Part shown: piece by piece, positions 1 through 64,000 of the stretch
How positions within the stretch are numbered: the first letter of the stretch is position 1
Layout: each line of letters begins with the position of its first letter
Source of the DNA: Patescibacteria group bacterium
GTDB lineage: Bacteria; Patescibacteriota; Minisyncoccia; Phycocordibacterales; UBA1550
Length of the DNA: 64,000 nucleotides
NCBI GenBank assembly: GCA_038063615.1
Contig: JBBTUT010000003.1
Location: 1,352 to 65,351 of the forward strand
Direction of reading: 5' to 3'
Program-made: the position numbers and the translations under genes
The notes under the pieces: generated by a model
Seen by the model: the letters and a program-made list of their open reading frames with translations, nothing else
The model's database searches: none
What the model was told of the DNA's origin: nothing

Positions 1-2238
1 TACTCGCGGTATTTGCGGATGAAAGGGTTTAATGTGATGCATCCGATCGGCTGGGATGCATTTGGGCTTCCGGCAGAAAACTATGCAATCAAAACGGGGA
101 TACATCCCGACCAGAGCACCCATCAAAATATCAAGAATTTTATCGCGCAGATGAAAGGGTTGGGTTTTTCGTCCGATTGGACGCGCGAGATCGATACATC
201 TTCACCTGAATATTATCGATGGACGCAATGGTTCTTTCTTCTTCTTTATAAAAATGGCTTGGCGTACAAAAAGAAAGCAAAAGTAAATTGGTGTGAGTCG
301 TGCAAGACGGGCCTTGCAAACGAGCAGGCCCAAGGGGGTCTTTGTGAGCGGTGTAAAAATACTGTGATCCAAAAAGATCTCGAACAGTGGTTTTTCAAGA
401 TCACTGATTATGCCGATGACCTTATCAATGATCTCGATAAGGTTGATTGGCCTTCGTCTACGGTCGCCCAGCAGCGCAATTGGATTGGCAGGAGTGAGGG
501 CGTTGAATTCAGTATGTCAATCGACGGGACAGATACATCGATAGCGGTGTACACCACGCGCATCGATACGGTTTTTGGGATGACCTATGTAGTGCTCGCG
601 CCGGAGCATCCGCTTGTTGAGACACTCTTGTCCGCGGTGAAAAATAAAAGCGAAGTTGAGGGATATATACAGGCGTCGACAAAGAAGACTGAGCTCGAAC
701 GCACCGAACTTGCGAAAGAAAAAACGGGAGTTGTCCTCGAGGGAATTCTCGCAATAAATCCGTTCACAAAAAAACCGGTACCAGTGTTTCTCGGCGACTA
801 TGTTTTGGGCAACTACGGTACGGGCGCGGTGATGGCGGTGCCAGCGCATGATGAACGGGATTTTGAATTTGCAAAAAAATATAATTTATCGATTGTTCCG
901 GTAATTGACGGATTTGACGGCAGTGAGGCATATATAAAAGACGGAACACTTATAAATTCTGGGGAATTTTCCGGCATGTTGTCTGAGGAAGCGCGAGAGA
1001 AGATGGCGTCGTGGCTCCTGTCAGAAGAGTCTGGTTTTAAGAAAGTGAATTATCGTCTTCGCGACTGGCTCATTTCGCGCCAGCGCTATTGGGGTGCGCC
1101 GATACCTGTTATTTACTGCACCATGTGTGGCGAAGTGCCGGTTCCGGAAAAAGATTTGCCGGTCTTGTTACCCAAGGATGTGGATTTTCATCCGACGGGG
1201 GAGTCACCACTCAGGCAATCAAAAAGTTTTCATGAAGTCTTGTGTCCAAAGTGCGGGATGAAAGCAACGCGCGAGTCGGACACGATGGATACTTTTGTAT
1301 GTTCGAGCTGGTACTATTTCCGCTTTGCAGATCCGAAGAATGACAAAGAATTCGCTTCGCGCGAAAAAATAGAGAAGTGGCTTCCCGTCGATATGTATAT
1401 GGGTGGAGCGGAGCATGCCGTCCTTCATCTTATGTATGCGCGTTTCTTCACAAAAGTTTTGAAAAAGCTTGATTACATTGATTTTGACGAGCCATTCTTG
1501 AAAGTTTGTCATCAAGGAATGATCCTCGCTTCCGACGGACGCAAGATGTCAAAGTCTCTTGGTAATGTGATCAACCCGAACGAGCTCGTAGAAAAGTTTG
1601 GAGCAGACACGCTTCGCCTGCATGAGATGTTTCTGGGACCGCTTGAGGATATGAAAGCGTGGAATTCGGATACGATCATCGGACCGCGCCGTTTCCTCGA
1701 GCGCGCGTGGAAGCTAAAAAATAAATTACAACAGACGACCGACAACGAACAACAAGAAAATCAAAAACTAGATACAATTCTTCACAAGACCATCAAAAAA
1801 GTCACCGATGACATCGAATCATTCAGTTTCAATACGGCGATTTCGGCGATGATGATGCTGATCAATGAGATGGAAAAGGCGCCGGTCGTTTCTAGTGAGC
1901 ATTATGAGATTTTTCTCAAGCTCCTCGCTCCGTTCGCTCCGCACATTTCAGAGGAGTTGTGGTCCGCTGTCGGCAACACAGAGTCGATTCACCTGTCCCC
2001 GTGGCCGGTGTTTGATGGTACAAAAATTGTTGAGAGCGAGGTGACGATCGCGATCCAAGTAAATGGCAAGATGCGCGACACGATCGTGGTGCCCGCTGAT
2101 GCTGAAGAAGATGTCATAAAGGGGATGGCGCTCGCACGACCCGCGGTCGCAAAATGGGTGGATGGCAAGGACATAAAGAAGGTTATCGTGGTAAAAGGAA
2201 AAATCATAAATATTGTGGTCGGTGAAACACCGTTGTAA
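1..2238 (+). CDS. leuS: Leucyl-tRNA synthetase, 5'-truncated by window edge
   Basis: Open frame runs from base 1. Class I aaRS motifs MHPIGWDAFGLP and KMSKSLGN. CP1 editing domain and C-terminal LeuRS region present. Confidence 0.9.
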   Translation, partial: YSRYLRMKGFNVMHPIGWDAFGLPAENYAIKTGIHPDQSTHQNIKNFIAQMKGLGFSSDWTREIDTSSPEYYRWTQWFFLLLYKNGLAYKKKAKVNWCESCKTGLANEQAQGGLCERCKNTVIQKDLEQWFFKITDYADDLINDLDKVDWPSSTVAQQRNWIGRSEGVEFSMSIDGTDTSIAVYTTRIDTVFGMTYVVLAPEHPLVETLLSAVKNKSEVEGYIQASTKKTELERTELAKEKTGVVLEGILAINPFTKKPVPVFLGDYVLGNYGTGAVMAVPAHDERDFEFAKKYNLSIVPVIDGFDGSEAYIKDGTLINSGEFSGMLSEEAREKMASWLLSEESGFKKVNYRLRDWLISRQRYWGAPIPVIYCTMCGEVPVPEKDLPVLLPKDVDFHPTGESPLRQSKSFHEVLCPKCGMKATRESDTMDTFVCSSWYYFRFADPKNDKEFASREKIEKWLPVDMYMGGAEHAVLHLMYARFFTKVLKKLDYIDFDEPFLKVCHQGMILASDGRKMSKSLGNVINPNELVEKFGADTLRLHEMFLGPLEDMKAWNSDTIIGPRRFLERAWKLKNKLQQTTDNEQQENQKLDTILHKTIKKVTDDIESFSFNTAISAMMMLINEMEKAPVVSSEHYEIFLKLLAPFAPHISEELWSAVGNTESIHLSPWPVFDGTKIVESEVTIAIQVNGKMRDTIVVPADAEEDVIKGMALARPAVAKWVDGKDIKKVIVVKGKIINIVVGETPL

Positions 2239-2367
2239 AATAAGGGTTTTTTGGAAAATTGTCGGGGGACTTGCAAAAAGCTTGACTCTATGCCCATTTA
2301 ATGATAGAAAGTAGTTACTTTGTGTTAGAAAATAAACAATTAATAATAGATTTTAAACAACGCACAT

Positions 2368-3396
2368 ATGTCTGTCATCACTTTTAAACCAAAACAGGTC
2401 GTCAAACGCTTACTCTCGTCTCTTTCGCCGCGCGCGCTCGATGTGATGACCAAGCGCTACGGTCTCGGCGAAGAAACAAACCGCATGACCTTGGAAGGTA
2501 TCGGCGGGACCTATGGTATTACTCGCGAACGCGTGCGCCAGATCGAAAATTTTGCATTGGGAACGATCAAGAAGTCGGACGCATTCAAAAAAGAAACGGC
2601 GGTGTTCGAGGAGCTCAATAAGCTCGTCATCTCCATGGGCGGCGTTGTGTGCGAAGAAGATTTTTTGATGCACATTTCCAAAGATGTAAGCACGCAGAAT
2701 CAGATCTATTTTCTCCTTGTGCTCGGCGAACAATTCAAGCGCGAAAAAGAAGACGAGCAGTTCAGACACCGCTGGATCGTCGATGACAAAACTTCGATGA
2801 AGGTTCACGATGCGATCAAAGAGCTTTACAAATCGCTCTCTCACGAAGACCTCGTTCCCGAGAGCGAGATTGTCGCCGCGTTCCTCAAGCACTTGAGAGA
2901 TGTGTCCGAGGAATACAAGAACGAAGAGGTCACGAAACGCTGGCTCTCTATTTCAAAAACTATTGCGAAAAATCCGCTCGGTGAGTGGGGTATCGCAGAA
3001 TCGCCGAATGTCAACGCGCGCGGTATGCGCGACTATGCGTACCTGATCATCCGCAAGCACGGATCACCGATGCATTTCACGGAGGTTGCAAAATCGATTA
3101 CGCAAGTTTTCGGCAAGAAAGCCCACATCGCCACCTGCCACAACGAACTCATCAAGGACAGCCGTTTCGTCCTCGTCGGTCGCGGACTGTACGCGCTCTC
3201 ATCGTGGGGATATGAAAAAGGCGTAGTGAGAGATGTCATCGCCAAGGTTCTCAAAAAAGAAGGTCCGCTCGCCAAAAAAGATATCATCGACCGCGTGCTC
3301 AAAGAGCGCTATGTAAAAGAGAATACGGTATTCGTAAATCTTCAAGACCCAAAGTTGTTCAAGAGGACGAAAGACGGGAGATATGCGTTGGCGTAA
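2368..3396 (+). CDS. HTH protein with sigma-70 region-4-like motif (GITRERVRQIE) and C-terminal HARE-HTH-like domain
   Basis: TRERVRQIEN is a classic sigma region 4.2 helix. LIIRKHGSPMHFTEVAKSI resembles HARE-HTH (RpoE delta-like). Confidence 0.45.
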   Translation: MSVITFKPKQVVKRLLSSLSPRALDVMTKRYGLGEETNRMTLEGIGGTYGITRERVRQIENFALGTIKKSDAFKKETAVFEELNKLVISMGGVVCEEDFLMHISKDVSTQNQIYFLLVLGEQFKREKEDEQFRHRWIVDDKTSMKVHDAIKELYKSLSHEDLVPESEIVAAFLKHLRDVSEEYKNEEVTKRWLSISKTIAKNPLGEWGIAESPNVNARGMRDYAYLIIRKHGSPMHFTEVAKSITQVFGKKAHIATCHNELIKDSRFVLVGRGLYALSSWGYEKGVVRDVIAKVLKKEGPLAKKDIIDRVLKERYVKENTVFVNLQDPKLFKRTKDGRYALA

Positions 3397-3413
3397 AAGA
3401 AGTCTATAAAGTC

Positions 3414-3475
3414 GAAAGTCCGTAAAGTCCATAAAGTAGATGCATTTGTATCCACTTTTGACTTTACGGACTTTT
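3414..3475 (+). terminator. Stem-loop with 15-nt perfect stem aaagtccgtaaagtc/gactttacggacttt
   Basis: Inverted repeat read directly, downstream of the 2368-3396 gene. Confidence 0.4.
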
Positions 3476-3530
3476 AGCTTTTAACTTGCGCGCGTTATGC
3501 GCGCGCGGTATGATATGGAGTATGAACATC

Positions 3531-4775
3531 TGGCAGACTCTCGGTTTTTCGGAACTTTTTCATCAGACCGTCGCAACCCTCGTCTCGGCTTTCGCTTGGT
3601 TCCCCTATTGGGGGCCGATATTTTTTGGGTATGTATTTTGGCATCAGTGGATGCACTTCGTGCAGGGGTACTTTATGTCGCGCACCAACTGGGTGCTCCT
3701 CGAGGTGAAAGTTCCCAAGGAAACTTTCAAATCACCGCTCGCTATGGAGATCGTGCTCAATGCGCTGTATCAAACAAGCGCGGGGAATTGGTACGATAAA
3801 ATGTGGAAAGGAAAAGTGAAAGATTATTTTTCCCTTGAAATGGTTTCTATCGACGGGCATATTAAGTTTTTCATTCGCGCCCCGGCACTTTATAAAAATG
3901 TCATTGAGGCCCAGCTCTATGGTCAGTACCCCGATGTAGAGATTTACGAGGTGCCGGACTATGTCCGCTATGTGGATTATCAAGGGAATGACGGAGACTG
4001 GAAAATTATTGCGGCCGAATACGGACTTACCAAGCCAGACCCATACCCGATAAAGACATATGTCGATTATGGTCTCGACAAAGATCCGAAAGAAGAATTT
4101 AAAATTGATCCGCTCACCTCTATCATTGAATACCTCGGCTCTGTCGGCAAAGGCGAGCAGATTTGGATCCAGATCATCGTGCAGGCGGCGGGGAATCGCT
4201 ACCATATTAAAGCAGGTAAAAAGGAGGGACAACTGGGGGATTGGAAGGATGAAGCAAAGGATATTGTAAAGAGTCTTACTACGAAAGAAAGTAAGGATAA
4301 GGATGGGAAAATGGTTATAGTATCTAAGGTACTGGAAATGACCGAAGGGGATCGCGATGTGGTCAAAGCTATCGAGCGGAGTACAGGCAAGCTTGGTTTT
4401 GATTGTGGTGTTCGCGCTATATACTTGTCTAAAAAGGATAAATACAATGTAAGCAATCTTCGGGCGCTCGGCGGACTTTTACGACCTTTTACCACAAACA
4501 ATTTAAACGGGTTCAAAACGGTAACTACGACCTTTGGCTGGAGTTATCCATGGCAGGATTATAAAGAGATGCGCCTAAACGCGAAGAGAAAGAAAATTTT
4601 CAAGGCGTACAAATATCGCTCGTGGTTTCATTTGCCGCGTAAGCTGAAGCCTTTCGTGCTCAATACCGAGGAGCTCGCGACCATCTATCACTTCCCCGGA
4701 GGTGTGGCTCAGACGCCGACATTTGGTCGTATCCCATCGCGCAAGTCAGAGGCGCCGGTCAATTTGCCAATATAG
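3531..4775 (+). CDS. Hypothetical membrane protein (two N-terminal TM helices plus large soluble domain)
   Basis: Long ORF. Start chosen at the first ATG after a GGTATGAT -10-like box; ORF track begins at TTG 3486. Hydrophobic N-terminus. No family recognised. Confidence 0.4.
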   Translation, partial: WQTLGFSELFHQTVATLVSAFAWFPYWGPIFFGYVFWHQWMHFVQGYFMSRTNWVLLEVKVPKETFKSPLAMEIVLNALYQTSAGNWYDKMWKGKVKDYFSLEMVSIDGHIKFFIRAPALYKNVIEAQLYGQYPDVEIYEVPDYVRYVDYQGNDGDWKIIAAEYGLTKPDPYPIKTYVDYGLDKDPKEEFKIDPLTSIIEYLGSVGKGEQIWIQIIVQAAGNRYHIKAGKKEGQLGDWKDEAKDIVKSLTTKESKDKDGKMVIVSKVLEMTEGDRDVVKAIERSTGKLGFDCGVRAIYLSKKDKYNVSNLRALGGLLRPFTTNNLNGFKTVTTTFGWSYPWQDYKEMRLNAKRKKIFKAYKYRSWFHLPRKLKPFVLNTEELATIYHFPGGVAQTPTFGRIPSRKSEAPVNLPI

Positions 4776-4778
4776 AGT

Positions 4779-4912
4779 TGAATGGGGAATGGGGAAGGGG
4801 GAATGAATATCGAATATCGAATGTTGAATATCGAATGTTGAATGTTGAATGTTGAATGTTGAATGTTGAATGTTGAATGTTGAATATCGAATGTTGAATG
4901 TTGAATGTTGAA
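4779..4912. repeat. Heptamer tandem repeat array (GAATGTT/GAATATC/GAATGGG units, about 17 copies)
   Basis: Direct reading: gaatggggaatgggg...gaatatcgaatgttgaatgttgaatgtt... Confidence 0.9.
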
Positions 4913-4915
4913 TTA

Positions 4916-4961
4916 GCAAAAACGCCTCCTATGTCCTATAGGACATAGGAGGCGTTTTTGC
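4916..4961. terminator. 46-nt perfect palindrome gcaaaaacgcctcctatgtcctataggacataggaggcgtttttgc
   Basis: Perfect inverted repeat with CTATAG centre, T-rich flank. Likely bidirectional intrinsic terminator. Confidence 0.7.
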
Positions 4962-5032
4962 TTCAAATATCAAATATCAAATAAACATAGATTTATTTCA
5001 GAATTACATTTGGCTATGTTATAATTTTATAC

Positions 5033-6127
5033 ATGGAACAAACACTGGGAGAACAACCAACAGCGGACACTGCTACTGAATTAACAAATTCAGCAACGGG
5101 TCAGACGATTGACAAAGAAGAAGAGAAAGCAGTAGAGAAGCTTCCTCGGACGGCTTTTCTCGCATCGCTCGGCATCGAAAATCGTTCGGCGAAAATCGTG
5201 CTCACAGGCGCGCTCGGAATCGTATTTTTTGCCACGCTCATTTCGTTTCTTTTGATGCCGCCACGCGACTTTCCCAAAGATAAAACGATTACGGTCAGGA
5301 GCGGTGTTTCTCTCGGGCAGGTGTCGCTCCTCCTAAAAGATGAGCACCTTATTCGCTCGCGCACTCTTTTTGAACTCTGCTCAAGGGCTGTCGGCGGGGA
5401 CAAACCGATTCTCGCGGGACAATACTTGTTCAAAGATTCCGCTTACGCATGCACCATCGCAATGCGTATCGCGCGCGGTATTTCGGGTATACCGAGCGTA
5501 CGCGTGACTATTCCCGAGGGAATGTCAAACAAGGAAGTTGCCGTGGTCATTGCGAAACTGCTTCCCGGCTTTGACTCCGCTTTTTTCCTTGAAAACGCGC
5601 GACAAAAAGAGGGGTATCTTTTCCCTGACACTTATTTGCTTTCCACGAGCGTGAATACCGAGAAGATCGTGTCGATAATGAGCGCAAATTTTGAGAAAAA
5701 GATAGAATCATGGATCCCGATCATCGAGTCCTCGGGACGCTCTCTCCGCGATACCATTATTATGGCGTCCATCCTCGAAAAAGAAGCAACTACCGACGAA
5801 GACAAAGAGCTCGTTTCAGGCATCCTTTGGAAGCGCATCAAGATCGGAATGCCACTTCAGGTTGACGCGACATTCATGTATCTTTTTAATAAAAAGTCGA
5901 GTGATATTACGCAAGCGGATCTCCAAATGAAATCAGTGTACAATACCTATCGCAACAAAGGTCTGCCGGGCGGCCCCATCGGCAATCCGGGTATCGCTGC
6001 CATCCGCGCGGCCATCCGCCCAAAAGATTCTCCATACCTCTACTATCTCTCCGACGACAAAGGCGTGATGCACTATGCGAAAACTTTTGCCGAGCATGTG
6101 GTGAATAAGGGGAAGTACTTAAGATAG
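5033..6127 (+). CDS. mltG: Endolytic murein transglycosylase MltG (YceG family)
   Basis: N-terminal TM segment. YceG-like motifs (EGYLFPDTY, GLPxGPIxNPG, YLYYL). TGTTATAAT extended -10 box 7 nt upstream of the ATG. Confidence 0.8.
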   Translation: MEQTLGEQPTADTATELTNSATGQTIDKEEEKAVEKLPRTAFLASLGIENRSAKIVLTGALGIVFFATLISFLLMPPRDFPKDKTITVRSGVSLGQVSLLLKDEHLIRSRTLFELCSRAVGGDKPILAGQYLFKDSAYACTIAMRIARGISGIPSVRVTIPEGMSNKEVAVVIAKLLPGFDSAFFLENARQKEGYLFPDTYLLSTSVNTEKIVSIMSANFEKKIESWIPIIESSGRSLRDTIIMASILEKEATTDEDKELVSGILWKRIKIGMPLQVDATFMYLFNKKSSDITQADLQMKSVYNTYRNKGLPGGPIGNPGIAAIRAAIRPKDSPYLYYLSDDKGVMHYAKTFAEHVVNKGKYLR

Positions 6128-6210
6128 AATATCGAATATGGAATGTTGAATATGGAATGGGTGTGTTAACCCGTATTTATTCAATATTCAATATTCGATA
6201 TTCGATATTC
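6127..6210. repeat. Heptamer repeat hairpin: gaatatcgaatatggaatgttgaatatggaatgg ... tcaatattcaatattcgatattcgatattc
   Basis: Forward and reverse-complement copies of the same GAATATC/GAATGTT units flank a 20-nt spacer between mltG and mnmA. Confidence 0.8.
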
Positions 6211-6215
6211 AGCAC

Positions 6216-7391
6216 ATGAAATTGCAGAAAAAATTAAAAAGATCCGCTAACTCAGCAAAAAAGAACAGTGTGGAAGGCAAGCGTGTCTTTGTCGGGATGT
6301 CGGGCGGGGTGGACTCGTCAGTTGCGGCGGCGCTTCTCAAAAAAGAGGGATATGAAGTGACGGGTGTTTTTATGAAGGTGTGGCAGCCGGATTTTTTGCC
6401 ATGCACTTGGCGCGAGGAACGACTGGATGCGATGCGCGTGGCGGCACAGCTCGGTATTCCGTTTTTGTCGTGGGATTTTGAGCGCGAATACAAGGAGGGA
6501 GTTGCGGACTATATGATTCGAGAATACCGTGCGGGCAGAACGCCGAATCCCGATGTCATGTGCAACAAGGAAGTGAAGTTCGGCGCGTTTTTCCGCAGGG
6601 CGATCGCAGAGGGTGCGGACTTTGTGGCGACGGGGCACTATTCGCGTACGGCGCGAATAGTGCGAGTCAAAAGTGTAAAGTCAAAAGTCAAAAGTCCGAA
6701 TGCAGAATACATGATGTTAAAGGGAGCAGACTCCACGAAAGACCAGTCGTACTTTTTGTGGACACTTGGACAGGAGCAATTGTCGAAGACTTTGTTTCCG
6801 ATCGGTGGGTTCAAAAAGTCACAAGTGCGCGCGCTTGCGAAAAAGTTTGGGCTTCCCGTTGCTGAGAAAAAAGACAGCCAAGGGCTTTGCTTCATGGGGA
6901 AGCTTGATATGAAAGATTTTCTCGCGCATTTTATGGAGGAGAAAGAGGGGAGTGTGGTCAATGAAAAAGGGGAGACTATTGGTACTCATCGCGGAGCATA
7001 TTTTTACACGCTCGGCGAGCGACACGGTTTTACTATCACGCAAAAAGGGACGGATAATGCGCCGTACTATGTCGTGGCGAAAGATCTGAGTACAAACATC
7101 ATTACCGTCGCGCATAAAGTAAAAAACACTCTCGAGTATGCTGTCAAAGAATTACAACTATCGCAAATAAATTTTTGCCGAGGAACCGTGCCTGACCTTG
7201 CCCGCGCATACACCGCGCAAGTACGCTATCACGGCGAACAATATTCTTGCCGTCTTGTTACACTTGGAGGTTCAACCTCCAAGTTGTCTTTCATGTTGCA
7301 ATTCAAAAAACCGGTTATGGCGGATGCCGGTCAATCAGTTGTGATTTATGATGGTATGGAATGTGTTGGTGGTGGGGTGATAGAAAAATAA
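6216..7391 (+). CDS. mnmA: tRNA-specific 2-thiouridylase MnmA
   Basis: PP-loop SGGVDSS. Conserved MnmA Cys residues. Contains an in-frame low-complexity insert VKSVKSKVKSP encoded by GTCAAAA-like heptad repeats (about 6660-6705). Confidence 0.85.
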   Translation: MKLQKKLKRSANSAKKNSVEGKRVFVGMSGGVDSSVAAALLKKEGYEVTGVFMKVWQPDFLPCTWREERLDAMRVAAQLGIPFLSWDFEREYKEGVADYMIREYRAGRTPNPDVMCNKEVKFGAFFRRAIAEGADFVATGHYSRTARIVRVKSVKSKVKSPNAEYMMLKGADSTKDQSYFLWTLGQEQLSKTLFPIGGFKKSQVRALAKKFGLPVAEKKDSQGLCFMGKLDMKDFLAHFMEEKEGSVVNEKGETIGTHRGAYFYTLGERHGFTITQKGTDNAPYYVVAKDLSTNIITVAHKVKNTLEYAVKELQLSQINFCRGTVPDLARAYTAQVRYHGEQYSCRLVTLGGSTSKLSFMLQFKKPVMADAGQSVVIYDGMECVGGGVIEK

Positions 7392-7398
7392 CGAGGGG

Positions 7399-7450
7399 CG
7401 CTTACTGGTATCTATTTCAAGCTATAGCTTGAAATAGATACCAGTAAGCG
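7399..7450. terminator. 52-nt perfect palindrome cgcttactggtatctatttcaagctatagcttgaaatagataccagtaagcg
   Basis: Perfect inverted repeat. Shares a 32-nt core (ATCTATTTCAAGCTATAGCTTGAAATAGAT) with the palindrome at 8980-9025. Confidence 0.7.
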
Positions 7451-7505
7451 AGTAAGCGACGAGAAGAGTTTTGTTTTGTGCTCGCGCGCATGGTAAACTT
7501 ATCAA

Positions 7506-8360
7506 ATGGTAAAAGAGCGAAATGCCGTCGCGTGGGTGATAAAGAGCACGGGGGAGCGGGAGCGGTTTTCTTTGACCAAGCTTCGGCGTTCACTCGTGCG
7601 TTCAGGCGCGGATAAAGAGACTGTTGAAACGGTCATATCGCACATCATTCCAGAGCTTCATGATGGGATGAAGACTTCGCAGATTTACAAGCATGCGTAC
7701 TCGATCCTCAAGAAGAGTAAATACCCAGTGGCTATCCGCTACTCGCTCCGCAAGGCGGTGATGGAGCTTGGACCGAGCGGATTTCCGTTTGAAAAATATG
7801 TAGCAGAGGTGCTGAGGCGCAAGGGGTACAGAGCGCAGACGGGCGTGATACTTCCCGGCTTTTGCGTATCGCATGAAGTGGATGTGCTCATGGAAAAAGA
7901 CAATCGTCATATTTTTGCCGAGTGCAAGTTCCACAATCAGCAGGGTATCAAGACCGATGTGAAGGTCGCGCTCTATGTGCACGCGCGGTTCCTCGATCTG
8001 CAAAAAGGGCACGATATGAAAGAGGGCGCGGTGCCGAAAATTCACGAGGGGTGGCTCATCACCAATACGAAACTCACGCTTGATGCTATCCAATATGCAC
8101 AATGCGCAGGACTCAATGTTATCGGGTGGGACTATCCCGAACAGGGCAACTTGCAAGACCTCATCTTGGAGACGGGGGTGCACCCGCTCACCTTCCTTTC
8201 GACGCTGAGCCAGAGTGATAAAAATAGTCTCCTCGAGCAGGGAATCGTGATGTGTCGTGATCTCAAAAATAGCCCCGCTCCGCTCAAATCAATAGGATTT
8301 TCGGACGAGCAGATAAAAAATGTCGTGAATGAGATCGACAAGGTGTGCCAAGAATTTTAA
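7506..8360 (+). CDS. ATP-cone domain protein fused to an Mrr-cat-like restriction-endonuclease fold domain
   Basis: N-terminal ATP-cone pattern (VIKSTGERERFSLTKLRRSL...). C-terminal FEKYVAEVLRRKGY...DVLME...ECKF...ITNTKLTLDAIQYA matches the Mrr catalytic-domain pattern. Confidence 0.55.
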   Translation: MVKERNAVAWVIKSTGERERFSLTKLRRSLVRSGADKETVETVISHIIPELHDGMKTSQIYKHAYSILKKSKYPVAIRYSLRKAVMELGPSGFPFEKYVAEVLRRKGYRAQTGVILPGFCVSHEVDVLMEKDNRHIFAECKFHNQQGIKTDVKVALYVHARFLDLQKGHDMKEGAVPKIHEGWLITNTKLTLDAIQYAQCAGLNVIGWDYPEQGNLQDLILETGVHPLTFLSTLSQSDKNSLLEQGIVMCRDLKNSPAPLKSIGFSDEQIKNVVNEIDKVCQEF

Positions 8361-8389
8361 GTTCTAGGAAGGGGAGTCCTTCCTAGAAC
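8361..8389. terminator. Hairpin gttctaggaagg-ggag-tccttcctagaac
   Basis: Perfect 12-nt stem immediately after the stop of the 7506-8360 gene. Confidence 0.6.
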
Positions 8390-8438
8390 TTCCTGAAATT
8401 TTTGAAATTACCAAAAGTTTGATACAATATAGTTATAT

Positions 8439-8912
8439 ATGATCACCGACATTTTTCCTCTCGATACTATTGATATGCTCCTCAAGCTGGTGGCGGCGCT
8501 TTTTTTGGGGATGTCGCTTGGAGTGGAGCGCGCAATAGCTGGCAAGACTGCCGGCATGCGCACCTATGGCTTGGTGACGATGGGGTCGGCGCTCTTTGTC
8601 ATTGTTTCAATTTCTGCCGCCGGCGGTCTGGCTTCCACAGAGGCGATCCGTGAGTCGCTCCGCTTTTCCGGTCAAATTTTGCCGGGGATTGGGTTTATCG
8701 GCGCCGGACTTATTATTTTCAGGGGTTCGAAAGTGAGCGGTATCACGACGGCAGCCGGTATTTGGGTCTCCGCCGGTGTCGGCGTTTCCGTCGGATATGG
8801 GCTATACACAGTCGCGGTCGCGACGACCATCATGGTACTCATTATTTTTACCGGATTTTGGTATGTTGAAAACAAAGTGAAGTCACTCGCGCATCTTTCT
8901 CAGGAGGACTAA
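8439..8912 (+). CDS. MgtC/SapB family membrane protein
   Basis: LKLVAALFLGMSLGVERAIAGKTAGMRTYGLV is the MgtC signature region. TGATACAAT extended -10 box just upstream; apparently leaderless. Confidence 0.75.
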   Translation: MITDIFPLDTIDMLLKLVAALFLGMSLGVERAIAGKTAGMRTYGLVTMGSALFVIVSISAAGGLASTEAIRESLRFSGQILPGIGFIGAGLIIFRGSKVSGITTAAGIWVSAGVGVSVGYGLYTVAVATTIMVLIIFTGFWYVENKVKSLAHLSQED

Positions 8913-8979
8913 TGGAGGAAAAGCGCCAGAGGGGGGGATGGGGAATAGTGAAGAGAACAGGGAAGATTTCATAATAAGT

Positions 8980-9025
8980 CCACTAACATCTATTTCAAGC
9001 TATAGCTTGAAATAGATGTTAGTGG
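8980..9025. terminator. 46-nt perfect palindrome ccactaacatctatttcaagctatagcttgaaatagatgttagtgg
   Basis: Perfect inverted repeat. Same 32-nt core as 7399-7450 but different outer stem. Confidence 0.7.
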
Positions 9026-9092
9026 ACTGTGATGGTTGACGGTATATAGTTGTGTTGGCGGAGGAAGGCAATTTGGTATAAGATAGGCGGAT

Positions 9093-10865
9093 ATGGATTC
9101 ACGAGAAATCAGGCGGCGATTCCTTTCATTTTTTGAGAAGCGCGGACATACGGTCATTCCTTCGGCGCCACTGGTGCCGGAGAATGATCCGTCGGTGCTT
9201 TTTAATACTGCGGGGATGCAGCCACTGGTGCCGTATCTCATGGGTGTCCCGCATCCGAGCGGTGCGCGTCTGGTGAATGCGCAAAAATGTGTGCGCACGC
9301 AGGACATCGACGAGGTCGGGGACAAGACGCATGACACTTTTTTTGAAATGCTCGGCAACTGGTCGCTGGGGGACTATTTCAAAGAAGATGCCATCAAATG
9401 GAGTTTTGAATTTTTGACCTCGAAAGAGGAAGGGCTCGGTCTCGACCCTGCGCGTCTCTATGTCACAGTATTCGAGGGCAACGATGATGCGCCGCGCGAT
9501 AATGAAGCGTTCGAGATCTGGAAAAAATATATGCCGGAGAAACGCATCTATTTTATGTCGGCAAAGTCAAACTGGTGGAGTCCGGGAGACAACGGTCCGT
9601 GCGGTCCCGATACGGAAATGTTTTATGATATTACCGAGCATGGACTTGGCGACATGACCAAAGAAGAATATATGGCTGCTGACGACCGACAGGATGTTGT
9701 CGAGATATGGAACGATGTGTTTATGGAGTATGAAAAAAAAGACGGCAAAGTCATCGGCAAGCTCGCAAAGAAAAATGTCGATACGGGCTCCGGTCTTGAG
9801 CGCGTGGCGATGGCGGTGCAGGGGAAAGATAATGTTTTTGATACTGATCTTTTTGAGCCACTGATGCACAGGATCCTTGATCTATCCGGCGGCACAATCA
9901 AAAGTGTTCGCGCGGCGCGTATTGTGGCGGATCATATTCGCACCTCGGTGATGATGATCGCGGACGGTGTGCGTCCCTCAAATACGGATCAGGGGTATAT
10001 TTTGCGCAGGCTTCTTCGTCGTGCGGTGCGTTTTGCGGATATTCTCGGGGTGGGACATGGGATGCTTTCCGAGCTCGTGCCAATCGTTGCCGAGAAATAT
10101 AAAGGTGTGTACGACAATGTCGCGGACATGGATGGCGCGATAGTCAAAGAGATATGGGAAGAAGAGGACAAATTCAGAAAGACGCTTGAGCGCGGGCTAA
10201 AAGAACTCACGCACCTCCTTAAGAAGGGAGCGGTTTCAAGTATCGATGCTTTTACTCTTTTTTCAACATACGGTTTTCCTATCGAGATGACTGAAGAGCT
10301 TGCAAAAGAGGAGGGAATCTCTGTCGACACGGCGGGATTTTATACTGAATTTAAAAAGCACCAAGAGCTCTCCCGTGCCGGCGCAGAGCAAAAGTTTAAA
10401 GGCGGGCTCGCGGATACAAGCGAGTCGTCGGTCAAGTACCATACCGCGACGCACATGCTCAATCAGGCGCTCCGCACGGTGCTCGGCGAGCATATCTCTC
10501 AAAAGGGTTCCAACATCACCGCCGAGAGGCTCCGCTTCGATTTTGCGCACGATGCGAAAATGACCGACGAACAAAAGAAAGCAGTCGAGGACTTGGTCAA
10601 TCAAAAGATCGCCGAAGCATTGCCGGTGACCTATGAGGATATTTCAATAGAAGAAGCAAAAAATCGCGGAGCCATTGGTGTCTTTGGCGAAAAATACGGA
10701 GAGGTGGTGCGCGTGTACCAAGTTGGCGAAGGCGACAAGCGGTTCAGTATCGAAATGTGCGGTGGTCCGCATGTGAAAAATACGAGCGAGCTTGGACATT
10801 TCAAAATTCAAAAAGAGGAGGCGGTCGCACAAGGAATTCGTAGAATTAAAGCGGTGCTGGAATAA
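9093..10865 (+). CDS. alaS: Alanyl-tRNA synthetase, short form lacking the C-terminal C-Ala domain
   Basis: N-terminus matches AlaRS class II core (LVPENDPSVLFNTAGM, FFEMLGNWSLGDYFK). HxxxH editing-domain motif (HTATHMLNQAL) near the C-terminus. 590 aa. Confidence 0.85.
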   Translation: MDSREIRRRFLSFFEKRGHTVIPSAPLVPENDPSVLFNTAGMQPLVPYLMGVPHPSGARLVNAQKCVRTQDIDEVGDKTHDTFFEMLGNWSLGDYFKEDAIKWSFEFLTSKEEGLGLDPARLYVTVFEGNDDAPRDNEAFEIWKKYMPEKRIYFMSAKSNWWSPGDNGPCGPDTEMFYDITEHGLGDMTKEEYMAADDRQDVVEIWNDVFMEYEKKDGKVIGKLAKKNVDTGSGLERVAMAVQGKDNVFDTDLFEPLMHRILDLSGGTIKSVRAARIVADHIRTSVMMIADGVRPSNTDQGYILRRLLRRAVRFADILGVGHGMLSELVPIVAEKYKGVYDNVADMDGAIVKEIWEEEDKFRKTLERGLKELTHLLKKGAVSSIDAFTLFSTYGFPIEMTEELAKEEGISVDTAGFYTEFKKHQELSRAGAEQKFKGGLADTSESSVKYHTATHMLNQALRTVLGEHISQKGSNITAERLRFDFAHDAKMTDEQKKAVEDLVNQKIAEALPVTYEDISIEEAKNRGAIGVFGEKYGEVVRVYQVGEGDKRFSIEMCGGPHVKNTSELGHFKIQKEEAVAQGIRRIKAVLE

Positions 10866-10904
10866 TTGAATTAAGATTTCTTCTCGTGCTATACTGAATG
10901 CACG

Positions 10905-12098
10905 ATGGCTTTTTCTTTTTTTACAAAACGCATACAGAACGAAGGTGTTGCCCTCCTTATAGACATTGGGTCGGCGAGCGTTGGGGGCGCGCTGGTGAAA
11001 ATTGAGAAAGGCAGAGCCCCGCACATTCTAGCGACGACGCGCGAAGATATTTCATTTCAAGAGGAGCTCTCCTCGACGCGTTTTGTGCTCGCGATGAATC
11101 ACGCTCTCGACCGAGCGCTGAAAACAGTTCAGGCAAAAATAAAAACAACAGGGGTTGGGGCTCCGGCACACATTTTCTGCACACTTTCATCGCCATGGTT
11201 CATTTTAAAAAGCCGTCATATCCATATTGCGCGAGAAAAAGCATTTGAAGTGTCTGAGCGTTCTCTTGAAGAATTTTTAAACGAGGAGATAGAGAAGTTG
11301 AAAGGGGAGCTCAAAGAAACGCTTCCGCCAAAGGATGTGCGGATCATCGAAAAGAATATCATCCAGATGAAGCTCAATGGCTATGAGGTGAAAAATCCTT
11401 ACGGGCGGGAAATATCGCAAATGGAGCTCACGATGACCGTCGGCGTCTCTTCTTTGCGGGTCATTCAGAGTATCGAAAGGAAATTGAGCAATTTTTTCCA
11501 CACGACTTCGCTTCATTTTGGCGTGTTTCCTCTCGCGGCGTTTAGCACTATTCGAGATATGTTCTCCGACGAAAAGAATTTTCTTTTTCTCGATATTACC
11601 GGCGAAGCGACCGATGTATCGTTGGTGAACAATGACCTTCTGGTGAGCACCATGTCGTTCCCCTATGGCAAAAACTTTTTCATCCGTGAAATATCCACGG
11701 GGCTCCATACTCCTCACGAGGAAGCGGTGTCATTGCTGAACATGTTTCTTGCGGGGACATTGGACGGCTCGAAGCATAACGATGTGAAAAACCTCGTCGA
11801 GTATGTAGAAAATAAATGGCTGGCGCGGTTTGAAAAAATACTCGCCTCGTTTTCGGGGCAGGGAGTCCTCCCGCGCACGGTGTTCTTTACGGCGGACACC
11901 GATATTGCAGAGCTTTTTTCGAAAATTATCGGCAGAGCGAAAATAGAACCTCGCACAAGTGAACCTCTCGATATCAAGCATCTCGACCAGTTTCTCGCGG
12001 CGAAGTTCGTCTCGTTCGAGAGCGAGGTCATTCGCGATCCGTTCATCGCGGTCGAAGCGCTTCTCGCGGCAAAGATCGTTTCATCATTAAAAAAATAA
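10905..12098 (+). CDS. Actin-fold ATPase-like protein (FtsA/PilM-like), hypothetical
   Basis: LLIDIGSASVGGALV and FLDITGEATDVSLV resemble the phosphate-1 and phosphate-2 motifs of the ASKHA fold. No firm family call. Confidence 0.35.
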   Translation: MAFSFFTKRIQNEGVALLIDIGSASVGGALVKIEKGRAPHILATTREDISFQEELSSTRFVLAMNHALDRALKTVQAKIKTTGVGAPAHIFCTLSSPWFILKSRHIHIAREKAFEVSERSLEEFLNEEIEKLKGELKETLPPKDVRIIEKNIIQMKLNGYEVKNPYGREISQMELTMTVGVSSLRVIQSIERKLSNFFHTTSLHFGVFPLAAFSTIRDMFSDEKNFLFLDITGEATDVSLVNNDLLVSTMSFPYGKNFFIREISTGLHTPHEEAVSLLNMFLAGTLDGSKHNDVKNLVEYVENKWLARFEKILASFSGQGVLPRTVFFTADTDIAELFSKIIGRAKIEPRTSEPLDIKHLDQFLAAKFVSFESEVIRDPFIAVEALLAAKIVSSLKK

Positions 12099-12102
12099 AA
12101 AT

Positions 12103-13437
12103 ATGGATGATATTATTCGAAAACCGATGAAAGATGTGATTGTACCGCACAATGAGATCGCGCGCCGACCGGCTATGGCTCCGGAACCCCGTCACGAGGA
12201 GGGGAAAGGAGAGGACCGCATCGAAAAGAATCCATTTTTTGAAAAAGGTCCGAGCAGGGGAGGATTTGCTCCTGAAGGAAAGAAGTCAGGTTCGCGGAAC
12301 ATTATTTGGATCTTTGCCGTCCTCGTTCTTCTCGGCGCCGTATTCCTTGTCGCAAACTATTTTTCGTCGGCGACGGTCGAGATCGCTCCCCTCACGCGCA
12401 ATGCGCGTATCGAGCACGACTTTGTCGCGACGGCGTTGAAAGGGGCCACCGAAGACGACCTCGCTTTCAATTTTACGAGTATCACCGAGGAGAAGACAAA
12501 AGAAGTGCCGGCGACGATAGAGAAAAAGATCCAAAAGAAAGCGTCGGGCAGGGTGCTTATTTTCAACGCGTACAATAGTAGTAGCCAGCGACTGATCAAA
12601 AATACGCGCCTCGAATCGGCGGACCGCAAGATCTTCCGCATCGATGAATCGGTGGTGGTCCCCGGAATGAAGGTTGTTGGCGGAAAAAGCGTACCGGGAT
12701 CGGTTGAAGCTATCGTATACGCCGATGTGCCGGGAAAAGAATACAACATCGGGCTCGGAGACTTCACGATTCCCGGGTTCAAGGGCGATCCGCGCTATGC
12801 GAAGTTTACCGCGCGTTCCAAAACGGAATTTCCCATCAGCGGGGGATTTTCGGGAACCATAAAAGTTCCCTCGGACGAAGCGGTTCTCTCCGCGCAGGAT
12901 GAGCTCAAGCAAGACCTCAAAAAAATTGCTGTTGAAAAAGTGCGCGCGGAAGTTCCCGAGGGCATGTCATTATTCCCGGGGAGCATGGTCATCAAGTTTG
13001 AAGAAGTACCGCAGGAGCTCACTGCGAGCGATGTGTCAAAGGTCATCGTGCGCGCCACCGCCTCGGTATTTTTCTTCGACACCGATCTGCTTGCGCGGAA
13101 GTTTGCCGAGGCGTCGCTGTCAGAATATAAAGGGAACCATCTTTCCGTTTCCAATATGTCCGCGCTCGCTTTTTCTTTCATTGACCCCGTGGACAATGTG
13201 ATTTTGTCCGACCTGTCAAAGATTCGTTTTCATATAGTTGGCGACGCGGTGTTTGTGGGACAGATCGACGAGCAAAAGATCCGCTCCGCGCTCATCGGGA
13301 AAAATAAAAAAGATTTCGGCAAGATCATCATCGACCAAAACAATGTCGGAAAAGCGGAGGCGGTGATCCGTCCGATGTGGAAGACGGCATTTCCACTTGA
13401 CCCCGCAAAGATCACGATAAAAATACTCAATGATTGA
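12103..13437 (+). CDS. Hypothetical membrane-anchored protein (single N-terminal TM helix)
   Basis: Long ORF, 4 nt after the previous gene. TM segment IIWIFAVLVLLGAVFLVANYF. Confidence 0.4.
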   Translation: MDDIIRKPMKDVIVPHNEIARRPAMAPEPRHEEGKGEDRIEKNPFFEKGPSRGGFAPEGKKSGSRNIIWIFAVLVLLGAVFLVANYFSSATVEIAPLTRNARIEHDFVATALKGATEDDLAFNFTSITEEKTKEVPATIEKKIQKKASGRVLIFNAYNSSSQRLIKNTRLESADRKIFRIDESVVVPGMKVVGGKSVPGSVEAIVYADVPGKEYNIGLGDFTIPGFKGDPRYAKFTARSKTEFPISGGFSGTIKVPSDEAVLSAQDELKQDLKKIAVEKVRAEVPEGMSLFPGSMVIKFEEVPQELTASDVSKVIVRATASVFFFDTDLLARKFAEASLSEYKGNHLSVSNMSALAFSFIDPVDNVILSDLSKIRFHIVGDAVFVGQIDEQKIRSALIGKNKKDFGKIIIDQNNVGKAEAVIRPMWKTAFPLDPAKITIKILND

Positions 13438-13473
13438 CGCCGGCATATACTTTTGGTATTATACAATCTCACA

Positions 13474-13689
13474 ATGGCAGAAATAGAAAAAGAAGAAATT
13501 GTCCAAGGGGAAGTCATCGAATCGCTTCCGAGTGCGATGTTTCGCGTAGAGTTTCCTGACGGGAAGGTCCTCATATCTTACCTTGCGGGCAAAATGCGCT
13601 TGCATCGTATCAAGGTGCTGGTGGGGGACAAGGTTTTGGTGAAGATTGACCCCTATGGCGGAAAGGGCAGGATCACCAAGAGATTGTAG
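13474..13689 (+). CDS. infA: Translation initiation factor IF-1
   Basis: S1-like IF-1 signature (VIESLPSAMFRVEFPDGKVLISYLAGKMR...IKVLVGDKVLVKIDPYGGKGRI). TGGTATTAT extended -10 box upstream. Confidence 0.85.
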   Translation: MAEIEKEEIVQGEVIESLPSAMFRVEFPDGKVLISYLAGKMRLHRIKVLVGDKVLVKIDPYGGKGRITKRL

Positions 13690-13720
13690 GGACAATTGTC
13701 AATTGTTTTTAGTCAATTGT

Positions 13721-13741
13721 GGCATCCGCTTCGCGGATGCC
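13721..13741 (+). terminator. Hairpin ggcatccgc-ttcg-gcggatgcc
   Basis: Perfect 9-nt stem after infA. Confidence 0.5.
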
Positions 13742-13790
13742 TTGCATTTAATTTCAAAATGCGGTAGAGTACTCAAATCGTTTTAAAAAT

Positions 13791-13904
13791 ATGAAAGTAC
13801 GAGCATCAGTAAAGAAAATCTGCGTGAAATGCAAGACGGTCAAGCGCGGTGATCGTATTCGCGTCATCTGCGCAGACCCGCGCCATAAGCAGCGCCAAGG
13901 ATAG
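13791..13904 (+). CDS. rpmJ: 50S ribosomal protein L36
   Basis: Translates to [37 protein letters not shown] (37 aa), the canonical L36 zinc ribbon. Absent from the ORF track because it is shorter than 60 aa. Confidence 0.9.
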
Positions 13905-13935
13905 ATATTTTTTCATTAATTATTCATTTTATATT

Positions 13936-14316
13936 ATGCGCATCCTAGGAGTAACTATACCGGACGAAAAGAGATTGGAGATCAGCTTGACCGCGGTGTA
14001 CGGTATCGGTCGTGCTCGCGCAAAGGAGCTTCTCGACAAAGCAAAGATCGAGCACGGCAAACGCGCCAAAGAGCTCTCCGCTGACGACGAGGCAAAGATC
14101 CGCAAGATGGTCGAAGGCCTCACGCTCGAAGGCGATCTCAAGCGTGAAATCTCGACCAATGTCAAACGGCTGAAGGAGATCAAATCCTACCGCGGTTCGC
14201 GCCATATGAAAAAGCTTCCTGCACGGGGACAGCGCACCAAGACGAACTCGCGCACGGTGCGTGGCAATGTGAGGAAGACGATGGGTAGCGGGCGTCGTAA
14301 GGCAGACAAGAAGTAA
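13936..14316 (+). CDS. rpsM: 30S ribosomal protein S13
   Basis: MRILGVTIPDEKRLEISLTAVYGIGRARAKEL is the S13 N-terminal signature. The ORF-track start at 13849 is an upstream in-frame extension. Confidence 0.9.
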   Translation: MRILGVTIPDEKRLEISLTAVYGIGRARAKELLDKAKIEHGKRAKELSADDEAKIRKMVEGLTLEGDLKREISTNVKRLKEIKSYRGSRHMKKLPARGQRTKTNSRTVRGNVRKTMGSGRRKADKK

Positions 14317-14412
14317 TTTAACAAACAACAAACAACTGACAACTAACAACAAGCACGGGGGAGAAGGCATTGATTGTAGAGAGTAAGTCGTGAGTTGTAA
14401 GTCAAAAACACC

Positions 14413-14847
14413 ATGGGCAAAAAACGAATTATCAAAAAAGAAGGACAGAGTGTTGATCAGGGATTGGTATCCCGCGCTCTTTCTCGCACCGCAAAAAAGA
14501 AGCTCGTTCAGGGAACGCTCTTTGTTCAGTCGACCTATAACAATACAAAGGTGCTCCTTGCCGACAATGTCGGGAACGCACTCGTATGGTCGTCGTCCGG
14601 TTCGCTCGGTTTCAAGGGGGCGAAGAAGGGGACCCCGTTTGCCGCCGCAAAGGTCGGCGAGCTCGTGGGAGAAAAGGCGGCGGCAATCGGTATCAAAGAA
14701 GTTGTCGTCGTCGTGAAAGGCGTTGGTGCCGGCCGTGAGAGCTCGATTCGCGGGTTCAATTCAAAAGGCATTGACATTACTTTGATCCGCGATGTGACTC
14801 CCGTCCCGCACAATGGACCGAAGCCAAAGAAGCCACGCAGAATCTAA
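14413..14847 (+). CDS. rpsK: 30S ribosomal protein S11
   Basis: VQSTYNNTKVLLADNVGNALVWSSSGSLGFKGAKKGTPFAA ... DVTPVPHNGPKPKKPRR. Confidence 0.9.
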   Translation: MGKKRIIKKEGQSVDQGLVSRALSRTAKKKLVQGTLFVQSTYNNTKVLLADNVGNALVWSSSGSLGFKGAKKGTPFAAAKVGELVGEKAAAIGIKEVVVVVKGVGAGRESSIRGFNSKGIDITLIRDVTPVPHNGPKPKKPRRI

Positions 14848-14883
14848 TTGTCCATTTTATTTTAATCGTTTTAGTATTTGCAT

Positions 14884-15516
14884 ATGATCACCGACCAGAA
14901 ATGTAAAAAATGCCGTCGTGCCGGAGAAAAACTCTTCCTCAAAGGAGAACGATGCTTCACGCCGAAATGCGCAATGGAGCGCAAGCCGTATCCTCCGGGA
15001 CGGCTTATCTCCGAGAAGAAGCATCGTTCGTCGGTGACCGAGTACGGTACGCAGATGAAGGAGAAGCAAAAGGTGCGCAATACCTATCGTGTTACCGAAA
15101 AACAGTTTTCAAACTATGTGAAAGAAGCTTCCGGCAAGCGCGGAGCAAACCCGGCAGAAAACCTTTTTGAGAGCTTGGAGTCGCGCCTCGACAGCGCCGT
15201 ATTCCGCGCTGGATTCGCGGGATCTCGTTCGCTTTCGCGCCAGATGGTGGCGCATGGGCATATTACGGTCAATGGGCGCCGTACCACCATCGCGTCTCGC
15301 CAGCTCAAAGTCGGCGATGTCCTCGCGATTCGCGCGGGAAGTGCCGGCTCGAAGCTTTTTGAAGGGTTGGGTGAGAAATGGAAGACCGCAACCGTGCCGA
15401 CATGGATCAAGACTGATGCCGGCAAGCTCACTGCAGTATTTCAGGGCAAGCCGAAGGTTGGACAAGGGGAGTCGTCGTTCAACCTCACTTCGGTCATTGA
15501 GTTTTACAGCCGTTAG
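14884..15516 (+). CDS. rpsD: 30S ribosomal protein S4 (with N-terminal Cys4 zinc ribbon)
   Basis: CKKCRRAGEKLFLKGERCFTPKC followed by an S4 domain (RLDSAVFRAGFAGSRSLSRQMVAHGHITVNGRR). ATG at 14884; ORF track starts at TTG 14878. Confidence 0.85.
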   Translation: MITDQKCKKCRRAGEKLFLKGERCFTPKCAMERKPYPPGRLISEKKHRSSVTEYGTQMKEKQKVRNTYRVTEKQFSNYVKEASGKRGANPAENLFESLESRLDSAVFRAGFAGSRSLSRQMVAHGHITVNGRRTTIASRQLKVGDVLAIRAGSAGSKLFEGLGEKWKTATVPTWIKTDAGKLTAVFQGKPKVGQGESSFNLTSVIEFYSR

Positions 15517-15585
15517 CCGTTAGCGTTTGCATTTATCAAGAAGATAATGTATAGTTTCCTCGTCTAATTTATATTTTAAATCACT

Positions 15586-16554
15586 ATGCTCGACTACAAC
15601 ATCACATTGCCATCGAAACCGAAAGTTCTCGCAGAGGACGGTTTTAAAGGGAGTTACGAGATTGAAGGCCTTTACCCGGGGTACGGACATACGCTTGGCA
15701 ATTCCCTCCGCCGCATCATCCTTTCTTCGCTTTTCGGCGCGGCTATTACGACGGTGAAGATTGACGGCGTATCGCACGAGTTCTCAACGCTCGAGGGCGT
15801 GAAAGAGGATGTCATCACCATTCTTCTCAATTTGAAAAAAGCGCGATTCAAGCTTTCGACGATGGAGCCACAGACGGTGACGCTTTCGGTCAAAGGGGCA
15901 AAAAATGTGACCGCCGGCGACATCAAAGTTTCCGGTCAGGTGGAAGTTTTGAATCCTGAACAGCACATCGCAACCTTGACCGACAAGAGCGCGTCGCTCA
16001 ATATCGAGATTGTGGTGGCAAAAGGCTTCGGATATGTTCCAAAGGAGGTGCATCAGAAGGAAAAGGTGGACATCGGCACTATCGCCGTGGATGCAATCTT
16101 TACGCCTATTCGCCGTGTAAACTACGAAGTGGACAACATGCGCGTAGGTGATCGTACCGACTACAATCGTTTGAGCATCAGCATCGAGACCGACGGGACT
16201 ATTTCTCCGCGCACCGCGCTCGAGGCATCGATTGAGATCATGATAAACCAGCTCAAGGCGATTATCGGTTTCGTCGAAAAAGAGGAAGTCGAGAAAAAGG
16301 AAGCTGCGACAAAAGCGGATGAGAAGCCGGCAAAGAAAGAAACGGCAGACAATGATTTCTTGAAGACGCGCGTAGAGAGTCTCGACCTTTCCGCTCGCAC
16401 GACGAACGCGCTTTCAAACGCAAACATCCGCACGATCGGCGGGCTTGCACGCAAGACCGAAGAGGACCTTTTGGAGATCGACGGTTTGGGCGACAAGGGC
16501 ATTCAGGAGATCAAGCGCGCACTCGGAGCACACGACATCACGCTCAAGGCATAA
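15586..16554 (+). CDS. rpoA: DNA-directed RNA polymerase subunit alpha
   Basis: GYGHTLGNSLRRILLSSL N-terminal domain motif. C-terminal alphaCTD (ARTTNALSNANIRTIGGL). Confidence 0.9.
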   Translation: MLDYNITLPSKPKVLAEDGFKGSYEIEGLYPGYGHTLGNSLRRIILSSLFGAAITTVKIDGVSHEFSTLEGVKEDVITILLNLKKARFKLSTMEPQTVTLSVKGAKNVTAGDIKVSGQVEVLNPEQHIATLTDKSASLNIEIVVAKGFGYVPKEVHQKEKVDIGTIAVDAIFTPIRRVNYEVDNMRVGDRTDYNRLSISIETDGTISPRTALEASIEIMINQLKAIIGFVEKEEVEKKEAATKADEKPAKKETADNDFLKTRVESLDLSARTTNALSNANIRTIGGLARKTEEDLLEIDGLGDKGIQEIKRALGAHDITLKA

Positions 16555-16591
16555 ACTATTGACTATTTACTACTAACTATCAACTGCTACC

Positions 16592-16954
16592 ATGAAACAT
16601 CACAAGTCGATTCGAAAATTTGGACGAGACCACGCAGGACGCATTGCGCTCCTCCGCTCCCTCGCGCTTGCGCTCATTACGCGCGAGCACATTCAGACGA
16701 CCGAGGCGCGCGCCAAGGAACTCCGTCCATTCATCGAAAAGCTCGTGACTCATGGTCGCGTAGCCGACCTCGCATCTCGCCGTCTTATCATTTCTCGCTT
16801 GGGCGGTGTGGATGGCGAGAGCGGTGCGAAAAAGATCATCGAAGAGATCGCGCCTCGCTACAAAGAGCGTGCGGGCGGGTACACTCGTGTTTTGAAACTC
16901 CCTCGTCGTCAAGGGGATGCAAGCAAAATGGCAATTATTGAATTTGTGAATTAA
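16592..16954 (+). CDS. rplQ: 50S ribosomal protein L17
   Basis: MKHHKSIRKFGRDHAGRIALLRSLALALITREHIQTTEARAKELRP. Confidence 0.9.
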   Translation: MKHHKSIRKFGRDHAGRIALLRSLALALITREHIQTTEARAKELRPFIEKLVTHGRVADLASRRLIISRLGGVDGESGAKKIIEEIAPRYKERAGGYTRVLKLPRRQGDASKMAIIEFVN

Positions 16955-16956
16955 CA

Positions 16957-17004
16957 GACAACAGACAACAGACAACAGACAACAGACAACAGACAACAGA
17001 TACG
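16957..17004. repeat. (CAGACAA)x7 tandem heptamer followed by GTCGTAAGTCGTAAGTTGTAGGTTGTAAG (about 17020-17050)
   Basis: Direct reading. The two blocks are roughly complementary. Confidence 0.85.
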
Positions 17005-17065
17005 GGTACGAAAGCAGAGCATCCGTCGTAAGTCGTAAGTTGTAGGTTGTAAGTTAAACTAAACC

Positions 17066-17410
17066 ATGACCTATAAAATTGACGCAAAAGGAAAATCCGT
17101 AGGACGCGTCGCCACCGAGGCGGCGAGTGTTCTCATGGGCAAAACTTCACCCGCATTTCAGAAGCACTTGGCCGCCGATGTCGAGGTGGTGATCGAGAAT
17201 GCATCGAAGGCGACGATCGCGCCAAGCAAGCTCGGTGAGGTTCGCACAAAATCATTCTCCGGCTATCCGGGAGGACTCAAGGAGCGCACGACAGCGCAAG
17301 TCATCGAGAAGAAAGGCTTTGGCGAGATTTTTATTCATGCTATTTCTCGTATGATCCCGCGCAATCGCTTGCACAAAGTGCGCATGAAGAATTTAACGAT
17401 CACCGAATAA
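17066..17410 (+). CDS. rplM: 50S ribosomal protein L13
   Basis: L13 family pattern. Position immediately upstream of rpsI. Confidence 0.85.
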   Translation: MTYKIDAKGKSVGRVATEAASVLMGKTSPAFQKHLAADVEVVIENASKATIAPSKLGEVRTKSFSGYPGGLKERTTAQVIEKKGFGEIFIHAISRMIPRNRLHKVRMKNLTITE

Positions 17411-17411
17411 T

Positions 17412-17915
17412 ATGACGACCAAAGATACTACAACAGAAAAAGAAGTTAAGGAGAAAGCGGCGGTAAAAAAGGCGCCTGTAGCAAAGGCAGTCGCTGGCAA
17501 GCCCGCTGTCGCAAAGGCGGTGGCTGGCAGGTACATCGAGGCTGTCGGTCGTCGCAAGACTTCGACCGCGCGCGTGCGTATTACAGAAGCCACAAAAGAA
17601 AGTGTCGTTGTGAACGACAAGGATGTAAAAACTTATTTTCCTACAGCAGAGCTTCAGAAGATCGTCGCCGAGGCAGTTGAAAAATCAAAGGTTGCAGGCA
17701 AGTTTGCCGTTTCGGTGCTCGTCAAGGGCGGAGGTATCCACTCGCAAGCCGAGGCAGTTCGTCACGGACTCTCCCGTACGATCATAAAGTTTGACGAAGA
17801 GACCAGAAAGCGCCTCAAGAAACTCGGCTTTCTCAAGCGCGACCCACGCATGAAAGAGCGCCGCAAGTTCGGCCTCAAAAAGGCGCGCAAGGCACCACAA
17901 TGGTCCAAGCGTTAA
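17412..17915 (+). CDS. rpsI: 30S ribosomal protein S9 (with Ala/Lys-rich repetitive N-terminal extension)
   Basis: C-terminus GLKKARKAPQWSKR is the S9 signature. N-terminal AVAKAVAGKPAVAKAVAG duplication. Confidence 0.9.
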   Translation: MTTKDTTTEKEVKEKAAVKKAPVAKAVAGKPAVAKAVAGRYIEAVGRRKTSTARVRITEATKESVVVNDKDVKTYFPTAELQKIVAEAVEKSKVAGKFAVSVLVKGGGIHSQAEAVRHGLSRTIIKFDEETRKRLKKLGFLKRDPRMKERRKFGLKKARKAPQWSKR

Positions 17916-18052
17916 AATATTGAGCGACTGCTTCGTTGCGACGCAGGAAATCTCTGTCAATGTACTCCGTGTACATCTCCGTCGATTTCCTTTCCGCGCC
18001 TCGCATTCATCTCAATATTTGAATGTTTAATTTAAAGATTTTACAAACACAA

Positions 18053-18089
18053 AGAGCGGGATTGCCTTCGGCAATCCCGCTCTTTGCTT
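18053..18089 (+). terminator. Hairpin agagcgggattgcc-ttcg-gcaatcccgctctt plus T-rich tail
   Basis: Perfect 14-nt stem after the r-protein operon. Confidence 0.75.
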
Positions 18090-18140
18090 TATCTCATAAA
18101 AGGTGATAAAATCTCATATATTAGATAATATCAGTAAATT

Positions 18141-19202
18141 ATGGACGATAACGCACGAAAATTTGACCACCGAGTAAAAAACCCCGAGCCCCATATCGTG
18201 GCGCTTTTGGCAGCGATAGACGAAGCGCGCGGCGTTTTCCGCGTTGGCGTTCGTATGACCCCGCAGGCAATCAGCACCCTCCGAAGGTCGATACTGGTGA
18301 CATCGGCCGGCGCATCGACTCGTATTGAAGGGTCGAAACTTTCAGATGAGGAGGTAAAGAAGATTATGCAGGGGCTCTCGATCTCAAAGTTTGCCGATCG
18401 TGATTCCCAAGAAGTGCAGGGGTACCTTGAGACGCTCCAAAATGTTTTCGACAGTTTTCAAACATTAGCACTTCGAGAAAGTACCATCCAAGCACTCCAC
18501 AAAGAGCTTCTCAAGTATTCAACCAAAGACGATCTTCATAGAGGCGAGTACAAAAAGAAAGAAAACATCGTTGGTGTCTTCGGCGAAGACGGCAAAGTTG
18601 CACGCATCGTATTTGAAACTACTCTTGCATGGCAAACACCCGCAGAGATGACCGAGCTCGTAGAGTGGACGCACGAGGCACTCGAAAAGAAACGATTTCA
18701 TCCGCTGCTCATTATCGGCAATTTTCTTATAGAATTTCTCAAGATTCATCCATTTGAAGATGGCAACGGGCGCCTCTCTCGCGTACTCACCAATATGCTT
18801 CTTCTTCGATCTGGTTATACATTTGTGCAGTTCGTTTCGCATGAGCAACTTGTCGAGAAGCGCAAGGATGAATACTATCTCGCACTGCGTGAGTCCCAGA
18901 AAACATTTAAAACGGAGAGCGAATCGATCGCGCCGTGGCTCAATTTCTTTTTGTCTATCGTAAAAGAACAAGCAACCAAAGCACTGGCACTTGTGGACAA
19001 GGAGCATGAAGAAGGCTTGTCGCCGAAGCAAAACGAGGTGCTTCAATTCTTTGCGTCGGTACCCGAAGCAAGCCCCGCCGAAATTGCGGCCGCAACTGGT
19101 ATGATTATTGTCACAGTGAGAAAATCGCTCGAACGGCTTCTTGAGCTTGGGAAAGTGAAGCGCATCGGTCGCGGGAGAGGAACGCGGTATGTGAGGATTT
19201 AA
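18141..19202 (+). CDS. Fic/DOC family protein (AMPylase-type) with C-terminal winged-helix
   Basis: Canonical Fic motif HPFEDGNGRLSRVLTNMLL. Confidence 0.85.
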   Translation: MDDNARKFDHRVKNPEPHIVALLAAIDEARGVFRVGVRMTPQAISTLRRSILVTSAGASTRIEGSKLSDEEVKKIMQGLSISKFADRDSQEVQGYLETLQNVFDSFQTLALRESTIQALHKELLKYSTKDDLHRGEYKKKENIVGVFGEDGKVARIVFETTLAWQTPAEMTELVEWTHEALEKKRFHPLLIIGNFLIEFLKIHPFEDGNGRLSRVLTNMLLLRSGYTFVQFVSHEQLVEKRKDEYYLALRESQKTFKTESESIAPWLNFFLSIVKEQATKALALVDKEHEEGLSPKQNEVLQFFASVPEASPAEIAAATGMIIVTVRKSLERLLELGKVKRIGRGRGTRYVRI

Positions 19203-19294
19203 ATTTATGACATCATTTTGGGAATTTAGTATAGGGGATGAATGTGGGAATCCAGTAGTTCATTATTGGTTCAAAAAGTGGTAGGATTACAAAA

Positions 19295-20251
19295 ATGGAA
19301 AAGAAATCTTTAAATAAAAACTTGCACAAGGCAAGCGCTGAAAAGAAAGACGAGTTTTACACTCAACTCGCTGATGTTGAAAAGGAACTCAGGCACTACA
19401 AAGACCAATTTCGTGGTAAGGTGGTATTTTGTAATTGTGATGATCCAAGAGAAAGCAACTTTGTTAAATATTTCAGTACAAATTTTGAACATTTGGGGCT
19501 GAAGAAATTAATCGCAACGCATTACAAAGATGCAAATTTGTTTACAAGGGAGACACCATATAAACTAGTGTACGCTGGCGACAAGAACGGGAATCGCATG
19601 CCTGATACGGATGAGTTTATGACCGAAATGATCGGCACGGGCGATTTCCGTAGCGAGGAATGTATTGAATTACTCAAAGAAGCCGATATAGTAGTAACCA
19701 ACCCACCATTTTCTTTGTTTCGTGAGTATGTCGCACAGCTGATGGAATACAATAAAAAGTTTTTGATTCTTGGCAATCAGAATGCCATTACATACAAGGA
19801 TACATTTAAGCTTATTAAAGAAAACAAATTGTGGCTGGGTTATGACAATGGTGGCACAAAGTGGTTTCAGGTTCCTGTGGGCTATGACATACAAACCGAA
19901 TCGAGAATAAAAGTCGAAAATGGTATTAAGTTTTTCAGCATGGGTAGCATAGTATGGTTTACAAACCTAGACACCACAAAGCGCCATGAAAAATTAGTGC
20001 TTTACAAAAAATACACGCCTGAAGAATACCCTAATTACGATTACCAAGACATTATAGAGGTTTCAAAAGTAGCAGAAATACCATTTGACTACGATGGAAC
20101 GATGGCGGTCCCGAAAACTTTTATTGATAAATATAACCCAAAACAATTTGAGTTGTTGGGTTTTTTGAACGGTGGTGGCAAGGACGAGACAGTACTAAGT
20201 AAACATCCATTCGCGAGAATCTTAATAAGAAATAAGGAAATAAAAAAATAA
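19295..20251 (+). CDS. N6-adenine DNA methyltransferase (gamma-class, NPPF motif IV)
   Basis: DEFYTQ motif-X-like N-terminus. IVVTNPPFSLF catalytic motif. AT-rich (about 36% GC). Confidence 0.6.
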   Translation: MEKKSLNKNLHKASAEKKDEFYTQLADVEKELRHYKDQFRGKVVFCNCDDPRESNFVKYFSTNFEHLGLKKLIATHYKDANLFTRETPYKLVYAGDKNGNRMPDTDEFMTEMIGTGDFRSEECIELLKEADIVVTNPPFSLFREYVAQLMEYNKKFLILGNQNAITYKDTFKLIKENKLWLGYDNGGTKWFQVPVGYDIQTESRIKVENGIKFFSMGSIVWFTNLDTTKRHEKLVLYKKYTPEEYPNYDYQDIIEVSKVAEIPFDYDGTMAVPKTFIDKYNPKQFELLGFLNGGGKDETVLSKHPFARILIRNKEIKK

Positions 20252-20252
20252 C

Positions 20253-21344
20253 ATGAAAATTGAACTTCATCGAATTTCTGTGCGCGAAGTTATTGTCGGC
20301 TACAAGGATAGTGCTGAAGAGGGCGTTGTAGCTTATGGTGGCAAACTCGATATTCGCCCAAAATATCAACGCGAATTTGTTTATAACGGCAAACAGCGCG
20401 ACGCTGTTATTGAGACAATTAAAAATGGTTTTCCGCTCAATGTGATGTATTGGGTTAAAACCGATGAGGGCAATTACGAAGTTTTAGACGGACAGCAACG
20501 CACTATTAGCATAGGACAATATATAAATGGTGATTTCTCATTAAATAATTTCAATTTTCATAACTTGACGGATGAAGAGCAAAAACAAATTTTGGATTAT
20601 GAATTGATGATTTATTTCTGCGAGGGTAATGATAGGGAAAAATTGAACTGGTTCAAAATCATCAACATTGCTGGAGAGAAACTGACCGAACAAGAATTGC
20701 GCAATGCGGTATATACTGGCCCATGGCTTTCTGACGCAAAGCTTAAATTCAGTAAATCAAGCTGCGCGGCGTACCTTTTAGCACACGACGGCGGGCAGTT
20801 AGTGAGTGGATCTCCCATCCGTCAAGAATATTTGGAGACCGCGCTTTCGTGGATCAATGATGGCAAAATAGAAGATTACATGGCAAAGCATCAGCATGAC
20901 ACGAACGCCGATGAATTGTGGAACTATTTCCAAAATGTAATTGCATGGGTGCGAGCGACTTTTACGAATTACCGCCGAGAAATGAACAGTGTAAAGTGGG
21001 GCGAGCTGTACAACAAATTCAAAGACAAGAAACTGAATGCTGGCAAACTGGAAACCGAGATCAATGAGTTGATGCAAGACGAGGATGTGACGAAAAAATC
21101 CGGCATTTATCCGTATGTTTTGACGAGGCAGGAAAAATATCTTTCAATTCGCGCTTTTACCGAGAAGCAAAAGAGGGAAGTATACGAAAAACAAAAAGGC
21201 ATCTGCGTAAAATGCAAGAAACATTTTGGAATAGAAGAAATGGAAGCAGACCATATAACACCTTGGCATGAGGGAGGAAAAACAAATGCCAAAAATTGCC
21301 AAATGTTGTGTAAACAAGACAATCGCACCAAATCTGGAAAATAA
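20253..21344 (+). CDS. DUF262 (ParB/GmrSD-N-like, DGQQR motif) plus C-terminal HNH nuclease domain protein
   Basis: YEVLDGQQRTISI (DUF262). C-terminal CVKCKKH...ADHITPWHEGGKTNAKNCQMLCKQDN (HNH). Starts 2 nt after the methyltransferase stop. Confidence 0.75.
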   Translation: MKIELHRISVREVIVGYKDSAEEGVVAYGGKLDIRPKYQREFVYNGKQRDAVIETIKNGFPLNVMYWVKTDEGNYEVLDGQQRTISIGQYINGDFSLNNFNFHNLTDEEQKQILDYELMIYFCEGNDREKLNWFKIINIAGEKLTEQELRNAVYTGPWLSDAKLKFSKSSCAAYLLAHDGGQLVSGSPIRQEYLETALSWINDGKIEDYMAKHQHDTNADELWNYFQNVIAWVRATFTNYRREMNSVKWGELYNKFKDKKLNAGKLETEINELMQDEDVTKKSGIYPYVLTRQEKYLSIRAFTEKQKREVYEKQKGICVKCKKHFGIEEMEADHITPWHEGGKTNAKNCQMLCKQDNRTKSGK

Positions 21345-21390
21345 TATGACGAGTAGTCTTTTTGCAAAGGTAGAATATGAATTTTTGTCA

Positions 21391-21412
21391 TACTGGGTCA
21401 GGTACCCTTTCC
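21391..21412. repeat. REP-like element tactgggtcaggtaccctttcc
   Basis: Same GGTCAGGTACCCTTTCC core as the hairpins flanking the IS200-like transposase at 35024-35098. Confidence 0.6.
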
Positions 21413-21470
21413 TAAAATTGAATCCAAAAACTAAAATTAAAAATTTTGATGAGGCGGGGGCTGTGGTAGA

Positions 21471-22016
21471 ATGAAATGCATGAAGAATAACAGTGGTAAA
21501 ATTTCAAAGGAGAAGATTTTACCAAACATTGTTTTGAGGTATTATCATTCGCCACAGAAACGGAGTGATAATAAATTATCGGGAATTACTTGCGCCTTCT
21601 GTCTTGAAAAAAACATAATAAATATCGGCGGTGGTTTCCATGACAAAAAGGGTAAACCCCATCAGATTTGCGAAAAATGCGCGGTATGGCGATATCGAGA
21701 TGATAACGGGTTCCGTACTCTGTCCGCAGCAAAAGCGCGCCGCCGTAGAATATTTGATGTTGGGTATATATTTAACGAAATGGTGATTGATAGGTATATA
21801 AGCATAAAGGGTGTTAAAAATTACGATGCCTTACCCACTGGGGTTGCGGATGTGATTTTTATAGATGCTGCTAATCTTTACAACTATCTTTTTAGTAAGG
21901 AGGATAAAATTAGAATCGAAGAAATTGAGAGGCAGGATGAGATTGCGGACGAATTGCGAAAGAGGATTGAAATTATTGATTTCAAAAAATATTTTACCGA
22001 AAAAGGACTTTTGTGA
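21471..22016 (+). CDS. Hypothetical Cys4 zinc-ribbon protein
   Basis: CAFC...CEKC zinc-ribbon-like motifs. Preceded by TGTGGTAGAATGAAATG (-10-like TAGAAT abutting the ATG); first residues MKCM shared with ORF 24356. Confidence 0.45.
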   Translation: MKCMKNNSGKISKEKILPNIVLRYYHSPQKRSDNKLSGITCAFCLEKNIINIGGGFHDKKGKPHQICEKCAVWRYRDDNGFRTLSAAKARRRRIFDVGYIFNEMVIDRYISIKGVKNYDALPTGVADVIFIDAANLYNYLFSKEDKIRIEEIERQDEIADELRKRIEIIDFKKYFTEKGLL

Positions 22017-22063
22017 TGTAACTTGGTTTGACGATATGGCGTGGTACATGGTAGTATTGTTGC

Positions 22064-22192
22064 ATGAAACAGCAATTTACTGCAGTATATAAAAAGAGTG
22101 GAAAATGGTATCTTGGGTGGGTTGAGGAAATTTCCGGCGTGAATACACAAGGTCGTACACTTGCTGAAGCGCGCGAAAATCTTAATGAATAG
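22064..22192 (+). CDS. HicB-like (UPF0150) antitoxin-family small protein, possibly C-terminally truncated
   Basis: MKQQFTAVYKKSGKWYLGWVEEISGVNTQGRTLAEARENLNE fits the UPF0150/HicB consensus (...pGcvtqGetleEAlenl.ea). 42 aa, below the ORF-track cutoff. Stop immediately followed by a REP-like element. Confidence 0.5.
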   Translation: MKQQFTAVYKKSGKWYLGWVEEISGVNTQGRTLAEARENLNE

Positions 22193-22222
22193 GTGTCAGG
22201 TACCTTTGACTTGAATTTGAGC
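22191..22222. repeat. REP-like element aggtgtcaggtacctttgacttgaatttgagc
   Basis: Related to 24249-24290 and to the RAYT-flanking hairpins. Confidence 0.55.
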
Positions 22223-22253
22223 AGAATCTTCCCCGGCATGTTATAGTTGCTGT

Positions 22254-22517
22254 ATGGTAACTTTTACCAAACACGCGAAAGATAAGTTTGGAATTCTGAA
22301 AAAACATAAATTTTCAGTATCTGAGGAGCAGGTTTTGGCGACTGTTGCGATGCCTGACCTGATTGATCATTCTCGAATTCCGCTCTTGGTAGCTCAACGA
22401 AAAATTGACAGGAACCTTGTATTGAGGGTAGTATATAAGCAAGAAAGAGGAACCGTAAAGATAATCACATTTTATCCGGGGAAATCTAAACAATATAAAA
22501 ATGAAAACAAAAGATAA
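22254..22517 (+). CDS. DUF4258-like small protein (putative toxin component)
   Basis: FTKHAKDKF...SEEQV...RVVY...IITFYP pattern resembles DUF4258. Overlaps the next gene by 17 nt. Confidence 0.4.
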   Translation: MVTFTKHAKDKFGILKKHKFSVSEEQVLATVAMPDLIDHSRIPLLVAQRKIDRNLVLRVVYKQERGTVKIITFYPGKSKQYKNENKR

Positions 22518-22743
22518 AGCAAAAATTTCATACGAGCCGGAATCCGATGTTTTAATGTGGGAAATATCTGGCAGTTCTATCGATTATGCTAAAGAAATTG
22601 GCAATTTTGTAGTGCATTTTACAAAAAACAATGTACCCGTTTTGATCGAGATATTGGAGGCGAGTAAATTTTTGGCAAAGACAAAAAATGTCGTAGAGAA
22701 AGGGAGCAGTGTTTTTATAAAAAGACACGCTTTGGCGGTGTAG
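22501..22743 (+). CDS. DUF2283-like small protein (putative antitoxin partner of DUF4258)
   Basis: ISYEPESDVLMWEISGSSIDYAKEIGNFVVHFTKNNVPVLIEILEAS matches the DUF2283 consensus. Confidence 0.45.
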   Translation: MKTKDKAKISYEPESDVLMWEISGSSIDYAKEIGNFVVHFTKNNVPVLIEILEASKFLAKTKNVVEKGSSVFIKRHALAV

Positions 22744-22889
22744 ATTTTGCATAATTGGGACAGTCACGATTGTTTCGTAAATTATGTGGTGTAGTTTGGG
22801 TGCAAACTCAATGCAGGTTACTTTTGTAGCATTATAGTAGTCAATTTACTCAAGAGAGGTGGCGTTTTGTAAATCTCAAAGACGCAGGA

Positions 22890-24182
22890 TTAGCATAATT
22901 GCTCATACAGCTCGAGTTCCTCGCGCGGGTCGCTCCACTCGACTTCGTTGATATCAAATCGTGTTACATCAGAAAGCTCTTTGCGTACGGCATCATCCAC
23001 TTCATCAGGACCGTACCCCGCTTGCTCTGCCGTCCACCAGAGAGTCTCCTCATGTTCAGGATGTTTCTTGTCTTTGAGAATGTCCATTTTTTCATAGTAC
23101 CCAAAAAGTGCGCCGGAATCTTCGTATGGGCAACGATTCTTGCCTGCGAGAATATCCGGTACTTTCATACCATCAGTGCGTGGAAGTATTTTTTCAAGTG
23201 TGATCCTATGCCCCCAACCGTCTCCGAAGTCATACATATACCATACCGCGTCTTTTTCTTTTTTCAGAAAATCTGATATCCCCGTATTCCTTTCGTCGAG
23301 CGACGCCTTGTCAGAAAAAATTTCATCGTCCGGATGCGGAATCTTGATGCTTGTTGCGTCTCTGCTGGTATATGGCGAGCAATCAAAAAATTCATGCAAG
23401 TGATACCCGAACCACCCCATCGCGTCTTGAATGGCAACATGCAAATCAAAGAAAGAATATTCCTCAGGTACAATAATCCTGCGCCAAATGAGTGGCTTTG
23501 AGCCGGAAAGCTCTATTTTGAGTCGCAGAATATTATTGCCGGTAATATGCTTGGCGGGTTTTGCGTGCGCGACATCCGTTTGAGGAGCCATACTTTTTCT
23601 TCTTTGCTCCAATTGTTCTTCCACATGCCGCATTGTTTCTTCTGTCGCGAAAGCTTGCGCGAGTTTAGTCGCATCGCCACCTTCACCTTTTCTTATTAAC
23701 TCACACATCGCGCACCCACCACATCCTTCAAATTCGGAAGTAACGGAAAAATGGGGGGACCCCGATAACCACTCTTCGGCAATTTGACCCGCTTCGTCCG
23801 CGAGATATTGATGCCAGCCATGAACCCAGCCGTCAGTGTTTTCTTTCAGGTGTCTCTCCATGGCGCGCCAATTCCCTGAACTAAGCGCCTTCACTGCTCC
23901 GCGCGCTTCATCTCCAGATGCCATGACTGACAGAATATCAGCGATAAAGTCGCGCGCAATCTGGTCGCGATATTCGTCATTGAGATGCTCGACGAGAAAA
24001 TATTGTTTTGAGTTTCCAATTTTTATCACCCAGTCGTGTAAACCTTTTACTGAGGAAACCGCAACCAGTGTGCCAGTCTTTATGTCCAAGTATTGCTGCG
24101 GGTAATCCTCGGTGGCAAGAATCGCATCTACGACTGCCTCAATATCCACTCGAACTCGGTTGGGGAGATACCATGCGTCCAT
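22890..24182 (-). CDS. pRiA4b ORF-3-like domain protein (N-terminal UPF0158-like region)
   Basis: ILRLKIELSGSKPLIWRRIIVP ... FFDLHVAIQDAMGW ... YMYDFGDGWGHRITLE matches the PRiA4_ORF3 family pattern. Confidence 0.5.
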   Translation of the reverse strand: MDAWYLPNRVRVDIEAVVDAILATEDYPQQYLDIKTGTLVAVSSVKGLHDWVIKIGNSKQYFLVEHLNDEYRDQIARDFIADILSVMASGDEARGAVKALSSGNWRAMERHLKENTDGWVHGWHQYLADEAGQIAEEWLSGSPHFSVTSEFEGCGGCAMCELIRKGEGGDATKLAQAFATEETMRHVEEQLEQRRKSMAPQTDVAHAKPAKHITGNNILRLKIELSGSKPLIWRRIIVPEEYSFFDLHVAIQDAMGWFGYHLHEFFDCSPYTSRDATSIKIPHPDDEIFSDKASLDERNTGISDFLKKEKDAVWYMYDFGDGWGHRITLEKILPRTDGMKVPDILAGKNRCPYEDSGALFGYYEKMDILKDKKHPEHEETLWWTAEQAGYGPDEVDDAVRKELSDVTRFDINEVEWSDPREELELYEQLC

Positions 24183-24248
24183 AATGTTGATAGTATGCTC
24201 GTATCGTTCATAATAATCAAGGCTCTAGACTAGTTAACCTAGGGGGGA

Positions 24249-24290
24249 TAGGTGTCAGGAGATACTGGGTCAGAGACCTTTGACTCAAAA
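24249..24290. repeat. Composite REP-like element ataggtgtcaggagatactgggtcagagacctttgactcaaaac
   Basis: Contains both the aggtgtcagg (as at 22191) and gatactgggtcag (as at 21391) variants. Confidence 0.55.
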
Positions 24291-24295
24291 CTTCC

Positions 24296-24338
24296 AACGG
24301 CTCATTTCCGCCCATTTGAGCCGTTGGGGTTTTGTTGA
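24296..24338 (+). terminator. Hairpin caacggctca-tttccgcccattt-gagccgttgg plus ggttttgtt
   Basis: Perfect 10-nt stem plus U-tract. Confidence 0.55.
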
Positions 24339-24355
24339 GGTAAGTCTGTGGTAGA

Positions 24356-24544
24356 ATGAAATGTATGACAGAAGAAGAAATCGCGGTTAAACAACTATCG
24401 GAGGAATACGCAGGACTCTCTGATTTTTTATTGCGTGCGTCGTCTGATGAAAAGAAGAAAATAATCACTGAAGCGGCTCGTCGTGCGAACGAGGATCAGT
24501 TCGAGGTTTTTACTAAAGCAAGGCTTAAGATTGGGGCGAATTAG
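24356..24544 (+). CDS. Hypothetical small protein (62 aa)
   Basis: Preceded by TGTGGTAGAATGAAATG, identical to the module at 21460. Starts MKCM like ORF 21471. Followed by a conserved terminator-like element. Confidence 0.4.
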   Translation: MKCMTEEEIAVKQLSEEYAGLSDFLLRASSDEKKKIITEAARRANEDQFEVFTKARLKIGAN

Positions 24545-24617
24545 TGATATTGAGTGTTAGCCCCACACCCGCACAGACTAAGAATAGTATAATGATGTGC
24601 GGGCAAAAATAGGCAAA

Positions 24618-24680
24618 AGAAAAGGGCTCCTTAGGTAATTAGCCGTTCGGAACCCTTTTCGTCTGAATATACTCATACTA
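24618..24680. repeat. Conserved terminator-like element aaaagggctccttagg...ccgttcggaacccttttcgtctgaatatac (second copy at 53749-53815)
   Basis: About 60-nt similarity between the two copies, with aaaggg/cccttt stem. Confidence 0.65.
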
Positions 24681-24743
24681 CCAAAGGAGACGAGAAAGTC
24701 AAGTTTCACCTATTCGCTTGATGTGATAAGATAGAAGCACATT

Positions 24744-25379
24744 ATGATAGACAAAGAACACGACGAAAAAGACGAGGAAGTGGTGGGGGCGGAAGCTCCT
24801 GCGGGGGCTCTTGACACGCAGGAGGATGCTCTGTATAGTAGCGAGGCTCCGGAGATAAGTTTTGAGAGTGAAGAGGATTTGGAGAGTCCGGCGCTTGCGC
24901 TCAAGAAGTTGCGCGAGAAACTGAAGGGCTGCGAGAAAGAAAAGAAGGAATATCTCGATGGATGGCAGAGGATGCGCGCGGACTTTGCAAATGCGCGCAA
25001 AGAAGAAGAGACTCGTCGCGGAGAGATGATCAAGTTTGCGGCAGAAGGGCTCGTCGACGACTTGCTACCCGTGCTCGATAGCTTTTCGATGGCGTTTTCA
25101 AACAAAGAGGCATGGGAAAAAGTGGACGCAAACTGGCGCAAAGGGGTTGAATATATTTACGCGCAAATGTATTCTGTCCTCGAGTCGAGGGGGCTCACGG
25201 AGATTGGGAAAGTGGGCGAGCAGATCGATCCGCGACTCTATGTTGCCGTCGAGGAAATACCGGCGACAGAACCTTCTCAAGCGAATACGGTCGCGGAGGT
25301 TGTCCAAAAAGGGTATCGTCTTCACAGTAAAGTTATCCGTCCGGCAAAAGTGAAAGTGTTTGGTTCCGCGAAGCCGTAA
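24744..25379 (+). CDS. grpE: Nucleotide exchange factor GrpE
   Basis: Coiled-coil N-terminus. GrpE core (DGWQRMRADFANARKE ... GYRLHSKVIRPAKVKV). Confidence 0.85.
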   Translation: MIDKEHDEKDEEVVGAEAPAGALDTQEDALYSSEAPEISFESEEDLESPALALKKLREKLKGCEKEKKEYLDGWQRMRADFANARKEEETRRGEMIKFAAEGLVDDLLPVLDSFSMAFSNKEAWEKVDANWRKGVEYIYAQMYSVLESRGLTEIGKVGEQIDPRLYVAVEEIPATEPSQANTVAEVVQKGYRLHSKVIRPAKVKVFGSAKP

Positions 25380-25427
25380 AAATAATGTGTCGAAATTTAT
25401 TAAATAATTAATCATCACAACAACATC

Positions 25428-27332
25428 ATGGCAAAAATTTTAGGCATTGACTTGGGTACAACGAATTCAGCGGTCGCTATCATCGAAGGTGGTGAACCGC
25501 GCATCGTAGAAAATATAGAAGGCGCGCGCACGACGCCGTCCATTGTCGCTGTTTCAAAGAGCGGCGAGCGTTTGGTGGGACTTCTTGCAAAACGGCAAGC
25601 GGTGACCAATCCGCAGAATACGCTTTTTGGCATCAAGCGCATGATCGGGCATACATTTGAAGACGAGGGTGTCCAGCGCGATAAAAAGACCGCGCCGTTT
25701 GCCATTGACCGCTCGACGACCGGCGGGGTGATGGTGAAGATGGGCGACCGACAGTATCGTCCGGAAGAAATTTCCGCAATGGTCCTCCAGAAGCTCAAGG
25801 CGGACGCGGAGGCGAAGCTCGGCGAGAAGATCACCGAGGCGGTCATCACCGTGCCTGCATATTTCAACGACTCACAGCGCCAAGCGACCAAAGACGCGGG
25901 GCAGATTGCGGGCTTCGATGTAAAGCGCATCATCAACGAGCCTACGGCGGCTGCTCTCGCATATGGTTTTAATAAAAAGAAAGATGAGAAGATCGTCGTC
26001 TATGATTTCGGCGGAGGCACCTTTGATGTGTCGGTGCTTGAAGTGGGTGGTGATGTTATCGAAGTGAAATCGACCGATGGTGATGTACATATGGGAGGCG
26101 AGGATATCGACCAGAAGATCATCAAGCACATTGCGAGCGAATTCAAAAAGGAATCAGGCATCGATGTGTCGACCGATGTGATGGCGCTTCAGCGCTTGAA
26201 GGAGGCGGCGGAAAAGGCAAAGCACGAGCTTTCGACGACGACAGAATCGGAGATAAACATCCCATTCATCACTTCCGGCGCAGAGGGTCCAAAGCATCTC
26301 CTTATGAAGCTTTCTCGCGCAACTCTCGATGACCTCGCACGCGAATACATCGACAAATCGATCGAGATCACCAAGCGCGCCATCGCGGCGTCGCCGTTCA
26401 AAAAAGAAGACATCAACGAAATCATTATGGTCGGCGGACAGACCCGTATGCCCGCTATCGTGAATGCGGTGAAGGAGCTTTTCGGCAAGGAGCCAAATCG
26501 CTCGATCAACCCCGATGAAGTGGTGGCGATCGGCGCGGCTATTCAGGCGGGAATTTTGCAGGGTGATGTGAAAGATGTGCTCTTACTCGATGTCATCCCA
26601 CTCTCGCTCGGCATTGAAACATTTGGCAATGTCGCGACGAAGCTCATCGAAAAGAATACGACGATTCCCGCATCGCGCTCGCAGGTGTTCTCGACAGCGG
26701 CGGATAATCAAACATCAGTCGAAATCCATGTTGTGCAGGGTGAGCGCCCAATGGCACCGGACAACAAGTCTCTCGGCAGATTTATTTTGGACGGCATTCC
26801 GCCGGCACACCGCGGTATGCCGCAAGTGGAAGTCTCTTTCGATGTGGACGCAAACGGCATCTTGCAGGTAAAGGCAAAGGAAAAGACGACCGGCAAAGAG
26901 CAATCGATACGCATCGAGGCAAGCTCGGGCCTTTCAAAAGATGATATCGCGCGCATGCAAAAAGAGGCGGAGATGAACGCAGAGGAGGATGCGAAAAAAC
27001 GCGATACAGCGGAAACTAAAAATGTACTTGAGCAGATGGTGTACACTGCTGAAAAAGCGCTCCGCGACAATGGCGACAAAGTTTCTGCGGAGATCAAAAC
27101 AGCAGTGGAAGAAAAGCTTGCGAATGCAAAGACGGCAAGCACGGGCACCGATATTGACGCGATGAAGAAAGCATCCACGGAGCTTTCAGAAGAGCTTTCA
27201 AAAATCGGTGAAGCGATGATGAAGAGTGCTGAGGGCGCGAAACCGGAAGGCGCCGGTGAAAATCCCGAAGGAGGCGACGGGAAAGTGCATGATGCGGAGT
27301 ACCGCGACGGGGAGGACAAGAAAGACAATTAA
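25428..27332 (+). CDS. dnaK: Chaperone DnaK (Hsp70)
   Basis: [31 protein letters not shown] Hsp70 signatures. Confidence 0.95.
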
Positions 27333-27410
27333 CATGTGACAATTGACATGTGACAAGGGCGAACCAGTATTTCGTCAATGGTCAAAAGTCAGTTGTCAAA
27401 TGTTCCCAGT

Positions 27411-28490
27411 ATGGCAAAGGATCACTACAAAACACTCGGCGTTGAAAAGGGCGCATCTCAAGACGAAATCAAAAAAGCGTTTCGCAAGCTTGCGCACCAG
27501 CATCATCCCGACAAGGGCGGTGATGAGAAGAAATTCAAAGAGGCGAGCGAGGCGTATCAAGTACTCTCTGACGAAAAGAAGCGTACCGAATATGACACCT
27601 ATGGAAGTGCTGGGCCTAGTCAGGGTTTTGGCGGTGGGCAAGGAGGAGGTTTTGACTATTCCGGCTTCGGTGGTTTTCAAGGCGGGCAAGGGTTTGAGGG
27701 GGTGGATCTGAACGACATTTTTGGTGACTTTTTCGGCGGGGGAAATGGTCGCGGGCGCACGCAAGCGCGCCGAGGGCGCGACATTTCAGTAGACCTCGAG
27801 ATCTCATTTTCCGAGGGCGTGTTTGGTGTGGAGCGCAAAGTGTTCATCACGAAAACTTCAGCGTGTGGTACCTGCCACGGCAGTGGTGCAAAGCCGGGCA
27901 CGAAAACGAAAACCTGCGCCGAGTGTAAAGGGCAGGGTCGCATCCAAGAAATGAAGCGCTCGTTCCTCGGCACTATTTCTCAGGTGCGCGAGTGTTCTGC
28001 GTGCGCGGGTACCGGCAAGATTCCCGAGGAAAAGTGCACGGACTGCAAAGGGCACGGCGTCCTCCGCAAGCAAGAGGAAATCACTATCCGTGTTCCATCT
28101 GGTATTCAAAACGGCGAGATGGTGCGCTTGATGGGCGCGGGCGAAGCGGTGCAAAACGGCACGGCGGGGGATTTGTATGTCAATATCCACATCGCACCGC
28201 ACAAAGTTTTCAAGCGCGAAGGGGTCAACCTCGTGATGAACCTCGGCGTGAAGCTTACCGACGCGCTCCTTGGTGCCGAGCACTCTATCGAAACTCTCGA
28301 CGGGCAGATAAAGGTCAAAATTCCGCGCGGAGTTTCCTCGGGAGAGACATTGCGCGTGCGAGAAAAAGGCGTACCGTTTGCTCAAAAACACCGCGGTGAC
28401 CTCCTCATCAAAGTCGAAGTGAAAACCCCCGCGAAACTTTCCCGCACAGCGGAAAAACTCATCGAGAATCTTCGTGAGGAGGGGATATAA
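27411..28490 (+). CDS. dnaJ: Chaperone DnaJ
   Basis: J-domain HYKTLGV...HHPDK. Gly/Phe region. Four CxxCxGxG zinc-finger repeats. ORF track starts at in-frame ATG 27378. Confidence 0.9.
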   Translation: MAKDHYKTLGVEKGASQDEIKKAFRKLAHQHHPDKGGDEKKFKEASEAYQVLSDEKKRTEYDTYGSAGPSQGFGGGQGGGFDYSGFGGFQGGQGFEGVDLNDIFGDFFGGGNGRGRTQARRGRDISVDLEISFSEGVFGVERKVFITKTSACGTCHGSGAKPGTKTKTCAECKGQGRIQEMKRSFLGTISQVRECSACAGTGKIPEEKCTDCKGHGVLRKQEEITIRVPSGIQNGEMVRLMGAGEAVQNGTAGDLYVNIHIAPHKVFKREGVNLVMNLGVKLTDALLGAEHSIETLDGQIKVKIPRGVSSGETLRVREKGVPFAQKHRGDLLIKVEVKTPAKLSRTAEKLIENLREEGI

Positions 28491-28495
28491 CTATT

Positions 28496-29191
28496 ATGAT
28501 TTTTTTTGCAATCACACCGTTCATCTTGCAGACGCTCGTATACCCATTCACTTGGGTTTCGCTCAGCTTTTTCGCAAAAATTCGCATTTTGGGTAAAGAG
28601 AATATTCGCGGGCATAAACACGGAGTGATATTTGCGGTCAATCATGCAAGCGAGCTTGACCCAATCCTCATCCCCGCAACACTCGATCCATTTTCGCGCC
28701 TAATGCCGATGTTTTATCTCGCGCGCGAGAGTGCATTCTACGAGAAGAGCGGGCTTGCGAAATATATCTACGGCGGACTTTTTTTCAAGATCTGGGGCGC
28801 GTACCCGGTGACCGTAGGAACAAGAGGCGACTATGAGCATGCACTCAGGCACCATATCAAAATTCTTGAACGCGGGAAGAGTATCTGTATTTTCCCTGAG
28901 GGAGGCAAAACAAAAAACGGCGAAATCGGCGAAGGAAAGCCGGGCGTCGCATACCTCCTCTGGCGCACCGGCAGACCCGTGATCCCTGTCGCCATCCGCG
29001 GCCACTATCAAATGAGTGCGCATAGATTCCTCACCCGCAAACACTCCATCACCGTTTCCTACGGCGCACCCATCACCAAAGAAGAGCTCTTTGGTGCGCG
29101 AGCAGATGCGATCTCGCCAACCCGCGAAGAATTAAAAGTAGCCACGCAAGTTATTATGTCGCGTATTCGGGAGATGTATGAGGGGATATAA
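28496..29191 (+). CDS. plsC: 1-acyl-sn-glycerol-3-phosphate acyltransferase
   Basis: NHASELD (HX4D) and FPEGG acyltransferase motifs. Confidence 0.8.
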   Translation: MIFFAITPFILQTLVYPFTWVSLSFFAKIRILGKENIRGHKHGVIFAVNHASELDPILIPATLDPFSRLMPMFYLARESAFYEKSGLAKYIYGGLFFKIWGAYPVTVGTRGDYEHALRHHIKILERGKSICIFPEGGKTKNGEIGEGKPGVAYLLWRTGRPVIPVAIRGHYQMSAHRFLTRKHSITVSYGAPITKEELFGARADAISPTREELKVATQVIMSRIREMYEGI

Positions 29192-29202
29192 GATTTTTTC
29201 TT

Positions 29203-31002
29203 ATGAAATCAAAACATTCCAATATCGAATATCCGGAAGTTCGCATGCGTGATGTGGCGTCTTCTTTGTGGCAAGGGATGAGCAAAAGCTGGGTTATGAT
29301 GCTCGCCATCCTCTTTGGTATTGGGGGAGCAAATGCTTTTGAAATTGTAATACCACTCTATTATAAAAAGTTTTTTGATACTCTTTTGTTGCCGGAGTCC
29401 AAGGCAGAGCTTTCGCCACAACTTGTTCATATCATTCTCTTTATTTTATTGCTTAACGGAGCTGGTTGGGTTTGTTGGCGTATTGGATCGTATGCGATCA
29501 TACGCGTTCAAGCAAGATCAATGGCGACTCTTCGCCAACAAGCTTATGACCGTCTTTTGCATCATTCATATAGTTTTTTTGCCAATAATTTCACTGGGGC
29601 ATTGGTTCAGCGTGTCGGGAGATATGCCCGTGCATTTGAACGCATCACAGACCGTATCACATGGGATATTCTCCCACTCATTGTGCGTATTTCCGGTGCG
29701 GTCATTATTACTGCGTACATCTTTCCAATGCTCGCCACTATCATTTTTGGGTGGGTGGTTTTGTATATGGCGGTCAATGTTGTTTATTCGAGGTGGCGCC
29801 TAAAATATAACCTGCAAATGGTAGAAGCGGACTCGCGCACGACTGCGGTGCTTGCCGATACTATTACCAATCAAAACAATATTGATATTTTCAGCCAACA
29901 CGCATACGAGCAGAAGTATTTTAAAGAGGTAACAGATGATCAGGCAAAAATTACTTTTCGTAATTGGGGTGTCGGTCAGGTGCTCGATGCCATGCAAGCG
30001 GCACTCATTGTCCTTATGGAGTTCGCAATTTTTTATCTCCTTATTCACTACTGGGAACAGGGGCCTGTTATGGTGGGGACATTTATCATGGTCCAGCTGT
30101 ATGTTTTGGGACTCGGAAAGAGATTATGGGATTTTGGACGCATCATCCGCGACGCTTATGAAGGATATGCGGATGCTAAAGAAATGGTGGAGATTATGAA
30201 ACTTCCATATGAAATAAAAGATGTGCCTGCTGCGGTACCGCTTCATGTTTCTGGCGGGGAGATTGTTTTCAGTGATGTTTCGTTCGCCTTCAACCAAACA
30301 CGCGAAGTTTTGCAAAATATAAACTTCACGATCAAGGCCGGTGAAAAGATTGCTCTCGTTGGTCCGTCTGGCGCAGGCAAGACGACATTCGTGCGCCTGC
30401 TTTTGCGGTTTTATGATGTGACGAGTGGCAAGATTTTGATTGATGGTCAGAACATTCGTTATGCAACACTTGAAACGCTTCGCAACAAGGTGAGTCTTGT
30501 CCCGCAGGACCCGCTTCTTTTCCACCGAACTATTATGGAGAACATTCGCTATGGCAAGCCCAGCGCGACAGAGGCCGAGGTCATGGAGGCCGCACGCCTA
30601 GCACATTGCGATGAGTTTATAAATGCATTGCCAAAACAATACGAAACATATGTGGGAGAGAGAGGGATAAAACTTTCCGGCGGGGAACGACAGCGGGTTG
30701 CCATTGCGCGTGCTATTTTGAAAAATGCACCAATACTCGTACTTGATGAAGCAACATCAAGCTTGGACTCGCATTCCGAAGCGCTCATTCAGGACGCGCT
30801 TGATACATTAATGAAAGGTAAGACTGTCGTTGTCGTTGCCCATCGTCTATCAACCATCCGCAAGATGGACCGCATTGCGGTACTCAAAGACGGGGCCATC
30901 ATCGAGGAAGGCACTCACGACGACCTAACCAAACAAAACGGCAGTCTCTACGCAAAGCTCTGGGACCTCCAAGCCGGCGGATTTTTACGCGAAGAGGATT
31001 GA
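29203..31002 (+). CDS. ABC exporter, fused permease/ATPase (MsbA-like), canonical signature
   Basis: 6-TM N-terminal domain. Walker A GPSGAGKTT, signature LSGGERQR, Walker B ILVLDEATS. Confidence 0.85.
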   Translation: MKSKHSNIEYPEVRMRDVASSLWQGMSKSWVMMLAILFGIGGANAFEIVIPLYYKKFFDTLLLPESKAELSPQLVHIILFILLLNGAGWVCWRIGSYAIIRVQARSMATLRQQAYDRLLHHSYSFFANNFTGALVQRVGRYARAFERITDRITWDILPLIVRISGAVIITAYIFPMLATIIFGWVVLYMAVNVVYSRWRLKYNLQMVEADSRTTAVLADTITNQNNIDIFSQHAYEQKYFKEVTDDQAKITFRNWGVGQVLDAMQAALIVLMEFAIFYLLIHYWEQGPVMVGTFIMVQLYVLGLGKRLWDFGRIIRDAYEGYADAKEMVEIMKLPYEIKDVPAAVPLHVSGGEIVFSDVSFAFNQTREVLQNINFTIKAGEKIALVGPSGAGKTTFVRLLLRFYDVTSGKILIDGQNIRYATLETLRNKVSLVPQDPLLFHRTIMENIRYGKPSATEAEVMEAARLAHCDEFINALPKQYETYVGERGIKLSGGERQRVAIARAILKNAPILVLDEATSSLDSHSEALIQDALDTLMKGKTVVVVAHRLSTIRKMDRIAVLKDGAIIEEGTHDDLTKQNGSLYAKLWDLQAGGFLREED

Positions 31003-31010
31003 GCGAAATA

Positions 31011-31053
31011 TAAATTCCCCAATTTAACCCTATAGGGCGCGATTGGGGAATTT
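31011..31053. terminator. Nested hairpin aaattccccaat-ttaaccctatagggcgcg-attggggaatttt
   Basis: Inverted repeat with CCCTATAGGG core. Confidence 0.55.
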
Positions 31054-31086
31054 TGAAGTTTCTTATTTTTCTGTGTTGGTAATTTT

Positions 31087-31132
31087 CCAAATCCGCCAGC
31101 TTGGACCTATAGGTCCAAGCTGGCGGATTTGG
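31087..31132. terminator. 46-nt perfect palindrome ccaaatccgccagcttggacctataggtccaagctggcggatttgg
   Basis: Perfect inverted repeat with CTATAG centre. Confidence 0.7.
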
Positions 31133-31191
31133 AATTTCGATTTTGCTACGCTATATCGTGATACGAGAGACTGTGATATAATGCTCAAAAT

Positions 31192-32997
31192 ATGGAGGAT
31201 AAAAATACAAAATTGTCATTTTTGAAATTTCTGGATACGCTGAGGTGGTTGTTTGTTTATAATATAAAACTGGCGCCTGTGGCGGCCAGCTTCAACGCGT
31301 TTGCCGCTATCTTTTCGACGGCGAGTCCTTTGGTCAATGCATATATTTTTGCGAGATTGTTGGATGATGTCATAAAGATTGCTACGGCGCATGGAGATCC
31401 GAAAGAAATCATCCCGATGCTCGGGGTGCTCCTTGCATATAATTTGATTAATTCAGCAATCAATGCCACAAACGGATATGCATCGCAGGTGATGAGTGCT
31501 GCAACTCAGTACAAGTCACCACAAATCTTATATCGCCACATTCATTCATTGGGCATTCAGACACTGGAAAATCCTGAAGTTGCCAATAAGATACAACGGT
31601 CAAAGGAAATCATCGGAGCATTATATGGTGATTTTGAACGGGCAGTAGCATTCTTCGCAAAAATCTTCACGCTGATTGCCGCGGCCTTTATTGTAGTCAA
31701 AGTGATGCCTGTAGTAATGGCGATCATTGCCATCTCGATACTTCCGGAGATGGCCTCAAATAAATTCCATATGAGGAAAGAATGGAAGCTATATAGAGAT
31801 GAGACCGAAAATAGACGGAGGGCGAATTTCATTTTTTCTTCGCTCATAGAAACTTCAAACCTCCAAGAGGTCACCATAACCTCCGCGTATGAATATCTGA
31901 ATAATGTATACAAAAAATTCGCTGACTGGTTTACAAAGGAGGACTTAAAGATTCTTAAGGGTTGGCAATTTTTTGGTTTTCTGTTTGGGTCAATAACAGA
32001 TGTCACCAGCATCTTTGGGTACTTCACCATTTTAAAAAACCTTTTTAGTGGAATTGCTTCCATTGGTACGGCGACATTTCAAATGAGGTCGTTAGACACT
32101 TTTGTCAACAACTTGCTGACCGTGGGGAATGCATATGTCGGGCTCACCGAGAGGTGTATCCGTATGAGCGAGATCAAAGAATTGTTCGAGATGAAGCCGA
32201 TGGTTTCTGATGGCGGTGTGGAGATGGCAGTCTCTGCGGATGCCCCGAACATATCATTGAAGGGAGTCAGTTTCAAATACCCAAACTCCGATCGGTTTAT
32301 TATCAATGACCTGAACCTCGAGATTAAGCCGGGAGAAAAGATTGCAATCGTCGGAGAAAACGGCGCGGGAAAGACTACGCTCGTGAAATTGTTGAGCAGA
32401 TTTTACAAGGTGGACAAGGGTGGTGTCTATTTGAACGATGAGAATATCAATGACATTAAGATAGACAGTTGGTACAAGAATCTGGGAGTGCTGTTTCAGG
32501 AATACAATACCTACGGGTCACTGACGCTGAAAGAAAATATCCTTTTGGGAGATGCGCACCGAGAGCCGGATGAGGCGAAAATGAAGATTGCGGCGGACAG
32601 GGCAAATGTCAATTCATTCATTTCCAATTATAAAAATGGGTACGATCAGGTGCTCAGCGAAAAATTCAAAGGAGGCACCCGCCCGAGTACGGGGCAGTGG
32701 CAGAAGATTGCCATCGCGCGGTTCTTTTATCGTGATTCGCCCGTTGTTATTTTCGACGAGCCCACGGCTTCCATTGATGCGGTTGCGGAGGCGGAGATCT
32801 TTGGGCAAATTTACGAATTTTTCAAAGACAAAACGGTGATTATTATCTCGCACCGATTCTCAACAGTGCGCAATGCGGACAAGATCTATGTCTTGGACGG
32901 CGGGAAAATAGCAGAAAGCGGCAATCATGACCAGCTGATGAAGCTGAAAGGGAAGTACCACAAAGCGTTTATCATTCAGGCCGAGGGGTATAAGTAA
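31192..32997 (+). CDS. ABC exporter, fused permease/ATPase, degenerate signature motif (probable heterodimer partner of 29203-31002)
   Basis: Walker A GENGAGKTT, Walker B VIFDEPTASID, but signature STGQWQK instead of LSGGQ. Confidence 0.8.
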   Translation: MEDKNTKLSFLKFLDTLRWLFVYNIKLAPVAASFNAFAAIFSTASPLVNAYIFARLLDDVIKIATAHGDPKEIIPMLGVLLAYNLINSAINATNGYASQVMSAATQYKSPQILYRHIHSLGIQTLENPEVANKIQRSKEIIGALYGDFERAVAFFAKIFTLIAAAFIVVKVMPVVMAIIAISILPEMASNKFHMRKEWKLYRDETENRRRANFIFSSLIETSNLQEVTITSAYEYLNNVYKKFADWFTKEDLKILKGWQFFGFLFGSITDVTSIFGYFTILKNLFSGIASIGTATFQMRSLDTFVNNLLTVGNAYVGLTERCIRMSEIKELFEMKPMVSDGGVEMAVSADAPNISLKGVSFKYPNSDRFIINDLNLEIKPGEKIAIVGENGAGKTTLVKLLSRFYKVDKGGVYLNDENINDIKIDSWYKNLGVLFQEYNTYGSLTLKENILLGDAHREPDEAKMKIAADRANVNSFISNYKNGYDQVLSEKFKGGTRPSTGQWQKIAIARFFYRDSPVVIFDEPTASIDAVAEAEIFGQIYEFFKDKTVIIISHRFSTVRNADKIYVLDGGKIAESGNHDQLMKLKGKYHKAFIIQAEGYK

Positions 32998-33039
32998 TTG
33001 GGAGGGGAAACAAACAACTGACAACTAACAATCGACAAT

Positions 33040-33149
33040 ATGAATCCCGTTAGAAGTTTTTCTGTAATTTTTACAGAAGACAAATAAGCAGATAATTGGT
33101 AAGATAATATTGATAATTAATTTTTAATAACTAAACTTCTAACGGGATG
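33040..33149. mobile_element. MITE-like miniature element with 15-nt terminal inverted repeats TCCCGTTAGAAGTTT, flanked by ATGAA/ATGAAAA, sitting on the eno start codon
   Basis: atgaaTCCCGTTAGAAG ... CTTCTAACGGGatgaaaat. Same termini as the GIY-YIG element at 56684-57019. Confidence 0.7.
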
Positions 33150-34436
33150 AAAATAAAATCAATCAATGCGCGAGAGGTATTAGATAGCAGGGGGAATCCA
33201 ACTGTCGAGGCGGTGGTCATTTTGGAAAATGGTTCGATTGGTTCTGCGATGGTGCCGTCGGGGGCTTCTACGGGGAAATACGAGGCGGTGGAGCTTCGCG
33301 ATGGTGATACAGAGAGGTACGGCGGACTCGGTGTATTGAAAGCGGTGGGGAATATCAAAAATGAGATTGCGGGAGCTTTGGTCGGGATGGATGCCGCAGA
33401 CCAGAGGGCTATCGATACCGCGATGATCGCGCTCGACGGGACGGAAAACAAAACCAAGCTTGGCGCGAATGCAATCTTGGCGGTGTCTCTCGCTGTTGCA
33501 AAAGCAGAGTCGGTGGCGGAGGGTAAGCCGTTGTATGACTATCTCACAAAATTCAATCCAGATTTCAACGGGAAATTCATCATGCCGATACCGATGATGA
33601 ATATAATGAACGGAGGCAAGCATGCGAGCTGGGCGACGGACATTCAGGAATATATGATCGTGCCTGTTGGTGCCGGCTCGGTCACTGAAGCAGTGAGAGT
33701 ATGCGCGGAAGTGTATGCGTGCCTCAAAAAGACATTGAAAGAAAAAGAATATGCTACCAATGTCGGTGACGAGGGTGGTTTTGCTCCCGCAGTGAAAGAC
33801 AATAAAGAGCCGTTTGAACTGATGTCCGAAGCTGTTGCGAAAGCCGGCTATACGCTTGGCAAAGATGTTTTCTTCGGCATCGACGCCGCCGCTTCTGAAT
33901 TTTTCGAGAACGGTTTGTACCAGCTCCGCAAAGAGGGGAAGAGCGTAAATGGCGAAGAGCTGTCTTCTTTCTATCGCGGGCTTGCAGAAGAGTACCCGAT
34001 CATTTCGATGGAGGATATTTTTGCCGAAGATGACTGGGAATCCTTTGGTAAGTTTACCACTGAGAATGGCAGTCACACGCAGATTGTCGGTGACGATTTG
34101 TATGTCACTAATATGAAGAGATTGGAGCGTGGTGTCGCGGAGAAAACGACCAACTCTATTTTGATCAAATTGAATCAGATCGGAACATTGACCGAAACGA
34201 TTGACACAATCCTTTTGGCGGAAAAGAATAATTTTACTTCGATTATCTCTCATCGGAGTGGCGAAACGGAAGATACTTTTATTGCCGACCTCGTCGTCGC
34301 GATGGGTACCGGACAGATCAAAACGGGTGCACCGTGTCGCAGTGAGCGCACCGCAAAGTACAATCGCTTGATGGCGATAGAAGAGGAAGTAGGCGACAAA
34401 GCAGAGTATGCGAAGTTTCCGTTTCTAAAAAAATAA
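33147..34436 (+). CDS. eno: Enolase
   Basis: Full-length enolase (SGETED, catalytic Lys/Glu regions, IKLNQIGTLTETI). Confidence 0.95.
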   Translation: MKIKSINAREVLDSRGNPTVEAVVILENGSIGSAMVPSGASTGKYEAVELRDGDTERYGGLGVLKAVGNIKNEIAGALVGMDAADQRAIDTAMIALDGTENKTKLGANAILAVSLAVAKAESVAEGKPLYDYLTKFNPDFNGKFIMPIPMMNIMNGGKHASWATDIQEYMIVPVGAGSVTEAVRVCAEVYACLKKTLKEKEYATNVGDEGGFAPAVKDNKEPFELMSEAVAKAGYTLGKDVFFGIDAAASEFFENGLYQLRKEGKSVNGEELSSFYRGLAEEYPIISMEDIFAEDDWESFGKFTTENGSHTQIVGDDLYVTNMKRLERGVAEKTTNSILIKLNQIGTLTETIDTILLAEKNNFTSIISHRSGETEDTFIADLVVAMGTGQIKTGAPCRSERTAKYNRLMAIEEEVGDKAEYAKFPFLKK

Positions 34437-34437
34437 A

Positions 34438-34462
34438 GGGACACCGGAATGTCCCTTTTGGT
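34438..34462 (+). terminator. Hairpin gggacaccggaatgtccc plus ttttgg
   Basis: Perfect stem after the eno stop. Confidence 0.7.
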
Positions 34463-34577
34463 CAGCGCCAGCGCCTACTCTTCTTGTTTGCCGGTTCAGG
34501 ATGATGCGAGGAATGATGCTCACACAGCGTGTGCAAACATTTTTTTTGGTCGCACGCCCCATTTTCTATCCATACCC

Positions 34578-34817
34578 TTAAATTAGTTTTACCATTTGGG
34601 CAATCTTGGTTTTCTGCCATTCCCATACCCACCTCCTTTTAAATTTTTTCCTCTCAGGGTTTCTGTCCTGCGGTGTACCGGAGATCATCCCCGCAAACAC
34701 ACGGACATTTCTGTGTGTCGTGCCGAAAGTTTCATCGATAGACTTTGCCGAAGGAAAATCATAATTGAAAATTTCCTTCTTGCTCATACCGAGTATTCTT
34801 CGAGCTACTATGCTCAT
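34578..34817 (-). CDS. Hypothetical small protein (79 aa) with strong Shine-Dalgarno
   Basis: AAAAAGGAGGcagacATG on the minus strand. No homology recognised. Confidence 0.3.
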   Translation of the reverse strand: MSIVARRILGMSKKEIFNYDFPSAKSIDETFGTTHRNVRVFAGMISGTPQDRNPERKKFKRRWVWEWQKTKIAQMVKLI

Positions 34818-35023
34818 GTCTGCCTCCTTTTTAAGAACTATGAATTTTATTCTTCCCTAAAACTACTCTTAAATCACCAAAAAGTCAAAAGTTGCGGGTT
34901 CTGCTATAATGCGGTTTGTATGTCTGACCAAAACAAAACAGAGGCAAATTCACTCGATCAAAAAGAACAGATGAAAAAAGGTTTGCGCGCGGTATGGCGC
35001 CATGTGCGACCGTTTAAAAAAGG

Positions 35024-35798
35024 GGGAAAGGGGGTCAGGTACCCTTTCCCTTTACTTCTGGGGAAAGGGGGTCAGGTACCCTTTCCCTTTACTTCTGATA
35101 TACTAACCATATGCCTCGCATCACTCGTACCGACATCGGCAATCATTGCTATCATGTCATAAACCGTGCCAACGCGCGTATGCCGATTTTCTTCGCAGAA
35201 AAGGACTATGTTTTGTTTGAGCAAGTCCTAGAGGAAGCGCAAGAAAAGTTCTCTATGAGAATCCTCGCATACTGCCTCATGCCAAACCATTTTCACCTTG
35301 TGTTGTATCCAAAAAATGATGGTGACATGGGAAAATTCATGCAATGGCTCACGCTCACCCATACCCAGCGCTGGCATCAGGCGAACAATACGAAAGGAAG
35401 TGGGCATCTCTACCAAGGAAGGTACAAATCTTTTTTGATACAGGGCGACAACCATCTTCTCTCTGTTATTCGTTATGTCGAGCGAAACTCGCTTCGCGCA
35501 AAACTTGTTAGAAAAGCAGAGAACTGGGGTTTTTGTAGTTTAGCACGACGACTATCAATCAACACAAGAAAAAAGAAACTCTTGTCAGCATGGCCGATAC
35601 CGGAGCCAAGAGATTATCTCTCATTTGTTAGCACCCCGCAAACAAAAGAAGAGGAAGAAAGCATCAGAGGATCTGTCGTAAGAGGGAAGCCGTTTGGTGC
35701 AGATGCATGGGCTACAAAAATGATCGAGAAGTTTGGACTTGAAGCTACCGTGCGCTCGACAGGGAGACCCAAAAAGGGTACCTGACCCCCTTTTTCTC
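35024..35798 (+). mobile_element. IS200/IS605-like (RAYT-like) element: two tandem 38-nt left hairpins, a Y1 transposase gene, and an inverted right hairpin
   Basis: Left: gggaaagggggtcaggtaccctttccctttacttctg twice (35024-35098). Right: aaaaagggtacctgaccccctttttctc (35771-35798), inverted. Transposase stop TGA lies inside the right hairpin. Confidence 0.7.
35111..35785 (+). CDS. IS200-like / REP-associated tyrosine transposase (Y1 HUH)
   Basis: HUH motif in CLMPNHFHLVLYP. Transposase_17-like N-terminus (YHVINRANARMPIF). Confidence 0.7.
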   Translation: MPRITRTDIGNHCYHVINRANARMPIFFAEKDYVLFEQVLEEAQEKFSMRILAYCLMPNHFHLVLYPKNDGDMGKFMQWLTLTHTQRWHQANNTKGSGHLYQGRYKSFLIQGDNHLLSVIRYVERNSLRAKLVRKAENWGFCSLARRLSINTRKKKLLSAWPIPEPRDYLSFVSTPQTKEEEESIRGSVVRGKPFGADAWATKMIEKFGLEATVRSTGRPKKGT

Positions 35799-36467
35799 AA
35801 AAGAGCGATGCGCGGGGTTGATATTCTGCGTCAATATGATATCCACCCGGGGGTGATTTGTACTGTTACCAAGAAAACGGTGAAATATGCCGAAGAAATC
35901 CTTCATGGGTTGGTTTCTGCCGGTTTCAAAAACATCGCTTTCAACGCCTTTTATAACACGGCATCGGAAAGTGGCGGAGACGAGTATGGGTTATCGGATA
36001 AAGACTGGTACGGTTTCCTTAGAGAAATCTTTGAATCATGGCTGGAAATTAATGATGAAACGATTCGTGTGCGCGAGCTGGATGCTATACTGGCGTGGAC
36101 GCTAGGGAAGTCAACAAACGAATGTTCTTTCCGCGGAAGTTGCGATAAATGGTTTGCGATTGACCACGCAGGTGATGTTTACCCTTGTGAAAGGTTTGGG
36201 AAGAAAGTCAATTTTGGAAGTCTTGATTCTCTTGGGGTCTACGGAAATCTCATTATGAGTCAAACTTTTCTTGAGTGGAAAGATTCAATCCAAGTATTAC
36301 CGAGTAAATGCAGGGCTTGCACTTTTCTATCATTGTGTAACAATGGTTGTAGTAGTCATAGGCAAGCTGATGATCAAGGGGTGCCTCTTTATACCTATTG
36401 TGAAAGTCGGCTGGATTTCTATGGTTTTGTACAAAATCGGATAAAGAAAGGAGGTGAGACGCTATGA
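35733..36467 (+). pseudogene. Radical-SAM/SPASM maturase (anSME-like) C-terminal fragment; N-terminal Cx3Cx2C core missing, interrupted by the IS element
   Basis: Twitch/SPASM Cys clusters (CSFRGSCDKWFAIDHAGDVYPCERF; CRACTFLSLCNNGC) align with the C-terminal half of anSME-type enzymes. No CxxxCxxC. The frame enters from the IS right hairpin. A separate 35-codon ORF upstream of the IS (34921-35025) has its own TATAAT. Confidence 0.6.
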
Positions 36468-36770
36468 ACAGTGGTTCTTTAGTATCAAGTAGTAAGGGAG
36501 GCAGATCTTTGCTTTCTTCAAATAGGGCACTTCAAGGTGCTTTTGGAAGGATTGAGAGTTTATCCGCAAGAGGAGAAACTGGTTACAGTGATTCTTCAGG
36601 AGAAGAAGGTGGCTGGGATGACGGCAAGCATTCAGATGGGTATGATGACTCAAGTGAACACAATGATTCATCTACTTAGTAATTGAAAGTGAATAGGTGG
36701 GTGATAATTAATTCACTATCATTAAAACGCGGGTTTGCAAAAATCCGCGTTTCTTTTTATTATATAAAAT

Positions 36771-37583
36771 ATGAATCATATAAACACAGACTTATTATTA
36801 TCAGACGAAGAGCATCTCGCGCTCCCAAAAGAAATAAGACAAAAAGTGCCGTACCTGTATTCTTTTGAGTGTAATGGTCAAATTCTTTACTACTTTGGTT
36901 CTAAACATGTGATGGACCCGAAACATCCCCAGTTTGAATTTCTGCACGAAAAATGGCAGGACTTTTTAGATAAAACGCGTGGCAGAAAATCGATAGTAAT
37001 CCATGAGGGAATCGTGAATGAAAAGAATTTAATATCTCTAGAGCGTGTGATTGAACAACATGGCGAATCCGGTGCCATTGTGTACTGGGCGGACAAGGAT
37101 AAGGTGCCTTGTTTTCGCCCTGAGCCAACGATAGCTGATGAGACCAGAGAATTATTGAAGGAATTTTCTCGAGAGGATATATTCTACTTTTTTATGATGA
37201 GAGGAACGGCAACATGGCAGAGAAAAGTTGCTCCTGAAAATTTTAACGAATTTATCACACGAAATATCCAACGCTATAAAAAAGAATTAGACTGGTCTGG
37301 TTTTGATTTTTCTTTTGAATCTGCAATTGGGAAAGTGCATAAAAAGATCTTTGGAAAAGAATTTAGTTTGGAAGACAAGGACTTTTTGGCACAAATCAAG
37401 AATCTTTCATTTTATGAATCTCACATTAATAAAGTAGCAAAAAGTTCTTTGAGAATAAGGGATGTTTTTATTTTGGAACACATAGGAAAGTATTGGTATG
37501 AAGGATATAATATTTTTATTGTTTACGGCTCGCACCATGCTAGAATTCAAGAACGAGCGATTAAGGATATGGTAGAAGCATAA
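36771..37583 (+). CDS. Hypothetical protein (270 aa)
   Basis: Long AT-rich ORF. No family recognised. Confidence 0.35.
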   Translation: MNHINTDLLLSDEEHLALPKEIRQKVPYLYSFECNGQILYYFGSKHVMDPKHPQFEFLHEKWQDFLDKTRGRKSIVIHEGIVNEKNLISLERVIEQHGESGAIVYWADKDKVPCFRPEPTIADETRELLKEFSREDIFYFFMMRGTATWQRKVAPENFNEFITRNIQRYKKELDWSGFDFSFESAIGKVHKKIFGKEFSLEDKDFLAQIKNLSFYESHINKVAKSSLRIRDVFILEHIGKYWYEGYNIFIVYGSHHARIQERAIKDMVEA

Positions 37584-37724
37584 AATTAAGGTCAATTGTA
37601 CCAAAACCCATAACTAGCATAAAAGATTTTTGTTCTTGTTGCTGGCATGGTATGATTGAATGGAAGAAAATGAGGTTGAGAGGGTTTTTGATTCTATCGC
37701 ATTAGGTATTTAAAAATATCATGA

Positions 37725-37967
37725 ATTCAGAATATTACTCTGTTGATGTGGATGTGTGTATAATTACTCGAAAAAAGCTTGACATTTTGTTCTTAGCGCG
37801 ATACTCTTTTGGTAGACAGTAGCGGATGCTTTGAGATTGGCTTGAGGTGACGCTAGGGTACTTTAAAAAGGGAGGTGATGCCACGCAACTTTGTAAGGTA
37901 TTAGGAGGTTCGGCTCGAGATTGGCTTGAGATGACTCCAAAGATTTCTTTAAAAAAGGAGATTTATT
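37725..37967 (+). promoter_or_regulatory. Promoter (TTGACA-N17-TACTCT) plus about 190-nt conserved 5' leader, copy A
   Basis: About 85% identical to 39200-39434. Contains two internal copies of GAGATTGGCTTGAG. Confidence 0.5.
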
Positions 37968-38189
37968 ATGAAAAAAAGTAAAAATGCTACACCCAGCCAT
38001 AACCCTTTTGCTTCTGAAGGGTTCAAACTATCTTCCTATACCCACAAATGCTGTTGCGTTGCGGTGCGTATAGGGGACACTGTGGACCTCCGTGACACCA
38101 AAAACCCAAATAGTCCCACGCTTTCTTTCAATAGGAAAGAGTGGAAGGCCTTTGTGAAAGGCGTGCAGTCCGGCGAGTTCAATGTCTGA
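37968..38189 (+). CDS. DUF397 (BldB-like) small protein, copy A
   Basis: FKLSSYTHKCCCVAVRIGDTVDLRDTKNPNSPTLSFNRKEWKAFVKGVQSGEFNV fits the DUF397 consensus (KSSYS..CVEVA...VRDSKDP.GP.L.F...EW.AF..GVK.GEFD). Confidence 0.55.
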   Translation: MKKSKNATPSHNPFASEGFKLSSYTHKCCCVAVRIGDTVDLRDTKNPNSPTLSFNRKEWKAFVKGVQSGEFNV

Positions 38190-38249
38190 GCTGAAGAAGC
38201 TTCGGAGGGGGTGTTTTTACACTCCCTCCGTTTTTATTTAAATAATAGT

Positions 38250-38993
38250 ATGGAAAAGAAACTAAAAATAAAAGTATCAGAAAAGAATTATATATACGGA
38301 CGACTGAGCGGATCATCTCGCCAACCGCTTTTTATCGTTGTCCACGGCCTTCCTGGGTCAATGGACGAAGATTTTTATCTAAACGCAACACGCTGGTTTG
38401 TAAAACGAGGGTATGCTTCGTTTCGTTTTAATCTTTATGGCACAGAGAAAAATTCTCGGCAAATGATGGACTCAACACTAAAAACACATGCATCCGATAT
38501 TGATGCGGCCGTGCGTTATTTCCGTGGGAAAAAATTTCAGAAGATATTTATTGCGGGGCACAGTTACGGTGGTCCAAGCATCTTACTTTCAAGTGAGCAA
38601 AAATTTGACGGAGCGGTCCTATGGGATCCTTCATATAAAGTATCATTCACAAAAACACAGCACGGTTTTCCTGCCGTAAAATATATCAAGGAGATAAAAG
38701 GGTATATTATGAATTGGGGAACAAATCTTATTGTCGGAAAGGCAATGGCTGACGAGGCAAATACGATAAACTGGAACGAACTCACCAAGAATTTTCATCT
38801 GCCCCTAAGAATCATCGCTGCTGGGAAAGGGCACTTGGTGCGCGGTGCGAAACATTATTTTAGGACGGCCAATGACCCCAAGGAACTGACAGTCATCAAA
38901 GACGCAACTCATTATTTTAATGATACGGAAGATATGCGCGAAAAAGTATTCAAAATTTCAGAAGATTGGTTCAAAAAAATATCAAATAGATAG
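38250..38993 (+). CDS. Alpha/beta-hydrolase fold protein (esterase/peptidase-like)
   Basis: Nucleophile elbow GHSYGG. ORF track starts at 38211. Confidence 0.6.
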   Translation: MEKKLKIKVSEKNYIYGRLSGSSRQPLFIVVHGLPGSMDEDFYLNATRWFVKRGYASFRFNLYGTEKNSRQMMDSTLKTHASDIDAAVRYFRGKKFQKIFIAGHSYGGPSILLSSEQKFDGAVLWDPSYKVSFTKTQHGFPAVKYIKEIKGYIMNWGTNLIVGKAMADEANTINWNELTKNFHLPLRIIAAGKGHLVRGAKHYFRTANDPKELTVIKDATHYFNDTEDMREKVFKISEDWFKKISNR

Positions 38994-38999
38994 AAGATA

Positions 39000-39050
39000 G
39001 CCGTGTTTTTTTGTTTTCTTTTTTTGTGCGGGGCGTGGTATGATTGGGGG
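39000..39050. repeat. 51-nt module gccgtgtttttttgttttctttttttgtgcggggcgtggtatgattggggg, duplicated exactly at 50127-50178
   Basis: Terminator tail plus GGCGTGGTATGAT extended -10 box. Identical copy upstream of the 50202 gene. Confidence 0.8.
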
Positions 39051-39199
39051 GAGAAGGGAAATTTAATTTAAAAAATCAATGGCAACAGATCATTTTGGGG
39101 AAGTTGTGCGAGCCGTGCGTAAGGAGGGACTTTATCCGGAAATCCCGATTGTTCAAAGTGCTGCAACGGAGACAAAAATTGTTGTCGACGGGAAAGACT

Positions 39200-39434
39200 T
39201 CTTACTCTGTTGATGTGGAGGTGTGTGGGTAATTACTCGAAAAAAGCTTGACAGTTTGTTCGTGGTGGGATACTCTGTGGGTAGACGGTAGTGGATGCTT
39301 TGAGGTGGGCTCGAGGTGGCGCTAGTGTACTTTAAAAAGAAAGGAGGTGATGAAAAATTGATATTGATTGGGAGGTTCGACTCGAGATTGGCTTGAGACG
39401 ACTCCAAAGAGCTCTTTAAAAAAGGAGATTTGCC
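39200..39434 (+). promoter_or_regulatory. Promoter plus conserved 5' leader, copy B
   Basis: Paralogous to 37725-37967. Confidence 0.5.
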
Positions 39435-39623
39435 ATGAAAAAGAGTAAGAACACTCGTGTGAGCAAGAATGAGCGTGGTGATAAAGTTATCACTCTGTGT
39501 GGGGTCAGTAACTGTTGCCCTACGGTGACGATTGATAGGGGAGGCAACCATGTCATCAAAGATGACTTCGGAGGTTCAGTCGTACTATCTAAAGAGCAGT
39601 TCGGGATGCTCAAAGAGGTTTAA
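39435..39623 (+). CDS. DUF397-like small protein, copy B (divergent)
   Basis: MKKSKN start shared with copy A. VITLCGVSNCCPTVTIDRGGNHVIKDDFGGSVVLSKEQFGML resembles the DUF397 core. Confidence 0.4.
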   Translation: MKKSKNTRVSKNERGDKVITLCGVSNCCPTVTIDRGGNHVIKDDFGGSVVLSKEQFGMLKEV

Positions 39624-39680
39624 CCGTAGTTCCACTGCATCAAGACGCCTCAAGCTTTACTGTGCGAGGCGTCTATTTTT

Positions 39681-40682
39681 ATGAAAAAACAACATACAGA
39701 ACTTTTATTTGTTCAGATTACCCCTGAGTGTAATATGGGTTGTCGATATTGTCCTTTTTCTAACCAAAATAATCTTATAAATAGACAAAATAATTTTAGT
39801 GCGCAGATCAATTCAATCAAAAACACTTTTGACTCAAAATCTTTCACAGAGAGTTCTTTCGGTGAGTTAATTGTATATGGAGGAGAGGCGCTTCTTTACT
39901 TTGACCAAGTTAAAAGAATAATTAATGAATATAAAAATTTCCGACATTACGGAAAAATAACAGTATGCACTAACGGCATTCTTATTAATCAAGATGTCAT
40001 TACCTATTGTAAAACCAACAAGATAAATGTGACTATAAATATGGATGGGGATTTTAATTTAGTCGCAAGTAATAAATTTTTTTCTAAAACAGATTGGGCT
40101 AAACTCACTGGTAATATAAAAGGACTTCATTCAGAGGGAATACCATATGATTTCTCTACGACCATTACACCTCACTTTATTGAAAATTTTAATTCACAAG
40201 TAAAATTTTTAGAATCTTTGCACCCGAGAATGATAGGTTTTAATTTTTTGAGGGATACTCAAGCACAAAAAGAATTTGGAATAAGCAACCCTGATAATTA
40301 TTTGCAAGATGCTACTTCTTTGGTGTTTAAATATAACTCAGTTGTGAATTTTAATCGAAATAAAAAACTGAGAGCTTTTAAAGAGAAAAAACAGATTTCT
40401 GATTGTATATGTTCTGGGATGGGTATAACTATCCTCGCAACCGGTGAATATACGACATGCGGAATATTTCCATCTCAAAGATGCAGGACATCAAGAGAGG
40501 TAATCAGCATCATGAAGGAAAATTATAAAAAATTATTTTTAGACATAGAACTAGGACAAAACATAAAAGACTTACCAACTTTTGGAGGAGGTTGTTCAAA
40601 GCTCTTGCGAGAGGACAATAAAAGATTTTCTTATTATAATGCTTGGGTAAGTTTTGAACAGTTTAATTATGAAAAATTATAA
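39681..40682 (+). CDS. Radical SAM enzyme with C-terminal SPASM domain
   Basis: CNMGCRYC (Cx3Cx2C) at residues 17-24. C-terminal Cys clusters (CICSGMG...CGIFPSQRC...GGGC). Confidence 0.75.
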   Translation: MKKQHTELLFVQITPECNMGCRYCPFSNQNNLINRQNNFSAQINSIKNTFDSKSFTESSFGELIVYGGEALLYFDQVKRIINEYKNFRHYGKITVCTNGILINQDVITYCKTNKINVTINMDGDFNLVASNKFFSKTDWAKLTGNIKGLHSEGIPYDFSTTITPHFIENFNSQVKFLESLHPRMIGFNFLRDTQAQKEFGISNPDNYLQDATSLVFKYNSVVNFNRNKKLRAFKEKKQISDCICSGMGITILATGEYTTCGIFPSQRCRTSREVISIMKENYKKLFLDIELGQNIKDLPTFGGGCSKLLREDNKRFSYYNAWVSFEQFNYEKL

Positions 40683-41457
40683 AATAGGGGTTATTGGCGG
40701 CTCTGGGATATACACTCTGCAAGACTATAAGTTTTTTGCAGGTAATTTTGACAATGAGTACAAAGATAGTGAGTTGGGAATAGAAAAATATAAATTTAGT
40801 AATTGTGAAATATATTTTTTATCTAGACATGGCAAAAATCATATGATCCTACCTCACGAGATAGATTATTTGACCAATATTAAGGCATTTGATGATTTGA
40901 AAGTTGATTGCATCATATCTTTTTGCACTGTTGGTTCATTAGATTCTAATTTCCAGCCCGGCTTGTATGTTACCCCAAAAGATATCATTGATTTTACCTA
41001 CAACAGGAAAGGATGGAACTACACCAAAGAAAACAAGCATGTTGATATACAGCCAGTTTTTGGCGAGGATTTAATGAGAGTTTGTAAGCAACTGTTTAAT
41101 AATATTAATGTTCCATTGAATAATGAGGGAACACTTGTTGTAATTGAAGGACCAAGGTTTGCTACTCTGGCAGAGCAAAATATGTACAAAATATTCGGTG
41201 GTAGTTTTTTGAATATGACCCAAGCGCAAGAAATTTATTTGTCGCATGTTTTCCAAATCCCATTTATTTCTCTGTGCCACATAACCGACCTGACCTCAAT
41301 CGTAAATAAAAACTATGACCTAACTTCAAGTGATGCGATATCGGTATTCAAAAGCAATTACAGTAAAGTGGAGAGGATATTGAGCGCGCTGGTCAAATAT
41401 TTAAGTGAAAATAAACCAGAAATAAAGTATCATAGTGATAAGCAAACTTTCGTGTAA
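40672..41457 (+). CDS. Purine nucleoside/5'-methylthioadenosine phosphorylase family protein (MTAP-like)
   Basis: IGVIGGSGIY N-terminus, SRHGKNHMILPHEIDY, VIEGPRFATLAE, HITD: PNP_UDP_1/MTAP pattern. Overlaps the radical-SAM gene end. Confidence 0.65.
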   Translation, partial: KNYKIGVIGGSGIYTLQDYKFFAGNFDNEYKDSELGIEKYKFSNCEIYFLSRHGKNHMILPHEIDYLTNIKAFDDLKVDCIISFCTVGSLDSNFQPGLYVTPKDIIDFTYNRKGWNYTKENKHVDIQPVFGEDLMRVCKQLFNNINVPLNNEGTLVVIEGPRFATLAEQNMYKIFGGSFLNMTQAQEIYLSHVFQIPFISLCHITDLTSIVNKNYDLTSSDAISVFKSNYSKVERILSALVKYLSENKPEIKYHSDKQTFV

Positions 41458-41550
41458 CTGCTTGCTATTTTTTACAATATGTTGTACTCTATCCTGAGGA
41501 TAAGTACCTTAACAATGGTATAATAAATTAGCAACAAAAGGAGGCCGATT

Positions 41551-43227
41551 ATGATAAAAGTACAAAATCTTCAGAAAAGCTACGGTTCATTAACAGTGCT
41601 CTCCGATATTTCTTTTTCACTTGGAAGAGGACAGAAGGTGGCATTGGTTGGACTCAATGGAACCGGGAAAACAACTCTGCTTAAAATTGTGGCCGGTCTT
41701 GAGGAGCAGGATGCTGGAAAGATCGACCTTGCAACGGATGCCTGTATCGGTTATCTACCTCAAGATACGGGCCTTTCGGGGAACGAACCCATTATGGACT
41801 ATCTGAGGAAAGTGTCTGGCATTGATGTGCTCGAGAAAGAAATAGGAATTTTGTCTTCTGAGCTGGGTGACCCTGAAAAGGTCAAGCGTTACGGTGATGT
41901 TCGCAGTAAATATGAGCATCTCGACGGTTACTCTTTTGCTCACAGAGCAGAAGTGATGCTTTCAGGATTCGGGCTTGAAGATGTTGGGCTTGACCGCCCA
42001 CTGTCTAATCTGAGCAGTGGGCAGAAAAGCAAAGTGGTACTTGCGGGTATTTTGCTTAAGGGTGTTGATTTGCTTTTGCTTGATGAGCCTACGAACAACC
42101 TCGATCTCCCTGCTCTCATTTGGCTCGAGGATTTTCTGCAAAAATCCAAGGCATCATGCATCGTTGTTTCGCATGACCGCAGATTTCTCGACAAAGTTGT
42201 AAGAAAGATCTTCGAAATTGATTGGCGTACACGCGCACTTACCATCACTGGAGGCACATATAGTGATTATCTGGAAATGGTGGCAAAGCGTGTTGCATGT
42301 CAAAAGGAAGAGTACCGGCTTCAACAGGAGGAAATCGAGCGTCTGAACGAACGGGCGCGCGAAAAGAAGGCGGATGCTACTCGAGGATCACACTGGTCTC
42401 CACGCGACAATGACAAGTTTTTAAAGGGGTTTAAGCGTGATCGTGCTACGAAGTCTTCGAAGGCGGCAAAGGCTATTGAAAAGCGGGTAGAACAAATGGA
42501 TAAGATTGAAAAGCCAATAGAAAGAAAGCCGTTTGAGATACCTCTCAATGCTGAAGTTGATTCTGGTACGCTTGATGTTCGTCTCTCAGATGTTGTGATT
42601 GAATACCCAAACACTTTCCGTATTGGCCCACTGTCTTTTGAGGCACGCTATGGTAGCAGGGTCGGCATAATGGGTCTAAACGGATCAGGAAAATCGACAT
42701 TGCTAAAGACCATAACTGGACAGATGGCGCCTACTCACGGGAAAATTGAGGTTGGTTCTGGTCTCAGGATTGGCAATATGATGCAGGAGCACGAAACGCT
42801 TCCTCGCGAACGCACATTGCTTGAGTTTCTTGAAGAACGGGCACATCTAAGCAAGCAGGATTCATATGCCAAACTGTCAAAGTTTGGGTTCGATGAAAGA
42901 CAGGTCAAGTTGCCTATCAGCACCTTAAGTCCGGGTGGGCGCGCGCGCCTCCTGCTAGCTTTATTCTCAGCCCAGTCGGTCAATATGCTTGTTTTGGATG
43001 AGCCAACAAACCATCTCGATATCGAAGCACTGAATGCCCTTGAAGAAACACTGAGAACTTATCGTGGCACGGTACTGCTCGTCTCTCATGACAGATATTT
43101 CATCGAAAAAGCTTCGCTGGATACAACTTATGTTTTGTCTGACGGAGCTCTGACAAAGATTCCTGATTTTAAGACTTATGTTAAAACAGCAGAAGAGAAA
43201 GCACGAAAGTTGCTTAAACTGTTATGA
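41551..43227 (+). CDS. ABC-F family ATPase (two ABC domains, no TM domain)
   Basis: GLNGTGKTTLLK / LSSGQKSKVVLA / LLLDEPTNNLD, then GLNGSGKSTLLK / LSPGGRARLLLA / LVLDEPTNHLD with an inter-domain linker. Confidence 0.85.
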   Translation: MIKVQNLQKSYGSLTVLSDISFSLGRGQKVALVGLNGTGKTTLLKIVAGLEEQDAGKIDLATDACIGYLPQDTGLSGNEPIMDYLRKVSGIDVLEKEIGILSSELGDPEKVKRYGDVRSKYEHLDGYSFAHRAEVMLSGFGLEDVGLDRPLSNLSSGQKSKVVLAGILLKGVDLLLLDEPTNNLDLPALIWLEDFLQKSKASCIVVSHDRRFLDKVVRKIFEIDWRTRALTITGGTYSDYLEMVAKRVACQKEEYRLQQEEIERLNERAREKKADATRGSHWSPRDNDKFLKGFKRDRATKSSKAAKAIEKRVEQMDKIEKPIERKPFEIPLNAEVDSGTLDVRLSDVVIEYPNTFRIGPLSFEARYGSRVGIMGLNGSGKSTLLKTITGQMAPTHGKIEVGSGLRIGNMMQEHETLPRERTLLEFLEERAHLSKQDSYAKLSKFGFDERQVKLPISTLSPGGRARLLLALFSAQSVNMLVLDEPTNHLDIEALNALEETLRTYRGTVLLVSHDRYFIEKASLDTTYVLSDGALTKIPDFKTYVKTAEEKARKLLKLL

Positions 43228-43230
43228 GCA

Positions 43231-43275
43231 TAGAACCCAACAAGCATAAAAGCTTGTTGGGTTCTATTTATTTCG
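43231..43275 (+). terminator. Hairpin agaacccaacaagc-ataaa-gcttgttgggttct plus atttatttc
   Basis: Perfect 14-nt stem after the ABC-F stop. Confidence 0.7.
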
Positions 43276-43414
43276 GCATGGATTTTAGTATGCCGATGTA
43301 TTCAATGCAAAATTTCTTTCATTTTTCGCATCGGGCGTGGTATAATTGAAATGTAAAAGTTCGTACAAATACTGATTCGAGCGTTGGGTATGAGAAAAAT
43401 AGTTTGTTTTTAAA

Positions 43415-44182
43415 ATGATAAAATTAACTTTTATTGGAAGTGGCTGTTGGCAGGGTATTCCAGCGCCTTTTGGTGCGGATAAAATTAGCCAGAATGTAGA
43501 ATGGGGTTCAAAAGATTTTCGCTTTAGGACATCTCTCCATATTGAAACTGAAAATGGGAAAAGTATTGTAGTTGAGGCAACACCTGATATTAGGTTGCAA
43601 TCATGGAAGTTTAAGTTAGGAAAACCTGATGCTATTCTTGTTTCTCATTGGCACTGGAATCATTTATTTGGGTTGCTCGATTTAGATTGGTTTGCTAAAA
43701 AGAACCCACTTATTGTCTATGGGAATAGTGTGACGAAAGAGTGGTACGAAGAAAGGATGAATCATGTGAATGTTAATTTTCAAACATTTAAGTCGTATGA
43801 GCCGTTTGAAATTGATAATCTTAGGATTACTCCTGTTGCCGTTGAACATGTCAGCGGTACAGATGGGTTTCTGTTTGAAGATTTAAATAGTGGCAAAAGA
43901 TTTGCGTATCTTTCTGATTTAAGTGGGATACCCGATGATACCGTTGGAATGATTAGAGATATTGATTTAATCATCACCGATGTCACATACATTGAATCAG
44001 ATATAAATGATGACCCTACTCATTTAAAGAAGGATCAAATTATTCCGTTTCTCAAGAATCTCAAAGCAAAGGAAATAGTTCTAGTAAACATAGGGTCGTA
44101 TCAAAAGCTTACGCACGATGACCTCGAACAAAAATTTCCTCAATATGCTATTGCGTATGACGGAATGGAGCGATGGTTTTAA
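43415..44182 (+). CDS. MBL-fold metallo-hydrolase-like protein (variant HWHWNH motif)
   Basis: VSHWHWNHLFGL sits where HxHxDH normally is (Asp replaced by Asn). TGGTATAAT box at about 43330. Confidence 0.55.
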   Translation: MIKLTFIGSGCWQGIPAPFGADKISQNVEWGSKDFRFRTSLHIETENGKSIVVEATPDIRLQSWKFKLGKPDAILVSHWHWNHLFGLLDLDWFAKKNPLIVYGNSVTKEWYEERMNHVNVNFQTFKSYEPFEIDNLRITPVAVEHVSGTDGFLFEDLNSGKRFAYLSDLSGIPDDTVGMIRDIDLIITDVTYIESDINDDPTHLKKDQIIPFLKNLKAKEIVLVNIGSYQKLTHDDLEQKFPQYAIAYDGMERWF

Positions 44183-44221
44183 TAGCTATCTAAAAAAGAA
44201 ATTAATATTAAACTATATATT

Positions 44222-45343
44222 ATGAAGTTAAAATCAAATCTCATAGACCAGTTGGACAAGGCAGACAGCCTATTTAAAAACGAAATAATATCCGAATTTG
44301 GAATTCCTGTTTATAATCCAGAATCTCATTATTTGGAGCTAACAAAATCAAAGTATTATTGGGCGTTACTTACCCTCCGCCATTGCCTCAAGGTCTCATC
44401 TGACCAGTACTTTAGTGTTGATGTTGGGGCTACTAACATAGATTTATTTATGATGACACCAAGTGTTTCTTCTCCAATGGGACCAGGTTCTGATTCTGAG
44501 GCAATACCGATAAAGTTTGGGAACCTGGTTACTTTTCTTGTTGATTCGTCCCAGTTTGGTTTTGAGCCACTACTAATTAATAATTTTGATAAAGTATATT
44601 GCTACCTCCCTTCAATGCGTGGTGAAGATCACGACAAGAGGCATCTTAATCAATTTTATCATTGTGAAGCAGAAATAAGAGGAGAATTAGGTGATTTAAC
44701 CCCAATCATAGAAAAATATATTAAGATTTTGGCCGAGACATTAAAAGCTTTGCCAAATCTAACTGAAAAAATTAGTGCTAATATGTCCGCCACAAATAGT
44801 GCAATAGAAGCTATAATATCGGCTGATAAATTCCCTGTGATTACTTTTGACGAAGCGATTGTGTTGTTGGAAGAAAACGGGCATCAGTCACTTGTCAATT
44901 ATTCCGAACATGGGCGGGACATTACTTCTTATGGGGAAATTATTTTATCAAAGATGTTAGGATTTAAAACACCTTTTTGGGTGCACGGCTATGATCGTGG
45001 CAGAGTTGCTTTTTATCAAAAGCCAGACCCTAATAACCTTGACAAGGTTATTAATGCTGACTTAATCTTCCCACCACTTTTTGAAGGGGCATTTGGTGGG
45101 GAAATTGTTGGATGCGGACAGAGACAGGACAATAAAAGTGAGATACTTGAGTCATTGAGAATTCAAAATATATCATCTGAGCCATACGAATGGTATATAA
45201 ATTTGAGAGAGTTACCAGAGTACAAAACCACTTCCGGTTTTGGGCTTGGCATAGAAAGATTTATAACATGGGCACTCGGTCATGATGATATTAGAAATTC
45301 TATTCCGTACCCTCGTCTGAAGAATGTACTAACCTTACCATAA
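44222..45343 (+). CDS. Class II aaRS-like catalytic-core protein (AspRS/AsnRS paralog lacking anticodon-binding domain; AsnA / AS-AR-like)
   Basis: Motif 2-like MRGEDHDKRHLNQFYHCEAEI and motif 3 GFGLGIERFITW. Homologous to the C-terminal half of the aspS at 58349. No OB-fold N-terminus. Confidence 0.65.
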   Translation: MKLKSNLIDQLDKADSLFKNEIISEFGIPVYNPESHYLELTKSKYYWALLTLRHCLKVSSDQYFSVDVGATNIDLFMMTPSVSSPMGPGSDSEAIPIKFGNLVTFLVDSSQFGFEPLLINNFDKVYCYLPSMRGEDHDKRHLNQFYHCEAEIRGELGDLTPIIEKYIKILAETLKALPNLTEKISANMSATNSAIEAIISADKFPVITFDEAIVLLEENGHQSLVNYSEHGRDITSYGEIILSKMLGFKTPFWVHGYDRGRVAFYQKPDPNNLDKVINADLIFPPLFEGAFGGEIVGCGQRQDNKSEILESLRIQNISSEPYEWYINLRELPEYKTTSGFGLGIERFITWALGHDDIRNSIPYPRLKNVLTLP

Positions 45344-45347
45344 AAAT

Positions 45348-46208
45348 ATGAAAAATATGCCAAACTACTACAATAAAGTTACTGAATATTTTAACGAGAA
45401 AGCATCTAGTTATGATGAAGTTGACAACCAAAAATATTGGGTGTTGTCCGATATGTTCTTTAAAGAAATTCTACGAAGAGAACTCCCGGCACTTATTGGG
45501 GACAAAAAACATATCAACCTTTTAGATGCTGGAGCTGGCACTGGTCGCTGGACAATTTTTTTTGATGAAATATTTAAAGATCAATATGATATAACAGGCA
45601 CCCTTGTAGATATTTCAAGTAAAATGCTTGATGAGGCATCTAAAAAATTAAAGGCAAGTGGCGCAGACACCCGCTTTAAGATTAAGAACACTAATATTGA
45701 AAATCTCGAAGATTTCCCCAATAAGAATTTTGATTTAAGTTTATCTTTCTATAATGTCATAAGCTTCGTGGAAGATCCTAAACGGGCACTTACTGAAATA
45801 CATCGAGTTTTGAGTGATGATGGTGTGCACATAAGTATTGTAGCTAATAAATATCATGCATACTACTTTTCGTTCCTTACTAACCGGCTCTCATCAATAG
45901 ATTCAATAAAAAAAGACTCGAAGGTTCGTTTCAATGACCTCATGCCGGCTATCCACTGCTTTACCCCAGAAGAACTAAAAGATCTTTATCTCTCGGCTGG
46001 TTTTAAAACCTGTAGGGTTATTGGTGGCCCAAATTTTATTTATCCTGGAATGGAAGAAACTTATGTGCACGGCAGCACCCCCTCATTGCAAGAGAAGCTT
46101 GCTGAGGCTGATAATTTCCAAAAAATACTAGAAGCCGAACTTGAGTACTACAACATGCCTGATATTGTGGGAAGAGGGAATGTATTACTCGCAATTGCCA
46201 CTAAATAG
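45348..46208 (+). CDS. Class I SAM-dependent methyltransferase
   Basis: Motif I LLDAGAGTGRWT. Confidence 0.65.
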   Translation: MKNMPNYYNKVTEYFNEKASSYDEVDNQKYWVLSDMFFKEILRRELPALIGDKKHINLLDAGAGTGRWTIFFDEIFKDQYDITGTLVDISSKMLDEASKKLKASGADTRFKIKNTNIENLEDFPNKNFDLSLSFYNVISFVEDPKRALTEIHRVLSDDGVHISIVANKYHAYYFSFLTNRLSSIDSIKKDSKVRFNDLMPAIHCFTPEELKDLYLSAGFKTCRVIGGPNFIYPGMEETYVHGSTPSLQEKLAEADNFQKILEAELEYYNMPDIVGRGNVLLAIATK

Positions 46209-46218
46209 AAACATTCTT

Positions 46219-47259
46219 ATGTCTACTCTCTCACTAAAACCACACTATTTGGAAAAAGGGGATACCGTCGGGCTAATAAGCCCAGCTGCCCCCCTTGCTG
46301 GGTTGGTGCCTCACCGTACTGACCAAGGAATCAAAATGTTGGAAGAGCTTGGTTTTAAGATAAAAATTGGATTGAACGCTATGAATATAACTGGCTATAC
46401 TGCTGGCACTGCAGAAGAAAGGGCGTCAGATATAAATAACTTTTTTGCTGACCCAGAAGTAAAAGGAATTGTTTCTTTTATAGGGGGGAATCATTCGAAT
46501 CAAATTTTAGAATATCTTGATTTTGATATTATTAAAAAAAACCCGAAAGTATTTATTGGGTACTCTGATATTACTGTTCTGCATTTAGCCATATATGCAA
46601 TGACTGAGCTAACTACTTTTTATGGTCCAGCAGTTTTGACACAGTTTGCTGAAAATCCTGCAATAATGGAATATACAAAAAAATATTTTTTGAAAGCAGT
46701 TACACAAAAAAGTCCAATTGGCGTGATCGAGCAATCAGTAGAGTGGACAGATGAAACTCTAAATTGGTTCACAAAAGAAGATTTGCAAGGAGCACGCCAG
46801 ATGAAGCTTAATTCCGGATGGAGATGGCTTAAGAGTGGTACGGCTCAGGGGAAATTACTCGGTGGGTGTCTTGCCTCAATGATGCATCTTCGTGGAACAA
46901 AGTATTGGCCAGATTTTGAAAAGGCAATTTTATTTTGGGAAATCTCCGAGGGTGAGGCAGATTTTCGTTTAGGAGAGAGTGTGTCAACAATAGATGCGCA
47001 TTTAACCGATTTGGAGTTGTCTGGCGTCTTCACCTCTATTCAGGGAATGATAGTCGGTCGTCCTTTTGGATATGACTCAGGCCAAGAACAAAAATTAATA
47101 GAAAAAATTTTAGAGAGAACAAAAAAGTATTCATTCCCAATTCTTTATGGTGTTGATATCGGACACACAGACCCGATGATCACTCTTCCTATTGGGGTAA
47201 AAGTAATGATTAATTCAGACAAGAATATTTTTGAAATTTTAGAGAGTGGCGTAATGTAG
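46219..47259 (+). CDS. Peptidase S66 family (LD-carboxypeptidase LdcA / microcin C immunity MccF-like)
   Basis: GYSDITVLH nucleophile motif. C-terminal DIGHTDP catalytic His region. ORF track begins at 46141. Confidence 0.7.
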   Translation: MSTLSLKPHYLEKGDTVGLISPAAPLAGLVPHRTDQGIKMLEELGFKIKIGLNAMNITGYTAGTAEERASDINNFFADPEVKGIVSFIGGNHSNQILEYLDFDIIKKNPKVFIGYSDITVLHLAIYAMTELTTFYGPAVLTQFAENPAIMEYTKKYFLKAVTQKSPIGVIEQSVEWTDETLNWFTKEDLQGARQMKLNSGWRWLKSGTAQGKLLGGCLASMMHLRGTKYWPDFEKAILFWEISEGEADFRLGESVSTIDAHLTDLELSGVFTSIQGMIVGRPFGYDSGQEQKLIEKILERTKKYSFPILYGVDIGHTDPMITLPIGVKVMINSDKNIFEILESGVM

Positions 47260-47379
47260 AACCTCATGGTTGAATGTACCACCGGGGCACTTGACAAATT
47301 ACAAGAACTAATATACATTGTTGCTAGTTTAGTTTTTTGAAATTTCACAAAGGAAACAAACAAATAAGGAGGTGCTAAG

Positions 47380-48675
47380 ATGACACATACAATGTTTGTC
47401 CAGGCGCATTTGGGTGCTGAGTTTTCCGGGATGGCTAGAGTTTTATCCAAGAGGCATATCGGCAAGATTTTATTTTGTGGGGCACGCCTTTTGGAAGAAA
47501 ACATTCAGTTAGTATTTAGAGAGGAACACCTCGCAAACTATCGACACATCGTTAGTCTGCCGAGAGGGAGTTTGCTCAAGGTCTCTGGGAATAAAATACA
47601 TACTCGGAGCGGCACACCATCACTGGAAATAACTTCCGCAGACATTATCCATATCGTCAAAGAAAACTTACCAGATAAACAAAATTGCCTGAGTAGGTCG
47701 CTTCGATATCGTCGCCGAACGATTGATCTTATGACGAACGACACATCTTTCGTCTTTTTTAGGAGGCAATCAGAGGTCTTGATGATAATAAGGAAGTTTC
47801 TTTATGATTTGGGGTATCATGAGTTCATTACTGGCACATTGCAGGAAGTGTTTGAAGGTGGACAGTCTGTGTCTTTCGACACATACTGCAAGGCGACTGG
47901 TAAAAATGTTACTCTTAGCTTAACAAGTGAACTGAAGCTTAGGCGGTTGCTTGTCTCTGGGTTTGATCGTGTGTTTGAGATTGCTCAATCATTTCGAAAT
48001 GAAGGTTCTGACAAACTACATTCTCCTGAGTTTACTCTTTTGGAAATGTATGCTCGCAGTTCTGGACATTTAGAAATGATGGAATTGCTTGAGTCAATGG
48101 TTTCAGAAATTGCTGGGAAAATACAAGATGATTCCGATGTCCTGTTTACTCCAGAAAGATACCGTGCTCCGTTTCAGCGTATTCTTTTTCGAGAGGTATT
48201 CGAAAATCATTTTGGTGATTTTAGCAGATTTAACATTCAGTATTTCTCAGAATTAATGCCAGAGATGTTCAATGTGGCAATGTCTCATTTCACTTGGACA
48301 ATGAAGCTCATTGAAAAAGTGATTCTTCCAACTATTCGTGGACCAGCATTTCTTGTTGAGTTACCAGTTGGAATGTCTCCATTCGTTAAAAATTCAAGCG
48401 ATGGTGTAACCACACAGAGAGCATTCTTTGTCGCTGATGGATTATTTGTCGCCGATATTTATTCTGACGAGAATAATCCAGACATAATACAAAAGAATCT
48501 CGAACAGCAATCAATGGCGGTTGGGAATGTCTTAAATAAAGATTATGTTGAGATATTATCGCTTGGGCTTGGCGAGTCAGCCGGTCTAGGCATGGGCTTA
48601 AATCGTTTATCGATGCTCTTTTTGGGCACTTTGCCTCGCGATATTAAAGAAACTATATTGTACCCAATTCTCTAA
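47380..48675 (+). CDS. Lysyl-tRNA synthetase-like paralog (class IIb, divergent)
   Basis: OB-fold-like N-terminus. Motif 2 FRNEGSDKLHSPEFTLLEMY. Degenerate motif 3 GLGMGLNRLSMLF (Asn in place of the conserved Asp). Confidence 0.6.
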   Translation: MTHTMFVQAHLGAEFSGMARVLSKRHIGKILFCGARLLEENIQLVFREEHLANYRHIVSLPRGSLLKVSGNKIHTRSGTPSLEITSADIIHIVKENLPDKQNCLSRSLRYRRRTIDLMTNDTSFVFFRRQSEVLMIIRKFLYDLGYHEFITGTLQEVFEGGQSVSFDTYCKATGKNVTLSLTSELKLRRLLVSGFDRVFEIAQSFRNEGSDKLHSPEFTLLEMYARSSGHLEMMELLESMVSEIAGKIQDDSDVLFTPERYRAPFQRILFREVFENHFGDFSRFNIQYFSELMPEMFNVAMSHFTWTMKLIEKVILPTIRGPAFLVELPVGMSPFVKNSSDGVTTQRAFFVADGLFVADIYSDENNPDIIQKNLEQQSMAVGNVLNKDYVEILSLGLGESAGLGMGLNRLSMLFLGTLPRDIKETILYPIL

Positions 48676-48689
48676 AAAGGAGGTCTATC

Positions 48690-50090
48690 ATGAACCGTTA
48701 CCCCGATTCTTTTTACAAGAGTCACTCTATTCTTCAAGTAATATCTGAGCATGAAGATTTAGTTAAGGATGTAACCGAAGTCACTACTGCAGGGAGAGTG
48801 CTTGCGCGACGAGCTTTTGGTAAAATCATATTCCTCGATATCCAGGATTTTTCTTCAAAGATCCAGTGCTATGCGAGGGAGGATATCTTAGGTTCGACTA
48901 AACAGGTATTTATTGCGAAGCAACTCAAAGTTGGAGATGTTGTTGGCGTGCGTGGCACAGCGTTCCTCCCAAAATCAGGAGAAAAGTCTATTAAGCTTAC
49001 TGATATATTTTTGCTTTCGGAAACAACTCTTCCGTTCCCAGAAAAATATCACAGGCTAGTAGACCAAGAGGCCCGTTATCGCCAGCGTTATCTTGATCTC
49101 ATTATGAATTCTGATACGCGGAAGATTTTCCAGACACGGTTCTTGTTGTTGAAAGAACTGCGCCGTTTCCTTGATGGTCGTGGCTTTATTGAGGTAGAAA
49201 CACCGATATTCCAACATACCCCTTGCGGTGCATCGGCGAACCCATTTCGGACACGGCACGACGCAAAAGGAATTGATCTTTATCTTCGTATCTCACCAGA
49301 GACATATCTTAAGCAGTTGATAGTAGCTGGGATAGATAGGGTGTATGAGATTGGTAAAAACTTTCGAAACGAGGGGGTTGACCCGACACATCTTCAAGAG
49401 TTTACGATGCTCGAGTTCTATGTCTCCTATTGGAGCTATCGTGAGAATATCGTGTTTGTTCAAGAGCTGTTGCGAGAAATCATTCAGAGGAGCACTGGCG
49501 GGCTGTCTATCCCATGCAACGAGATAACACTCGATTTTGGCGCAGAATGGAGCCATGTGAAATATCGAGATGTTTTACTTTCTGGAACGGGGATAGATGT
49601 TCTTGAGATGCGGAATACTACGGAGCTTCTGGCTGAAATGAAGCGGTGTGGTGTTGAAATTGAGCATGAGAAAGTGGAGTCGCTGGGTTCGATGGTTGAT
49701 AAGCTGTACAAGCGTTTTGTACGACCAAATCTTGTTCAGCCAACAATCTTAATGCAGCATCCAGCATATTTACTGCCTCTTGCTCGCCCAAGTGATGAAG
49801 ACCCTCGTGTTGCGGACTCATTTCAGGTACTGGTTAACGGGTGGGAGATAGTCAAAGCGTATTCGGAACTGGCTGACCCGGAGCTACAACGGTCACTCCT
49901 CGAAGGTCAATCTCAGTCTCGTAAAGACGGCGACAAAGAAGCCATGTTTTTAGATGAAGATTTTCTTCTTTCTTTAAAGTATGGCATGCCACCTGTCTCT
50001 GGGGTTGGAATTGGTATTGATCGGCTTCTCGCGATTCTTACTAATCAACGAAACCTCAATGAAGTTGTTTTGTTCCCTTTGATGAAGTAG
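48690..50090 (+). CDS. lysS: Lysyl-tRNA synthetase (class IIb), canonical motifs
   Basis: Motif 1 region, motif 2 FRNEGVDPTHLQEFTMLEFY, motif 3 GVGIGIDRLLAIL. N-terminal anticodon-binding OB fold. Confidence 0.75.
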   Translation: MNRYPDSFYKSHSILQVISEHEDLVKDVTEVTTAGRVLARRAFGKIIFLDIQDFSSKIQCYAREDILGSTKQVFIAKQLKVGDVVGVRGTAFLPKSGEKSIKLTDIFLLSETTLPFPEKYHRLVDQEARYRQRYLDLIMNSDTRKIFQTRFLLLKELRRFLDGRGFIEVETPIFQHTPCGASANPFRTRHDAKGIDLYLRISPETYLKQLIVAGIDRVYEIGKNFRNEGVDPTHLQEFTMLEFYVSYWSYRENIVFVQELLREIIQRSTGGLSIPCNEITLDFGAEWSHVKYRDVLLSGTGIDVLEMRNTTELLAEMKRCGVEIEHEKVESLGSMVDKLYKRFVRPNLVQPTILMQHPAYLLPLARPSDEDPRVADSFQVLVNGWEIVKAYSELADPELQRSLLEGQSQSRKDGDKEAMFLDEDFLLSLKYGMPPVSGVGIGIDRLLAILTNQRNLNEVVLFPLMK

Positions 50091-50099
50091 CATAGTTCT

Positions 50100-50140
50100 T
50101 CTTTGTTTCCTTGCACGGCTATTGATTTTAAAATCAATAG
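50100..50140 (+). terminator. Hairpin acggctattgatttt-aaaatcaatagccgt plus U-tract, followed by the duplicated 51-nt module
   Basis: Perfect stem after lysS. Confidence 0.7.
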
Positions 50141-50201
50141 CCGTGTTTTTTTGTTTTCTTTTTTTGTGCGGGGCGTGGTATGATTGGGGGAACGGAACGA
50201 T

Positions 50202-51275
50202 ATGGAATTCGCTTTTTTAGTACACCCAAGGGATTTGTCGGATGTTTTTAAAAAATATCCGTTGCTTAAGTTTTTCCCTGTATCATTGACCGAATTCTTT
50301 CTATTAAAATTTTGGCCACCTGTTTTTGTTGCAAAAATAACAGGGTTAAAATTGGTGGGTGGTGGTAATTCTACAAATGGGTGTGTTCTTAGCATTCCTT
50401 TAACCGCAAGGCAGATGATGGAGAATAGGACTGTTGCTTCGAAAAAGATATTAGATGCGACAATTTTTGCTAAAAACATTGGTGTGAAAATTATTGGATT
50501 GGGGGCTCTGACTTCCTCCCTTAGTAAAGGCGGGTTAGATTTAATAGATAAAGTAGATATCAATATAACGACAGGGCATGCTTATACCGCATACAATGTA
50601 ACAAAAAATATATTTGAACTTTGTCGTATTCTCGATCTTGATAAAACAAAAATAACTGTTGCAATTGTTGGGGCGGCTGGGTCTATTGGTTCTACCTCAG
50701 CTCGAGTTCTTGCTCGTGCTGGGTACCAGAATCTACTACTGGTTGATCTTGAAAGAAAGCGACACTTTTTTGAAAAACTCGAAAGCGAACTTAGGAATTT
50801 TAATAGTGGGATTAATATTAAGTTTTCACATCAAATCAAAGATATTATTAATGCTGATGTTGTCATTACTGCAACAAACGCTCCAGAGGCTTTGGTAGAA
50901 GCAGGAGACCTTAAGGTTGGAGCTATCGTTGTTGATGATGCTCAACCATCTGATATTTCAGAAAATGTTTTTGAGAGAGAAGATGTTCTAGTTGTTTCTG
51001 CTGGAGTTGTACATACTCCAAATATCGAAACTCATTTTAATTTCGGGTTAGCAGATAAGTTTGATAATTTTTGTTGCCTTGCCGAGTTGCTGATTTTGGC
51101 ATCGCATAAATGGGACAAACATTATATAATTGATCGAGCAACTCTTGAATCAGTTGATGAAATAGCTGAGTGGGGGGAAGCACTTGGTTTTCATTTGGCA
51201 AAGTTTCAAAACCCAAGAGGGCTAATCTCCACGGAAAAACTCAGTGAAATAAAAAGAATAATTCATCAAAAATAA
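50202..51275 (+). CDS. Acyl-ACP-reductase-like NAD(P)-dependent thioester reductase (AAR / glutamyl-tRNA-reductase superfamily)
   Basis: Architecture parallels cyanobacterial AAR: N-terminus FAFLVHP, W-PP...ITG block, GLGALTS, Rossmann VAIVGAAGSIGS, and conserved catalytic-Cys context NFCCLAELLIL (AAR: MFACFAEAMLL). ORF track begins at TTG 50184. Confidence 0.55.
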   Translation: MEFAFLVHPRDLSDVFKKYPLLKFFPVSLTEFFLLKFWPPVFVAKITGLKLVGGGNSTNGCVLSIPLTARQMMENRTVASKKILDATIFAKNIGVKIIGLGALTSSLSKGGLDLIDKVDINITTGHAYTAYNVTKNIFELCRILDLDKTKITVAIVGAAGSIGSTSARVLARAGYQNLLLVDLERKRHFFEKLESELRNFNSGINIKFSHQIKDIINADVVITATNAPEALVEAGDLKVGAIVVDDAQPSDISENVFEREDVLVVSAGVVHTPNIETHFNFGLADKFDNFCCLAELLILASHKWDKHYIIDRATLESVDEIAEWGEALGFHLAKFQNPRGLISTEKLSEIKRIIHQK

Positions 51276-51276
51276 A

Positions 51277-53061
51277 ATGATACTTAACCTTGATATCAAA
51301 AATACATTAATATTGATTATCGCGGTAATCAATATTACATACGGCGCAATCATTTATTTAAAAGATAAAAAGAGCGCTACCAGTAGCTGGTTTTTCCTTT
51401 TGGCCGTCTCGGTGGGATTATGGGGAGTAAGTATGTTTTTATTTCGATCTGCTCAAGAAGAGTATTTGGCCAGTATTTTTTCAAGAATTTTGTATTTCTC
51501 AGCAGCGGTTATCCCCATCGTGTTTATTTATTTTTCAGCTGTCTTCCCAAGTGTTTCATCTGTATTTGGTTTTCGACAAAAATATATTCTGCCAATCCCA
51601 TTTTTTATAATAGCTTTATTCTCCTTAACTCCTGATTATCTGGTAAAGAGTACGCAGATTCTAGTAGGTGAAGAAACACACATTTTATTTAATAATTTTT
51701 ATCATACACTTTATGTTTTTTACATAAATATTTTTTTCGCATACGGATATTTTTTATTGGTTAAAAAATATTTTGTAAGCAGATTTCAAGATGTTGTTTT
51801 AAGTAAGCAAATTATTTATATTATCGCAGGAACATTTATTTCGACAATGATTGGTGTTTTTACAAACCTGCTTGGACCATATATGGGTATATTTAAGTTT
51901 AATTGGGTTGGTCAAATTGGAAATGTCGTTATGATTTCAGCTATCTCATATGCAATAGCTAAACATCAGTTGTTTAACATCAAACTCATCCTCGTTGAAT
52001 TGGCGATTTTGTTGCTTAATATGTTTCTTTTGTTCAATGTGTTTACTTCGCATGCGACGGTGGACTTTGTGCTCAATATCTCGGTGTCATTGTTTGTCTT
52101 TATCTTCAGCATCATCCTTATGCGCGGTATTTACAAGGATATTCGGGACAGAGAGCGGATCGAGGGATTGGCGAAAGAGATGGCGGTGACGAACGAGAAG
52201 CTCCATATACTGGAACAACAAAAGACGGAGTTTGTGTCCATCGCTTCGCACCAGCTCCGCACTCCGCTGACAGTCATCAAGGGCTATGCGTCGATGATCC
52301 TCGAGGGGACTTTTGGCACCATTGCCACTCCGGTGCACGATGCTATGGACAAGCTGTACAAGTCGAGCGAGAGGATCGTGGCACTGGTGGAGGACCTGCT
52401 GACGGTGTCGCGACTGGAGCAGGGGAGAGGCGCGCTTCATTTTGAGACGGTGGACCTCGTGAGAGTCATTCAAATGGTGACGATGGAAATGGATGAAGAT
52501 ATCAAGAGGTCAAATCTCGACTTCTCGTTTACGGTGGAAGAGGGGGGAGAATTCCCCGTCGCAATCGACGAGAAAAAGTTCAAGCAAGTGGTGAAGCACA
52601 TCCTCGACAATGCCATCGAGTACACAAACGCCCCCGGCAGAGTGCGTATCGCTATCAATGAAGACAACATCGCCGACAAAATCCGTCTCACGGTTTCTGA
52701 TACCGGGGTGGGGATGACCGCGGAGCAGATCCAGAGTATTTTTGAGAGGTTTAATTTGAAGATTAAAGAGCAGACGACAAACGACGGACAACAGACGACG
52801 GGGGAAGGGGAAAGGAAAAAGGAAGGAAAGTTTTTATGGCCGAGCCACGAATCAGCTGATTCGAAGTTGAAAGTGGAAAGTGGAATACAAGAATCAAAAT
52901 CAGAAGAACCAGAGACAGAGGCGCCAAACCAGCGCACGCCCGGTATCGGGCTCTACATTGCGCAGGAAATTATCGAAGCCCACCACGGCACCCTGCACAT
53001 CGAGTCCGCCGGCATGAACGAAGGCACGACGGTGATCGTGGAGTTGCCGAGGGCTAAATAA
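51277..53061 (+). CDS. Membrane sensor histidine kinase (multi-TM sensor, HisKA, HATPase_c with low-complexity insertion)
   Basis: H-box SIASHQLRTPLTVIKGY. G1 DTGVGM and G2 GIGLYIA are separated by an about 45-aa Gly/Glu/Lys-rich insert. Confidence 0.8.
   Translation: MILNLDIKNTLILIIAVINITYGAIIYLKDKKSATSSWFFLLAVSVGLWGVSMFLFRSAQEEYLASIFSRILYFSAAVIPIVFIYFSAVFPSVSSVFGFRQKYILPIPFFIIALFSLTPDYLVKSTQILVGEETHILFNNFYHTLYVFYINIFFAYGYFLLVKKYFVSRFQDVVLSKQIIYIIAGTFISTMIGVFTNLLGPYMGIFKFNWVGQIGNVVMISAISYAIAKHQLFNIKLILVELAILLLNMFLLFNVFTSHATVDFVLNISVSLFVFIFSIILMRGIYKDIRDRERIEGLAKEMAVTNEKLHILEQQKTEFVSIASHQLRTPLTVIKGYASMILEGTFGTIATPVHDAMDKLYKSSERIVALVEDLLTVSRLEQGRGALHFETVDLVRVIQMVTMEMDEDIKRSNLDFSFTVEEGGEFPVAIDEKKFKQVVKHILDNAIEYTNAPGRVRIAINEDNIADKIRLTVSDTGVGMTAEQIQSIFERFNLKIKEQTTNDGQQTTGEGERKKEGKFLWPSHESADSKLKVESGIQESKSEEPETEAPNQRTPGIGLYIAQEIIEAHHGTLHIESAGMNEGTTVIVELPRAK
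52801..52885. repeat. 85-nt element (ggggaagggg...aagtttttatggccgagc...aatcagctgattcgaagt.gaaagt) inserted in-frame in the kinase ATP-lid; second copy at 56216-56300
   Basis: Shared 19-nt and 24-nt blocks between the two loci, read directly. Confidence 0.7.
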
Positions 53062-53242
53062 TTTTGTGGATATGTTTTTTGCAAAATTATCGCCCGAACA
53101 TTTGTAAACAAATGTTTTAGAGGGAGGGGCAGTTAAATAGCCAATAGTGAATAGTCAATAATATTACGCGGCGACCCCTCTGTTTTTGTGTTTGGTGTGG
53201 TAGAATGATATGGAGGAAAAAGATTCTAGTATATATTGGTAT

Positions 53243-53764
53243 ACAAACATGTCTCAAGAAAAAAATTTAGCGTTTATTGACGGACAAAACTTACACCTAG
53301 GAACCACGCAAAATGGGTGGAAAGTTGATCATAATAAATTGAGAGTGTATTTGAAAGATAAGTATCATGTAACGGAAGCATATTATTTTTTGGGGTATGT
53401 CTCAGAAGAAGAACAAGACCTCTACAATAATCTGCAAAAAGCAGGATTCATTGTTTTGTTCAAGGAACACAACTCAAATCTGAAAGCAAAAAAGAAAGGG
53501 AATGTTGATACCGATATTGTGTTTGAAATAATGAAACACCTTGTTGACAATAAAGATTTTGACAAGTTTCTTTTGGTTTCTGGTGATGGTGATTATAAAA
53601 AGGTGGTTGATTATTTGATAAAGAAAAACAAATTTAGAAAGATCCTTTTCTCAAATAAAAAATTCGCTTCTTCTTTGTTTAAAAGCCTAGGATCTGAATT
53701 CTTCGATTACATGGAAAACTTCAAAACATACATAGAGTGGTCTAAAAAAGAAAAGGGCTCCTAA
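53243..53764 (+). CDS. NYN/LabA-like domain protein
   Basis: KNLAFIDGQNLHLGT, GNVDTDIV, LVSGDGDY motifs. An upstream in-frame ATG at 53210 follows a GGTAGAAT box. The stop lies inside the conserved terminator-like element. Confidence 0.7.
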   Translation, partial: TNMSQEKNLAFIDGQNLHLGTTQNGWKVDHNKLRVYLKDKYHVTEAYYFLGYVSEEEQDLYNNLQKAGFIVLFKEHNSNLKAKKKGNVDTDIVFEIMKHLVDNKDFDKFLLVSGDGDYKKVVDYLIKKNKFRKILFSNKKFASSLFKSLGSEFFDYMENFKTYIEWSKKEKGS

Positions 53765-53815
53765 GGCACTAACACCTTTCGGATCCCTTTTCGTCTGGAT
53801 ACACAGCCATTATAT
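53749..53815. repeat. Second copy of the terminator-like element (aaaagggctcctaagg...cggatcccttttcgtctggatacac)
   Basis: See 24618-24680. Confidence 0.65.
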
Positions 53816-53861
53816 AGTATCTGTAGTCGAAAAGTCAAGCGTTTTGTGTTATATTACTTTT

Positions 53862-54206
53862 ATGATTATTAAGATCGTTGAAGATACTATCAGTGTAGAC
53901 GAGCTACGGGAAATAGCTACGGAATACTATATCGATATGGTAAAGGGCGTGGTGGATATTTCAAAGGGGACAGTTGCTTTCGGTGGAGAATACCATATGG
54001 ACGCGAATGTGAAGATCTTGGAAAATGGGTCTGTTCAGCGTGATGTGTGGGGATTTAATATCTTTTTTGACCGACCGCAAGAGGAACGAATTGAGTTTAC
54101 TTCGCTTATCAATATCCGACCGCAAGCGGGGAATAGATCGATGGAAGTGGAAGATGAGATGACCCGCAAGAAAATGCGTGATATTATTGACCGCAAAATT
54201 ACTTGA
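53862..54206 (+). CDS. Hypothetical protein
   Basis: ORF only. Start chosen at MIIKIVED. Confidence 0.3.
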   Translation: MIIKIVEDTISVDELREIATEYYIDMVKGVVDISKGTVAFGGEYHMDANVKILENGSVQRDVWGFNIFFDRPQEERIEFTSLINIRPQAGNRSMEVEDEMTRKKMRDIIDRKIT

Positions 54207-54210
54207 TACC

Positions 54211-54504
54211 ATGGAACGAACTCCTCTTTTTTATTTGGCAAATCTTGGCAGTGAAGTGAATAGGATTTTTGTATTGAAGGAGAAAGGGCTATTGAAGGAA
54301 GCGGGGGAAGCGCATACTCGGGCAAATGGCATTATAGAAAAACTTTTGAGTCATCCAGAGCTCGAAGGCAGGACGGAGGAGGTCAGAATGTTGAAGGATT
54401 ATTTGGAGCAGTCTCTGGGGAGCGAGCGAACCGAATTTTTGAAGAAGGAATGGCAGGGGTATTTTTCTCCGTATGCGAATAGGTTGTTTTCTGTGAGCTC
54501 GTAG
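54211..54504 (+). CDS. Hypothetical helical protein
   Basis: ORF only. Start chosen at MERTPLFY. Confidence 0.3.
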   Translation: MERTPLFYLANLGSEVNRIFVLKEKGLLKEAGEAHTRANGIIEKLLSHPELEGRTEEVRMLKDYLEQSLGSERTEFLKKEWQGYFSPYANRLFSVSS

Positions 54505-54556
54505 GGTTGTGGATATTTGAGTAAAATTTTTTGCCGGGGCGTGGTATACTTTTCGT

Positions 54557-56215
54557 ATGTCCGTTACGGTACTTGCAATTGTGCAAAATATTTCGATTGA
54601 GGGATGGGGTGTCTCGGCTGCGGGACTGCTCGCGGTATTTTTTTCGAGCATTGTCTTTTGGCAGGATCCTGCGAAGCGCAGTAACAGAACTTTTTTATTT
54701 TTTGGGGCGGCTGTCAGCGTGTGGGGCATTGCGTTCGCGGTCTTCACGGGGACATACGGCACTCCCGCTATCCATGGCGCGCTGTCGATGATTTATCTTG
54801 TCGCGCCACTCGTGCCTCTCTCGCTATTCCTTTTTTTGTATGATTTTTCAATAAAAGGAAGCCCATTTTCATTTTGGAAATTTGCTGGAATTTTCACTCC
54901 TTATTTGTGTCTTGCGGGATTGCTTTCTATTCCCAATTTCATCACCGGTTACGACGAAACGCTGGATGGTGGCTTGGGGGGCAGGGTTTTTGGAAAAGGA
55001 TACCCGATCTATAGCTTCTACATGCTCGCATTCCTTTCTGCGGGGGTCATTGTCCTCATTAAAAAATATCGCGAGAGTGCGGGGATATTCAAATTTGCAA
55101 TCAGAAATATTCTGCTTGCGTTTTTCGCGATGAGCGTTCTTGCTACCACGGTGATGCTCCTTTTTCCTCTTTTTTGGGTAGGGTACGACTTGTTTTGGGT
55201 CGGGCTCCTCGGCGTAATCATCTTTGAGTTTGTCATCGCACTCATCCTTATCAAATATAATTTTTTGAGCTTGAAGGTCATTGCGACCGAGTTTTTCATT
55301 TCAATCATTGCTCTGGTTTTGGTTGTGGAGCTTTTCCTCGCGACTTCGACGCTCGACTTGCTCATCAAGGCGGGTATCGCGATGCTCATTATTTTTTCAA
55401 GTTCATTTCTCGTCGGAAGCATCAAGCGCGAGATCCAGTCCAGCGACAAAATCGCGCGCCTCTTGGGCGACCTCGACTATATGCACAAACAGCTCAAGGT
55501 GCTCGACAAGAAAAAGTCTGATTTCCTCTCTATCGCTTCACACCACTTGCGCGATCCGCTGACCGCTATCAGGGGGTATGCCTCGATGCTCACCGAGGGT
55601 TCCTTTGGTGAGCTCTCGGTATCCTTGAGAGAAGCTGTTGAAAAAATCCTCGATTCGAGCGAACGCCTCATCACGATGATCTCTGATTTTATGGATATTT
55701 CGCGCATCGAGAGCGGGGATATGAATTATAAGTTTGTTGATGTCGATATGAAGAAGCTGGTGCTCGACCTTGCTGATGAAATGAAGTTCAACGCCGAGCG
55801 CGCACATCTTGGGTTTAATGTTGCGGTAGGCAAGGACTTGTTGAAAGATGAATCGTTCGTGACGGTGGGAGATGCGGGCAAGTTGCGTCAAGTGGTTTCA
55901 AATATCATTGATAACTCGATCAAATACACTCCGCAGGGTGAACTGTCGCTCCTGCTTTCCAAGAGTCCGGACCGAAAGAAAATACTTTTCAGTGTCTCGG
56001 ATACGGGTATCGGCATGAATGCAAGCACGCTCGAAAAGATTTTCAGAAAATTCAGCCGTGCCGATGGGGTAAGCAAAGTCTATACCGAGGGCACCGGTCT
56101 GGGTCTCTATGTGGCAAAGGAGATCATCAAAAAACACGAAGGGCGCATCTGGGCGGAGTCCAAAGGCGAGGGTATGGGTTCGAGTTTCTATATGGAGTTG
56201 GAGGCGAAGGTGTAG
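54557..56215 (+). CDS. Membrane sensor histidine kinase (second copy)
   Basis: H-box SIASHHLRDPLTAIRGY. N, G1 (DTGIGM) and G2 (GTGLGLYVA) boxes. GGCGTGGTATACT box directly upstream; likely leaderless. Confidence 0.8.
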   Translation: MSVTVLAIVQNISIEGWGVSAAGLLAVFFSSIVFWQDPAKRSNRTFLFFGAAVSVWGIAFAVFTGTYGTPAIHGALSMIYLVAPLVPLSLFLFLYDFSIKGSPFSFWKFAGIFTPYLCLAGLLSIPNFITGYDETLDGGLGGRVFGKGYPIYSFYMLAFLSAGVIVLIKKYRESAGIFKFAIRNILLAFFAMSVLATTVMLLFPLFWVGYDLFWVGLLGVIIFEFVIALILIKYNFLSLKVIATEFFISIIALVLVVELFLATSTLDLLIKAGIAMLIIFSSSFLVGSIKREIQSSDKIARLLGDLDYMHKQLKVLDKKKSDFLSIASHHLRDPLTAIRGYASMLTEGSFGELSVSLREAVEKILDSSERLITMISDFMDISRIESGDMNYKFVDVDMKKLVLDLADEMKFNAERAHLGFNVAVGKDLLKDESFVTVGDAGKLRQVVSNIIDNSIKYTPQGELSLLLSKSPDRKKILFSVSDTGIGMNASTLEKIFRKFSRADGVSKVYTEGTGLGLYVAKEIIKKHEGRIWAESKGEGMGSSFYMELEAKV

Positions 56216-56300
56216 GGAGGGGTAAAAAAGTTTTTATGGCCGAGCTTGCGCCCAAGGCGTGAACCTGCTGATTCAGAATCAGCTGATTCGAAGTGGAAAG
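56216..56300. repeat. Copy of the 85-nt element immediately after the kinase stop codon
   Basis: See 52801-52885. Confidence 0.7.
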
Positions 56301-56340
56301 TATGGTGTAGGAGCCGGCAAGAAGGAGATACAAAAAAACA

Positions 56341-56360
56341 CGGAGAACTTTTGTTCTCCG
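56341..56360. terminator. Hairpin cggagaac-tttt-gttctccg
   Basis: Perfect 8-nt stem. Confidence 0.5.
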
Positions 56361-56396
56361 TGAGAATGATCTAGTTTCCGCGAAATTCAGACATGG

Positions 56397-56573
56397 TTAC
56401 CGTCCGGCTAATTTTTTTCGGAATTCCTCGCGCCCATGGAGCAATCCTTTCATGTATTCTTCATTGTCTTTTTCCTGTGCCTTACCTTTTGGTATAGGGT
56501 AAGGTGGTTTAGACGGCAACCCATTACTACCATCGTTGAAACCTTTTCCCCTAGGACTCTTTTTTTGGTTCAT
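56397..56573 (-). CDS. Hypothetical small protein (58 aa) with strong Shine-Dalgarno
   Basis: Minus-strand ATG preceded by AAGGAGGAGAAAA. Translates MNQKKSPRGKGFNDGSNGLPSKPPYPIPKGKAQEKDNEEYMKGLLHGREEFRKKLAGR. Confidence 0.3.
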   Translation of the reverse strand: MNQKKSPRGKGFNDGSNGLPSKPPYPIPKGKAQEKDNEEYMKGLLHGREEFRKKLAGR

Positions 56574-56683
56574 TTTTCTCCTCCTTTGTTTTTTGTACGA
56601 TTTAACATCCTCAGTGTATTCTACATACGAAATAATAAAATGTCAATATCTCCGCAATTTCATTTTTCTGCTATTATACAGAA

Positions 56684-57019
56684 ATGAATCCCGTTAGAGA
56701 TTCCCTGCCCACTTTCGCCAGAACACAAATTTGAGCTCAAGTGATGGCGGGCGGGCTCAGTTATGTATTATGTTTATGTTATTCAGAATGACAAAGGTAC
56801 ATGGTATACTGGCAGCACAGGAGACCTACGGAAACGCTTGAGGGAGCATAACACTGGCAGGTCAACTTGGACAAAAGGTAAGGGGGCGTGGGAGGTTATT
56901 TATTACGAAGCATGTCTTAATGAGCAAGATGCTCGGTCGAGAGAAATGTATTTAAAATCGGGAATGGGTAAGCGCTATCTAAAAACTAGACTCAAGCGTT
57001 TCCTATCTCTAACGGGATG
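56684..57019. mobile_element. GIY-YIG nuclease-encoding element with 12-nt terminal inverted repeats TCCCGTTAGAGA/TCTCTAACGGGA, flanked by ATGAA/ATGAAAA, on the trpS start codon
   Basis: atgaaTCCCGTTAGAGA ... TCTCTAACGGGatgaaaaag. The nuclease stop TGA overlaps the trpS ATG (gggATGA). Gene-less derivative at 33040-33149. Confidence 0.7.
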
Positions 57020-57020
57020 A
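56763..57020 (+). CDS. GIY-YIG nuclease domain protein (UPF0213-like, 85 aa)
   Basis: MYYVYVIQNDKGTWYTGSTGDLRKRLREHN matches the GIY...YIG motif. Confidence 0.75.
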   Translation: MYYVYVIQNDKGTWYTGSTGDLRKRLREHNTGRSTWTKGKGAWEVIYYEACLNEQDARSREMYLKSGMGKRYLKTRLKRFLSLTG

Positions 57021-57988
57021 AAAAGACGCTGCTTTCGGGGGTCAAGCCGACGGGTACGGCTCATATCGGCAACTATTTTGGCGCGATGCGCCAGTTTGTG
57101 GATTTTCAGGATGAGTACCGTCAGTTTATTTTTATTGCAAACTATCACGCGCTCACGAGCGTGTCTGATGGCGCGCTTTTGCGCAAGCTTTCGCTCGAGC
57201 TCGCGATGGACTATCTCGCTGTCGGCGTCGACCCGAAAAAAACGACGATGTTCCTCCAGTCTGATGTGCCCGAGGTGACCGAGCTCGCGTGGATATTCAA
57301 CACCATCACGACGGTGCCGTACCTCATGCGCGCGCATGCGTACAAAGACGCCGAGGCGAAAAACAAAGAGGTGAATGTCGGGCTTTTTGATTACCCTATT
57401 CTCATGGCGGCGGATATTTTGATATACGGCGCGGATGTCGTGCCCGTCGGTCTCGACCAGAAACAGCACATCGAGATCGCGCGCGATACGGCGCAAAAAT
57501 TCAATCGCACATTTGGCGAGACATTCACCGTGCCCGAACCACTCATTCTCGAAGAGGTGCAGACTATCATGGGCACCGACGGGCGCAAGATGAGCAAGAG
57601 CTATGGAAACGGGATTGGACTTTTTGCTTCAGATGAGGAGATCCGAAAAGCGGTGATGAGTATCCCGACTGATTCAAAAGGGGTAGAAGAACCGAAAGAC
57701 CCGGAGGTCTGCAAGGTATTTTATTTCCACAAATTGGTGAGTGGCAATGATTTGGAAAGTATCCGCGCACGCTACCTCGCGGGGGGCATTGGGTATAAAG
57801 AGTCGAAAGATATTTTGTTCGAGAATATGCGCGCATTCATCGCGCCGATGCGCGCGCGGAGAGATGAGATCGCGCGCGACCCGGAGGCGGTCATCCGCAT
57901 TCTCCGCGAGGGGGGAGAGGTCGCGCGGGCGGAAGCGCGAAAGAAAATGAATGAGGTGCGGGAGAAGGCGGGGCTGATATTAAAATAA
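57017..57988 (+). CDS. trpS: Tryptophanyl-tRNA synthetase
   Basis: Class I motifs TGTAHIGNYFG (HIGH-like) and KMSKS. 323 aa. Confidence 0.9.
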   Translation: MKKTLLSGVKPTGTAHIGNYFGAMRQFVDFQDEYRQFIFIANYHALTSVSDGALLRKLSLELAMDYLAVGVDPKKTTMFLQSDVPEVTELAWIFNTITTVPYLMRAHAYKDAEAKNKEVNVGLFDYPILMAADILIYGADVVPVGLDQKQHIEIARDTAQKFNRTFGETFTVPEPLILEEVQTIMGTDGRKMSKSYGNGIGLFASDEEIRKAVMSIPTDSKGVEEPKDPEVCKVFYFHKLVSGNDLESIRARYLAGGIGYKESKDILFENMRAFIAPMRARRDEIARDPEAVIRILREGGEVARAEARKKMNEVREKAGLILK

Positions 57989-57993
57989 ATACC

Positions 57994-58257
57994 ATGGGAT
58001 TTTTGGAAAGAATTATAAATAGAACAGAAAAGCTGATCAATCCGAAGCAACATTCGTTCGATATCAAGCAGTCGGCGCAGACAGAGCTCATACAAAAGGC
58101 GGGCGGAGATGATTTCGCGGGGACTTGGATCGATGCGAATGGAAGACGGTTTGAAGAGCTGGTAAATGACCCGAGGTACAACTTTATCGAACGACTGGGG
58201 GATGAGAAGACGCACGCCGAGGCGCTCAAAGAGATAGATAGTAAACTTTATCACTAA
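57994..58257 (+). CDS. Hypothetical small protein (87 aa)
   Basis: ORF only. Confidence 0.3.
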   Translation: MGFLERIINRTEKLINPKQHSFDIKQSAQTELIQKAGGDDFAGTWIDANGRRFEELVNDPRYNFIERLGDEKTHAEALKEIDSKLYH

Positions 58258-58263
58258 CGGGGA

Positions 58264-58314
58264 TAGAATGTTGAATATCGAATATCGAATATTGAATATG
58301 GAATGGGGAATGGG
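58264..58314. repeat. Heptamer repeat block gaatgttgaatatcgaatatcgaatattgaatatggaatggggaatggg
   Basis: Same unit family as 4779-4912 and 6127-6210. Confidence 0.85.
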
Positions 58315-58348
58315 TACGCTAACTTTATTAACTTTACAAACTAAATTC

Positions 58349-59686
58349 ATGGAACGCACATACATAAAAGATTTAAAGGAGCACATAGGTACGGAAGTTG
58401 TTGTCGCTGGCTGGGTGGATATTCGCCGCGACCACGGCAAGCTCATTTTTCTCGACCTCCGCGATATGTCCGGCAAGGTGCAGATGGTAGCGCTCCCGAA
58501 CCATCCCGAGGCTGTAGCTCTCGCCAGCACGGTGCGTTCCGAATGGGTCATCGAGGTGCGCGGCATGGTGAATGCGCGCCCGCCGAAGATGGTGAAAGAG
58601 GGTGTGTTGAATGGCGAGCTTGAGATCGAGATGCTTGAGGTCAAAGTGCTTTGCAAAGCGCAGGAGCTTCCTTTTGAGCTCGGCACAGAACTTAATCTCG
58701 ATACCTATCTCGACAATCTTCCGCTAACGCTTCGCGAAGAAAAAGCGCATGCGGTGTTCAAGGTGCAGGCAATGATTATTCACGCATTCCGTAATTTTCT
58801 CGTTGGCGAGGGCTTCACCGAGTTTCAAGCACCGAAGCTCATTGGTGAGGATGCCGAGGGCGGCGCAAACTCGTTTAATGTGGAATATTTTGGTCATACC
58901 GCGCACCTTGCGCAGAGTCCACAGCTCTACAAACAAATAATGGTCGGCGTGTTTGAGCGCGTGTTTACGACGGGCAATGTATACCGCGCAGAAAAGCACA
59001 GCACAACGCGACATATCAATGAATACACGAGCCTCGACATAGAGATGGGATTCATCAAAGACCATACTGATGTGATGAATATGGAAAATCGAATTCTTGC
59101 CTATATCGTGAAAGAGCTCAAAGAAAAATGCTCTGATGAATTTGCACTTTTTGGTGCCACAATACCCGAAGTGCCGGAGAAAATTCCCGCAATGAAACTC
59201 CGTGAAGCGCAGGAAATCATCAAGAAAGAAACAGGGGAGGACTGCACAAAAGAGCTCGACCTCGAGCCGGCACACGAGCGCTTCCTTTGCGAATATGCGA
59301 AGAAAGAATTCAATTCAGATTTTATTTTTATCACGCATTTCCCAATTTCAAAGCGACCATTCTATACTTATGAGGATGAAAATGACATTGGCTATGCAAA
59401 GGGCGGAGACCTGCTTTTCCGCGGTGTTGAGATCACTACGCTCGCACAACGCATCCACGACTACGACACTCTCGTCGCGTCGATGAAGACAAAAGGCCTC
59501 GACCCTGAAAAATTCCGCTTCTACCTGCAAGCCTTCAAGTATGGTATGCCTCCGCATGGCGGCTTTGGTCTCGGCCTCGAGCGCCTCACCGCAAAGCTCC
59601 TCGGCCTCGAAAATGTGAAAGAAGCGACTTTGTTCCCCCGCGACCTGAATCGGATTGATACCTTGTTGTCGACTAAATTGGGATAA
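58349..59686 (+). CDS. aspS: Aspartyl-tRNA synthetase, archaeal/eukaryotic type (probably non-discriminating)
   Basis: EYFGHTAHLAQSPQLYKQ, YRAEKHSTTRHINEY, FRFYLQAFKYGMPPHGGFGLGLERL, LFPRD match archaeal-type AspRS. ORF-track start at 58268 reads through the repeat block. Confidence 0.8.
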   Translation: MERTYIKDLKEHIGTEVVVAGWVDIRRDHGKLIFLDLRDMSGKVQMVALPNHPEAVALASTVRSEWVIEVRGMVNARPPKMVKEGVLNGELEIEMLEVKVLCKAQELPFELGTELNLDTYLDNLPLTLREEKAHAVFKVQAMIIHAFRNFLVGEGFTEFQAPKLIGEDAEGGANSFNVEYFGHTAHLAQSPQLYKQIMVGVFERVFTTGNVYRAEKHSTTRHINEYTSLDIEMGFIKDHTDVMNMENRILAYIVKELKEKCSDEFALFGATIPEVPEKIPAMKLREAQEIIKKETGEDCTKELDLEPAHERFLCEYAKKEFNSDFIFITHFPISKRPFYTYEDENDIGYAKGGDLLFRGVEITTLAQRIHDYDTLVASMKTKGLDPEKFRFYLQAFKYGMPPHGGFGLGLERLTAKLLGLENVKEATLFPRDLNRIDTLLSTKLG

Positions 59687-59708
59687 AGTACCTAACCATG
59701 TTGGTATT

Positions 59709-60254
59709 ATGTTAAACAAAATTAATAAAAACCAAGGAATCCCAGCTCTTTTTGCACTGATCTTGTCTGGCGCAACTTTCTTTTTCTCCGATCAAAAATG
59801 GTGGGTTCTAGTTATTATTATGATAACTATTTTGCTTATGGTCAGTATTCATTTGTATGAAAAAAGGAAGCCAAAAAATTTCAAAGACACACAAAAAGCA
59901 TCTAGAATTCTCTTTGTTGATGACAAGGAGTGTCAAATTGTAACAAATCTACGGCGGAATAATTTTGATGTTAGAAAAATCGATGACATTTTATCACCGG
60001 CGACGGACATTGATGTGCAGTGGGCGAATATAATTTTTGTTGATTATAAAGATGTTGGTAAAAAACTTTGTGGCAAAAAAGAAGGGCTTGGGCTCATCAG
60101 TGAATTGAAGCGTGTTTATGGAGACAAAAAACGCTATATTATTTATTCATCAGTGCAGGATTTTGACGGGCTGGTCGAATTTCCTTATATTAGGAAAAAT
60201 GCCTCTTATGATGAGTTTATTTCATTAATTACCGCAGAAATAACCAAATTATGA
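59709..60254 (+). CDS. Hypothetical membrane protein with REC-like cytoplasmic domain
   Basis: Two TM helices, then ILFVDDKECQIV... resembling a receiver-domain start. Confidence 0.3.
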   Translation: MLNKINKNQGIPALFALILSGATFFFSDQKWWVLVIIMITILLMVSIHLYEKRKPKNFKDTQKASRILFVDDKECQIVTNLRRNNFDVRKIDDILSPATDIDVQWANIIFVDYKDVGKKLCGKKEGLGLISELKRVYGDKKRYIIYSSVQDFDGLVEFPYIRKNASYDEFISLITAEITKL

Positions 60255-61252
60255 TTTGCTTGAAGGTTACAGTTCCAACCAGCGGTGTGGTAGTGAATTC
60301 ATTTCCAGATGACTTTACTGTGCCAAAACAAGAAAGTCAAAAGAACAAAAAGTCTCGTTATTTTCGTAAAAATACCTCATTCGGTATTTTGGAATTTTTG
60401 TTGATTGAAGAGGAGAGAGTCGCTAATAGCAATAAGGTCTTCAATGCTTTTGTCGTTGCAATCGAAACGGCGTTAGAAAAATCTATCTCCCATAATTTAG
60501 AAAAAGCTCGGGAGATGGCAGATGATTACCTCCATAATATAATAAAGATCCACGGGAATCAGAAAAGTATAGTAGAACGATGTGTCTTTGGGGCGGAAGG
60601 ACAGGAAAGTTATACCGATTTTGTTTCAGTGGTTAAAGAAAATGTGCAAAGAAACCCTGATATGTTCGCTGAAGATATTTGCGCTCTTTCGAAGGAGATA
60701 AGATTGGTAGATTACCACATCGGTGGCTACAATCTCCTTCGTGACGCATCTTCAAGAGTTACGATTACAGATAACCATAACCTCAAGAAGTTTTTACTCG
60801 GACTTTCTCATTTGTTTTTCGAGTTTTTTAGAAAGAACAATGTGGTGGTGAGTCTTCATGATATTAGCGAAAGTTTTCTTTGCTCCTTTGAATATGAGAC
60901 ATTTAATATTGCAATGCATAGCTTTCTTGAAAACACGGTTAAGTACTCAAAACCCTATTCTAGAATAATAGTTTATACACGGACTGAGTCAGGTGAGTTA
61001 ATATTTCAAATGGAAAGTGTTCGCATTGAGAAAGATGAAATTATTAAGATCTTTGAAAGAGGGGTTTTTGGTCGCTGTGTGCCGGAAGATTTGAGAGGAA
61101 GTGGTATTGGTATGTATCAATTAAAAAAAGCTTTGGATAGGAGTAGGATATCAGTTACTGTTTCTCCGGATCATTCCCAAAGCTCGGAAGTGAACGGAGT
61201 TAGATATACAAAAAATACTTTTTCTTTTCGTTTTCCAAAATACTCGAACTAA
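60251..61252 (+). CDS. Histidine-kinase-like ATPase domain protein (non-canonical)
   Basis: C-terminal HATPase_c-like region (LENTVKYSKP...GSGIGMYQLK). Confidence 0.4.
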   Translation: MICLKVTVPTSGVVVNSFPDDFTVPKQESQKNKKSRYFRKNTSFGILEFLLIEEERVANSNKVFNAFVVAIETALEKSISHNLEKAREMADDYLHNIIKIHGNQKSIVERCVFGAEGQESYTDFVSVVKENVQRNPDMFAEDICALSKEIRLVDYHIGGYNLLRDASSRVTITDNHNLKKFLLGLSHLFFEFFRKNNVVVSLHDISESFLCSFEYETFNIAMHSFLENTVKYSKPYSRIIVYTRTESGELIFQMESVRIEKDEIIKIFERGVFGRCVPEDLRGSGIGMYQLKKALDRSRISVTVSPDHSQSSEVNGVRYTKNTFSFRFPKYSN

Positions 61253-61323
61253 GTGCTATTTTATAAGTACTGTTGGTATGTTTTGTATTAAAAAACGATT
61301 GGCGGTATACTGAGCTTGTTAAT

Positions 61324-62985
61324 ATGTCCAAATTAAAAGATACCCCCATTGTTGATAGACCCCGAGAAAAATTCTTGGAAAAGGGTGCCGACGCGCTTAC
61401 CAAGAGCGAGCTTTTGGCCATTCTTCTCGGAAGTGGTATCAAGGGAACGAATGTCAAAAAACTTTCCGAGCAAATTCTCAGAAAATTCGGGAAAAAGTTT
61501 TTTGATGTGACGGTTGACGATCTTTGCCAGGTTAACGGAATAGGGCAGGCGAAAGCTTTGCAAATAGTTTCCGCGATTTCTCTGACAAAAAGAATTTATG
61601 AGGAACAAAAACCTCAAGAAAATCTGGTGCTTTCCGCAAACGATGCCGCTTTGCTTGTTTCCGATTTAAAAAATAAAAAACAGGAGCATCTCGTTTGTTT
61701 GTATTTAAACGCTCGGAATGTTTTGCTTCAAAAAGAAACTGTTTCAATCGGAACGCTCGACAGAAGCATCGTGCATCCGAGAGAAATTTTTGCTCCCGGA
61801 TTGAAATTGCACGCAGCGGGGGTAATTTTGATTCACAACCATCCGTCCGGCGATCCGACTCCAAGCAATCAAGACAAAGAGATTGCTTGGAAAGTCGTGG
61901 AAGCTGGGAAATTGATGGGCGTTAATGTTATTGATTTTATTATTGTTGCGGAAAACGGCATTCACAGTGTTTTGGGTGAAATAAAGAAAAAAAAGGATTT
62001 TTCAAGTGTCGAGTATGTCGCGGACGGCGAGCAAGCGTCTTTGTTCGACATGTTGGTGGATGAAAGATCTTTTATGAGCTACAAAGTGTCAGCACTGCAA
62101 AAAGCGACGAGCAAAAATGACAAAATAAAAGTTATAGATCTGTTCGCGGGGATAGGGGGCTTTCATTTGGCATTTCACAATGCTGGGGCGGAGTGCGTGT
62201 TTGCTTCCGAGTGGGATACTCCGGCGCGTAAAACTTACCAGCATAATCTTTACAACATATCCCCGGAACTTTTTGACTCGGGAAGTTTTGTCGGCGATAT
62301 TACAAAAGTCAATCCAAAAGATATACCCGATTTCAATATTTTATGCGCAGGGTTCCCGTGCCAGCCGTTTTCGCAAGCGGGTTTTAAAAAGGGGTTCAAC
62401 GAAACAAAAGGGACGCTTTTCTTTGATATCGTAAACATAATCAACGAGAAAAAACCCCAAGCGTTTTTCTTAGAAAATGTTCGGCATTTGTTTAAGCACG
62501 ATAACGGTCGCACATTTGAAACAATAAAAAAAATTATTGAAGAAGATTTGGGGTATTCTTTTTTCTATAAAATAATTAAGGCTTCCGACTATGGATTACC
62601 GCAACACAGGCCACGCCTTTTTATGGTTGGGTTCAAAGATAAAAGTATAGATTTTAAGTTTCCGGATCCAGTACCGTTGAAATATACGCTTTCGGATGTT
62701 TTTGGTGGAAAATGCGAAAAAGATGTCGGCTTTACTCTCCGCGTAGGTGGTCGTGGCAGTAGAATTGAGGATAGGCACAACTGGGATGCGTATATTGTTG
62801 ACGGAAAGGCCAGAAGGCTCGGTTCGAAAGAGGGAATAAAGATGCAAGGATTTCCCAACGATTTCGAGTTCCCTGTTACAGAGGTTCAAGCTATGAAGCA
62901 ACTGGGAAATTCTGTTGCGGTTCCCGCCATACAAATGGTGGCGGAGGAAATCGTCAAACAACTTAAAAAACATGGAAAACAATAA
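61324..62985 (+). CDS. RadC-like JAB/MPN domain fused to DNA (cytosine-5)-methyltransferase
   Basis: N-terminus has HhH and JAMM motif (HNHPSGDPTPSNQD). C-terminus has C5-MTase motifs I (DLFAGIGGF), IV (GFPCQPFS), ENV and QLGNSVAVP. One continuous ORF. Confidence 0.7.
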   Translation: MSKLKDTPIVDRPREKFLEKGADALTKSELLAILLGSGIKGTNVKKLSEQILRKFGKKFFDVTVDDLCQVNGIGQAKALQIVSAISLTKRIYEEQKPQENLVLSANDAALLVSDLKNKKQEHLVCLYLNARNVLLQKETVSIGTLDRSIVHPREIFAPGLKLHAAGVILIHNHPSGDPTPSNQDKEIAWKVVEAGKLMGVNVIDFIIVAENGIHSVLGEIKKKKDFSSVEYVADGEQASLFDMLVDERSFMSYKVSALQKATSKNDKIKVIDLFAGIGGFHLAFHNAGAECVFASEWDTPARKTYQHNLYNISPELFDSGSFVGDITKVNPKDIPDFNILCAGFPCQPFSQAGFKKGFNETKGTLFFDIVNIINEKKPQAFFLENVRHLFKHDNGRTFETIKKIIEEDLGYSFFYKIIKASDYGLPQHRPRLFMVGFKDKSIDFKFPDPVPLKYTLSDVFGGKCEKDVGFTLRVGGRGSRIEDRHNWDAYIVDGKARRLGSKEGIKMQGFPNDFEFPVTEVQAMKQLGNSVAVPAIQMVAEEIVKQLKKHGKQ

Positions 62986-64000
62986 TACAAAAGCAAACAA
63001 GGGCGAGTGGTCCGAATTCTATGCTTTCCTGAAAATTCTGGAGCAAAAACAACTTCCGGCCGCTGATAAAAATCTTAACCCGATAGCAGGGAAATTTTTC
63101 GTATTTCATAAAGTTATCAGAGAAGAAAAGGATGAGCCGATAAAAATATACGATATTTCCGCTGGGACGGAGATACTTATTACGAGTGAAGACGGTTCCG
63201 TATTAAAGAAAGTTTCAGACGAAAATCTAAACTCAAAAATCTTTAATATTTTTGAGAAAATAAGAAACGGACAGAGCGCATCCTTTGAGATTTCTGAAGC
63301 AAAAGCCGTCATGGAAGAATTTTTGTGCACAAAAGTTAAAGCAAGCAATGATAAAAAAGCCGATATCGTTGCGGTCATTTATGATAGAATCTCCGAAACG
63401 ATGCCGATGTTAGGGTTTTCGGTAAAGTCCATGATTGGCGGTGCATCAACACTACTCAACGCGGGGAAGACGACGAATTTTGTTTTTAAAGTTGGAGGGT
63501 TTAGCGGGGAAATTGGAGAAGTAAACGGTATCGACAGTAAGTCAAAAATCAGAGATCGCCTGTCCGCAATTATTGAGAAAGGTGGGGTTTTGTCGTTTGA
63601 TCATGTTTTGAGTGAGGCGTTTGCCTCGAATCTGAAAAACATAGATACCGCTTTTCCGAAATTTGTTGCGCAAATGCTACTCGATTTTTTTCTCGGAAAA
63701 GAGTCAACGGTTAGCGGGCTTATAAATGAACTGACAAAAAATAGCGAATTCAACAAAGAGTTCGGGCTTTCTCTTTCCGGTTATGAACTGAAGTTTAAAA
63801 ACTTTCTTGATGCGATTGCGCTCGGTATGGTGCCAAGCGTGGAATGGGACGGGTTTACGAAGGCGCACGGCGGATATATTGTAGTAAAAGAAAACGGCGA
63901 TGTCCTCTGTTACCACCTCTACAATAGAGACGAATTTCGCTCCTACCTGTATGAAAATACAAAATTTGAAAGTGCAAGCAGTACGAGACATGATTATGGA
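62972..64000 (+). CDS. Hypothetical protein, 3'-partial (runs off window); candidate type II restriction endonuclease partner of the C5-MTase
   Basis: Open frame with no stop to the window end. Start overlaps the MTase stop by 14 nt. Functional call rests on position only. Confidence 0.3.
   Translation, partial: MENNNTKANKGEWSEFYAFLKILEQKQLPAADKNLNPIAGKFFVFHKVIREEKDEPIKIYDISAGTEILITSEDGSVLKKVSDENLNSKIFNIFEKIRNGQSASFEISEAKAVMEEFLCTKVKASNDKKADIVAVIYDRISETMPMLGFSVKSMIGGASTLLNAGKTTNFVFKVGGFSGEIGEVNGIDSKSKIRDRLSAIIEKGGVLSFDHVLSEAFASNLKNIDTAFPKFVAQMLLDFFLGKESTVSGLINELTKNSEFNKEFGLSLSGYELKFKNFLDAIALGMVPSVEWDGFTKAHGGYIVVKENGDVLCYHLYNRDEFRSYLYENTKFESASSTRHDYG

Follow-up and report, generated by a model that had tools for sequence, protein, structure and literature searches.

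Short repeats of this general kind in bacteria include the MITEs Correia/CREE (Neisseria), ERIC and RUP, which are co-transcribed as hairpins, and the Rickettsia palindromic elements can be compared in the same way. The element reported here, found in a groundwater Patescibacteria genome, resembles them in its short non-coding copies, terminal inverted repeats and short target duplication, as well as in its occurrence at many unrelated loci, in leaving genes intact and in being predicted to form transcript hairpins. It differs from them in that the target is the start codon and the frame of the upstream ATG is kept open, in that a GIY-YIG nuclease rather than a DDE transposase is the only coding partner, and in that the interiors of the copies are unrelated while the same 10-bp ends recur across phyla. 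The IS200/IS605 and REP/RAYT (REPIN) systems also have hairpin ends, gene-less palindromes that outnumber the enzyme gene, a repeat-flanked enzyme gene and a short specific target, but their enzyme is of the HUH Y1 type and their insertion does not duplicate the target, whereas the element described here encloses a GIY-YIG gene and shows a covarying 5-bp duplication.

GIY-YIG nucleases hydrolyse DNA and are not known to join it. In I-TevI and the T4 Seg proteins the domain is likewise carried by a selfish insert that spares host expression, with an ORF that overlaps or abuts host genes; the protein described here is, however, only 85-95 aa long without a DNA-binding domain, lies between inverted repeats with a target duplication, and occurs at many non-homologous genes with no intron. 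The T4 gene 60 bypass element with its MobA endonuclease and the mobile GIY-YIG ORFs that are joined to the ends of genes in fungal mitochondria are further selfish nuclease cassettes in a translated region with host translation preserved, but each of these is confined to the interior or the 3' end of a particular gene and depends on hopping or a duplicated C-terminus, whereas here the start codons of many genes are occupied and the proposed rescue is termination-reinitiation. Nearest in sequence (1zg2) and in fold (1zg2, 6seh/6sei, 1ywl) are UPF0213/YhbQ-YazA and Slx1, of which Slx1 cuts branched and hairpin DNA; the size is that of the bacterial UPF0213 proteins, with the difference that here the gene is embedded in repeats that encode both ends of the protein. 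To our knowledge, no transposon has a GIY-YIG nuclease as its sole enzyme, and full-text literature searches that covered the sequences of the ends as well as the MNPVR peptide turned up no account of the element. Non-intron insertions that encode GIY-YIG proteins are contained in CPR rRNA genes (PMC11270868).

We consider it probable that the element is a start-codon-inserting foldback transposon that borrows the initiation signals of its host, mostly leaderless ones, and returns translation to the host gene by termination-reinitiation. Comparison of the sequences alone is enough to show that it inserts into ATG(A/G/C)(A/G) and duplicates 4-5 bp (ATGNN), and the copies that survive sit on start codons, where the duplication keeps the host gene intact. 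The upstream ATG seems to retain the host initiation signals, mostly a -10 box 5-9 nt upstream and leaderless starts, a step that is partly inferred, and it would open the element frame, either as MNPVRD... into the nuclease or as a stop-free frame in short copies. We infer further that ribosomes might open the terminal hairpin and begin again at the host gene, and that the nuclease might recognise the conserved folded ends and make staggered cuts at the target; for the joining, one possibility is that matching 5-nt overhangs are ligated, and as these are non-palindromic, the orientation would be set at the same time. Only tentatively, and with less than even confidence, do we extend this to an unrecognised class of prokaryotic transposon, in which a minimal Slx1/UPF0213-like GIY-YIG nuclease would be the sole enzyme and recognise its own hairpin or cruciform ends, insertion would have a fixed orientation and take place at the first five bases of a gene (where, in these largely leaderless bacteria, transcription also starts and the promoter bubble has its edge), and the element would be a parasite of translation initiation that gives ribosomes back by termination-reinitiation, widespread in Patescibacteria and present also in Omnitrophota and Planctomycetota.

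Two copies on the trpS and eno start codons

The window, by which we mean the whole 64-kb stretch of DNA analysed, has a small palindromic element exactly on the start codons of trpS and eno. The features of the trpS copy are as follows:

56672..56677, + strand: -10-like TATTAT, 6 nt 5' of the upstream ATG (read from sequence)
56684..56688, + strand: left target copy ATGAA, the original trpS start codon (sequence and empty site in L001)
56684..56734, + strand: 16-codon ORF from the upstream ATG, its TGA end lying inside the strain-specific insert (translation)
56689..56701, + strand: left terminal inverted repeat TCCCGTTAGA (56689-56698) and three variable paired bases, GAT
56702..56753, + strand: 52-nt extra hairpin-forming insert of the trpS copy (BLAST and comparison with full-length copies)
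56763..57020, + strand: GIY-YIG nuclease ORF, 85 aa (Pfam PF01541, E=1e-14)
56830..56842, + strand: 5' arm GGAAACGCTTGAG of the inner helix P2, within the ORF (predicted fold)
56991..57003, + strand: 3' arm CTCAAGCGTTTCC of P2, 1 nt before the right repeat (predicted fold, compensatory variants)
57005..57017, + strand: right terminal inverted repeat, ATC and TCTAACGGGA (57008-57017)
57017..57021, + strand: right target copy ATGAA, the working trpS start codon (ATG 57017-57019)
57017..57988, + strand: host gene trpS, 323 aa, N-terminus intact (Pfam PF00579, E=7e-59)

Those of the short eno copy and its surroundings are:

33040..33044, + strand: left target copy ATGAA, the original eno start codon (empty sites in closest relatives)
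33040..33087, + strand: 15-codon ORF MNPVRSFSVIFTEDK from the upstream ATG (sequence)
33045..33059, + strand: left inverted repeat TCCCGTTAGA (33045-33054) and AGTTT
33060..33078, + strand: small inner hairpin TTCTGTAA-TTT-TTACAGAA (predicted fold)
33110..33137, + strand: promoter-like TTGATA-16-TAAACT, ending 9 nt before the eno ATG (consensus scan only)
33133..33147, + strand: right inverted repeat, AAACT and TCTAACGGGA (33138-33147)
33147..33151, + strand: right target copy ATGAA, the working eno start codon (ATG 33147-33149)
33147..34436, + strand: host gene eno, 429 aa (Pfam Enolase_N and Enolase_C)
35111..35785: Y1_Tnp (PF01797), an IS200/RAYT-type Y1 (HUH) transposase gene, ~0.7 kb downstream of eno and ~2 kb from the short element

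Both copies read ATGAA-TCCCGTTAGA...TCTAACGGG-ATGAA, with terminal inverted repeats that are perfect over 14 nt at trpS (56688-56701 / 57005-57018) and 16 nt at eno (33044-33059 / 33133-33148). The preliminary description had placed the paired repeats between two ATGAA copies, and this arrangement holds, but the boundary it drew does not, as the A of the downstream ATG doubles as the final base of the right repeat; the structure can be parsed either as ATGAA-[TCCCG...CGGG]-ATGAA or as a fully symmetric element with a 4-bp duplication, TGAA. The repeats reach past the shared 11-mer with compensating differences, GAT/ATC in the trpS copy and AGTTT/AAACT in the eno copy. The exact 10-mer TCCCGTTAGA/TCTAACGGGA occurs four times in 64 kb, only at these four ends. 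With one mismatch allowed, four occurrences stand against 2.98 expected, which alone is not significant; it is the paired arrangement, together with the flanks and the ~240 further copies of the same architecture, that rules out chance. In the trpS copy the right inverted repeat encodes the last codons of the nuclease (SLTG and the stop), and the stop, TGA 57018-57020, overlaps the trpS ATG, as had been described. The TATTAT at 56672..56677 is presumably the original leaderless trpS promoter, which would now drive the element. The 52-nt insert, which is not found in any other full-length copy and has BLAST matches only in contigs of the same strain, breaks the reading frame that would otherwise connect the upstream ATG with the nuclease ORF. 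The eno copy had been described as keeping the inverted repeats but no ORF; the repeats are indeed kept, but the upstream ATG opens a 15-codon ORF, and since this ends 60 nt before the eno ATG, the copy belongs to the early-stop class treated below. For its 136-nt stretch the predicted fold gives z = -4.4 (+ strand) and z = -6.4 (- strand).

A comparison with empty sites in relatives, which the preliminary description had proposed, succeeded at both loci, as the trpS and eno orthologues of the nearest relatives have starts without an insertion (ATGCAAAAG, ATGAAAATC, ATGAAGATT). The empty trpS site in the syntenic relative L001 reads taatatgaacaaATGCAAAAGACG, and its TrpS is 73% identical to that of the window from residue 1; at eno, the empty sites are ATGAAAATCAAATCAATC in L252 and ATGAAGATTAAATCAATC in L253, the two closest relatives, one of which has the same upstream gene. 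An automated search of the fetched loci gave only two further orthologous gene starts without the element, both of them distant cases. No strain-level polymorphism was seen, in that all contigs with the exact window Eno or TrpS proteins show the same spacing, and a widely sampled organism (P0021) had one context in every sample, without presence/absence polymorphism. Activity is therefore either low or old.

Copy number, target and ends

A genome scan keyed on the right end only returned 110 copies, in the large majority of which the left flank is ATGA, and a metagenome scan keyed on both cores with the flanks left free returned 132. These two unbiased scans of the collections gave ~240 additional copies from Patescibacteria and from MAGs labelled Omnitrophota or Planctomycetota, so that the inverted-repeat pairs for which a wider search had been suggested exist elsewhere with the same architecture. 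As both scans demanded exact cores, the conservation of the ends, that is the invariant 10-bp TCCCGTTAGA / TCTAACGGGA across phyla, is partly an ascertainment effect. Next to the 10-bp core, a 3-bp extension is complementary in 168 of 202 elements, where 21.5 would be expected, with ~20 different triplets.

Identical 5-mers flank 77 of the 132 metagenome copies (ATGAA 50, ATGGA 12, ATGAG 8, ATGCG 5, ATGAT 2), and positions 4-5 covary between the two sides; judged by these sequences, they are a true target duplication, the exact length of which (4, 5, occasionally 6 bp) remains ambiguous because the ATG is constant and the end of the element overlaps it. The target had been given as ATGAAA, which is too narrow: it is ATG followed by A, less often G or C, and then by A, less often G, and ~10% of copies lie at non-ATG, A/T-rich pentamers. 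Among 70 unoccupied gene starts ATGAA accounts for only 23%. The junction ATG begins an ORF of at least 60 codons in 111/132 copies and never does so in the opposite orientation, and tandem copies have one ATGAA in common (L018, L025, L033). The host genes are unrelated, including aminoacyl-tRNA synthetases, enolase, cell-wall genes and kinases, with hundreds of gene starts occupied in related bacteria. Start-codon occupancy could reflect purifying selection on insertions into a short A/T-rich target and not recognition of the start codon. The earlier view of a selfish element that sits on start codons and regenerates the host ATG is thus borne out by the covarying flanks, the junction ORFs, the empty sites, the tandem copies and the paralogues described below.

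Most copies carry no gene. These gene-less copies, 30-190 bp long with the shortest at ~30 nt, are ~25 times commoner than nuclease-bearing ones, and the gene-less derivative that had been described is real. They fall into size modes with no smear of deletion sizes, some retain pieces of the nuclease gene (P2 arms and last codons), and their interiors are oriented relative to the host gene in a ratio of 77 to 5. The interiors are unrelated (median identity 0.59 within a locus vs 0.53 between loci), which argues against a recently amplifying MITE family, since such a family would not look like this. Measured by what defines a TIR transposon or MITE, the element meets the criteria of a terminal inverted repeat (10-bp invariant core and three covarying base pairs, 202 copies), of a fixed-length, covarying target-site duplication, and of presence and absence at many unrelated sites; the criterion of similar copies within a genome is not met by the short copies, and neither is that of a known transposase class (DDE, HUH, Ser/Tyr recombinase), the GIY-YIG gene being the only ORF found between the ends. 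A 1-kb pair in L094, considered as a larger element, was rejected as two separate elements around an ordinary gene. The viral contigs gave no matches to the both-core patterns in either the short or the full-length size class.

The nuclease and the source of mobility

The full form is ~279 bp long, and its sole protein is an 85-95 aa GIY-YIG nuclease of the UPF0213/Slx1 branch. Superfamily membership is supported by the Pfam PF01541 match (55 bits vs a cut-off of 22.6) and by the best PDB sequence match, UPF0213 BH0048 (1zg2, E=3.4e-8). The predicted model (pLDDT 89) has the strand/helix order E-E-H-E-H-H, in keeping with a three-stranded sheet flanked by helices, and its top Foldseek matches are 1zg2 (UPF0213), 6seh and 6sei (Slx1) and 1ywl. 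In a 20-sequence sample the catalytic residues Y15-T16-G17, R23, R25, H29, N30 and E61 show no variation, while conservation of Y3/Y5 is at least 90%. The protein consists of the catalytic core only, with no separate DNA-binding domain, and more than 4200 homologous protein clusters were found. Homologues of 45-100% identity for which both ends lie in the fetched DNA are all located between these ends, adjoining a host ATG, with the exceptions of L144 (without the right repeat) and L032 (cut by the edge of the locus), whereas homologues of 42% identity or less in the same loci are not between such ends. Full copies occur at murG, a histidine kinase gene, argS and a 67-aa gene, among others, with the ATGA overlap in every case, and in compact copies the upstream ATG and the nuclease ORF are in one uninterrupted frame (MNPVRDxxVM...), both protein ends being encoded by the inverted repeats. 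Two paralogous full-length copies at different genes of one genome share 93% DNA identity, compared with 85-87% between genomes, and the nuclease is 87% identical between two organisms with TrpS proteins that are 73% identical.

That the GIY-YIG protein mobilises the element, or acts catalytically at all, is inferred, as there are no activity data. The absence of any known transposon with such an enzyme alone, the hydrolytic chemistry of these nucleases and the missing DNA-binding domain all speak against it. A different enzyme might move the hairpins in trans, either the Y1 HUH protein encoded at 35111-35785 or an unseen DDE transposase, with the GIY-YIG gene being a passenger or a separate selfish coloniser of some copies. 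Such an enzyme would fit the proximity of the Y1_Tnp gene to eno, the action of HUH enzymes on hairpins in single-stranded DNA, the large excess of gene-less copies, and the fact that GIY-YIG enzymes are not known to join DNA. However, the Y1 gene is without element ends nearby, the only core matches in the window being the four described above, and the covarying 5-bp duplication is not a product of IS200/IS605 or REP/RAYT, so that membership in these families is not met. In addition, the ends accompany the GIY-YIG gene in different phyla and in homologues with as little as 45% protein identity, both form part of the nuclease reading frame, and no larger autonomous element with these ends and another ORF was seen among the copies found. 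We therefore regard mobilisation in trans as unlikely, though it is the alternative that survives best.

Proposed translation through the element and the remaining alternatives

The preliminary description held that insertion preserves host translation by regenerating the ATG. The ATG is regenerated, but this is only half of the arrangement, as the frame of the upstream ATG is also held open through the element. It stays open to the right end in 73/140 short copies (52%), whereas shuffled interiors give 12% and antisense frames 10-16%; all three frames are in use and the peptides are not conserved. The right end then provides a TAA 7 nt before the host ATG, a TGA overlapping the ATG, or in-frame passage into the host protein. 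Since the upstream frame is closed by an early stop in 48% of short copies, the eno copy included, and the upstream ATG is missing from 27%, coupling cannot be the sole route by which the host gene is translated. A TANNNT motif lies 5-9 nt before the upstream ATG in 69/151 elements (46%), compared with 9% at random positions, while SD-like motifs are found there in 8%, the same as at random positions, and SD-led initiation at this ATG was rejected on that ground. An internal promoter as a general rescue was rejected too, as only 11/191 short copies have a TANNNT at leaderless distance before the junction ATG, and copies of the early-stop class show no excess of it; the promoter-like match in the eno copy is accordingly an isolated consensus match.

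The folding of the element bears on a second alternative, namely that it is mainly a host cis-regulatory leader, with a hairpin that hides the start codon and an upstream ORF, and that its mobile origin is ancient and no longer relevant. A second covarying helix lies just inside the right end in many copies, and for P2 there are compensatory variants inside the ORF of other copies, GGAAACGCTTTAATC/GATTAAAGCGTTTCC and GGAAACGCCTTAAAC/GTTTAAGGCGTTTCC. The start codon is found at the foot of a 13-16 bp helix, and one class (ACTTG followed by TCCCG...) could pair over the AUG using G-U pairs; ends, pairing and the open upstream frame are conserved where interiors have diverged to background, and the absence of strain-level polymorphism would also be expected of a leader. 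However, the mismatches in the stem comprise 15 G-U and 19 A-C, without an excess of G-U, so that a structure in the sense RNA only is unsupported and the pairing has not been shown to act in RNA. Rfam 15 at gathering score gave no match for the element in the window or in three element-rich loci. The host genes have nothing to do with one another, the same genes are without the element in the nearest relatives, flanking duplications and tandem copies are signatures of insertion, and the nuclease gene is left unexplained. We consider a mainly regulatory leader quite unlikely, somewhat more so than an enzyme in trans, but a cis-regulatory role can coexist with a start-codon-inserting transposon as a later co-option. 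Two other readings of the structure gave nothing: ARAGORN found no tRNA in the window, and an integron attC-like interpretation of GTTAGA/TCTAAC was rejected, as on either strand the two boxes follow each other in the opposite order to those of attC.

GIY-YIG is the classic homing-endonuclease fold, and the preliminary description had spoken of start-codon homing. A classical free-standing homing endonuclease gene would spread only between alleles of one locus, its short copies being remnants decayed in place, for which the nuclease-gene pieces in some short copies could speak, as could a weak, sub-threshold match to NCBIfam TIGR01453 (group I intron endonucleases; 20.6 bits vs a cut-off of 56); the orientation bias would then come from the full-length ancestor. 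Homing in the strict sense, by double-strand-break repair from the filled allele, is nevertheless a poor fit, as the flanks are unrelated genes with only 5 nt in common, and duplicated flanking 5-mers are not a product of homing. The 85-aa protein lacks the long DNA-binding region of I-TevI-type enzymes, the short copies show size modes instead of a smear, and the two paralogues reside at different genes in one genome. Nor is the element confined to a self-splicing intron, an intein or a single cognate locus, as no intron model matched and many unrelated host genes are occupied, and this makes classical homing very improbable. Removal or skipping of the insert at the level of RNA or translation (an intron, RNase III excision, ribosome hopping or shunting), with the host read from the upstream ATG, is suggested by the helix foot that brings the two ATGs together, by the insertions in CPR rRNA genes and by the coupling of a bypassed hairpin with a homing endonuclease cassette in phage T4, but is scarcely credible given the lack of ribozyme or intron matches, copies down to ~30 nt, inter-ATG distances in all three frames, left flanks ending in ATG or in ATGA that would yield different frames after skipping, and a downstream ATG that is itself a complete, conserved start.

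If the reading as a start-codon-inserting transposon with its own nuclease is true, GIY-YIG would be added to the enzyme classes that drive transposon-like spread in bacteria, and the start codon would be a new 'safe haven', a seat with built-in restoration of host translation. The element might then serve as a compact natural cassette (~120-280 bp) with which leaderless initiation, reinitiation and the unwinding of hairpins could be studied in Patescibacteria, a group that is hardly tractable, and part of the large uncharacterised UPF0213 family would gain a candidate function. There would also be practical consequences for annotation, as the small ORFs and the starts of host genes are variously fused, cut short or overlooked by gene callers, and the same nuclease is annotated in versions of 85/86 or 94/95 aa.

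Start-codon insertions in the window and element-free relatives

The trpS and eno genes of the window each lie downstream of an insertion bounded by a 10-bp terminal inverted repeat, TCCCGTTAGA, a 10-mer with exactly four occurrences in 64 kb, solely as the two inverted pairs of these copies, whose arms are perfect over 14 nt (trpS copy) and 16 nt (eno copy).

56684-57021: trpS copy, read from the sequence as ATGAA-TCCCGTTAGAGAT...ATCTCTAACGGG-ATGAAAAAG
56763-57020: GIY-YIG open reading frame of the trpS copy, 85 aa (domain match E=1e-14)
33040-33151: eno copy, read from the sequence as ATGAA-TCCCGTTAGAAGTTT...AAACTTCTAACGGG-ATGAAAATA

The ATGAA-[repeats]-ATGAA layout proposed in the preliminary description holds for both copies, except that one base is shared at the right junction, and the overlap of the nuclease stop TGA with the trpS ATG was confirmed in the sequence; the eno copy, thought to lack any open reading frame, has one of 15 codons. 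Element-free trpS and eno starts, the comparison that description had proposed, are present in relatives. In a syntenic relative (HisKA-trpS-aspS; TrpS 73% identical) the site reads taatatgaacaaATGCAAAAGACG, against tattatacagaaATGAA[element]ATGAAAAAGACG in the window. The genes of the two nearest enolases (89% and 87% identical) begin at ...taaatttacacaATGAAAATCAAATC and ...gatacaataaaaatATGAAGATTAAATC, both without the element, and upstream of the latter lies the ABC-transporter gene that also precedes eno in the window. Two more orthologous pairs in the fetched loci likewise have one member with and one without the element. No within-strain presence/absence polymorphism was seen in contigs with the window Eno or TrpS or in one widely sampled organism with the nuclease in a single context.

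Distribution, target duplication and start codons

This start-codon-occupying foldback element is real and widespread, and apparently undescribed before; a full-text literature search yielded no description of it, and Rfam no matching family for the window and three element-rich loci. A scan of one genome per species, using only the right end as a pattern (TCTAACGGGATGAA) with the left flank unconstrained, gave 110 paired elements in 120 stretches among the matches listed, and the left flank was ATGA in the large majority of these listed matches, though absent from the pattern. Hosts belonged to many Patescibacteria lineages (Paceibacteria groups, Saccharibacteria, Kerfeld-, Levyi-, Nomura-, Kaiser-, Wolfebacteria and others), with a few elements from MAGs labelled Omnitrophota, Planctomycetota and other phyla, some of which labels may be unreliable. 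A metagenome scan requiring both cores with free flanks added 132 elements among the matches listed; the inverted-repeat pairs and their flanks do recur elsewhere. Since both scans demanded exact cores, degenerate copies went uncounted, and such copies in three fetched loci (L094, L119 and L144) indicate that the family is underestimated. These degenerate or variant copies (L094 4045-4170; L119 1125-1425; L144 7375-7623) include one-mismatch left cores, TCCCGTTAAAG and TCCGGTTAGA, and a nuclease gene, in L144, whose right end is lost and which another element directly follows.

In the flank-free metagenome set, 77 of 132 copies among the matches listed have the same pentamer directly left of TCCCG as the one that begins with the final A of CGGGA, and these identical flanks covary (ATGAA 50, ATGGA 12, ATGAG 8, ATGCG 5, ATGAT 2); most other copies among these matches differ by one base. 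Judged from sequence comparison, the flanking ATGNN is thus a target duplication rather than element-borne sequence. At 70 unoccupied called gene starts from related loci, ATGAA makes up 23% and ATGCA, ATGGC and ATGAC jointly 29%, so that the occupied flanks show a preference for ATG followed by A>G>C and a purine. Among the matches listed, 111 of 132 copies have a junction ATG that opens a frame of 60 codons or more; in the opposite orientation none does. About 10% of copies lie at other sites, some of them at A/T-rich pentamers that are duplicated, TTTTA for example; tandem copies have a single ATGAA in common, and one copy class has a non-ATG left flank (ACTTG). Start-codon occupancy may largely be a product of selection, given that in genomes this dense hardly any other ATGRR falls outside a gene.

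Paired ends, reading frame and expression

Pairing extends beyond the core. Among the matches listed, the next three positions are paired in 93-97% of copies, with about 20 different triplets, and are perfectly complementary in 168 of 202 copies against 21.5 expected from random end pairing. A second helix is present in many copies, its 3' arm stopping 1-2 nt short of the right repeat (e.g. GGTCGC/GCGACC), with a perfect 6-nt complement in 39 of 164 listed copies versus 2.8% in controls; in full-length copies it lies inside the ORF, with compensatory changes, and it is also predicted in the window trpS copy. The nuclease is carried by only about 4% of the listed copies, sizes among these matches cluster at 60-89, 100-119 and 120-129 nt (preferred length about 120 nt), and the asymmetric interior is oriented with the host gene in 77 cases versus 5. 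Short-copy interiors show only background-level similarity, even within one locus, while ends and pairing remain intact.

Compact full-length copies read from the upstream ATG into the nuclease without a change of frame (MNPVRDxxVM...), which explains database versions of 94-95 aa versus 85-86 aa. A 52-nt hairpin-forming insert (56702-56753) was found only in the nuclease element of the window strain; it places a stop in the upstream-ATG frame, so that the window nuclease must start at an internal ATG, for which no ribosome-binding site is obvious. The right end, TCTAACGGGATGA, supplies TAA in one frame and the TGA overlapping the ATG in the second, the third being the host-gene frame. Among the matches listed, the upstream-ATG frame of short copies is stop-free to the right end in 73 of 140; shuffled interiors stay open in 12% and antisense frames in 10-16%. 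Each of the three frames is used, and peptide conservation is confined to the parts encoded by the paired ends, which points to selection for ribosome passage and not for a peptide.

At 151 element-bearing starts among the matches listed, SD-like motifs upstream of the left ATG stand at 8%, the random level, whereas a TANNNT box 5-9 nt upstream is found at 46%, versus 9% of random positions and 36% of other called genes. Across these and the called gene starts of four loci (L001-L003, L244), SD-like motifs reach about 10%, as at random, and TANNNT 36-46%. This suggests that leaderless mRNAs are dominant in these Patescibacteria, and leaderless starts seem to be used widely by them; the window trpS copy fits the pattern (TATTAT, 6 nt, then ATG). 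The element seems to inherit the host's leaderless initiation signals. We infer that the host ATG is reached by termination-reinitiation, although reinitiation feeding the host gene has not been shown. This cannot be the whole story, because among the matches listed 48% of copies with an upstream ATG, the eno copy included, have an early stop and 27% have lost that ATG.

The GIY-YIG protein, alternative mechanisms and other repeats

In twenty family members the YTG, two Arg, His-Asn and Glu positions do not vary, and neither does the C-terminus, RLKRFLSLTG, which is also constrained by the two helices. The structure model is confident (pLDDT 89). Among solved structures, both sequence and fold come nearest to BH0048 and EF2693, of the UPF0213 family, and to Slx1, a branched-DNA nuclease. 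In the fetched DNA, homologues 45-100% identical have the same ends wherever both ends are covered, with two exceptions (L144, where the right repeat is missing, and L032, truncated by the locus edge), whereas more distant ones do not keep them. A small, more distant GIY-YIG gene of 43% identity (L029 483-707), without element ends and directly followed by a tRNA gene, shows the wider UPF0213-like family in another setting. Homologues fall into more than 4200 protein clusters whose source names are Patescibacteria lineages. Three fetched contexts place the gene inside the same ends, adjoining murG, a histidine kinase gene and argS, each with the 4-nt ATGA overlap; a fourth adjoins a 67-aa gene. 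Two full-length copies in one genome (at murG and a kinase gene) share 93% DNA identity, versus 85-87% between genomes.

The inverted ends, covarying target duplication, start-codon occupancy, gain and loss between relatives, strict link to one nuclease subfamily and kept-open frame were all observed directly. The start-codon selfish element proposed in the preliminary description is essentially right as a reading, while cutting by the nuclease and translational hand-over remain inferred: the nuclease would cut DNA and joining would follow by some route. Mobilisation by another enzyme could invoke one gene in the window:

35111-35785 (+): Y1 transposase gene (PF01797), 224 aa, IS200/RAYT-type HUH, about 0.7 kb downstream of eno (33147-34436)

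This gene is not flanked by the element ends. Mobilisation by another enzyme conflicts with at least one direct observation, and so do a purely regulatory leader and classical homing. In its way of working the element resembles a free-standing homing endonuclease, but it lacks an intron and any single cognate site. It also works like a MITE/TIR transposon, but with no known transposase class and no similarity between short copies, and so fails one defining test of each. RNA-level removal of the insert, too, conflicts with at least one direct observation. GIY-YIG genes in CPR rRNA-gene insertions match neither group I nor group II introns (PMC11270868); these insertions may be the same element, the presence of TCCCGTTAGA ends there not being established.

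The window also holds perfect zero-loop palindromes of 48-52 nt (4915-4962, 7399-7450, 8977-9028, 31085-31134; imperfect at 31012-31053), all centred on YCTATAGR and located in intergenic spacers after or before genes; two have a common 30-nt centre and differing outer arms that are still perfectly complementary. Their appearance suggests either another palindromic repeat family, unrelated to the element, or bidirectional terminators, and the Y1 transposase might be their partner. Short intergenic tandem runs (GAATATCGAATATGGAATGTTGAATA...; gaatgttgaatgttgaatgttgaatt; tcaaatatcaaatatcaaata) lie at 6115-6215 and 4885-4914/4963-4990, some flanking the palindrome at 4915 in inverted orientation.

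What the first reader, a model, noticed from the sequence alone, without database searches (positions are those of the whole stretch)
61324..64000. RadC-like JAB domain fused to a C5-cytosine DNA methyltransferase, followed by an overlapping unknown ORF (candidate restriction endonuclease)
It is one uninterrupted 554-aa ORF. A JAMM-motif RadC domain (HNHPSGDPTPSNQD) is joined by a roughly 40-aa linker to a complete Dcm-type methyltransferase (FAGIGG, PCQ, ENV). The next ORF overlaps by 14 nt and runs off the window. It is in an AT-rich block.
Basis: seen in the sequence. Interest (0 to 1): 0.6.

Follow-up and report, generated by a model that had tools for sequence, protein, structure and literature searches.

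The report
RadC-fused methylase in a restriction cassette
A groundwater ultra-small (CPR) bacterium carries a mobile restriction-modification cassette whose protective DNA methylase is permanently fused to RadC, a widespread protein of still unknown function; the same fusion recurs with three unrelated methylase classes, which gives a new handle on what RadC does.

Summary
Window 61324-62985 is one 553-aa ORF: a full-length RadC (HhH + JAB, intact JAMM motif), a roughly 50-aa linker, and a complete C5 cytosine methyltransferase. The next ORF overlaps it by 14 nt and is an HpaII-family restriction endonuclease. A 100% identical longer contig shows a Vsr mismatch endonuclease follows.

The fusion is not an artefact. 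There are 111 full-length homologues (50-97% identity) that keep the frame, and the cassette sits in different chromosomal neighbourhoods.

New points:
- The closest RadC relatives are fused to C5, Dam-class (D12) and N4/N6 methylases, each next to a different nuclease. One unfused RadC is the first, overlapping gene of a BpuJI-like R-M operon. RadC is therefore a recurrent partner of R-M methylases.
- The otherwise variable, predicted-disordered linker holds a conserved EYVA(E/D)GxQxSLFD motif. It fits the bacterial sliding-clamp-binding consensus QL(S/D)LF. A similar QxxLF occurs in the N-terminal tails of unfused relatives and of classical M.HpaII.

Best reading: an ordinary HpaII-type R-M plus Vsr cassette with a selected RadC/linker accessory module. 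That module probably delivers the methylase to nascent or incoming DNA. This role is inferred, not shown. It is a new variant of a known kind, of moderate interest.

The parts
61324..62985 (+). Fusion gene (553 aa plus stop): RadC, linker and C5 DNA methyltransferase. It is the M subunit of the R-M cassette.
   Evidence: The ORF is and the domains. There are 111 full-length homologues with the same architecture.
61336..61557 (+). RadC N-terminal helix-hairpin-helix region (UPF0758_N, aa 5-78).
   Evidence: Pfam PF20582 matches at E 3e-22. G72, I73, G74, K77 and A78 are invariant in 80 homologues. AF2 models it as helical with pLDDT 75-92.
61648..61971 (+). RadC JAB domain (aa 109-216). The JAMM motif is H171-x-H173-x7-S181-x2-D184 (nt 61834-61875), with E154 upstream.
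   Evidence: Pfam PF04002 matches at E 3e-36. PDB 2QLC, a RadC homologue, matches at E 3e-24. H171, N172, H173, P174, S175, G176, P180, S181 and D184 are invariant, and E154 is at least 90% conserved.
61972..62124 (+). Interdomain linker (aa 217-267). It is variable and predicted disordered.
   Evidence: Mean identity to the window protein is 0.40, against 0.70-0.75 in the domains. AF2 pLDDT is below 50 for aa 233-265.
62011..62061 (+). Conserved short linear motif in the linker: E-Y-V-A-D-G-E-Q-A-S-L-F-D-M-L-V-D (aa 230-246). It contains Q237-x-x-L240-F241, a candidate sliding-clamp-binding motif.
   Evidence: Y231, A233, F241 and D242 are invariant. V232, G235, Q237, S239, L240 and D246 are at least 90% conserved in 80 homologues. 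The same motif occurs in RadC-D12 fusions. Q-x-x-L-F is found in 8 of 11 extended RadCs against 1 of 130 stand-alone RadCs. The consensus QL(D/S)LF is taken from PMC6511837.
62125..62982 (+). C5 cytosine DNA methyltransferase domain (aa 268-553). It has motifs I (FAGIGG), IV (PCQ, catalytic C346), VI (ENV), VIII (Q427-x-R429-x-R431) and X (GNSV).
   Evidence: Pfam PF00145 matches at E 2e-80 and TIGR00675 at 277 bits. M.HhaI structures match at E 6e-64. The invariant columns are listed. AF2 pLDDT is mostly 85-96.
62972..64000 (+). HpaII-family type II restriction endonuclease gene: the first 343 of 364 codons, cut by the window end. It overlaps the M gene by 14 nt.
   Evidence: Pfam PF09561 matches at E 2e-97. 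The full-length gene in L001, which is 100% identical to the window over 12,677 nt, matches at E 5e-107 over profile positions 1-359 of 359. PADLOC REase_II matches at E 1e-80. In L001 it is followed by Vsr (L001 12789-13160, which would be window 64112-64483).

Best explanation
This is a real, conserved gene fusion. It forms the methyltransferase subunit of a mobile type II restriction-modification cassette: [RadC-C5 MTase] - [HpaII-family endonuclease] - [Vsr].

Shown or strongly supported:
- The M domain has every catalytic motif of a C5 methylase.
- The R gene is a full-length HpaII-family nuclease, translationally coupled to M by a 14-nt overlap.
- A Vsr T:G mismatch endonuclease follows. 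This is the usual companion of 5mC systems.
- The cassette occurs in unrelated chromosomal neighbourhoods in many CPR/Patescibacteria.

The cassette therefore methylates its site (predicted CCGG), cuts unmethylated DNA, and repairs deamination damage at the methylated cytosine.

Inferred:
- The N-terminal RadC (HhH DNA-binding region plus catalytically intact JAB domain) and the conserved linker motif form an accessory module kept by selection.
- The same RadC subfamily is fused to C5, Dam-class and N4/N6 methylases, and is also found as a separate first gene of an R-M operon. Its role must therefore be generic to DNA methylation in R-M systems, not specific to 5mC chemistry.
- The most likely role (about 0.35) is delivery of the methylase to DNA that is transiently unprotected, meaning nascent DNA behind the fork or incoming or recombining DNA. 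Delivery would use HhH-DNA binding and a Q-x-S-L-F linker motif that would dock on the beta sliding clamp.
- The substrate of the JAB active site remains unknown.
For: Identity of the parts.

The fusion is real.
- The identical protein is on at least 9 contigs from several assemblies.
- There are 111 full-length homologues at 50-97% identity.
- 17 GTDB species representatives carry the fusion, each followed by an HpaII-family R gene.

Mobility: the same cassette lies next to different genes in L005, L006, L008 and the window.

Selection on RadC.
- Identity is 0.70-0.73 in RadC against 0.75 in the MTase and 0.40 in the linker.
- The JAMM residues are invariant.

Generality.
- P0114 has RadC 68% identical but its MTase only 45% identical, and is followed by an NgoFVII-type nuclease plus Vsr.
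- The nearest RadC relatives are fused to D12 MTases (P0121, P0122, P0127, P0134, P0137), to an N6_N4 MTase (P0130, followed by an EcoRII-C nuclease, in an Armatimonadota MAG), and to other C5 MTases (P0126 with MTaX1; P0133 in Campylobacterales).
- The unfused RadC P0284 overlaps the first gene of the operon M.C5 - BpuJI-like R - M.C5 - Vsr.
- In NJ trees the fused RadCs form two clades, each mixing methylase classes.

Linker motif.
- It is invariant or near-invariant inside a variable linker that is predicted disordered.
- It is shared by C5 and D12 fusions and absent from 129 of 130 stand-alone RadCs.
- Three unfused sister MTases (Rickettsiales MAGs) begin with M-x-Q-x-x-Q-x-(D/E)-L-F.
- The classical M.HpaII family has a conserved A-x-Q-Y-x-L-F in a disordered N-terminal tail.
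- It fits the clamp-binding consensus QL(D/S)LF (PMC6511837).
Against: - No experiment or interaction prediction links the motif to the clamp. Such short motifs are degenerate.
- The motif is flanked by further conserved residues (Y-V-A-E/D-G upstream, D-x-x-x-D downstream). That is more than a minimal clamp-binding peptide needs.
- BLAST does not align the window motif with the M.HpaII motif, because the spacing to motif I differs (30 aa against 15 aa). Common origin therefore rests on pattern similarity alone.
- Two unfused MTases nested in the fused clade (L031, L033) have lost both RadC and the motif, so neither is essential.
- The unfused RadC operon (L067) has no such motif.
- CCGG specificity is predicted from family membership only. 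The MTase domain is only 38% identical to M.HpaII and has a shorter target-recognition region.
- I could not determine whether these genomes also carry a separate housekeeping radC. None is present in the 64-kb window.
Confidence: 0.6

Rival explanations
1. Very-short-patch repair helper. RadC would be a nuclease that works with Vsr to process T:G mismatches created by deamination of the 5-methylcytosine that this methylase makes.
For: - Vsr follows R in the window's contig and in many related cassettes.
- In the classical M.HpaII family about 30 of the 120 best clusters carry Vsr fused at the same N-terminal position, with a similar linker motif. This is positional equivalence.
- A nuclease role for RadC has been proposed from domain contexts (PMC3239186).
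Against: - The same RadC subfamily is fused to N6-adenine (D12) and N4/N6 methylases, whose products do not deaminate to T:G mismatches.
- 10 of the 17 GTDB fused loci show no Vsr within the fetched flank.
- RadC and Vsr co-occur rather than replacing each other.
Confidence: 0.12
2. Self-directed protease. The JAB metallopeptidase would remove methylase molecules trapped covalently on DNA (C5 enzymes form a covalent intermediate), or would cut the fusion at the linker to release the methylase.
For: - Characterised JAB domains are metallopeptidases.
- The JAMM residues are invariant.
- The linker has a conserved (E/D)-G just before the Q.
Against: - Fusions to adenine and N4 methylases, which form no covalent adduct, carry the same RadC and motif.
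- The motif persists in unfused MTases that have no RadC to cut it.
- RadC is argued to lack the ubiquitin-tail groove of the peptidase-type JABs (PMC5512222).
Confidence: 0.1
3. Restriction control or anti-restriction. RadC would restrain or remove the cognate (or a foreign) nuclease at unprotected sites, as RadC/ArdB modules of mobile elements are thought to counter restriction. This would ease establishment of the cassette in a new host.
For: - RadC is fused to ArdC and paired with ArdB in mobile elements (PMC3239186; PMC12458937).
- The cassette is mobile.
- No C-protein regulator is present.
Against: - The nucleases next to the fusions belong to unrelated families (HpaII, NgoFVII, EcoRII-C, MTaX1, BpuJI). 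A specific protein target is therefore unlikely.
- There is no direct evidence.
Confidence: 0.1
4. Functionally neutral fusion, or a DNA-binding autoregulator only. RadC would have been captured by chance, or would serve merely as an N-terminal DNA-binding or repressor arm, as in M.SsoII or M.EcoRII.
For: - Closely related MTases work without RadC (about 30 unfused species loci).
- RadC was lost twice inside the fused clade.
- The HhH region binds DNA.
Against: - Fusion or recombination with at least five C5 lineages and two other methylase classes is repeated.
- There is an operonic, unfused version.
- The JAB catalytic residues are invariant over 50% sequence divergence.
Confidence: 0.07
5. 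Sequencing or assembly artefact: a frameshift or chimera joins two separate genes.
For: None was found.
Against: - The identical ORF appears in several independent assemblies.
- 111 diverged full-length homologues keep one frame.
- The junction is a conserved linker carrying its own motif.
Confidence: 0.01

Closest known systems
HpaII restriction-modification system (M.HpaII / R.HpaII with adjacent Vsr homologue), Haemophilus parainfluenzae
   Same: - The nuclease is a full-length member of the RE_HpaII family.
- The methylase is a C5 enzyme with all motifs present.
- A Vsr gene accompanies the system.
- M.HpaII-family proteins also carry a conserved Q-Y-x-L-F in a disordered N-terminal tail.
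   Different: - The methylase domain is only 38% identical to M.HpaII, and its target-recognition region is about 45 aa shorter.
- It carries a 225-aa RadC at its N-terminus.
- The hosts are CPR bacteria.
- CCGG specificity has not been verified.
Stand-alone RadC / YicR (UPF0758; structure 2QLC)
   Same: - The architecture is the same full-length HhH + JAB.
- It scores above the NCBIfam equivalog cut-off.
- The JAMM motif is intact.
   Different: - It is not a free protein of about 220 aa. It is covalently joined to a methylase.
- It belongs to a distinct subfamily. Fused RadCs are at least 54% identical to one another in the main clade, whereas the nearest complete stand-alone RadCs are at most 49% identical (P0124, at 59%, is a 213-aa protein that ends about 43 aa after the HxH motif and may be a truncated fusion).
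- It has a C-terminal motif that 129 of 130 stand-alone RadCs lack.
Described RadC fusions in mobile elements (RadC-ArdC, RadC-DnaG primase, RadC-DinG helicase; RadC in polyvalent proteins; RadC/ArdB modules)
   Same: RadC is joined or adjacent to proteins that act on DNA in restriction-related conflicts (PMC3239186, PMC5512222, PMC12458937).
   Different: - The partner here is the methylase of a complete R-M system. That is the defence side, not the anti-defence side.
- None of the papers I could search describes a RadC-methyltransferase fusion.
Vsr-M.HpaII fusions (Bacteroidota) and DNMT1-PCNA tethering (eukaryotes)
   Same: - Vsr-M fusions place a repair nuclease at the same N-terminal position, with a similar VAE..Q..(L/I)FD linker.
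- DNMT1 uses a PIP box to ride the clamp. This is a functional analogy for the proposed Q-x-S-L-F clamp tether (PIP and CBM consensus from PMC6511837; the DNMT1-PCNA link is from my own knowledge).
   Different: - RadC is unrelated to Vsr, and here both are present.
- Clamp binding by any bacterial R-M methylase is unproven. I found no report of it.
DpnII system with DpnA (competence-induced ssDNA methylase)
   Same: - The idea is shared: an R-M system carries an extra device to methylate incoming or transiently unprotected DNA.
- radC is cited as implicated in DNA competence (citing Redfield 2005 and Attaiech 2008).
- One RadC-D12 fusion is followed by a second D12 methylase, as in DpnII-type loci.
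   Different: - The link is by analogy only.
- No evidence for ssDNA methylation or competence regulation was found here.

Membership tests
C5 cytosine DNA methyltransferase (Dcm type, PF00145 / TIGR00675) | Family profile score above the curated cut-off | tested here: met
   PF00145 scores 271 bits (cut-off 22). TIGR00675 scores 277 bits (cut-off 100.65).
C5 cytosine DNA methyltransferase (Dcm type, PF00145 / TIGR00675) | Conserved motifs I (FxGxG), IV (PCQ with catalytic Cys), VI (ENV), VIII (QxRxR) and X (GNSV) | tested here: met
   All five motifs are present: FAGIGG at aa 274-279, P345-C346-Q347, E384-N385-V386, Q427/R429/R431, and G528-N529-S530-V531. All are invariant or at least 90% conserved in 80 homologues.
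C5 cytosine DNA methyltransferase (Dcm type, PF00145 / TIGR00675) | Methylates C5 of cytosine in a defined site | not testable with these tools
   This needs an enzyme assay or methylome data.
RadC / UPF0758 (PF20582 + PF04002; NF000642) | N-terminal HhH region followed by a JAB domain, scoring above the equivalog cut-off | tested here: met
   NF000642 scores 219 bits (cut-off 180) over aa 14-216. PF20582 matches at E 3e-22 and PF04002 at E 3e-36.
RadC / UPF0758 (PF20582 + PF04002; NF000642) | JAMM metal-binding motif E...HxHx7Sx2D | tested here: met
   E154, H171, H173, S181 and D184 are present. All are invariant except E154, which is at least 90% conserved.
RadC / UPF0758 (PF20582 + PF04002; NF000642) | Free-standing protein of about 220 aa in a housekeeping context | tested here: not met
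   It is fused to a methylase inside an R-M cassette. The nearest housekeeping-context RadCs are about 45% identical.
HpaII-type type II R-M system (CCGG) | Endonuclease belongs to the RE_HpaII family over its full length | tested here: met
   PF09561 matches at E 5e-107 over profile positions 1-359 of 359 in the identical contig L001.
HpaII-type type II R-M system (CCGG) | Methylase is a close relative of M.HpaII | tested here: inconclusive
   It is only 38% identical to P0294, which is 98% identical to the M.HpaII sequence I recalled from memory. The target-recognition region is shorter.
HpaII-type type II R-M system (CCGG) | Recognition of CCGG | tested here: inconclusive
   - CCGG is not depleted in the window: 153 sites against 167 +/- 12 expected.
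- It is absent or strongly depleted in several genomes with related unfused M plus HpaII-family R: L032 0/19, L034 0/11, L053 0/15.
- No direct test is possible with these tools.
HpaII-type type II R-M system (CCGG) | Separate M and R genes, adjacent and co-oriented | tested here: met
   M and R overlap by 14 nt on the same strand. The same order is seen in all 17 fused GTDB loci.
Beta-sliding-clamp-binding proteins (CBM-bearing) | Short motif matching QL(S/D)LF in a flexible region | tested here: met
   The motif is Q237-A-S-L-F241. Q, S and L are at least 90% conserved and F is invariant. It lies in a segment with pLDDT below 50. The consensus is from PMC6511837.
Beta-sliding-clamp-binding proteins (CBM-bearing) | Physical binding to the DnaN hydrophobic cleft | not testable with these tools
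   No complex prediction or binding assay is available here.

The most novel reading that the evidence does not exclude
A dedicated RadC subfamily is a general accessory factor of restriction-modification methyltransferases (C5, Dam-class and N4/N6), found either fused or operonic. The conserved Q-x-S-L-F element between RadC and the methylase, also present in classical M.HpaII tails, would be a beta-clamp-binding motif that couples protective methylation, and RadC's unknown catalytic activity, to the replication fork. This would be a bacterial counterpart of DNMT1-PCNA. If so, R-M systems would be the first setting in which RadC's biochemical function can be assayed.
Probability: 0.3. Interest if true: 0.75.

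Novelty: new variant of a known kind. Interest (0 to 1): 0.55.

Why it matters
RadC is present across most bacterial lineages, yet its function has been unresolved for decades. [quoted passage not shown]

Finding that one RadC subfamily is repeatedly welded to, or co-transcribed with, the methylases of unrelated R-M systems gives a concrete and testable setting. A small cassette can be moved into E. coli with point mutants in the JAMM site.

The conserved Q-x-x-L-F element in the tails of HpaII-type methylases raises a separate question. Do bacterial R-M methylases ride the sliding clamp, as eukaryotic DNMT1 rides PCNA? If so, that would explain how cells keep newly replicated DNA safe from their own nucleases.

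The cassette also documents horizontal spread of a defence module among CPR/Patescibacteria.

If none of the accessory ideas holds, what remains is an ordinary type II R-M system with an unusual domain architecture.

Tried and rejected
- **Artefact or frameshift.** Rejected because of independent assemblies and 111 in-frame homologues.
- **RadC merely adjacent in relatives.** In about 30 species with unfused close MTase relatives, no RadC lies within 6 kb. The fusion is therefore not a trivial read-through of a conserved gene pair.
- **C5-specific explanations** (DNA-protein crosslink self-repair, VSP repair). Both were weakened when the nearest RadC relatives turned out to be fused to D12 and N6_N4 methylases.
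- **Linker motif as a JAB self-cleavage site, or as a docking helix for RadC or for the methylase.** Weakened for three reasons. The motif persists without RadC. It occurs with unrelated methylase folds. AF2 does not pack it against either domain.
- **Second radC in the window.** None was found. Whole genomes could not be searched.
- **Promoter and terminator scan around the cassette.** Counts were no higher than in shuffles.
- **Literature.** Six searches, combining RadC with methyltransferase fusion, DNA-protein crosslinks, R-M, leading regions, competence in Patescibacteria, Vsr and REBASE, found no description of RadC-methylase fusions. Two further searches found no report of a clamp-binding R-M methylase.
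- **Solved structures.** None exists for the HpaII nuclease family.
- **ACGT avoidance.** I looked for an enzyme in the window that could explain it and found none.
Full report
**1. The observation.**

Window 61273..62985 (+) is one open frame. Starting at the ATG at 61324 it encodes 553 aa, and database homologues align from that first residue.
- Pfam finds UPF0758_N at aa 5-78, the RadC JAB domain at aa 109-216 and a C5 DNA methylase from aa 268.
- NCBIfam scores the N-terminal half above the RadC equivalog cut-off (219 against 180 bits). It scores the C-terminal half as dcm.
- The next ORF starts at 62972, 14 nt before the stop of the fusion gene, and runs off the window.
- The block is moderately AT-rich relative to the tRNA-synthetase genes just upstream.

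**2. What the neighbour is, and what lies beyond the window.**

The downstream ORF is an HpaII-family restriction endonuclease (PF09561, E 2e-97). The exact fusion protein is on record on at least 9 contigs from Hainich groundwater assemblies. One of these, L001, is 100% identical to the window over 12,677 nt and extends it. In L001:
- The nuclease is complete at 364 aa, with an E 5e-107 match over the whole profile.
- It is followed by a 123-aa Vsr T:G mismatch endonuclease.
- Ordinary chromosomal genes come next (scpA, scpB, ftsW, murG).

The unit is therefore [RadC-M][R][Vsr].

**3. The fusion is real, conserved and mobile.**
- Of the 120 best protein clusters, 118 have both RadC and DNA_methylase domains. 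111 are full length (530-600 aa) at 50-97% identity. Sources name them Parcubacteria, Moranbacteria, Beckwithbacteria, Gracilibacteria and Kerfeldbacteria.
- Seventeen GTDB species representatives carry the fusion, and every one is followed by an HpaII-family nuclease. Seven also have Vsr in the fetched flank. Some of these short contigs carry non-CPR labels, which I could not verify.
- The cassette sits beside different genes in different genomes: trmD/Fic and an OLD nuclease in L005, secA in L006, sortase and a CBASS-like pair in L008. It therefore moves as a unit.
- Across 111 homologues the RadC half is as conserved as the methylase half (0.70-0.73 against 0.75 identity to the window protein). 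The linker is not (0.40).
- The JAMM residues H171, H173, S181 and D184 are invariant and E154 is nearly so. The catalytic Cys and the other methylase motifs are also invariant.
- AlphaFold2 folds both halves confidently, with no confident packing between them (pTM 0.52).

**4. RadC is a recurrent partner of R-M methylases, not only of this one.**
- A more distant fused protein, P0114, has a RadC half 68% identical but a methylase half only 45% identical. It is followed by an NgoFVII-type nuclease plus Vsr.
- An exhaustive search with the RadC half alone, followed by Pfam scans, shows what its closest relatives are fused to:
  - other C5 methylases (P0125, P0126, P0133);
  - Dam-class D12 adenine methylases (P0121, P0122, P0127, P0134, P0137);
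  - an N6_N4 methylase (P0130).
- Their neighbours are an MTaX1 protein, a second D12 methylase and an EcoRII-C nuclease.
- P0130 and P0133 come from Armatimonadota and Campylobacterales MAGs, so the phenomenon is not confined to CPR.
- One "stand-alone" relative, P0284 (45% identical), is the first gene of an operon, overlapping the next gene. The operon is RadC - M.C5 - BpuJI-like nuclease - M.C5 (- Vsr).
- Two other stand-alone relatives sit in housekeeping-like contexts.
- In rough NJ trees the fused RadCs form two clades, each mixing methylase classes.
- On the methylase tree the HpaII-type fusions form one main clade with two secondary losses. Other fused lineages lie elsewhere.
- The RadC module has therefore been recombined onto several methylases.
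- About 30 species carry closely related unfused methylases with no RadC within 6 kb.

**5. A conserved motif in the linker.**
- Inside the variable linker, aa 230-246 (EYVADGEQASLFDMLVD, nt 62011-62061) stand out. Y231, A233, F241 and D242 are invariant. V232, G235, Q237, S239, L240 and D246 are at least 90% conserved.
- AlphaFold2 gives this region pLDDT below 50, with only a one-turn helix. That is the signature of a short linear motif that binds something in trans.
- The same Y-V-(A/S)-(D/E)-G-x-Q-x-(S/T)-L-F-D is present in the RadC-D12 fusions.
- Q-x-x-L-F is found in 8 of 11 extended RadCs but in only 1 of 130 stand-alone RadCs.
- Three unfused sister methylases from Rickettsiales MAGs begin with M-(R/K)-Q-x-x-Q-x-(D/E)-L-F.
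- The classical M.HpaII family has a variable N-terminal tail with conserved A-x-Q-Y-x-L-F. I searched with a sequence recalled from memory, which proved 98% identical to a real protein, P0294. In the alignment Q16 is at least 90% conserved and F20 is invariant. The tail is again predicted disordered.
- Vsr-M.HpaII fusions carry K-V-A-E-E-A-L-Q-Y-G-(L/I)-F-D at the junction.
- The pattern fits the bacterial clamp-binding consensus QL(D/S)LF, including S or D/E at position 3 (PMC6511837).
- The motif occurs with RadC and without it, and with unrelated methylase folds and unrelated nucleases. Its partner should therefore be a host factor common to all, and the beta clamp is the obvious candidate. 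This is inference.
- I found no report of a clamp-binding R-M methylase.

**6. How it most likely works.**

Shown or strongly supported: a type II R-M cassette. The methylase protects the host's sites and the translationally coupled HpaII-family nuclease cuts unmodified DNA. Vsr limits C-to-T mutation at the methylated cytosine.

The specificity is predicted to be CCGG.
- The window keeps a normal number of CCGG sites (153 against 167 +/- 12), so efficient methylation is needed.
- Several genomes with related unfused systems avoid CCGG entirely.

Inferred: RadC plus the linker is an accessory module under selection, and its role is generic to DNA methylation. My preferred reading (about 0.35) is delivery of the methylase to nascent or incoming DNA through HhH-DNA contacts and a clamp tether.

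This agrees with two things known about RadC. It is implicated in DNA competence. It occurs in anti-restriction modules of mobile elements.

The JAB active site is clearly maintained, but its substrate is unknown.

**7. Rivals.**
- VSP-repair helper and crosslink or self-cleavage protease: both are weakened by the adenine and N4 methylase fusions.
- Restriction control or anti-restriction: the partner nucleases are unrelated to one another.
- Neutral fusion or autoregulator: contradicted by repeated fusion and by the invariant catalytic residues.
- Artefact: excluded.

**8. Comparison and novelty.**

The parts are all members of known families (see the membership table). The system is an HpaII-family R-M with Vsr. 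The methylase is a distinct subfamily, 38% identical to M.HpaII.

Described RadC fusions involve ArdC, DnaG and DinG helicases and polyvalent proteins. I found no description of RadC-methyltransferase fusions, although databases hold many under the names "DNA repair protein RadC" or "DNA (cytosine-5)-methyltransferase 1".

I rate it a new variant of a known kind, with interest 0.55. The R-M cassette itself is ordinary. The recurrent RadC association and the Q-x-x-L-F element are unexpected and make an old question (what RadC does) testable.

Noticed in passing
window 1-64000 (whole window) and L001: The tetranucleotide ACGT is completely absent. There are 0 occurrences in 64 kb against 187 +/- 11 expected from dinucleotide shuffles, and 0 in 73 kb including the extension. 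GGCC is also halved (63 against 141). Most related loci from other genomes have normal ACGT counts. No ACGT-specific enzyme was identified in the window.
   Followed up: partly
window 59709-60254 and 60251-61252 (+): The two overlapping ORFs directly upstream of the fusion gene match the PADLOC candidate defence system PDC-M43 (A: E 7e-19; B: E 5e-39). With the R-M cassette they form a small AT-rich defence island inserted after aspS. They are absent next to the cassette in other genomes, so they are a separate unit.
   Followed up: partly
window 18141-24182: A second AT-rich island holds a Fic protein (18141-19202), an EcoRI-family adenine methylase (19295-20251), a GmrSD_N + HNH nuclease immediately after it (20253-21344), and a PRiA4_ORF3-like protein on the minus strand (22890-24182). 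A methylase paired with a DUF262/HNH nuclease may be an unusual R-M or type IV arrangement.
   Followed up: no
P0325, P0333, P0335, P0355, P0396 and about 25 other clusters: In the classical M.HpaII family, many Bacteroidota proteins (Empedobacter, Dysgonomonas) are Vsr-M.HpaII fusions of about 560 aa. Vsr sits at the N-terminus and the junction carries a conserved VAEEALQYG(L/I)FD linker.
   Followed up: partly
L067 5001-9115 and L068 5001-9539: This operon encodes RadC (unfused, overlapping the next gene by 17 nt), a C5 methylase, a BpuJI_N + NOV_C nuclease and a second C5 methylase. In L068 a Vsr follows. In L067 it lies next to a serine recombinase, so it is on a mobile element.
   Followed up: partly
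L032, L034, L053, L056, L058 (loci with unfused HpaII-type R-M): CCGG is absent or strongly depleted in about 8-13 kb of these genomes (0/19, 0/11, 0/15, 6/27 and 3/14 observed/expected). The window's genome is not depleted. Hosts of related systems therefore differ in how far they have purged the site.
   Followed up: no
window 44222-50090 and 58268-59686: Four class II (Asp/Asn/Lys-type, PF00152) tRNA-synthetase-like genes lie within 16 kb. One (44222-45343) lacks the anticodon-binding domain. Two 7TM-HisKA sensor kinases (51277-53061 and 54557-56215) lie between them.
   Followed up: no
L008 9156-10702 and L009 3249-4795: In a Moranbacteria MAG the RadC-M/R/Vsr cassette is immediately followed by a CD-NTase-like gene and a Cap15-like effector (CBASS-type pair). 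This is another case of the cassette sitting in a defence island.
   Followed up: no
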